NCBI GenBank assembly: GCA_963929805.1
Contig: CAWVLE010000174.1
Location: forward strand, 1-25,855
From: an uncultured Eubacteriales bacterium
Lineage (GTDB): Bacteria > Bacillota > Clostridia > Christensenellales > Aristaeellaceae
Reading direction: 5' to 3'
Length of the DNA stretch: 25,855 bases
Under the pieces are notes generated by a model. It made no database searches. It worked only from the letters and a program-made list of their open reading frames with translations, and had not been told where the DNA came from. Shown piece by piece: positions 1 to 25,855 of this stretch (position 1 is the stretch's first letter; each line of letters starts with the position of its first letter). The position numbers and the translations under genes are program-made.

Positions 1-627
1 GCCGAGTTTTTGCCCGACGCGCTTGCCCTCAAGCGCGCGCCGCGCCCGACCTTTATGGGCGAACGCGGCGTGCTGATCATCTCAGGCAGCGTGAACCCGG
101 TAACGGCCGCGCAATTGAAACATGCGGCGGAACGCGGGTTTGACTGCGTAACTTTATTGCCCGAGCAAAAACTGACGCCCGGCTATGCGGATACGCCCGA
201 ATGCGCGCGCTTTATCGCGCAATTGGCCCGGCGCTACGCCCAGTCGGGCCGCCTGATCGTGCAGACGGTGGATTACGACCCGTCCGGCCTGCCGCTCTGT
301 CCCGGTAAAGGCGAACAGGCGCGCCGCACCGTAGCGCATAATATCGGCGGCATGGCCCGAAGGCTGCTCTTAAGCGACCTGCCCGGCGTGTATGTGTTTA
401 TCGGGGGCGACACGTTGCGCGCGGCCTTGCGCGACGCGCAGTACGAGGCCATAGAGCCCATTGATGAAATCGCGCCGGGCGTGGTGTTCGCCAAAATTTC
501 CGGCAGGCGGGGCGAGAAATACATCGTCACCAAATCGGGCGGCCTGGGCGAGGAAAACGTGGTGGAAACGATTGAGGCGTATCTTTTAAACCGCATACCC
601 AATTCGTCCCCGCAAGCCGCGCGGTAA
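1..627 (+). CDS. Four-carbon acid sugar kinase family protein (DUF1537/YgbK/DtnK-like), C-terminal nucleotide-binding domain; 5'-truncated by window edge
   Basis: Motifs VLIISGSVNPVTAAQL, VFIGGDT and IVTKSGGLG are typical of the C-terminal domain of this family. The ORF is open to the window start with no convincing RBS, so the real start is probably upstream. Confidence 0.8.
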   Translation, partial: AEFLPDALALKRAPRPTFMGERGVLIISGSVNPVTAAQLKHAAERGFDCVTLLPEQKLTPGYADTPECARFIAQLARRYAQSGRLIVQTVDYDPSGLPLCPGKGEQARRTVAHNIGGMARRLLLSDLPGVYVFIGGDTLRAALRDAQYEAIEPIDEIAPGVVFAKISGRRGEKYIVTKSGGLGEENVVETIEAYLLNRIPNSSPQAAR

Positions 628-646
628 CGCGCCGCGGCCCACGCTC

Positions 647-1717
647 TCAGGGCGTAATAAGCACTTTAATGGCTTCGCGGCTTTCCGCCACGCGGAAGGC
701 CTCCGCCCATTGCTCCAGCGGGAATACGTGGGTTACCACGCCCTGGGTAGGCGCCTTTTTGTTTAAAATGTTTTCTATGGTGGTTTCATAGCAGTGCGGG
801 CTCAACTGAGAGCCGCGTATTTCGATTTCCTTGGCGTCGCCGATAATCGACCAATCCACCGTGGAGGCGCCGCTCATTACGGAAAATTCCACAAACCGGC
901 CGCCCTTGGCGATCATTTCCAGGCCCTGCCCCACGGCGGATGGATGCCCGGTGACCTCGATATATACGTCGCAGCCCCAACCGCCGCTCAGCTCAAGCAC
1001 CCGGGCTATGGCGTCCTCGCGGCCGGGATTGATTACCTCGTCCGCGCCGAAGCGCCGGGCCAGTTCAAGCCGCTCGTCCATCATGTCCAGCACGATCAGC
1101 TTGCGCGGGTTGCGCAGCCGCAGCGCGCCCACCATGCCCAGCCCCAATGTGCCCGCGCCGGCCACGACCACTACGTCGTCCACCTGCACCCCGGCGCGGC
1201 GCACGCCGTGCAGCGCGCAGGCGTAAGGCTCGATCAGCGCGGCCTGCTCCAGCGTCAGCTCCTCCGGAACGCGATAATTAATCGAACGCTTGGGCAACAG
1301 CACGTATTCGGCCATGCCGCCGTTGAGGTAATTTTTAAAACCGTATACGTCGTGCGGATCGCACAGATGATACCGGCCGTCCCGGCAGTACCGGCATTGG
1401 CCGCAGGGCACGATCTGCTCGGTGGCGATCCGGTCGCCTACTTTAAAACCGCCCGGCACGTTTTTTCCCACATACACCGCGCGCCCGATAAACTCATGGC
1501 CCGGCGTAAAAGGCGGCTGGCAGTAGCCCGGCATGCCGTCTCCGCCCCAGAACCTGGCTACCGGATGGGTGGCCTTTACGTCGCCCGCGCAAATGCCGCA
1601 GCTTTCCACCTTTAGCAGGATGTCGTCCTCGCCCGGCTGGGGCACGGGGATTTCGTCCAGCCGGTAATCTCCCTGCGCGTGCGCGACCAGCGCCCGCATT
1701 GTCTTGGGAATAGACAT
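647..1717 (-). CDS. eltD: Zinc-dependent medium-chain alcohol dehydrogenase, erythritol/L-threitol dehydrogenase-like
   Basis: GHE catalytic-zinc motif, structural-zinc C-x2-C-x2-C-x7-C (CGQCRYCRDGRYHLC), Rossmann GAGTLGLG. Segments ARFWG, EQIVPC, PHDVYGFK and VDWSIIGDAKE resemble EltD as I recall it. Start moved from 1882 to ATG 1717, which follows a GAGGAGGG RBS. Confidence 0.75.
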   Translation of the reverse strand: MSIPKTMRALVAHAQGDYRLDEIPVPQPGEDDILLKVESCGICAGDVKATHPVARFWGGDGMPGYCQPPFTPGHEFIGRAVYVGKNVPGGFKVGDRIATEQIVPCGQCRYCRDGRYHLCDPHDVYGFKNYLNGGMAEYVLLPKRSINYRVPEELTLEQAALIEPYACALHGVRRAGVQVDDVVVVAGAGTLGLGMVGALRLRNPRKLIVLDMMDERLELARRFGADEVINPGREDAIARVLELSGGWGCDVYIEVTGHPSAVGQGLEMIAKGGRFVEFSVMSGASTVDWSIIGDAKEIEIRGSQLSPHCYETTIENILNKKAPTQGVVTHVFPLEQWAEAFRVAESREAIKVLITP

Positions 1718-1784
1718 GGTTTCCCTCCTCATACCATTAAATGAATAAAAAAGCACATTTTGGTATAGCGAATTAGGCGATTTT

Positions 1785-1813
1785 ATTATAGCAATCGTTT
1801 TGGGCGCTGTCAA
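1785..1813 (-). promoter_or_regulatory. Sigma-A/70 promoter of the dehydrogenase gene
   Basis: The minus strand reads TTGACA-17 nt-TATAAT, with an extended -10 TGn (TGCTATAAT). Confidence 0.85.
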
Positions 1814-1881
1814 ACCATTCGCGCAGAGGGGTGCGACCGTCCGGCCTGCGCGCGGGCCAATTACCGGCCTGTGGGTGGACA

Positions 1882-1914
1882 TGACGGCGGCGGGGGATCC
1901 TTCCCCCGCCGTCA
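1882..1914. repeat. GC-rich hairpin at the left foot of the MITE-like element
   Basis: CGGCGGGGGA (1888-1897) and TCCCCCGCCG (1902-1911) form a perfect 10-bp stem, extendable through TGACGG/CCGTCA with a 3-nt bulge. Confidence 0.7.
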
Positions 1915-2111
1915 GAGCGCTGACAAAGCCTGCAAACGCAAAAACCGCTTTTGAAAAGAAAGGGAGGAAGCGGTTTTTGCTTACGGCGTCAGCGTCACTT
2001 GCAAACAGCGGTCACTTACGTTTAAGTAAGCTCCCTCGTTTGCAAGTTCGCTTCCTTGTCTTGCAGGCCTTCTAATCGCTCTGGCAGGATGTTGACTTTG
2101 TCAACATCCTG
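1913..2111. mobile_element. Non-autonomous MITE-like element, module A (199 bp)
   Basis: Imperfect terminal IRs CAGAGCGCTGACAAAG (1913-1928) / CTTTGTCAACATCCTG (2096-2111), 12/16 match. Nested internal IRs. 1997-2112 recurs inverted at 25740-25855 with 5 mismatches in 116 nt. No ORF. Confidence 0.65.
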
Positions 2112-2136
2112 AGGCCGCCCAGTCTCGGGCGGCCTC
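2111..2136 (-). terminator. Hairpin downstream of the CUT1 ABC operon (probable terminator, no U-tract)
   Basis: GAGGCCGCCC-agtctc-GGGCGGCCTC, a perfect 10-bp stem ~50 nt after the SBP stop. The MITE end abuts its foot. Confidence 0.55.
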
Positions 2137-2184
2137 TTCCCCGTTCAGGCCCTAAAGGGGCTTTATTCAATCCTTTTCCCGGGA

Positions 2185-3399
2185 TTACTTGAGCAGTTCG
2201 TTAAACTCGGCCTCCATGGCGGCGAGGTTCTCCTCAATGTTGCCCTCGCTGAGCATCTCGGTCATGTAGTCGTCAAAGCGGGTAAAGATTTCCTGCACGT
2301 TCTTGTTGGCGGCGGGCAGCGCATGGGCCGCGCCGTTCTCGATGGGATCCAGGAAGGCGGCGGTGTTGTAGTTCGCAAACTTGGCGGCCCACAGATCGGC
2401 GCAACCTTCATAGGCGGGGATGACGGCCTCGGCGGCCTGCGCCTGGGCGTCGTAACCGGCCAGGTAGGTCAGGAAGGTTTTCACCTCGTCGGGATATTCG
2501 GTGGTAGCCGCGCCAACCCAGCTCAGCGAGTGGGAAATGGTGGAAGCTTCTTTCATGATGGGCAGGGATACAATGCCCAGGCTTTCGCCGTAGGTCTCCG
2601 CGAACAGCGCCAGGTTCCAGCTGCCGTCAAAGGTCATCGCGTCCATGCCGGAGAGGAAGCGCACGTCCTTGGTGATTTCCACCTGCTCCTCAACGCTGGC
2701 GGAAATGCCGTGTACGTGGATGGCGTCGTACAGTTTCTGCATGGCTTCCACATTTTCGGGCGAATTTACAACGCACATGCCGTTCTCGTCAAACAGTTGT
2801 CCGCCGTTGCCGTAGATGTAGTCATAACCGAAGGCCTGGCCGCCGGCCGCGATGGAGCAGCCGTATATGCCGTTCTCCGCGTCGGTCAGCTGTTTGGCGA
2901 TCTCGATAAACTCGTCCCAGGTCCAGCCCTCTTCGGGATAGGCCACGCCCGCCGCGTCAAACATAACCTTGTTGTAGTAAACGGCGATGGCGTCGTAGTC
3001 CCTCGGCACGCCGCGCAGCACGCCGTCCACCGTATGGGTGACGATGGTGTGCTCGGGATATTTGGATACATCCACCGCGCCGCTCTCGATCAGGTCGGTG
3101 ATGTCCAGCAAATAGCCGTTGCGCGCGTAGTCCACAACGTTGAGCGCGTTGATGGAAAACACATCCGGAGCCGAACCGGCGGGCAGGCCGACGACCAGCT
3201 TATCCCAGTATTGATCCCAAGGGATAGCGCTCGCGTTGACCACGATTTCATCCTGCGAGGCGTTAAACGCATCGATCGCAGGCAAAATGCCCTCGTTTTG
3301 CTCTTCCATCCAATAGTTCATTTCCAGCTCGACCGCAGCAAAAGCGGTGGAACTCATGGCCAGCATCAGCGCCAGAACCAGAACCAGGACTTTTTTCAT
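2185..3399 (-). CDS. Carbohydrate ABC transporter (CUT1) substrate-binding protein
   Basis: Signal peptide MKKVLVLVLALMLAMSSTAFA, motifs SAPDVF, YYNKVMFDAAGVAYP and WTWDEF, GGAGGGAAG RBS, adjacent to MalF/MalG-type permeases. Confidence 0.9.
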   Translation of the reverse strand: MKKVLVLVLALMLAMSSTAFAAVELEMNYWMEEQNEGILPAIDAFNASQDEIVVNASAIPWDQYWDKLVVGLPAGSAPDVFSINALNVVDYARNGYLLDITDLIESGAVDVSKYPEHTIVTHTVDGVLRGVPRDYDAIAVYYNKVMFDAAGVAYPEEGWTWDEFIEIAKQLTDAENGIYGCSIAAGGQAFGYDYIYGNGGQLFDENGMCVVNSPENVEAMQKLYDAIHVHGISASVEEQVEITKDVRFLSGMDAMTFDGSWNLALFAETYGESLGIVSLPIMKEASTISHSLSWVGAATTEYPDEVKTFLTYLAGYDAQAQAAEAVIPAYEGCADLWAAKFANYNTAAFLDPIENGAAHALPAANKNVQEIFTRFDDYMTEMLSEGNIEENLAAMEAEFNELLK

Positions 3400-3594
3400 A
3401 CTTTCTTCCCTCCATTAAATTATTTTTGGAACCCTTGACTCCATCTGAAACTTTGCCAAATCTGCGCCGCCGCCCCTTGCGCATCTGTATTCGGATCATT
3501 AAAAGGCAGGCGCCGCATATCCACACAAAGCACGTCTTTGGGTCAACAGCCCCCTATTCAACGGCCAAGGCCGTTAGAAACAAATCCGGACACG

Positions 3595-4428
3595 CTACGC
3601 CTTCAGGCCAGAAAGCGCGATGCCCTCCAGCATCTGTTTCTGTCCGATCAAAAACACCACCAGCATGGGCAGCATGGCGTACACGCCGGCCGTCATCTGG
3701 GTGGGAATCTTCTGCGCGTACTGCCCCTGCATATTGGCCAGTGCGATGGACAGCACGTACAGGTTTTGCTTGCTGGTCACGATGAGCGGCCAGAGCATTT
3801 CATTCCAACTCCACAGCGTAGTCAACACGCCGAAGGCGATCAGGCCGTTTTTCACCAGCGGCAACAATATGCGCCAGTAAATCCCGAAAAAGCTGCACCC
3901 GTCCAGCATGGCGGTCTCGTCCATTTCGCGCGGAAGCGACATGAAATTCTGTCTTAAGAAGAATACGCCGTAAATACTGGGCAGGTTTGGAATAATGATG
4001 CCCGCAAAGGAGTTTAGCCAGCCCAGTCTCATGGTGATCAAAAACCGGGGTATGATGATCATCTGGGTGGGCACCATCAAAACCGTCATGCAAATCAGGA
4101 AAATAATGCTCTTACCCGGAAACTCCAGCCGGGCAAACGCGTAGGCGCCCATGGAGCAGGTGACGATCTGGAAAGCGACGGTTACGATGGTGACAAACGC
4201 GGTGTTTTTATAGTAAGTGCCGAAATTGTACTGCTGGAGCACCTCCGCGTAGTTCTTCCACTGCGGTGTTTTGGGGAACCACACGATCGGCACCTTCATG
4301 GCCTCCGGCTGCGTCTTAATGCTGGTAAGCAACATCCAGGCGAAGGGCATGATCATGAAAATCGCCCAGAACGCCAAAATAATGTACATCACGGCGCGCC
4401 CGATCGGGAGTTTCTTTTTTACGGTCAT
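3595..4428 (-). CDS. Carbohydrate ABC transporter permease (MalG-type)
   Basis: EAA-like loop EMDETAMLDGCS, WNEMLWPLI, hydrophobic segments. Start set at ATG 4428 (MTVKKK) after a GGGGGAG RBS. Confidence 0.9.
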   Translation of the reverse strand: MTVKKKLPIGRAVMYIILAFWAIFMIMPFAWMLLTSIKTQPEAMKVPIVWFPKTPQWKNYAEVLQQYNFGTYYKNTAFVTIVTVAFQIVTCSMGAYAFARLEFPGKSIIFLICMTVLMVPTQMIIIPRFLITMRLGWLNSFAGIIIPNLPSIYGVFFLRQNFMSLPREMDETAMLDGCSFFGIYWRILLPLVKNGLIAFGVLTTLWSWNEMLWPLIVTSKQNLYVLSIALANMQGQYAQKIPTQMTAGVYAMLPMLVVFLIGQKQMLEGIALSGLKA

Positions 4429-4442
4429 GCTGCTCCCCCTTT

Positions 4443-5354
4443 CTATTCGTAGTGAACCCATTTGTTTTGCAGTTTAAACTGGAACAGCGTTAGCACCAGA
4501 ATGATAAGCAATAAAACCACCGCTTCCGCCGAGGCCAACCCTAACTTTCGGTATAGAAACCCTTTTTCGTAGACGCCATATACCATCGTTCGATAGTATT
4601 GCATAAATTTATCCGCCGTCGCGCCGGATCCCGCCAGCGTGTATATGACGTCAAACACCTTAAAACCGGTCATCAGCGATGTGATGGATACGAAAAACAG
4701 CACCGGGGACAAAAGCGGCACGGTGATGTGCCTAAACTGATGCACGCTGTTCGCGCCGTCGATCATCGCGGCCTCGTAATAAACCTTGGGAATGTTTTTA
4801 AGCCCGGACAGCAGTATAATCATATTATAGCCCGCTGAGGACCATACGCCCACGATGATTACGCCCAGCATCATAAAATTGGGATCGGTCAGCCACTTGG
4901 GCCCCGCGATGCCCACCGCTTTGAGCGCCTGGTTGACCAGGCCATAATGGGAATTGAGCAGCGAACGCCAAACCATACCGACCGCGGCCGCCATGGTGAC
5001 CGACGGCAGAAAGTAAATCACGCGAAATAGCGAGCGGCACTTGATATCCTGGTTAAGCGCGTTGGCCAGCAACACGCTGATGACCATGCTAAGCGCCACC
5101 GATACAAAGGCGTAATAAACCGTGTTGAGCAGTTCCTGCCACATGTCTGAATCGGCCGACAGCAACGTAATGTAGTTTTTAATGCCGACAAATTCATACG
5201 TCATGTAGTCCGGCCCTTCGGTCATGGAAAGATAGATCGACCATACCGTGGGAATGAGGAAGAAAACCAGAATACCTATGACCACCGGCGCGATCATTAA
5301 ATACGCCGCCGTGTACTCCTTCCTCTGGCGAACCGATAACTTGCTTTTTACCAC
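4443..5354 (-). CDS. Carbohydrate ABC transporter permease (MalF-type)
   Basis: YYEAAMIDGAN EAA loop, FRHITVPLLSP, FKVFD. GTG 5354 after AGGTAGG preferred; TTG 5375 is the alternative. Confidence 0.88.
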   Translation of the reverse strand: MVKSKLSVRQRKEYTAAYLMIAPVVIGILVFFLIPTVWSIYLSMTEGPDYMTYEFVGIKNYITLLSADSDMWQELLNTVYYAFVSVALSMVISVLLANALNQDIKCRSLFRVIYFLPSVTMAAAVGMVWRSLLNSHYGLVNQALKAVGIAGPKWLTDPNFMMLGVIIVGVWSSAGYNMIILLSGLKNIPKVYYEAAMIDGANSVHQFRHITVPLLSPVLFFVSITSLMTGFKVFDVIYTLAGSGATADKFMQYYRTMVYGVYEKGFLYRKLGLASAEAVVLLLIILVLTLFQFKLQNKWVHYE

Positions 5355-5449
5355 TGACCTACCTACTTTCTGCAATTTCTAAGCGAAAACGGCGCGCCGT
5401 CTTCCCTTACCTTGCCGTCTTATTTGCACAACATCTATTTAACAGTAGC

Positions 5450-5478
5450 ATTATAGCATATTTTTCCCACAGTATCAA
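5450..5478 (-). promoter_or_regulatory. Sigma-A/70 promoter of the CUT1 ABC operon
   Basis: The minus strand reads TTGATA-17 nt-TATAAT with extended TGn, inside an AT-rich intergenic block. Confidence 0.8.
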
Positions 5479-5670
5479 CCCATAATTACACATTTACCGC
5501 GTTTATGACATAAAAATATGTGATTATTATTACAAACAGCGCTATTATGTTGCATACATTCATGAAATTTTAGTTTACTATTTTGCAGCGCCCGTCATTC
5601 TGCACAAATTTCCGCATTCACAGGCGTCGAGAAGCGTCCGCATCCATGTAAGGCGCGCCGCTGGCCGTCC

Positions 5671-5707
5671 AAAAAACAACGGCGGGGGAAGGCAAGCTTC
5701 CCCCGCT
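5671..5707 (-). terminator. Rho-independent terminator of the CUT2 ABC genes (copy retaining the U-tract)
   Basis: 10-bp stem GCGGGGGAAG/CTTCCCCCGC, followed on the minus strand by GTTGTTTTTT. Confidence 0.75.
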
Positions 5708-5914
5708 CAGTGTGTCGAAAAAGTCCGCCTGCGGCGTCCTTTTTCGAATGTTTAGCGCTGTTTCCCTCTCGCCCCCGAGGGGCTCCCGGGCGGGAAACAG
5801 CGTAGGGAAGCCTTGCTTCGCAAGGCGCACGAATCCGCCGCGCATGTCGCCGGATTCGATTAAAAATGGAGGGCTTCGGCCCTCCAAACCACCCGGAATG
5901 GTTTTGACAGTCTG
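5708..5914. mobile_element. MITE-like element, module B (207 bp), flanked by an exact 27-bp direct repeat
   Basis: Ends CAGTGTGTCGAAA / TTTTGACAGTCTG match 10/13 as IRs. GGCGGGGGAAGGCAAGCTTCCCCCGCT lies at both 5681-5707 and 5915-5941. 5709-5802 recurs inverted at 25624-25718. Confidence 0.75.
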
Positions 5915-5941
5915 GGCGGGGGAAGGCAAGCTTCCCCCGCT
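5915..5941. repeat. Second copy of the 27-bp terminator hairpin (target-site duplication)
   Basis: Identical to 5681-5707. Confidence 0.85.
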
Positions 5942-5954
5942 AAAAGCAATTTAT

Positions 5955-6989
5955 TTAACCCTCAGCGTTTAACCCTCTGCGCAATCTGCGCGCGCCGGCG
6001 CGGCCCGTTCCCCGCCGCGGCGCGTAGGCAGCGATCAGCGCCAGCGCCAAAACGCCGCCTTTCATGGCCGGCAGCACATAGTACACCACGCCCAGCTGCG
6101 TCAATCCGCTTTCCAGCACCGCCACCAGCGCCGCGCCCACCATCGTGCCCAGGGCGTTCGGCTTTTCCGCGCCGCCGACCGAGCGCCCTACAAATACGGC
6201 GGCCAGGGCGGGCATCAGATAGTTATCGCAGCCGGATATCTGGGCCGCCGAGTTCCTGGCGCACACCACAATCGCGCCCACCGCGATCATGGCGGCGGTA
6301 ATCATGCCCGCCATCAGGCGGTATTTGCGCACGGGCATGCCGGAAAATCGCGCCGCGCTCGGATTGCCGCCCATGGCGTACAGGCAGCGCCCATACCGGG
6401 TATAGCCCAAAAACACAAAGGCAAACGCCACGCATAGCAGCATAATGATGATGCACCACGGCGCGGCGCCGATGGCGAGCGCCGGTTGGGTCCAGCCGCT
6501 CCTGGCGGGGGCGGTTCCCCATCGCGTAGGCATGCCGGCGGATACCGCGCCGCCGCCCGTCCACCACAGCCCCAGGCCCTGATGCACGAACATCAGCGCG
6601 CAGGTGGCCAGCATATCGGGAATTTTGCACACCAAAATCATAAACATCGTCGCCAGGTATAACACCATGGTAAGCGCTATGGTGCTAAGCACGCTCAGCC
6701 ACAGCGGCAGCCCAAACCACAAAAACGCGCTGGCAAACAGAAAGGAGGATACGGTGGCCAGCGTACAGGCCGACATGTCGAAGCCGTCGGGCGCCATGGT
6801 GACCGTGGCGCCGATGGCGAAAATCGTGGTAATAGACATCGAGCGCAGGATATTGACGGCGTTGGCGGGCGACAAAAAGCTGGCGCCCCGCAAAAAACCA
6901 AATACCCCCACGGCGGCGATCAGCGCCAGCACGGCCGCCCAGTCCATCATAAATCGGGCGAGGCTTTTTCTCGTAAAATTCTCCGTCAT
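5955..6989 (-). CDS. Sugar ABC transporter (CUT2/RbsC-like) permease
   Basis: NILRSMSITTIFAIG, GFDMS, YAMGGNPSAARFSG, AAVFVG. Start overlaps the ATPase stop (ATGA). Confidence 0.9.
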   Translation of the reverse strand: MTENFTRKSLARFMMDWAAVLALIAAVGVFGFLRGASFLSPANAVNILRSMSITTIFAIGATVTMAPDGFDMSACTLATVSSFLFASAFLWFGLPLWLSVLSTIALTMVLYLATMFMILVCKIPDMLATCALMFVHQGLGLWWTGGGAVSAGMPTRWGTAPARSGWTQPALAIGAAPWCIIIMLLCVAFAFVFLGYTRYGRCLYAMGGNPSAARFSGMPVRKYRLMAGMITAAMIAVGAIVVCARNSAAQISGCDNYLMPALAAVFVGRSVGGAEKPNALGTMVGAALVAVLESGLTQLGVVYYVLPAMKGGVLALALIAAYAPRRGTGRAGARRLRRGLNAEG

Positions 6990-8542
6990 GTTCTTTCTCC
7001 GTTTCCTTTCGGCGGCGCCGGGCGAAACGGCCCACGTTCGCCCACGGCGTAATGCATGATTTCCTCCTGGGAAGTTTGCGCCGTTATCAGTTCTTTTACA
7101 ATTCTGCCGCCATACATTACGTATATTCTGTCCGTAATGGACAACAATTCGCCGTTTTCGCTGGAAGCGTACAGCACGCCGCAGCCCGACAAGGCCAGCT
7201 GGTTTACGGCCTTTAGCAGTTCGCCCTTTGCGCCGACGTCAATTCCCTTTGTGGGCTCGTCCAACAGGTACGCCTGGCAGCCGGCGGCCAGCCATTTGCC
7301 CACCACCGCCTTTTGCTGGTTGCCGCCCGACAACTGCCCCACGCCCTGGCGCACGTCTAAAGCCTTTATGCCCAGGTGGCGGACAAATGTACGGGCGTTT
7401 TCATTGAGCTTTTTCCGCCGCACAAAGCCCATGCGGCTTAACTTTTTTAAATTGGCCGCCCCCATGTTAAACGCGAGACTCTCCGTAAGGAACAGGCCTT
7501 CTTTCCTGCGCTCCTCGGGCACCAGGCCCATTTTGCGCTTTACCGCCGCAGCCGGGCTTTTCAGGCGCGCCGGACGGCCCGCCAGGCGCACCTCACCTTC
7601 GGATACGGGCAACGCGCCAAAAACCGCCTTGCACAGTTCGCTCTTGCCCGCGCCCACCAGCCCGGCTATGCCTACGACTTCGCCCCGGTTAAGCGTAAAA
7701 GACACATCCTTTACGCTGCCGTCGCGGCTGGAAAGGCCGCTGACCGTCAAAAGCTCAGCCCCGGATGGCTCCGGACGGCTTAACTTGGCCTTGCTCAGCT
7801 CCTCGCCCAGCATTTCCCGCACCAGTTCGTCCGCGCTGGTCTTTTCGGTAATGGGCGCGTTCGCGGCAAGCTTCCCATTTCGAAGCGCCGTATACCGGCC
7901 GCATATCTGAAGGATCTCCGTCAGCCGGTGGGAAATAAAGACGATGGCCAGCCCCTGTTCCCCGGCCAGGCTCCTGCAAAGCCGGAACAGGGTGCGCGTT
8001 TCGGCCGAGCTTAGCGGCGCGGTGGGCTCGTCCAGCAAAAGCACGCGGCAGCGGCTGTTAAGCGCGCGGGCGATCAGCACCATCTGTTTATACGCCAGGG
8101 GCAACCTGCCCACCCGCTCGCGCACGTCAAAATTCATATTAAGCCGGTCAAGCAGCGCCGCGGCCTCTTTGCGCACGTCGCGCCAGCGCATCCAGGGCCC
8201 CATCCCGCTTTGCCCGCTTAAGTCGTCCAACAGGATATTCTCCGCCACCGAGAGCGTAGGCGCCAGCGCCGCGTCCACTTCCTGATGCACGATCTGTATG
8301 CCCAGGCGTTTGGCTGCGGCGGGGCTGCGCACATCCACGAGACTGCCGTTTATATAGATGCCGCCCGTATAGGCGGGGTTTATTCCCGCCAACACGTTCA
8401 TCAGCGTGGATTTGCCCGCGCCGTTAGCGCCCACCAGGGCGTGTATTTCGCCCGCGCGCACGTCAAAATCCACATGATCCAGGGCTTTAACCCCGGGATA
8501 GCTGACGCAGATGTCCCGGGCTTCAAGCGCGAAAGATGTCAT
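6986..8542 (-). CDS. Sugar ABC transporter (CUT2/RbsA-like) ATP-binding protein with two NBD halves
   Basis: Walker A GANGAGKST and GLVGAGKSE, LLLDEPT, ISH, LSGGNQQK, LDEPTKGIDVGAK. Start at ATG 8542 after GAGGAGG. Confidence 0.93.
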   Translation of the reverse strand: MTSFALEARDICVSYPGVKALDHVDFDVRAGEIHALVGANGAGKSTLMNVLAGINPAYTGGIYINGSLVDVRSPAAAKRLGIQIVHQEVDAALAPTLSVAENILLDDLSGQSGMGPWMRWRDVRKEAAALLDRLNMNFDVRERVGRLPLAYKQMVLIARALNSRCRVLLLDEPTAPLSSAETRTLFRLCRSLAGEQGLAIVFISHRLTEILQICGRYTALRNGKLAANAPITEKTSADELVREMLGEELSKAKLSRPEPSGAELLTVSGLSSRDGSVKDVSFTLNRGEVVGIAGLVGAGKSELCKAVFGALPVSEGEVRLAGRPARLKSPAAAVKRKMGLVPEERRKEGLFLTESLAFNMGAANLKKLSRMGFVRRKKLNENARTFVRHLGIKALDVRQGVGQLSGGNQQKAVVGKWLAAGCQAYLLDEPTKGIDVGAKGELLKAVNQLALSGCGVLYASSENGELLSITDRIYVMYGGRIVKELITAQTSQEEIMHYAVGERGPFRPAPPKGNGERT

Positions 8543-8562
8543 AGCTTCCTCCTCGCGCCGCC

Positions 8563-9711
8563 TCAATCGCCCAAAAGGCGGGCCATCCAGTCGCTGGTGG
8601 GCATCCAGGACCGGTCGGTATAGGCCTCGCCGGCCACCGTATCCAAATTGGTCACATTGATCCCGCCGCCCGACACCATATCCTGGGTTATCACGTTGGT
8701 GGGCAGCTCCAGCCAGGCGCTCGCCTGTCCGGTCATGGGATCGATAATTTTGTCGTATTCCCCGGCCATCTCCAGCGCCAGCACCCGCACCCCAAATTCG
8801 CCGTTGTAAAACCAGTTTGTGGTGGCACAGGCCTTCCAGGGCGAATTTTCACGGGCCATTTTTTCGATATCCGCGTTGCAGATGTCCACGCTCACCATGG
8901 GGATATCGTATCCGTCCTGGGTAAGCGCCGTATACACGCCGCTGGCGTACAGATCGTAGCAGCACCATATGGCGTCGATCTGCCCCGGCTGATACTTGGC
9001 CAGCGTGGCGGTGGTAACGTCGGCCATGGAGGCCTCCGCGTTGTTAAAATCGGACGGGCCGATGGTCTCCACCGTATGGATCAGGCCCTGCTGCTCGTAG
9101 GCTTCATAGCCTTCCTGCCTGCGGTCGAAGGGGGAGAGAAAGTTGGGGCCCACCCACACCTTGAGTATGTTGACGGGCGTACCCGCCTCCACCTTGTCCG
9201 GATAGAGCTCCTCGAGGATGTAATCCAACAGTAATTGCGCGAACTGGGCGTCCTGCTGGAAAAACTGGGTGACGCCTTCCAGCGTCTGGGTCTGGCCGTT
9301 TTCGTCCTTAAACTGGGTGTCAAAGGTAACCAGTTTAAGATCGGGATACTGCGCCATCAGGTTTTTCAAAAAGGTATAGGCGTAGTTCTGCCCGCCGTGG
9401 CTGAGCAGCAGGCCGTCGTATCCGGCCGCCGCGCACTGGGAAACCGTGTCCTGCCATTGGGCGTCCGATCCGCCGCAGAAAAAGGCGTCGTACTCCATGC
9501 CCAGGCCCTGCGCCGTTTCCTGCGCGGCCTGCGACCACATTTGGAATATGTCCGATGGCGCCATCTGCATAATATAGGCCATTTTTTTGCCCGCCACCGG
9601 CGAATCCACCCCGGCCGCGGAGGCGTCCGCGCCCGCCTCGTCCGCGCGCCCCAAACAGGTCATAGCCATCAGTACCGCCAGCGCGCAGGCCAGCGCCGTC
9701 CATTTTTTCAT
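8563..9711 (-). CDS. Sugar ABC transporter substrate-binding protein (RbsB-like fold); possibly methylthioribose-type
   Basis: Signal peptide MKKWTALACALAVLMAM after an AGGAGG RBS; the ORF extension to 9987 overlaps cstA and is rejected. Sugar-binding-type motifs GYDGLLLSHG, KLVTFD, IDAIWCCYD, MVSVD. Substrate is inference only. Confidence 0.82.
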   Translation of the reverse strand: MKKWTALACALAVLMAMTCLGRADEAGADASAAGVDSPVAGKKMAYIMQMAPSDIFQMWSQAAQETAQGLGMEYDAFFCGGSDAQWQDTVSQCAAAGYDGLLLSHGGQNYAYTFLKNLMAQYPDLKLVTFDTQFKDENGQTQTLEGVTQFFQQDAQFAQLLLDYILEELYPDKVEAGTPVNILKVWVGPNFLSPFDRRQEGYEAYEQQGLIHTVETIGPSDFNNAEASMADVTTATLAKYQPGQIDAIWCCYDLYASGVYTALTQDGYDIPMVSVDICNADIEKMARENSPWKACATTNWFYNGEFGVRVLALEMAGEYDKIIDPMTGQASAWLELPTNVITQDMVSGGGINVTNLDTVAGEAYTDRSWMPTSDWMARLLGD

Positions 9712-11126
9712 AGTCTGTTTTCCTCCTTTTTCAGTGCCTTTGCCGCAAACAACGCCGCGCAGCCCAGCGCAAACACGATGCCGGCCGGATAGGCGATATA
9801 CGCCGCCAGGCGGAATCCCTCGTCCGCCATCAGTATGTAGGTTAAGGATACGGCGGACATAAAACACGCCGGCGCGGCGCACAGCAGCGAGTGCCACCGC
9901 CTGGCCCCATTTTTGACCAGATACATGGCCGCCGCCCACAGGGTAATCATGGCCAGGGTCTGGTTGCTCCAGGAAAAGTAGCGCCACACGGTGTTAAAAT
10001 CCACCGTCGTCAGCACGGCGCCCGCCGCCAGCAGCGGAATGGTAACCGCCAGCCGCTTGGGCATGCTGGACTGGTCAATACGCAGCCAGTCGGCGATGGT
10101 CAGCCGGGCGCTGCGAAAGGCGGTATCGCCCGAGGATATCGGGCACACCACCACGCCCACGATGGCCAGCGCGCCGCCGGCTATGCCCAGCAGCGATACG
10201 GAAATTTCATACACCACGCCGGACTGGCCCAGGCTCGTCAGCGCCGCTTGCAATCCGCCCGTGGCCCCGTAAAAGGCCACGCCCGCCGCCGCCCACACCA
10301 GGGCGATTACGCTTTCGGTCAGCATCGCGCCGTAAAATACGCGCCGCCCATCCTTCTCCGTCTTAAGGCAGCGGGCCATCATGGGCGACTGCGTGCCGTG
10401 AAAGCCCGATATCGCGCCGCACGCCACGGTGATAAACATAAAGGGCCATATCGGACGGCCGACGGGGTTTTGATTGACCAGGGAAAGCTCGGGCAGCGTG
10501 TAACCGCCGGCGAGCAACCCCACGACGATGCCGGCCGCCATGATCAGAAGCACCACCCCAAATATGGGGTAGAGCTTGCCGATAACCTTATCAATGGGCA
10601 GCAGGGTGGCCAGCAGATAGTATATCAGGATTACCACGCTCCAAAACCCGGCGTTCATCCAATCGGGCGTAAGGCGGGCGAGCAGCAGCGCCGGGCTGGT
10701 GGTAAACACCGCGCCCAGCAGCACCAGCAGCACCAGCGAAAATATCCGCATCACCTGCTTTGCCGCGCCGCCCAGGTATTTGCCCACGATTTCCGAAATG
10801 GAGGCGCCGTCCAGCCTGAGCGAGATCATGCCGCTCATGTAATCGTGTACCGCGCCGCCCAGAATGGAGCCGAATACGATCCACAAAAACACCACCGGCC
10901 CGAAAACCGCGCCCAGCAGCGCGCCGAAAATCGGGCCCGTGCCCGCGATGTTGAGCAGCTGTATCAAAAACACGCGCCAGGTCTTCATGGGAACATAGTC
11001 CACGCCGTCCGGATGGTCAGTTGCCGGGGTGGGCCTGTCGTCGGGGCGGAACACGCGCTCCACCACCCGTCCATACACGAAATAGCCCGCCACTAAAATC
11101 GCAAGAGCGCACACCAGGGTAATCAC
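9708..11126 (-). CDS. cstA: Carbon starvation CstA-family transporter (short, ~472 aa form)
   Basis: DGVDYVPM, QLLNIAGTGPIFG, GGAVHDY, ACGAISGFHGTQSPMMARC, FYGAM, WRYFSWSNQTLA. GTG 11126 is better spaced from GGGAGGA than ATG 11132. Confidence 0.9.
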   Translation of the reverse strand: MITLVCALAILVAGYFVYGRVVERVFRPDDRPTPATDHPDGVDYVPMKTWRVFLIQLLNIAGTGPIFGALLGAVFGPVVFLWIVFGSILGGAVHDYMSGMISLRLDGASISEIVGKYLGGAAKQVMRIFSLVLLVLLGAVFTTSPALLLARLTPDWMNAGFWSVVILIYYLLATLLPIDKVIGKLYPIFGVVLLIMAAGIVVGLLAGGYTLPELSLVNQNPVGRPIWPFMFITVACGAISGFHGTQSPMMARCLKTEKDGRRVFYGAMLTESVIALVWAAAGVAFYGATGGLQAALTSLGQSGVVYEISVSLLGIAGGALAIVGVVVCPISSGDTAFRSARLTIADWLRIDQSSMPKRLAVTIPLLAAGAVLTTVDFNTVWRYFSWSNQTLAMITLWAAAMYLVKNGARRWHSLLCAAPACFMSAVSLTYILMADEGFRLAAYIAYPAGIVFALGCAALFAAKALKKEENRL

Positions 11127-11190
11127 ATGCATTCCTCCCGTATAAGCTGTTATCCGCTATCTACCCGTTTGCAAGCCCAACCAGCCGGCC

Positions 11191-13194
11191 TTACCAGCCC
11201 TTTTCAATGGTAAGAACGTTAAACCCGTCCGCGTATTCGTAGCGGATCAGGTCCATGGTCTTTTTCACCATAAAGATGCCCAGCCCGCCGATGCCCCGCT
11301 CTTCCGCCGTCAACGTGATATCCGGATCGGGCTTACCGGTGGGGTCATAGGGTCTTCCGTTATCCACAAAGCGCATGGCAACCCGGTTTTCCCGAACTTC
11401 GCAGCCCACGGTGACGGAGGTTGCGCCGCTGTAGCGCGCAATGTTGGAAAATATTTCATCCACGGCTATATTGACCTGAGAGATGATTTTGACCGGCGCG
11501 CCGTTTTGCGTCAGCTCCTGTTCAAAAAATCCGCTCACCTGTTCCATGCTTTCAAGCGCCGGCGCGACGTTGATCTTGCGCATGCCCTTGCCCTGATCGT
11601 CCCTTCTCTTGATGGCGAGCATGGTAATGTCGTCAAACTGAGGCGCCTCGCCCACAAAGCGGTCGATGTCGGCCTTGACGGTGCGCAGCAGCTGTTCCGG
11701 GCCCTCGCCGGGGTAAAGGTTCAGCGCGTTGAGCATGCGCGCGGTGGAGTACAGCACGTTGTCCGCGTTGGTCGCTTCGGCCACGCCGTCGGTATAGATA
11801 AAGAAGGTATCGCCCGGGTTCAGGTTCAGCTCGTATTCCCTGTACCTGGATCCCTCCATGCCGGCCAGCACAAACCCGTGCCTGTCGCGCACCAGTTCAA
11901 ATGCGCCGTCCGCGCGCCGCAGCGCCGGGAATTCGTGCCCCGCGTTGGCGGCGACCATCCGGCCGGTGGAAATTTCGTATATGCCCAGCCACACGGTGAC
12001 AAACATTTCCGCCTCGTTGTTTTCGCACAGCTGGTTGTTTACCTTTTCCAGCACCGCCCTGGGGCTCAGCCCGGTCTGGGCGGCGTTTTTAAGCAGCGTC
12101 TTGGCGATAACCATAAACAGCGCCGCCGGCACGCCCTTGCCGGATACGTCCGCGATGACCAGCGCCAGGTGGTCGTCGTCCACCAGGAAGAAATCGTAAA
12201 AGTCGCCGCCCACTTCCTTGGCGGGGGTCATGGACGCATAGATGTCAAATTCGTGCCGGTCGGGGAACGCCGGATAGATACAGGGTAGCATGTCGGACTG
12301 TATCTTCGCGGCCACGTTAAGCTCCGCGCCGATGCGCTCCTTTTCGGCGGTCACATTGGCCAGATTGCGTATGTAATCGCGCAGTTCCACCGTCATATAT
12401 TGAAAGGCCAACGCCAGTTCTTCCACCTCGTCGCCGGTGTGGATATCCGCGTGGAACTGATCCAGGTTTTCCATTTTGCTTCTGACCAGCGCCTGGGTCG
12501 CCCGGTTCAGCGTGTCAAGCGGCCGGATAAGGATGCGGCGTATGTAGAAATAGCATGCCACCACCGACGCGGCCAGCACCACGCAGGCGATTAAAAGCGT
12601 CATCAACACGAGCTGGCGGATCTGCGCGTTGATCATGTCCATGGAAATATCCACGCTGGCCAGCGCTGCGGGCTGGCCGCTGCTGTCCAAAATGGCCACA
12701 TAGGCGGACGCCAGATAGCCGTATTCCTGGTTGTTGGTAATGAGTATGATCTGCTCGGCGTCCGGGGCAAAGGCGGCGTGCATCAGCTCGTTTCCGCCGC
12801 CATAGTAGGCGTCGGCGTCGCCCAGATCGCACACCCCATCCTCGCCCGGCGTGCCGGCGTCCCAGATGTAATACATCTCATTTTCTTCGGGCACCACCAC
12901 GTAAAAATACCTAAGGTTCATTTCCTGCCTGACCGTCATAAGGTATTGCCGGATTTCTTCGTAATAGGCGTCCTTTTCCCCCGTCGTGTAATAGCGGGCA
13001 ATACTGTCCCCGTCGATAAGGCGGGCCGCGATGCTGGCCTGCTCAAAGGCCAGCCCCGCGTAGTAGTCCTCCATGCGGTTTCGGTACATCCGCGAAAGCG
13101 CCGGCGTCAGCGCGGCCATAAGCAGCGCCGCCATGCCCACCAGCCCCAAAAGCAGTTTGGGTTGCAGGCGCAGGTTCCATCGTGGCTTTTTCAT
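11191..13194 (-). CDS. Membrane sensor PP2C/SpoIIE-type (RsbU-like) phosphatase with HAMP and C-terminal RsbW-like Ser kinase domain
   Basis: Two TM segments around an extracytoplasmic domain. HAMP (PL..L...GDEVEEL). PP2C motifs GGDFYD, IADVSGKG, YTDG, DDITM. C-terminal DEIFSN, DNG, GGLG. Start 13194 overlaps the upstream stop (ATGA). Confidence 0.9.
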   Translation of the reverse strand: MKKPRWNLRLQPKLLLGLVGMAALLMAALTPALSRMYRNRMEDYYAGLAFEQASIAARLIDGDSIARYYTTGEKDAYYEEIRQYLMTVRQEMNLRYFYVVVPEENEMYYIWDAGTPGEDGVCDLGDADAYYGGGNELMHAAFAPDAEQIILITNNQEYGYLASAYVAILDSSGQPAALASVDISMDMINAQIRQLVLMTLLIACVVLAASVVACYFYIRRILIRPLDTLNRATQALVRSKMENLDQFHADIHTGDEVEELALAFQYMTVELRDYIRNLANVTAEKERIGAELNVAAKIQSDMLPCIYPAFPDRHEFDIYASMTPAKEVGGDFYDFFLVDDDHLALVIADVSGKGVPAALFMVIAKTLLKNAAQTGLSPRAVLEKVNNQLCENNEAEMFVTVWLGIYEISTGRMVAANAGHEFPALRRADGAFELVRDRHGFVLAGMEGSRYREYELNLNPGDTFFIYTDGVAEATNADNVLYSTARMLNALNLYPGEGPEQLLRTVKADIDRFVGEAPQFDDITMLAIKRRDDQGKGMRKINVAPALESMEQVSGFFEQELTQNGAPVKIISQVNIAVDEIFSNIARYSGATSVTVGCEVRENRVAMRFVDNGRPYDPTGKPDPDITLTAEERGIGGLGIFMVKKTMDLIRYEYADGFNVLTIEKGW

Positions 13195-14027
13195 CGCGTA
13201 TCCTCCTTTTCCGGCATGGGGCGCACGCACAGGCGCAGGTGGCCGTCCGCCGTGCGGTACAGCCAGCGCCCCTGGGATAGTTGCCGCTCCTGCTCTTCCA
13301 TCTGCGCCGTGCCCGGCGTCAGCGCGGTCACGTAGTACCAGCGCCCGCCCAGCCGCGCCTGGCTTAGGCTGTTATAGCGGCGAAAGACCTGCGCCGCCTG
13401 GGCCGTGGTCTGGCTGTGATCCAGGCTGAGCCGCGCCGTCTCGGGCCGGCGCCAGTAGGGCGTTCGCCCGGCCTGCGGCACGGCCCGCGCCCACGCCCCA
13501 TCCAAATCGCTCATAAGCGTTTCCAGCATGCCGCGGGCAGCGGCGGCGCATTTCAGGTACAAATCGACGCTGTCGGTTTCGCCGGTTATCTCCACGGCGC
13601 GCTGCGCCAGTATGTCCCCGCCGTCCAGGCGGCTGGTCACCTTGTGCATGGTTACGCCCGTAACCCCAAGGCGCCTGTCCATGGCCCCTTCGATCGGGTA
13701 ATAGCTGCGCCCGTCCGGCAAGAGCGAGCTGTGGGTATTGATGCCGCGAAAGTTATCCAGCCCCTCGGGGATGGGCAAAATGCGGTTATACTCGGCGATA
13801 AAAAGCAGGCCGCACCCTTCCCGCCGGAAAAGCCGCTCTATTTCTTCGGGCGCGATGTCCTCGTAGTGCACCGGTATGCCCATCTGCCGGGCGCGGCGGA
13901 CGATGGCGTATTCGGTAAAATAGTCCTCGTCGTTGTGATAGGTATAAAGCGCCAGCACGCGGTGACGTTTTAAAAAATATTCAAAGCAGGATAGAAATAC
14001 GTCCGTGCCAAAATACACGACGTTCAT
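13191..14027 (-). CDS. Formyltransferase (Fmt/ArnA-like N10-formyl-THF-dependent family)
   Basis: INTHSSLLP (catalytic Asn/His), TGVTMH and LDGGDI (catalytic Asp). Start at ATG 14027 after AAGGAAG. Confidence 0.82.
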   Translation of the reverse strand: MNVVYFGTDVFLSCFEYFLKRHRVLALYTYHNDEDYFTEYAIVRRARQMGIPVHYEDIAPEEIERLFRREGCGLLFIAEYNRILPIPEGLDNFRGINTHSSLLPDGRSYYPIEGAMDRRLGVTGVTMHKVTSRLDGGDILAQRAVEITGETDSVDLYLKCAAAARGMLETLMSDLDGAWARAVPQAGRTPYWRRPETARLSLDHSQTTAQAAQVFRRYNSLSQARLGGRWYYVTALTPGTAQMEEQERQLSQGRWLYRTADGHLRLCVRPMPEKEDTR

Positions 14028-14043
14028 CGGTTTGCGCTTCCTT

Positions 14044-15801
14044 TCATATTTTGACACTTAGGACGTTAAAGCCCTGGTAACGCCGGTAGAAAAAAGTCTT
14101 GGCGCGCTGCTTGATAACCAGCACGCCGATGGCGTCCATGCCGCACTGATCCAGATCGTCCATGCGGCGGGTATTGAGGCTGAACGGGTCAAAGGTGACC
14201 GCGTCGTCGCGCATGTGCAGTTCAAAATCCCCGTCGGGCAGCGCGATGGCCGTAATTTGTATATAGCCGTCCGTGCGCCCCGCAAAGCCGCGCTGCAATA
14301 TGGCCATGCCCAGTTCCTCTACCGCCATGGTCACAAAATAGCTCTGGCGCGCGTTGGCATCCCATTTTTCGCAAAAGGCCTCCAGTTCCTGGCTGACCGC
14401 GCCCACGTCCTGCGCGTTGCTGGATACGGTGCGCTGGAATATCCGCTGGGGATCCATATCCTGCGCCTTAAATCGTCCGCTCAGCGCCAGCGCGCCGAAC
14501 GCCGCCAGCGCCAGCGCCTCCGTGGCCGGGAACAGCCACCACACGCCCGACAACCCCAGCCGCGCGCACAGTATGGTTATCGGGAACAAAAGCACGACGC
14601 CCCGCAGCGTCTCAAGCACGAACGAAGCCTTTTCCCGTTCGCACGCCTGATAATAGTTGCACAGCAAAATATTGATGCCCGCAAAAAACGCGCCCAGGCC
14701 GTAAATGCGCAGCGCCTGGAAAGAGAGCGCCTGGGCGGACGCGCCGGTTATGCCAAACAGCATGCACATGCCCATGGGCCAAAGCTCTACCAAAATGATA
14801 AGCAGCCCGCCCACCGCGACGCCGCTTAGAAACCCCAGGCCGGTTATGGCGCGCAGCCCGGTTCGGTTGTGCTCGCCCTGATAGGTGGACAGTATGGGCT
14901 GCATGGCCCGGGCCGTACCCTCGTACAGATACAGTATTAAATAAGAAGTGTTCTGTATCAAATCGAACACGGCCACGCCGGTTTCCCCGCCCATGCGGAT
15001 GAGCAGGTTGTTGCACAGCAGGAAAAAGAACATCTGGTACAGGTATTGCACCGAGGTGGCGAACCCCGCCCTGAGCGCGCGCGCGGCCGGACGCAGCCAG
15101 CCCTTTCCCGGAAAGGACAGCTTGAGCGCGTGGTCGCGCCGGAAAAGGCCCGGCAGATAAATGCCGATGGTGATAATCTGGCCCAGCGCCGTGGAAAGCG
15201 CCGCGCCCCGCGTGCCCATGTCAAGGCCCAGCACAAAAAAGACGTTAAAGGCGATGTCGCACACGTTGCCCACCACCGAGCCCACGCCCGCGCGGCGCTG
15301 GCTGCCGTCGTTGCGCAGGTAGTAGTTAAGCAGGTTGGACAGGTAAAAAAGCGGCGTGGCCGAGATCAGAACCCTGAGATAATCCCGCGTGGCGTCAAAC
15401 AGCGCGCCGTCCCCGGGCGTGGTGCCCAGCAGCTTTAAAAGCGGCGTAAGCCCCAGATTGCCCGCCACGGCGGTAACGCCGCTTATTACCAGCGCCAGCA
15501 GCAAAACCTGGTTAAAGCTTTGCGCGGCCGGGCGGGGCTGGCCCTCGCCCAGCAGCCGGGCGTAGCGCACCGACCCGCCCAGCCCCAATCCATGCGCCAG
15601 CATGCAGTTGGCCATGTACACGGGCAGAATCAGCCCGATGGCGGCCAGCCCTACGGTGCCCAGTTTTTGCCCCACCACGACGGCGTCGGCCATATCGCTA
15701 AGCGCCCAGCCCACGCAGGACGCCATGGCCGGCGCCCATAGCCGCCGGTACATGGGGCCGGTAAACCGGTCCTGCCCCAGGGCCAACCGCAAGTGTGCCA
15801 T
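14044..15801 (-). CDS. MATE-family efflux transporter with C-terminal degenerate RsbW-like (HATPase-fold) domain
   Basis: MATE motifs D..VVGQKLG..GLAAI, GLGLGGS and NIxxNV-type GNVCDIAFNVFFV, with ~12 TM segments. Tail AVEELGMAI...MRDDAVTFDP...IGVLVIK...YQGFNVL. Confidence 0.85.
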   Translation of the reverse strand: MAHLRLALGQDRFTGPMYRRLWAPAMASCVGWALSDMADAVVVGQKLGTVGLAAIGLILPVYMANCMLAHGLGLGGSVRYARLLGEGQPRPAAQSFNQVLLLALVISGVTAVAGNLGLTPLLKLLGTTPGDGALFDATRDYLRVLISATPLFYLSNLLNYYLRNDGSQRRAGVGSVVGNVCDIAFNVFFVLGLDMGTRGAALSTALGQIITIGIYLPGLFRRDHALKLSFPGKGWLRPAARALRAGFATSVQYLYQMFFFLLCNNLLIRMGGETGVAVFDLIQNTSYLILYLYEGTARAMQPILSTYQGEHNRTGLRAITGLGFLSGVAVGGLLIILVELWPMGMCMLFGITGASAQALSFQALRIYGLGAFFAGINILLCNYYQACEREKASFVLETLRGVVLLFPITILCARLGLSGVWWLFPATEALALAAFGALALSGRFKAQDMDPQRIFQRTVSSNAQDVGAVSQELEAFCEKWDANARQSYFVTMAVEELGMAILQRGFAGRTDGYIQITAIALPDGDFELHMRDDAVTFDPFSLNTRRMDDLDQCGMDAIGVLVIKQRAKTFFYRRYQGFNVLSVKI

Positions 15802-15829
15802 AGACCGTTTCCCTCTTTCCATCCGCAGC

Positions 15830-17002
15830 TTAGTCCCCTATATCGCTGTGGCCCTGTTCAAACTCCCATTGCAGGCCGTATTTATCGATAAAGTAAAAAT
15901 ACTTCACCTGGCTGAGTATGCGGGCCGTTTCCGCGTTGCGCTCGTCGCTGTGGCGCACGTCCTGGTCAAAGAAGCGCACCTGCGAGGGCTGGGTTTTGCT
16001 GATCTGGAAAACCCGGTATTGATCCGACTGGTTTATCAGCCGGGTATCGGGCATGGATTTTACATGCGCGAAAGCCTCCTCGATATTGGTCACCTTCAGC
16101 GCCACATGCCGCGCGCCGCTTACGTCGTTGGCGGCAAAGAACACCGGCTGTTTACGCCCTTCGGGGTAGTGGTACTGCATAAGCTCCAGCGTCAGTTTGG
16201 TCCCGGGCACGTTGACAAACGCGATGGACACGTCGCCCTTTTCGGCCTCGTCCAAAAACCCCGCGGCCCTGAAAAAGCCCGGATTTTTCCAGTGCGGCAA
16301 ATAGTGGTCGGGCACGACGCCCAGCAGCGTCCGGTAATAGTCTATCGCCGTTTTCATCTCGTCCACAAATATGCAGATATGGGAAAGCCCGGTAAACCTG
16401 GGCATGGCGGCCTGGGCGGGCTGCGCAAAGCGCTTTTTAACGGTCAGTTCCACCCCGCCGGGGTTTACCGAAACCACGATATCGTCCGCCATGGCGGTTA
16501 GAATGGATTTTTCCACGCCCTCCAGTTCCACTTCCCTTTCCGCCGCCGGGAGGCTGTTCTGATAGGCGACGAGCGACCATACCTGCGCCGTGCCAAGACC
16601 TGCGTCGTGGATAAAACCGGGCATCATGGGCGCGTAATAATCCGCGTCCTCCACGCGGGAAAGTATGCCCGCGATCAGCGCGCCGATGCGGTTTTTCAAT
16701 CCCCTGGGCGCGTTGGAGCCGGATTTGGAAAGCTCGGCAAACGCGCTTTTTGCGGCCGGTTCCACCGGCGCGGCCGCGCTAAGATGCAGCTGGCAGTCCC
16801 CGCCTTCCCATTCCATCCAGAATTTTCCCGTGCAGTTTTTCAAAATATCCATGGTCATGGATATCGTTTCCTCGGTCAACAGGCGCATCAGGTTGGTCTG
16901 TTCCCGGTTAAGCGACGCCTGCTGGGAGGCGCGCTCCACCTCGCCAAGCGCCTCCACGGCGCAGGACAGGCTGTTGGATAAGGTAACCACATTTGATTTC
17001 AC
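15830..17002 (-). CDS. Fusion: N-terminal RsbW-like/unknown domain plus C-terminal VOC (glyoxalase/methylmalonyl-CoA-epimerase-like) domain
   Basis: The VOC part has the four typical metal ligands (SHICI, LELMQY, RHVAL, WEFEQ). The N-part has RLLTEE...FWMEW...ELTVKK. GTG start at 17002 after GGAGGA. Confidence 0.7.
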   Translation of the reverse strand: MKSNVVTLSNSLSCAVEALGEVERASQQASLNREQTNLMRLLTEETISMTMDILKNCTGKFWMEWEGGDCQLHLSAAAPVEPAAKSAFAELSKSGSNAPRGLKNRIGALIAGILSRVEDADYYAPMMPGFIHDAGLGTAQVWSLVAYQNSLPAAEREVELEGVEKSILTAMADDIVVSVNPGGVELTVKKRFAQPAQAAMPRFTGLSHICIFVDEMKTAIDYYRTLLGVVPDHYLPHWKNPGFFRAAGFLDEAEKGDVSIAFVNVPGTKLTLELMQYHYPEGRKQPVFFAANDVSGARHVALKVTNIEEAFAHVKSMPDTRLINQSDQYRVFQISKTQPSQVRFFDQDVRHSDERNAETARILSQVKYFYFIDKYGLQWEFEQGHSDIGD

Positions 17003-17015
17003 GAAGTATGTCCTC

Positions 17016-17312
17016 CTAAGCGATGGTAAGAATATCGACAAAGCCCGTTACTTCAAAGACCTCCATGATGGTTTCATTTACATTGCAAACCTTCATTTTG
17101 CCCTGCTTGTTCATGGTCTTCTGGGCCGCAAGGATAACGCGCAGCCCCGCCGAGGAAAGGTATTCCAACTTTTCAAAGTCCAGCGTCAAATCGGTCACGC
17201 CCGGCAGCGAATTTTTAATTTCAGCCTCAAACTGGGGCGCGGTGGTGGTGTCCAGACGTCCTTCCAAGGCGATCGTCAAAGCGGATCCTTGCGTGGTTTT
17301 ATTAATGTTCAT
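17016..17312 (-). CDS. STAS-domain anti-sigma-factor antagonist (RsbV/SpoIIAA-like)
   Basis: 98 aa with LEGRLDTTTAP, LDFEKLEYLSSAGLRV (phosphoacceptor Ser region) and VFEVTGF. AGGAGGG RBS. Confidence 0.93.
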   Translation of the reverse strand: MNINKTTQGSALTIALEGRLDTTTAPQFEAEIKNSLPGVTDLTLDFEKLEYLSSAGLRVILAAQKTMNKQGKMKVCNVNETIMEVFEVTGFVDILTIA

Positions 17313-17382
17313 GCGATACCCTCCTACGAAAAATTATAAAATACAATTCGCTAAACAGCCCCCGCATACCTGCATGGCCGCG

Positions 17383-20300
17383 CTAAAAAACCACGTTTAC
17401 CGCGTTGACCCCGTCTAAGTAGGCGTGCGTGCAGCTTCTTGTGCGCGCGCAGGCCAGCCTCACGCTCAACTCGTCGCCCTGGGTAAGCGGGTCAAAGGGC
17501 GCGCCCTGCCAGCGGATTGTGGCCTCGCACTCGCTGCCGTCCTCGCGGCACGCCGCGTCGAAGCTCACCGTCCAGTCGCCGCTCTCGGGCAGCGCGGGCA
17601 GTATGACCGACACGCACAGTTCCTCAAATATCTGCTGATACTTAAGCGACTGGCCCGCGCTTAAAAGTTGCCTGCGGGCAAAGGCGTCGATCTGCGAAGC
17701 CGTGCCGATAAAGTCAAATTCCCTGGAACGGATGTCCACATGGAAGGTCTTCAGGCGGTGTACAAAGGCGCGGCAACGGTCGGTCCTGGGCGCTTCAAAC
17801 ACCTGGCCGGGCGTGCCCTCTTCATAGATGACGCCCTGATCCATGTAAAACACGCGCGAGGACACGTCGCGGGCAAACTTCATCTCGTGGGTGACGATGA
17901 GCATGGTCAACCCCTGCCCGGCCAGGCGGCGTATGACCGAAAGCACCTCGCCCACCATGGTGGGATCCAGCGCGGAGGTAGGCTCGTCAAAGAGCACGAT
18001 CTCCGGATCCATGGCCAGCGTGCGCGCGATGGCCACGCGCTGTTTCTGGCCGCCGGACAGTTCGTCGGGGTAATTCAGGGCCTTTTCGGCCAGGCCCACG
18101 CTCTGCAAAAGTTCCATGCCGCGCCGGTACGCATCCGGGCGGCCAACGCCCAGCAATTCCACCGGGGCCAGCATGATGTTTTCGATCACCGTCAGGTGGG
18201 GCAGCAGGTTAAACGACTGAAACACCATGCCCATCCGGCGGCGAATGGCGCAAAGTTCCTGCCCCTTCGCCCCGGTAATCTTCTGGCCCAGCACGCGTAT
18301 TTCGCCCTCGGTGGGCTCCTCCAGCCGGTTCAGGCAGCGCAGCAAAGTGCTCTTGCCGGTGCCGGAAGGCCCGATGATGGAGATCACCTCGCCCCGCTTT
18401 ATCCGGGCGTTTACGTCCTGCAGGGGCGTAATGTTGGGGTAAACCTTTTTAAGGCGCTCAATTTCTATAACCGTTTCGCCGCTTTGCGCATGCTCCGCCA
18501 TCCGGGGCTGCGCCGCGGCGGGGCTCTGGCCTTCAATTCCCTTGGGCTGCCTTGCGCGGCGCTTGGGGTCTATGCGCCTGTCCAGTATGCCAAGCAAAGC
18601 GGTAAGTCCCCAAGCCAACAAAAAGTAAATAATCGCCGTTGAGATCAGGGGAAAGAACGCCTCGAACGTGCGGCTGCGGATCAGGTCGGTGGCCCGGGTC
18701 AGATCCTCCACGGCGATGTAGCCCACCACCGAGGTCATCTTGACCATGGAGATCAGCTCGCCCTTGTACACCGGCAGGATATGGCGCGCGGCCTGGGGCG
18801 CGATCACCTTGACGAAGGCGCCCACGCGGCCAAAGCCCAAAGCGGCGCCCGCTTCCCACTGGCCGCGGTCCACCGCGTCGATTCCGGTGCGGATCATTTC
18901 GGACACGTATACCCCGAAGTTGATGGAGAAGGCGACGATGGCCACCACGATTCCGCTAAGCAGCGTGCTGGCAAACACCACGTAGAACAGCACCATCAGC
19001 AGCACCAGCAGCGGCACGCCCTGAATCAACCGGATAAAGACCGCGGCAACGCCCGCGACCACGCGGTTGCGGCTGCGGCGCACCATGCACAGCCCAAAGC
19101 CCAGCACGCTGCCCGCGAGCGCGGAGCATATGGATATGACGATGGTAACCCACAGCCCGGACAGCACCATCTGCCACCGGTTTTCCTGGATAAAGGTTTT
19201 GTTGAAGCTTTCAACCAGCCCGGCAAAAAAGCCGGTTTCCTCCGCCTGCACCGTCATGCCCAGGTCTTCCGCGCGGGTGACGAGCACCACGCCGCCGGTA
19301 TAGTGGGCGGCGGCAAAGTCGATGCTTTCCGCGCGCTCGGGCGTAATGCTGATGGAGCCGGATATTATGTCCGTGCGGCCGCTGATGAGCATGGGCAGCA
19401 GCGCGTTAAAATTGGCCTGCGTAATTTCCAGTTCCATGCCCAGCTCTTTGGCGATCATCGTCACCAGTTCTACCTCGTAGCCCATGGACTGGCCGCCTTC
19501 TCCGCAATAGCTCATCGGCTCCAGCGAGGGGTCGTGCGTATAGCGCAGCGTGCCGTTGGGCGCGTCGTATTCGCCGGCGTCAATGGTCTTTACGCTTTCA
19601 TCCGCGCCCATCCACTTTTCTTCCAGGGCGGCCAGCGTGCCGTCGGATTGATATTTTTTGATGATGGCGCTTACCTGGCCGGTAAGCGGGCTGCCCTTGG
19701 CAAGCCCCAGCCCATAGCTGTCCGCGGCGACCACTTCGGAAAAGATGGCCAGGTTGCTCTGCCGCGCGACGGCCAGGCGGGCCAGCGGCATGTCGGTTAT
19801 CGCCGCGTCCACCAGCCCGTTTTGCAGCGCCAGCAGCTGGGCGGACATGTCGTCGTAGTACTGAAAGTCTATGCCGCTGACCACGCCGCTTAGAATTTGA
19901 TCGTGACTCGATCCGGTTATGGCGCCCACTTTTGTGCCCGCAAAATCGCTGAGCGTTTTAAAACGCGCCGCGGCGGAAGCGGTGTTTTTCACCACCGCCA
20001 CAATGCCGCCGTAATAATCCGGATCCGAAAAATATATGCGTTCGGCGCGCTCCTCGGTCACGGTAAAGCCGGCGGCCCCCATGTCGTATTTGCCCGCCTC
20101 CACGCCGGCGATAAAGGAGGCGACTTCCACATTATGGATTTGCAGCCCATAGCCGTAGGCCTGACAAAACCGGATCGCGATATCCACGTCGTAGCCCACG
20201 GTCTGGTTATCCTTTATATAAGCAAAGGGCGCGCTGCCGACCTTGGCCGCAAAATTCACCGTGCCGTTTACGTCGTCCAGCGCCGTCCAATCCGCCACTA

Positions 20301-20778
20301 CCTTAAGGCTTTCGTCGTCGCCAAACCAGATACGCTCAATTTCTTCCAGCGTGCCGTCGGATTCGATCCGGGAAAGAAATTCGTTCATCTGGTCGCGCAG
20401 CAGCGCGCCTTTTTCATTTTTGGGAAATGCGAACGCATAGCCGTCCTGGGTCAGGTATTCCGGAAGATAGGTAACCGCGCTGTTTTCCACGCACAGCACG
20501 CGAGCCATGGGTTCGTCCATTAAAAAGGCGTCTATCCGCCCCTGCTCCACGGCAAGCGCCATGTCCGCGTAGGCGCTATAGTATTCCTTTTTTGCGTTTG
20601 GAAAAAACTCGTCCGTATACTGGTCAAAGGTGGAGCCGGCCATTACCCCGATGCGCCGGCCGTCCAGTTGATTAAGGGCGGTAATGGCGGCGCTTTCCGC
20701 GCAGCCGGCCGCCGCCAGCGCCAGCATTGCCAAAACGCATAAAATCGCGACTCGCCTGATTGCTTTAAGGTAGCGCAT
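17383..20778 (-). CDS. Single-chain polar amino-acid ABC transporter: lipoprotein signal, tandem family-3 binding domains, HisM-type permease, GlnQ-type ATPase, C-terminal RsbW-like tail
   Basis: Lipobox LAAAGC. Two sets of SBP3 motifs (IGV..GS, VDA...D, IT.ER). Permease IQGVPLL and EAGAALG. Walker [32 protein letters not shown]. Tail EELC...GAPFDP...YLDGVN. Confidence 0.9.
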
Positions 20779-20787
20779 ATCTTGCGT

Positions 20788-22404
20788 TCACTCCCTGCAC
20801 AAAACTTCCCGATCCAACATGCCCAATTTGTTCGCCGCAAGCGTCAATTCCGATTGCAGGCAGGATATACCGCACGCGGTCATAAAAAAATCCAGGATTA
20901 CGTTGCCCGCGACGGCTACCCCAACGGCCTGCGCGGGAATGCCCAGCTGGGTCAGCAGCACGGTATAGCAGGTCAGGCTTCCACCCGGAATGGGCGGGGC
21001 CGCGATGGCCAGCAATCCGGAAGCCAGCACCCCGGTAACGACCCAGGTTGGGGAGACGGCCACGCCGTAAAACTCCGCCAGCCCCAGGGCCAGCATGAAA
21101 AAGCCTATCGCGGCGCCGGTTTTGAATATCACCTGGCCCAGCGGCACGGCAAAATTCGCCACGCGCCCGCTGACGCCCAGCTGCCGCTGGCAAACCTCCA
21201 GATTGGTTGACAGCACGGCGGCGGAAGACGCGGTGGACAGCGCGATCAGATAAGTTGGCAGCAGTTTGCGCAGCAGCACGGGAAAGGAAACCCCAAGCCG
21301 CAAAGCCGCCGCCAGCGCGTATATTAGCGGCCAGAATATTAACGCGGCTATGGCCAGCGATATTCCCTTGACGATCCCGTATAGATTGCCCGCCGCGCCG
21401 GAAAGCGCCAGCGAAAGCAGGCTCACGAAAACCAGAACCGGGACGTACCGGCTTACCGTCTCCATTATAAACTGAATGAGCGCGTTTGCCTGACCCACCA
21501 GGCGGCGTATGGCCTGCGTCTTATCGCCCAGCACCAGTATCGCCAGCCCCATGCAAACCGCCATAAAAATAATTTTCAGCGAATTTCCGTCCAAAAAGGG
21601 AGAGATCAGGTTTTCCGGAATCACGTCAAGGATCATACCGTAAATCTGAGCCGCGGCGTTCGTCCCCATCTGCGCCGCCTCGCCCGCCGGGTGAAACAAC
21701 CATATCATGCCCAGCGCCGTCAAGCCGGTCACGGCAAAAATGGCGATCAGAAAACGGGCAAGCACCGTGCGCGCGATCTTTCCCAGCGCCTGTACATCCC
21801 CGATGCTGACCACGCCCCAGCACACGCCCAAAAAGATCATGGGCCCGGCCAGGCACTGTAAAACGCCCATCATGGCGTCAAAAAGCGGGTCGGTCAACCC
21901 GGCGGCCACCGTGCGCGCCGGCTGAGGAAGTAGCGTAAAAAGCAGTCCGCACAGCCCCGCGGCCCCAATAGAGGCCAATAGCTTAACAACCGAGTTTAGC
22001 CGCTGGGGCTTGGGCGGGTACAGCGCCAGGCAATTATTCCCATCCTGATAGCTGTACACCGGGCAAAGCCCCGCCTGGGCCAGCAGATTGGAATAGAGCG
22101 GCGCGTCCGATTGACCTTCGTCCATCTCGGCCGGATCCATTCGCTCGCCCGGCGCCAGTATTTCCACATACATTCTTCCAAACCGAGTGCCGGAGCGAAA
22201 CAGGCATTCGCTTTCAACCGCCATGTGGGATTGCCATAGCGCCAGCACATCCTCGATAGCCAACCGAAGCCTTAGCCTGTCTTTGCGGTCCACGCCCGCC
22301 TGTTCAAGCGCACCGGTCAGCAATTCGGAAATCCGATCGATCCCGGCCGCGTCCAGCAAAACTTTCTCCCGGTACTTTTTTAGCGTTTTATCTTTTGCCG
22401 CCAT
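20788..22404 (-). CDS. Dicarboxylate/amino acid:cation symporter (DAACS/SDF) with ~130 aa N-terminal extra domain
   Basis: HP1 STASSAA, HP2-region APPIPGG, TM8-region DFFMTAC. Soluble N-terminal extension with RLRLAIED...GERMDP...YSYQDGNN. Confidence 0.85.
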   Translation of the reverse strand: MAAKDKTLKKYREKVLLDAAGIDRISELLTGALEQAGVDRKDRLRLRLAIEDVLALWQSHMAVESECLFRSGTRFGRMYVEILAPGERMDPAEMDEGQSDAPLYSNLLAQAGLCPVYSYQDGNNCLALYPPKPQRLNSVVKLLASIGAAGLCGLLFTLLPQPARTVAAGLTDPLFDAMMGVLQCLAGPMIFLGVCWGVVSIGDVQALGKIARTVLARFLIAIFAVTGLTALGMIWLFHPAGEAAQMGTNAAAQIYGMILDVIPENLISPFLDGNSLKIIFMAVCMGLAILVLGDKTQAIRRLVGQANALIQFIMETVSRYVPVLVFVSLLSLALSGAAGNLYGIVKGISLAIAALIFWPLIYALAAALRLGVSFPVLLRKLLPTYLIALSTASSAAVLSTNLEVCQRQLGVSGRVANFAVPLGQVIFKTGAAIGFFMLALGLAEFYGVAVSPTWVVTGVLASGLLAIAAPPIPGGSLTCYTVLLTQLGIPAQAVGVAVAGNVILDFFMTACGISCLQSELTLAANKLGMLDREVLCRE

Positions 22405-22420
22405 AATTTGTGCTTCTTTC

Positions 22421-22618
22421 TCATTTCAAAATGCCGCGGTCGCGCGCCAACGCCTCGACGCTGCGGTCATAGGTCGCCTCGGCTTCCTTTGAAAAGAAGC
22501 AGCCCGGCACCCCTTCGTTATGGTCCCGATGGTGCGCCACGCAGGCGCAGCATTTGCCATGCCGCGGGCAATCGTACGTGCAAGGACAATCCCGCTTGTT
22601 GTCGCATTGTTGCTGCAT
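22421..22618 (-). CDS. Small Cys/His-rich protein (DUF6485-like)
   Basis: CPCTYDCPRHGKCCACVAHH...PGCFF...YDRS pattern, in operon context with a GAGGTG RBS. Confidence 0.7.
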   Translation of the reverse strand: MQQQCDNKRDCPCTYDCPRHGKCCACVAHHRDHNEGVPGCFFSKEAEATYDRSVEALARDRGILK

Positions 22619-22639
22619 GTTTATGCACCTCTTATGTAT

Positions 22640-23356
22640 TTAATTATTTTCTTCTAGCCACCCGACAAACTCCTGGGTGGAATATGTAAAGGCGGCTTGC
22701 GTATTTGCCGCGTCCATCACCAGAAATTCGGTTAGCCCGTAATCCGAATCCCCGCCGCCCCAGTCGTAAGTATAGCCCAGCCGGGTCCAGGGGTACTCGC
22801 TTTCAAAATACGAATAAATTATGTTCGCGTCAAACCAGGCCTTATATTCCGCGTCGTCCACCAGCGCGTAATCGTTTTCCATCTGAGCCGTCACGCCGGT
22901 AACGTAAGCGGGCCGGATCACGTCCTGCGGGCAGACCCAAAAGGCGGTAAAATGGGTGTAGCCACAGTCCTCGGGCAAGCCCAGCAATTGCGCAAAGCGC
23001 AGATCCCAATCCTCGACGCCGGAGGCGTTTTCGCCGTACCAGTTTTCCATTTCGCCCAGCGACGTGGCCCATATCTCATCCTTTTTCAGGGCGTCGCCCG
23101 GCTTAACATCCTGCTCGCCGTCGTGCCAGGTAATAAGCAGCGCCCGCTCGCCGGATTCGTCCCAAATCACCTGCGGATCGTCCTGCGTCAGGCATACCAG
23201 TTCCATTACCTCGTCCTGATGGCTGAGCGCGGCGTCCTCCACCGCCGCCGTCCACATCTGCTCAAGCTCCGCTTCCTGCGCGCAGGCGCAGCCAAGCGTC
23301 AGACACATACACAGCGCGGCGCACAGGCCAACCGTCAATCGTTTTTTACCAGTCAT
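22640..23356 (-). CDS. Exported/lipoprotein-like conserved hypothetical protein
   Basis: Signal peptide (MTGKKRLTVGLCAALCMCLTLGC). Conserved-looking motifs QLLGLP, RPAY and YPWTRLGYTYDW...YGLTEF. First gene of the minus-strand cluster. Confidence 0.7.
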   Translation of the reverse strand: MTGKKRLTVGLCAALCMCLTLGCACAQEAELEQMWTAAVEDAALSHQDEVMELVCLTQDDPQVIWDESGERALLITWHDGEQDVKPGDALKKDEIWATSLGEMENWYGENASGVEDWDLRFAQLLGLPEDCGYTHFTAFWVCPQDVIRPAYVTGVTAQMENDYALVDDAEYKAWFDANIIYSYFESEYPWTRLGYTYDWGGGDSDYGLTEFLVMDAANTQAAFTYSTQEFVGWLEENN

Positions 23357-23460
23357 TTCATCAACGCCCCTTTTACCCAAGTTACGCCTTGCCGTGCCCG
23401 GCGCGTTGCATTTGGCTAACCGATACGGATAATTTACAGCGCCCGGTCCAAATTATATAC

Positions 23461-23489
23461 TTGACGCTCAAAACATGGCATGCTATTTT
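23461..23489 (+). promoter_or_regulatory. Probable sigma-A promoter of the LytTR/kinase pair
   Basis: TTGACG-17 nt-TATTTT with extended TGn. Confidence 0.55.
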
Positions 23490-23520
23490 ATTTTATATAA
23501 TTGGCGGTGCTTTGGGCCCT

Positions 23521-23557
23521 TATGCGCAAAATTTGTGCGTTTTTGCGCATAATTTGT
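23521..23557. promoter_or_regulatory. Candidate regulator-binding site (21-bp-period direct repeat overlapping an 11-bp inverted repeat)
   Basis: TGCGCAAAATTTGT (23523) and TGCGCATAATTTGT (23544). TATGCGCAAAA/TTTTGCGCATA at 23521-23531 and 23541-23551. Confidence 0.5.
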
Positions 23558-23588
23558 ATGCGCGTCATAAAAGGGAGACAGATATGAC

Positions 23589-24332
23589 ATGTTAAAAATT
23601 GCGCTCTGCGACGACGATCTGCGTCATTTGGATAAAATTAACGAATTGTTGCGCGCTTATCTTCAAGCGCGCCCCTCGTTGTCGGGAAAGGTATTTCAAT
23701 TTGAAAGCGGCGCGTCCATGCTCAATTACATAAATGACAACGAGTGTTTCGATCTGTATATTCTGGATATCCTCATGCCGGAGATAGACGGCATACAGAC
23801 CGGGCGCCGGCTGCGCGATTTGGGATGTGGAGGCGAGATCATCTTTTTGACCACCTCCAACGAATTTGCCTCCGACAGCTATGAGGTGCGCGCCTTTTTC
23901 TATCTGTTGAAACCGGTGGATAAAGCCCGGCTTTTTTCCGTGCTGGATCAGGCGATTGAAAAGCTAAACCAGCGCCGGACCGAAGCGATTATGATCAGCA
24001 CGCCGGACGGGCCCCGGCGCATACTGCTGGAGAACATCCGGTATGTAGAGCGCGCGAACCGCGTCATGCGTTACCACTGCACCGACGGGATCGTGGATTC
24101 CAGCACCATTCGCATACCGTTTGGAAAAATGGCCGCCCCCCTTTTGGCGGATTCGCGCTTTTACCTGGGTGGGGCCAGCTTTGTGCTCAACTTTCAGCAT
24201 GTTGCCGGCGTAGACGGACAGACCGTGCTGCTCGACAGCGGCGAAGCCGTGACGCTCCCGCGGACGGTGGCCGGGCCCTTTAAGCAGGCCTGGGGCAAGT
24301 ATTGGCTGGAGGAAAGTACGTATGGCGTTTGA
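23589..24332 (+). CDS. LytTR-family response regulator (AgrA-like)
   Basis: Receiver CDDD, ILDILMP (phospho-Asp), IIFLT, YLLKP. C-terminal LytTR domain IRYVE...ASFVLNFQHV. AGGGAG RBS. Confidence 0.92.
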   Translation: MLKIALCDDDLRHLDKINELLRAYLQARPSLSGKVFQFESGASMLNYINDNECFDLYILDILMPEIDGIQTGRRLRDLGCGGEIIFLTTSNEFASDSYEVRAFFYLLKPVDKARLFSVLDQAIEKLNQRRTEAIMISTPDGPRRILLENIRYVERANRVMRYHCTDGIVDSSTIRIPFGKMAAPLLADSRFYLGGASFVLNFQHVAGVDGQTVLLDSGEAVTLPRTVAGPFKQAWGKYWLEESTYGV

Positions 24333-25593
24333 CTGGTTTAACACGGTAAACTTTCTGTTGACCGAGTGCTTTCTGGGCGGCTATATAATGCTGATGATCG
24401 ATTTGCGCGCGCCTGCGCGTCGCTGGCGCGCGCGCTGGCTGGCCCTGATACTCGCGCTGGTTGGGTTGCACGGCGGGCTGATTTTTTTTGGAAAATTTTC
24501 TCTGTACACGCGCTTTAGCGTGCTTATGCTGGTAATTCCCTATACGTTTGCAACGGTATGGTGTTCCCGCGCCCCGGGCTGGGTGACCGCTTTTGCCGTG
24601 GCCAACGGCTTTTTTATCGGCTGCATCGGCGGCCTTAACGGATATGCCATCCAGCTTGCCCTGCCCTCGCTTCCCTACGCGGCGCTTGTGGCGCGGATGG
24701 CGTCGTTTATACTGCTGTTTTTCGTAATGCGCCGGTTCAGGCGCACTTACCGGCAAATGGTCCGGCAGTTGGAATTTGGCTGGCCCGTGTTGACCATGAT
24801 TCCCTTTTTTGCCTGCGCATCGGTTATGTACGTCAAAGCCGCGCTGTTTCCCACCGAGCCCGTACTCGCGACGCTGATCATGTACAGCCTGCTTTTGACA
24901 TGCAGTTTCGCCTATTACCTTATGTTTCTGTTCTTTGAACGCGTGCAGAAGGAAAACGACGCCCAGCACAACAAACAGCTGCTGGAGGTGCAGATATCCG
25001 CCCTGCAAAGCCGCATAGAAGCGGTAGGCACGGCGGAAAACGCGCTGCGCATGGAGCGGCACGATCTGCGCCACCGCCTGCAAACGGCAGCGGCGCTGGT
25101 CTGCCGGGATGATAAGGCGGCCGCCCTCAAGTTTTTGGACGAGGCGCAGACGCGCCTGGACGAGCAGAAGCTGACGCGTTGGTGCGGCCCTGCGATACTG
25201 GACGCGATGTTTTCCTCGTATCTTGGCCAGGCGCAGTTGCAGGGGATACAGGTAGACGCGCGCATTTCCCTGCCCGATCCGCTCCCGGTCGACGAAGGGG
25301 AGCTGGCCATCGTGCTGGCCAACGCCCTGGACAACGCCATTCACGCGTGTATGAAGCTGGCCGCAGATATGCGCCATATCCGCTGCAAGGTTATTTCAAA
25401 GCCCCGTCTCATGCTGGAAATCGCCAACTCATGCGACGGCAGCGCCACCTTTGACGCGGACGGTCTGCCCGTGCCGGACCATGCGGGGCATGGGATGGGC
25501 GCCCAGTCCATCTTGGCGTTTTGCAAAAAATACAACGCCACGTGTCAATTCAATCTGGCAGGGAACCGGTTTTCCCTGATCGTCGTGCTTTAA
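24322..25593 (+). CDS. AgrC-like membrane sensor histidine kinase (GHKL)
   Basis: Multi-TM N-terminus, H-box RHDLRH, N-box LANALDNAIHA, EIANS, HGMG. Overlaps the regulator stop. Confidence 0.9.
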   Translation: MAFDWFNTVNFLLTECFLGGYIMLMIDLRAPARRWRARWLALILALVGLHGGLIFFGKFSLYTRFSVLMLVIPYTFATVWCSRAPGWVTAFAVANGFFIGCIGGLNGYAIQLALPSLPYAALVARMASFILLFFVMRRFRRTYRQMVRQLEFGWPVLTMIPFFACASVMYVKAALFPTEPVLATLIMYSLLLTCSFAYYLMFLFFERVQKENDAQHNKQLLEVQISALQSRIEAVGTAENALRMERHDLRHRLQTAAALVCRDDKAAALKFLDEAQTRLDEQKLTRWCGPAILDAMFSSYLGQAQLQGIQVDARISLPDPLPVDEGELAIVLANALDNAIHACMKLAADMRHIRCKVISKPRLMLEIANSCDGSATFDADGLPVPDHAGHGMGAQSILAFCKKYNATCQFNLAGNRFSLIVVL

Positions 25594-25598
25594 TTATC

Positions 25599-25615
25599 CC
25601 GGCATTTGCTGCCGG
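25599..25615 (+). terminator. Short hairpin after the kinase stop (possible terminator interrupted by the MITE)
   Basis: CCGGCA-tttgc-TGCCGG. No U-tract; the element end CAGAGCGCTG starts 3 nt downstream. Confidence 0.4.
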
Positions 25616-25618
25616 AAT

Positions 25619-25718
25619 CAGAGCGCTGTTTCCCGCCCGGGAGCCCCCACAGGGGCGAGAGGGAAACAGCGCTAAACATTCGCAAAAGAACGCCGCAGGC
25701 GGACTTTTGCGACACACT
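25619..25718. mobile_element. Inverted partial copy of MITE module B
   Basis: 25624-25718 is the reverse complement of 5709-5802, with a few substitutions and one indel. It contains the 13-bp IR AGCGCTGTTTCCC/GGGAAACAGCGCT. Confidence 0.75.
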
Positions 25719-25739
25719 AAAACCGGACACATGTCCATT

Positions 25740-25855
25740 TCAGGATGTTGACAAAGTCAACATCCTGCCAGAACGCTTAGAATGCCTGCAAGACAAGGAA
25801 GCGAACTTGCAAACGAGGGAGCTTACTTATAGGTAAGTGACCGCTGTTTGCAAGT
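25740..25855. mobile_element. Inverted copy of MITE module A, running off the window end
   Basis: Reverse complement of 1997-2112, 111/116 identical, including the palindrome CAGGATGTTGAC-AAA-GTCAACATCCTG. Confidence 0.8.

Follow-up and report, generated by a model that had tools for sequence, protein, structure and literature searches.

A candidate partner-switching operon without a sigma factor in gut Clostridia, with pseudokinase domains built into transporters and an enzyme

Introduction

Partner switching is a textbook means of controlling sigma factors, although in a few known systems the target of the STAS protein is a free enzyme or regulator. The 25,855-nt stretch of DNA analysed here (the window), from gut Clostridia, encodes a STAS protein, a PP2C phosphatase and an RsbW-type kinase next to several transporters.

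Results

Organisation of the operon

Nine co-oriented genes on the minus strand, with gaps or overlaps of 0-70 nt, make up a gene string from 11191 to 23380; an earlier note on this DNA had described such an arrangement and our gene calls bear it out. The PP2C gene is followed, after 58 nt, by a gene for a CstA-family transporter, which lies outside the coordinates of that note and probably belongs to the same unit. The nine genes and the CstA gene are, in order of transcription:

22640-23380, minus strand: 246-aa protein (ORF246) with a lipoprotein-like leader, first gene of the string
22421-22618, minus strand: 65-aa Cys-rich ORF, counted as the ninth gene, position conserved
20788-22404, minus strand: cation symporter of the DAACS/SDF family, W' domain at its N-terminus (Pfam SDF, 6e-56, residues 149-513)
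17383-20778, minus strand: ABC importer with a C-terminal W' domain (Pfam SBP_bac_3, BPD_transp_1, ABC_tran)
17016-17312, minus strand: stand-alone STAS protein, 98 aa (Pfam STAS, 4e-16)
15830-17041, minus strand: V-VOC protein (Pfam Glyoxalase, 4e-7, residues 219-329)
14044-15822, minus strand: MATE exporter, W' domain at its C-terminus (Pfam MatE, 1.5e-31, and HATPase_c_2, 2e-6)
13191-14057, minus strand: formyltransferase-like gene (Pfam Formyl_trans_N, 4.5e-14)
11191-13230, minus strand: HAMP-PP2C-kinase (Pfam SpoIIE, 1e-51; HATPase_c_2, 3e-17; HAMP, 8e-5)
9708-11132, minus strand: CstA-family transporter (Pfam CstA, 7e-58)

The ABC protein is a single-chain importer of the polar-amino-acid type, comprising substrate-binding domains, permease and ATPase, and its best NCBIfam matches are GlnQ/EhuA/TcyN-type ATPases. 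The V-VOC gene probably starts with GTG at 17002 and encodes a VOC/glyoxalase-fold domain at ~16055-16387. The formyltransferase-like gene is without an extra domain, and all NCBIfam matches of its product were below the cut-off. No W domain was detected in the CstA-family transporter.

The PP2C-kinase and the STAS protein

The PP2C-kinase protein, for which an ATG at 13194 is an alternative start, comprises two transmembrane segments, a HAMP domain (~12376-12543), a PP2C/SpoIIE phosphatase domain (~11605-12180) with the metal-binding motifs GGDFYD, DVSGKG, TDG and DDIT in its translation, and an RsbW-type kinase domain. Its sensor input consists of the two transmembrane segments and HAMP, and a receiver-domain phosphorelay input was not encountered; related PP2C sensors have dCache-HAMP or 5TM-LYT inputs. 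The best NCBIfam match of the protein was SiaA, with a sub-threshold score. Of 27 related PP2C genes, 14 likewise encode a fused kinase; next to the remaining 13 lies a separate kinase gene.

The single stand-alone STAS protein named in the earlier note was confirmed by the Pfam match listed above and by an NCBIfam match to anti-sigma factor antagonists above the cut-off. Its predicted phospho-acceptor is Ser54, in the sequence YLSSAGLRV, which is conserved in 78 of 78 members of the STAS family. The operon thus encodes PP2C phosphatase, phospho-serine STAS protein and serine kinase together, as do partner switches of the sigma type.

RsbW-like domains in transporters and an enzyme

Five proteins had been proposed to carry an extra RsbW-like domain, and all five domains were found where they had been placed:

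11197-11583, minus strand: kinase-competent W domain of the PP2C-kinase, residues 550-678 (alignment of 78 W domains; Pfam)
14053-14448, minus strand: MATE W' domain, residues 459-590 (hhalign against the kinase clade 99%, E 3e-18)
16427-17002, minus strand: V domain of the VOC protein, residues 14-205 (AF2 pLDDT 83; Foldseek)
17395-17757, minus strand: ABC W' domain, residues 1008-1128 (hhalign against the kinase clade 96.5%, E 1e-9)
22015-22359, minus strand: DAACS W' domain, residues 16-130 (hhalign against the kinase clade 97.1%, E 5e-11)

Pfam detected HATPase_c_2 only at the C-termini of the PP2C protein (E 3e-17) and of the MATE protein (E 2e-6, over Pfam's cut-off); the ABC copy reached only E 0.011, and the extra domain of the DAACS N-terminus had no Pfam match. 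Iterative HMM searches starting from any of the four W domains converged on the same 70-79 targets, and an unrelated N-terminal domain, used as negative control in the hhalign comparison, for which each W' class was represented by a profile, scored <1% probability. With the AF2 model of the DAACS domain (pLDDT 80) all 17 Foldseek matches with E <= 0.001 were RsbW, SpoIIAB or UsfX (best E 2e-5, TM 0.53-0.70). By Foldseek and hhalign the isolated domains are RsbW/SpoIIAB-like, with weaker support for the VOC N-domain. The W' domains resemble the kinase clade linked to STAS more closely than SpoIIAB, and in the operon's own genome the W and V profiles matched proteins of this operon only, not SpoIIAB.

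The VOC N-terminus had been taken as RsbW-like as well, which stood with respect to its SpoIIAB-like core: the top five Foldseek matches of the V domain were SpoIIAB (E 3.5e-3 to 2.4e-2, target-normalised TM 0.64). It is not a plain RsbW copy, since it belongs to a distinct, mostly stand-alone family. A helical insert of ~60 aa occupies the position of the ATP lid, and the hhalign match to the MATE-type domain (92%) spans 72 columns, about half of V's length. The VOC N-terminus had no match in Pfam, where the V family is without a model. These data support, more weakly than for the W' domains, a separate family with a SpoIIAB-like core. In relatives V is mostly encoded by a stand-alone gene (~200 aa) adjoining STAS, the family amounts to 1308 clusters at 50% identity in the representative library, and the V-VOC fusion was also found in P0206, P0208 and L011.

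Motifs were compared in an alignment of 78 W domains, in which the shared pattern to which the earlier note had pointed is visible as an EE/ED helix, (F/Y/M/V)(D/E/N)P and a terminal Y.DG.N strand. Among the window's copies the ATP-binding motifs (DEIFSN as N-box, DNG, and GIGGLG as lid) are present only in the PP2C-fused W domain. The MATE copy has Ala in place of the N-box Asn and is without GGxG; the ABC copy is without N-box Asn, DxG Asp and lid, and has an invariant helix KYQQIFEEL. The MATE, ABC, DAACS and V copies have all lost the ATP-binding motifs and are therefore, on sequence grounds, pseudokinases and not kinases, in agreement with the earlier description of dead domains.

Predicted docking of STAS on the ABC W' domain

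The complex of STAS with the isolated ABC W' domain was modelled with an ipSAE of 0.80 in three runs, compared to 0.00 for the best control; 0.80 was attained for 58 of 80 solved complexes and for 2 of 110 mismatched pairs. This is the pair modelled among the five STAS-domain pairs of the operon, and complexes like RsbV-RsbW are in the predictor's training data. In the model the phospho-serine loop of STAS lies on the invariant helix of the W' domain. The predicted interface comprises the invariant residues Q49, Q50, E53 and E54 on the W' side and Y51, S53-A55, L57 and R58, kept in 76-78 of 78 family members, on the STAS side. The docking that the earlier note had expected is thus predicted for the ABC pair; for the MATE, DAACS and V domains it is extrapolated.

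Neighbourhoods in related genomes

STAS proteins of this family are 58-77% identical. Of 400 genomes of the family, 200 encode at least one, and a single genome can have as many as 12. Neighbourhoods were analysed with our own ORF calling for 60 of the top-scoring STAS matches, in related, non-independent genomes: for 65 of 68 STAS genes (62 loci), a W or V gene in the same orientation lay no more than four genes away. A kinase-type domain was nearby in 41 of these 68 and a pseudo type in 49. W' fusions recur in many genera; the MATE-W' fusion was found in 15 related loci, and the N-terminal extension of the DAACS protein is carried by 101 homologues. Fusions without STAS or PP2C neighbours, which the earlier note had named as evidence against its reading, do exist: no STAS gene is present at L004 and L008, and many NBD-W' genes are on other contigs, yet STAS was present in 69 of 70 sampled genomes with an ABC-type W' (background 200 of 400). 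In Intestinimonas neither a PP2C nor a kinase gene lies close to the DAACS-ABC-STAS-VOC core, and V is missing from the VOC protein there.

Discussion

Proposed mechanism and direction of the signal

Taken together, the operon probably encodes a partner switch that lacks a sigma factor and whose readers are pseudokinase domains within the target proteins. Fold, motif loss, predicted docking and neighbourhood support the earlier interpretation of a post-translational STAS switch acting on transporters and an enzyme, and those checks proposed in the earlier note that were run all favoured it; binding and regulation by STAS are predicted, with computational support. The PP2C-kinase would sense the signal and determine whether STAS is phosphorylated. 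In its unphosphorylated form, STAS would dock with its Ser53/Ser54 loop and helix 3 on the conserved EE helix face of W' and V, and phospho-STAS would be unable to do so. Docking may activate or inhibit the target; by analogy to RsbV, which displaces sigma-B from RsbW, it would most likely free the transporter or enzyme from an inhibitory contact of W'. One external signal could in this way adjust the import of amino acids, efflux and one enzyme in a matter of seconds and without transcription. Possible, if not quite probable, is a family-wide version, in which phospho-STAS would be a diffusible protein second messenger, read by W' and V "receiver" domains that are free or part of ABC importers, DAACS and MATE transporters, ABC ATPases and enzymes, near STAS or elsewhere, giving a post-translational transport regulon that bypasses transcription.

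The signal could also run in the reverse direction. The transporters would then sense, as trigger transporters do, with W' holding or releasing STAS according to transport cycle or substrate load, and free STAS would control another target, for example V-VOC, the stand-alone V proteins of relatives or the PP2C-kinase. The predicted complex is compatible with either direction, one STAS per five binding domains suits sequestration, W' domains on nutrient importers would be natural sensors, and stand-alone V proteins, the commonest STAS neighbour (29 of 68), could be the true output. We nevertheless consider it unlikely, since a dedicated membrane sensor (extracytoplasmic domain and HAMP) already provides the input and the diverse cargo (MATE, ABC ATPases, DAACS, VOC) reads more easily as outputs.

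Is there a sigma factor in trans?

As claimed before, the window is without a sigma factor, and no Sigma70_r2 match was found on its contig. The same genome encodes spoIIAA-spoIIAB-sigF, as a separate operon on another contig. The earlier note had also raised a cognate sigma/anti-sigma pair elsewhere, and besides spoIIAB-sigF an orphan pair exists: on contig C162 an anti-sigma-like HATPase_c_2 gene (139 aa), without a STAS gene of its own, adjoins a group-3 sigma gene, and a sigma output in trans may go via this pair. The W' and V domains would then be ordinary regulatory or dimerisation modules that do not read STAS, while STAS and PP2C-kinase act in trans, for example on the C162 proteins. 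It would fit this reading that the 82%-complete genome yielded no more than two STAS genes and that some fusions are far from any STAS gene. Against this stand the co-occurrence of STAS and ABC-type W', the presence of W or V beside almost every STAS gene when a sigma gene is beside STAS in only 1 of ~65 related loci, the closeness of W' to the STAS-linked kinase clade, and a predicted interface on invariant residues of both partners, which make it decidedly unlikely. That the dead domains are functionless remnants of gene fusion is scarcely credible: all catalytic motifs are lost, but fusions recur across genera and the W' domains are 62-82% identical over 92 homologues (ABC, with 29 invariant positions) and 53-64% identical over 100 (DAACS), conservation that already suggests purifying selection.

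Comparison to known systems

Like RsbU-RsbV-RsbW-SigB and SpoIIE-SpoIIAA-SpoIIAB-SigF of Bacillus, the operon combines PP2C phosphatase, phospho-serine STAS and an RsbW-type GHKL serine kinase. In these systems unphosphorylated STAS binds the GHKL domain on the side of its ATP pocket. Unlike them, the operon is without sigma, its kinase is fused to the phosphatase, and the presumed STAS partners are four dead GHKL domains on transporters and an enzyme. Foldseek matches of the DAACS and V domains include 6m36/6m37 and 1th8/1tid, structures from these partner switches, and those of the DAACS domain include PDB 3ke6, which is Rv1364c. HsbR-HsbA of Pseudomonas aeruginosa and Rv1364c of Mycobacterium tuberculosis have a fused PP2C and RsbW-kinase with a STAS partner. 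The same holds for SypE-SypA of Vibrio fischeri (PMC10120452). As in these three, phosphatase and kinase for one STAS are in one chain, the STAS gene is nearby and the output is not classical sigma release; unlike in these, with receiver-domain or other inputs, the sensor is of the TM-HAMP type; the targets of the STAS proteins in those three are free proteins (FlgM and HsbD among them), without target-fused pseudokinase domains.

In SiaABCD of P. aeruginosa, too, a small partner protein is phosphorylated by a GHKL kinase and dephosphorylated by a membrane phosphatase of the HAMP-PP2C type, and it binds and controls an enzyme post-translationally; PDB 6kko (SiaB-SiaC) was among the Foldseek matches of both the DAACS and V domains. 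SiaC binds the diguanylate cyclase directly, whereas the operon's targets, mainly transporters, bear their own kinase-derived docking domain. A STAS fold is also physically linked to a transporter in MlaB-MlaF and in SulP/SLC26 proteins, for which we know of no PP2C/kinase switching. SLC26 transporters carry STAS domains (PMC8256260). The STAS of MlaB and SulP/SLC26 are constitutive subunits or fused domains directly on ATPase or permease; here, STAS is free and the anti-sigma-like partner is borne by the transporter. As in MetN (C2/NIL) and MalK (regulatory domain, EIIA-Glc), an extra domain follows the nucleotide-binding domain, placed to control closure of the ATPase dimer, but its fold is GHKL-derived and its presumed ligand is a phospho-regulated protein and not a metabolite or PTS component.

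We found no paper that describes such STAS switching of transporters, and the data point to target-fused pseudokinase docking sites as an undescribed way of switching ready-made transporters, with the likely targets marked by a dead kinase copy. If true, this would be a new signal-output domain, recognisable from sequence alone, and two sizeable families that lack annotation, V alone with ~1300 clusters at 50% identity, would acquire a function in regulation. It would also show how Clostridia that abound in the gut and rumen could adjust amino-acid uptake and efflux within seconds.

Accessory genes of the operon

ORF246 had no family match in Pfam or NCBIfam. Its homologues (237-244 aa) are present in L001, L004, L010 and L011, and in relatives it is kept upstream of the DAACS gene or the STAS cassette; genes for 65-66 aa take the place of the Cys-rich ORF in L001, L010 and L011. 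The slot between STAS and the MATE-PP2C pair is filled by an acyl- or formyltransferase in L021, L035 and L023. In L013 and L015 the CstA gene comes after the gene for the PP2C-kinase, and in L007 it is located between a stand-alone kinase gene and the DAACS gene.

Gene content of the operon

The gene calls gave the same picture as the earlier note, nine co-oriented genes, all on the minus strand and running from 23380 to 11191 with a spacing (gap or overlap) of 0-70 nt; core families were assigned by Pfam. In order, the genes are:

22421-23380 (-), first gene, protein of 246 aa whose leader is lipoprotein-like, and second gene, a 65-aa Cys-rich ORF (CPCTYDCPRHGKCCACV)
(-), DAACS/SDF symporter, 538 aa
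17383-20778 (-), single-chain ABC importer, 1131 aa, with substrate-binding domains, permease and ATPase
17016-17312 (-), STAS protein, 98 aa
(-), 403-aa protein with a C-terminal VOC/glyoxalase domain
(-), MATE exporter, 592 aa, with a C-terminal HATPase_c_2 match (E 2e-6, above the curated cut-off)
(-), formyltransferase-like protein, 288 aa
(-), TM-HAMP-PP2C protein, 679 aa, with a C-terminal HATPase_c_2 match (E 3e-17)

One STAS protein and five extra domains (on the PP2C, MATE, VOC, ABC and DAACS proteins) are found together in this operon. A CstA transporter gene lies 58 nt downstream of the nine-gene string and co-oriented transporter genes extend onward to approximately 5955 and, therefore, the transcription unit may be longer than the 11191-23356 first assigned to it. 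Promoter and terminator scans gave no signal above shuffled expectation. A response regulator, in which Pfam matched the receiver domain only, and a histidine-kinase-like membrane protein are encoded divergently (23589-25593, +) and could control transcription of the operon.

The ~240-aa lipoprotein-like protein and the 65-aa ORF had neither a Pfam nor an NCBIfam match. The same pair was found in three loci of related genomes (L001 9046-9983, L010 2268-3214 and L011 1096-2057), always 5' of the cassette, with DAACS or another cargo first. The ABC importer combines three SBP_bac_3 stretches, permease, ATPase and extra domain in its single chain; its relatives come in ~890-aa and ~1130-aa versions with unequal numbers of binding domains.

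The extra domains are RsbW-like

RsbW/SpoIIAB-type GHKL domains are termed W, those fused to cargo proteins and devoid of ATP-binding motifs W', and the N-domain of the VOC protein V. Sequence comparison of single domains gave little: Pfam matched the ABC C-terminus at no better than E 0.011 and missed the isolated N-domains of the DAACS and VOC proteins even at E 10, and HMM searches of PDB sequences, with single sequences as well as with profiles, gave no match for the DAACS and ABC domains. When the five domains were compared pairwise by BLAST, only two weak links emerged, and word-indexed homologue searches returned close relatives only (identity at least 53%). Since hhalign of the shallow alignments A1 and A2 gave 68% over only 42 columns, broader class alignments were needed. 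Four iterative HMM searches of approximately 7000 ORFs from 73 loci, seeded with the PP2C-fused kinase domain, with the MATE domain and with the alignments of the DAACS and ABC types, respectively, all ended at the same 70-79 proteins. In profile-profile comparison with the kinase clade, the class alignments reached 99% (MATE), 96.5% (ABC) and 97.1% (DAACS), and an unrelated N-terminal domain used as control stayed below 1%. The DAACS N-domain was modelled with AlphaFold2 from 26 homologues (pLDDT 80); in Foldseek the model matched 17 solved structures with E <= 0.001, every one of which was RsbW, SpoIIAB or UsfX, the anti-sigma-F of mycobacteria (best E 2e-5, TM 0.53-0.70). Fold search, iterative searches and profile-profile comparison are three independent lines which agree that the ABC and DAACS domains are RsbW-like, and the assignment of the MATE, ABC, DAACS and PP2C domains to this type in the earlier note was borne out.

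The VOC N-domain, singled out there as the weakest match, is indeed more distant. The five best solved-structure matches of its model (pLDDT 83) were all SpoIIAB, with E 3.5e-3 to 2.4e-2 and a TM of 0.64 (target-normalised) or 0.47 (query-normalised); the modest E-values and the low query TM are due to a ~60-residue helical insert which the model places at the expected position of the ATP lid. The V profile aligned to the MATE-type domain at 92%, along 72 N-terminal columns, but its match to the kinase clade was only 12%. V is, therefore, best described as a separate SpoIIAB-like pseudokinase family. The family comprises 1308 clusters at 50% identity, 478 of them at E <= 1e-30, and has no Pfam model; most members are stand-alone proteins of ~200 aa and some are tandem (V-V proteins of 400-430 aa). 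The commonest form among the relatives is a stand-alone triad of kinase W (~135 aa), STAS (98 aa) and V (~200 aa), seen among loci L013-L072 (for example L046 8590-9950 and L072 7869-8920), in which V holds the position of the sigma gene in rsbV-rsbW-sigB. Because of this sigB-like position V was considered as a sigma factor, but this was dropped, as no sigma domain matched it and SpoIIAB came out of the fold search.

One kinase-competent domain and four pseudokinases

The ATP-binding motifs were compared in an alignment of 78 W domains. The stand-alone W of ~135 aa and all PP2C-fused W keep the N-box (D/E)E(I/L)F.N, the D.G.P(Y/F)(D/N)P box and the GGLG lid. In the cargo-fused domains (MATE, ABC, ABC-ATPase-only and DAACS), the Asn, the lid or both are lost in every copy, and the ABC and DAACS types have lost the adenine-binding Asp as well. 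All classes, among them V, retain two adjacent acidic residues on the N-box helix (EE, ED or DE). By its motifs the window therefore has one kinase-competent domain, which shares its polypeptide with the opposing phosphatase, and the phosphatase has intact metal-binding motifs; the other four domains are pseudokinases, as expected from the proposal that the RsbW-like domains on the carriers are catalytically dead.

Predicted docking of STAS on the ABC domain

Docking of STAS on these domains, as proposed before, is favoured by a complex prediction for one pair, the ABC W' domain and STAS, which gave an ipSAE of 0.80 in 3/3 runs and 0.00 in 3/3 controls, a score that reflects model confidence, with RsbV-RsbW-type complexes in the training data and an ABC domain without detectable PDB sequence match. 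In a calibration, 58 of 80 solved complexes and 2 of 110 mismatched pairs scored this high. The predicted interface comprises STAS residues 21-23, 51, 53-55, 57-58 and 81-89, that is the phospho-serine loop and helix 3, and on the W' side a 15-residue helix stretch and the helix past the missing lid. Both families show little or no variation at these positions, and from the alignment of the 78 W domains we take the interface to be the counterpart of the ATP-pocket face with which SpoIIAB binds SpoIIAA. In the model a phosphate on Ser54, the predicted phospho-acceptor, would sit inside the interface, which fits a phosphorylation-sensitive contact.

Distribution in related genomes

The STAS family (58-77% identity) was present in 200 of 400 sampled family genomes, in as many as 12 copies in a single genome; its motif Y(I/L)SSAGLRV hardly varies, and all of 78 sequences have Ser54. 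Neighbourhoods were surveyed in 60 loci around the top-scoring STAS matches, which come from related, not independent, genomes; ORFs of the relatives were called by a simple script and annotated with our own profiles. For 65 of 68 stand-alone STAS genes (62 loci), a co-oriented W or V gene was found no more than four genes away; this was a kinase-type W (stand-alone or PP2C-fused) for 41/68 and a pseudo type (V or cargo-fused W') for 49/68. PP2C genes occurred in 26 loci, half of them kinase-fused and half beside a kinase gene, with varying sensor domains (HAMP, dCache-HAMP, 5TM-LYT). Recurrent cargo proteins were MATE-W' (15 loci), ABC ATPase-W' of ~365-390 aa (12 loci), DAACS-W' (6 loci) and full ABC-W' (6 loci). 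The co-occurrence and the lack of sigma genes anticipated in the earlier note thus recur across the loci: only six sigma-like ORFs were found in ~1.1 Mb and only one of these beside STAS, an ECF-like sigma (163 aa) 25 nt upstream of STAS, followed by MATE-W' (L019 8528-11123, +).

The operon of the window looks like a junction of two cassettes that recur among the relatives. One of them, DAACS-ABC-STAS, was also found in genomes G279 and G302 and in Intestinimonas, and the other, STAS-transferase-MATE-PP2C-kinase, in loci L021, L023, L035, L052, L054 and L056; the V-VOC fusion was found in L011. Intestinimonas butyriciproducens, which can be cultivated, carries DAACS-ABC-STAS together with a VOC gene. 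The link of the fusions to neighbouring STAS genes held in part: many ABC-type W' fusions do not adjoin STAS and some DAACS fusions have none nearby (L004, L008), yet 69 of the 70 family genomes (out of 400) with the ABC-type W' profile are STAS-positive, compared with a background of 200/400. STAS, if it reads these distant fusions, would therefore also act in trans. Elsewhere in the phylum the ABC type is sporadic (6/300 genomes, five other families).

A 453-aa ABC ATPase 3' of STAS-V pairs in four loci was rejected as a W/V fusion (hhalign <1%, N-terminus a membrane domain). In L021, L024, L035, L036 and L060 the stand-alone STAS has beside it a further member of its family, which is fused N-terminally to a ~400-aa protein (391-448 aa). 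L033 (G294:C88:33000-52000) carries three STAS copies within 8 kb, and every copy is paired with a separate W partner: MATE-W' for one, a fragment of the ABC-type W' for another, and PP2C together with a stand-alone kinase for the third. In L011 (2072-3903, +), a PAS-Rce1-like (CPBP) membrane protease and a TMEM164-family protein occupy the DAACS/ABC slot upstream of STAS, and an L-lactate-dehydrogenase-like gene lies 3' of STAS in L010 and L011.

Relation to known partner switches

RsbU/V/W and SpoIIE/AA/AB have the same parts list but are defined by a sigma target which is absent here and, therefore, the system of the window falls outside this class. HsbR-HsbA, SypE-SypA and Rv1364c likewise have a fused phosphatase-kinase and a STAS partner, SiaABCD follows a similar logic with a phospho-controlled small protein that binds an enzyme, and MlaB-MlaF is similar in having STAS on an ABC transporter, but none of these systems is known to have kinase-derived pseudokinase domains inside its targets. 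Kinase-derived domains fused to transporters were not found described in the full-text, mostly non-subscription literature, including a 2021 review of STAS-only proteins.

Proposed mechanism

The mechanism that we consider most likely, and on balance probable, is that the sensor sets STAS phosphorylation and that unphosphorylated STAS switches the carriers, presumably by relieving an inhibition by their own W'/V domains. The membrane sensor would alternate between kinase and phosphatase and thereby set the phosphorylation of STAS; unphosphorylated STAS would bind the W' domains of the three transporters (DAACS symporter, ABC importer and MATE exporter) and the V domain of the VOC enzyme, and would displace each domain from a contact by which it presumably inhibits its carrier, by analogy to the release of sigma from RsbW. 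The ABC W' follows the ATPase domain, the position from which the regulatory domains of MetN and MalK act. The N-terminus of DAACS and the C-terminus of MATE are cytoplasmic, and so all sites would be reachable. A reversed flow of information, with the transporters as inputs that sequester STAS, is unlikely.

Alternatives and other candidate loci in the genome

Slightly less likely still is that W'/V work independently of STAS and that the STAS/PP2C-kinase pair serves a target in trans. The genome (82% complete, 323 contigs; its DAACS and ABC proteins are closest to Intestinimonas) has 12 sigma-70-family matches, none on the window contig, which upholds the view of the window as free of sigma factors. 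A candidate trans target lies on contig C162 (L074 2719-3931, -), an anti-sigma-like HATPase_c_2 protein of 139 aa, with a Pfam match over the N-terminal half only, beside a group-3 sigma of 263 aa; the window STAS system may be linked to this pair, which has no adjoining STAS gene. Genome-wide, the W and V profiles matched window proteins only, not SpoIIAB. The just one other STAS gene in this 82%-complete genome belongs to a canonical spoIIAA-spoIIAB-sigF operon on contig C175 and was ruled out as an explanation of the window system. That the W'/V domains are mere relics is very improbable given their strong conservation.

On contig C228 (L075 2528-4721, +), a small GHKL protein of 142 aa is encoded directly 5' of an [FeFe]-hydrogenase-like protein with extra Fe-S motifs and is preceded by a 146-aa ORF without family; this looks like a sensory-hydrogenase signalling cluster.
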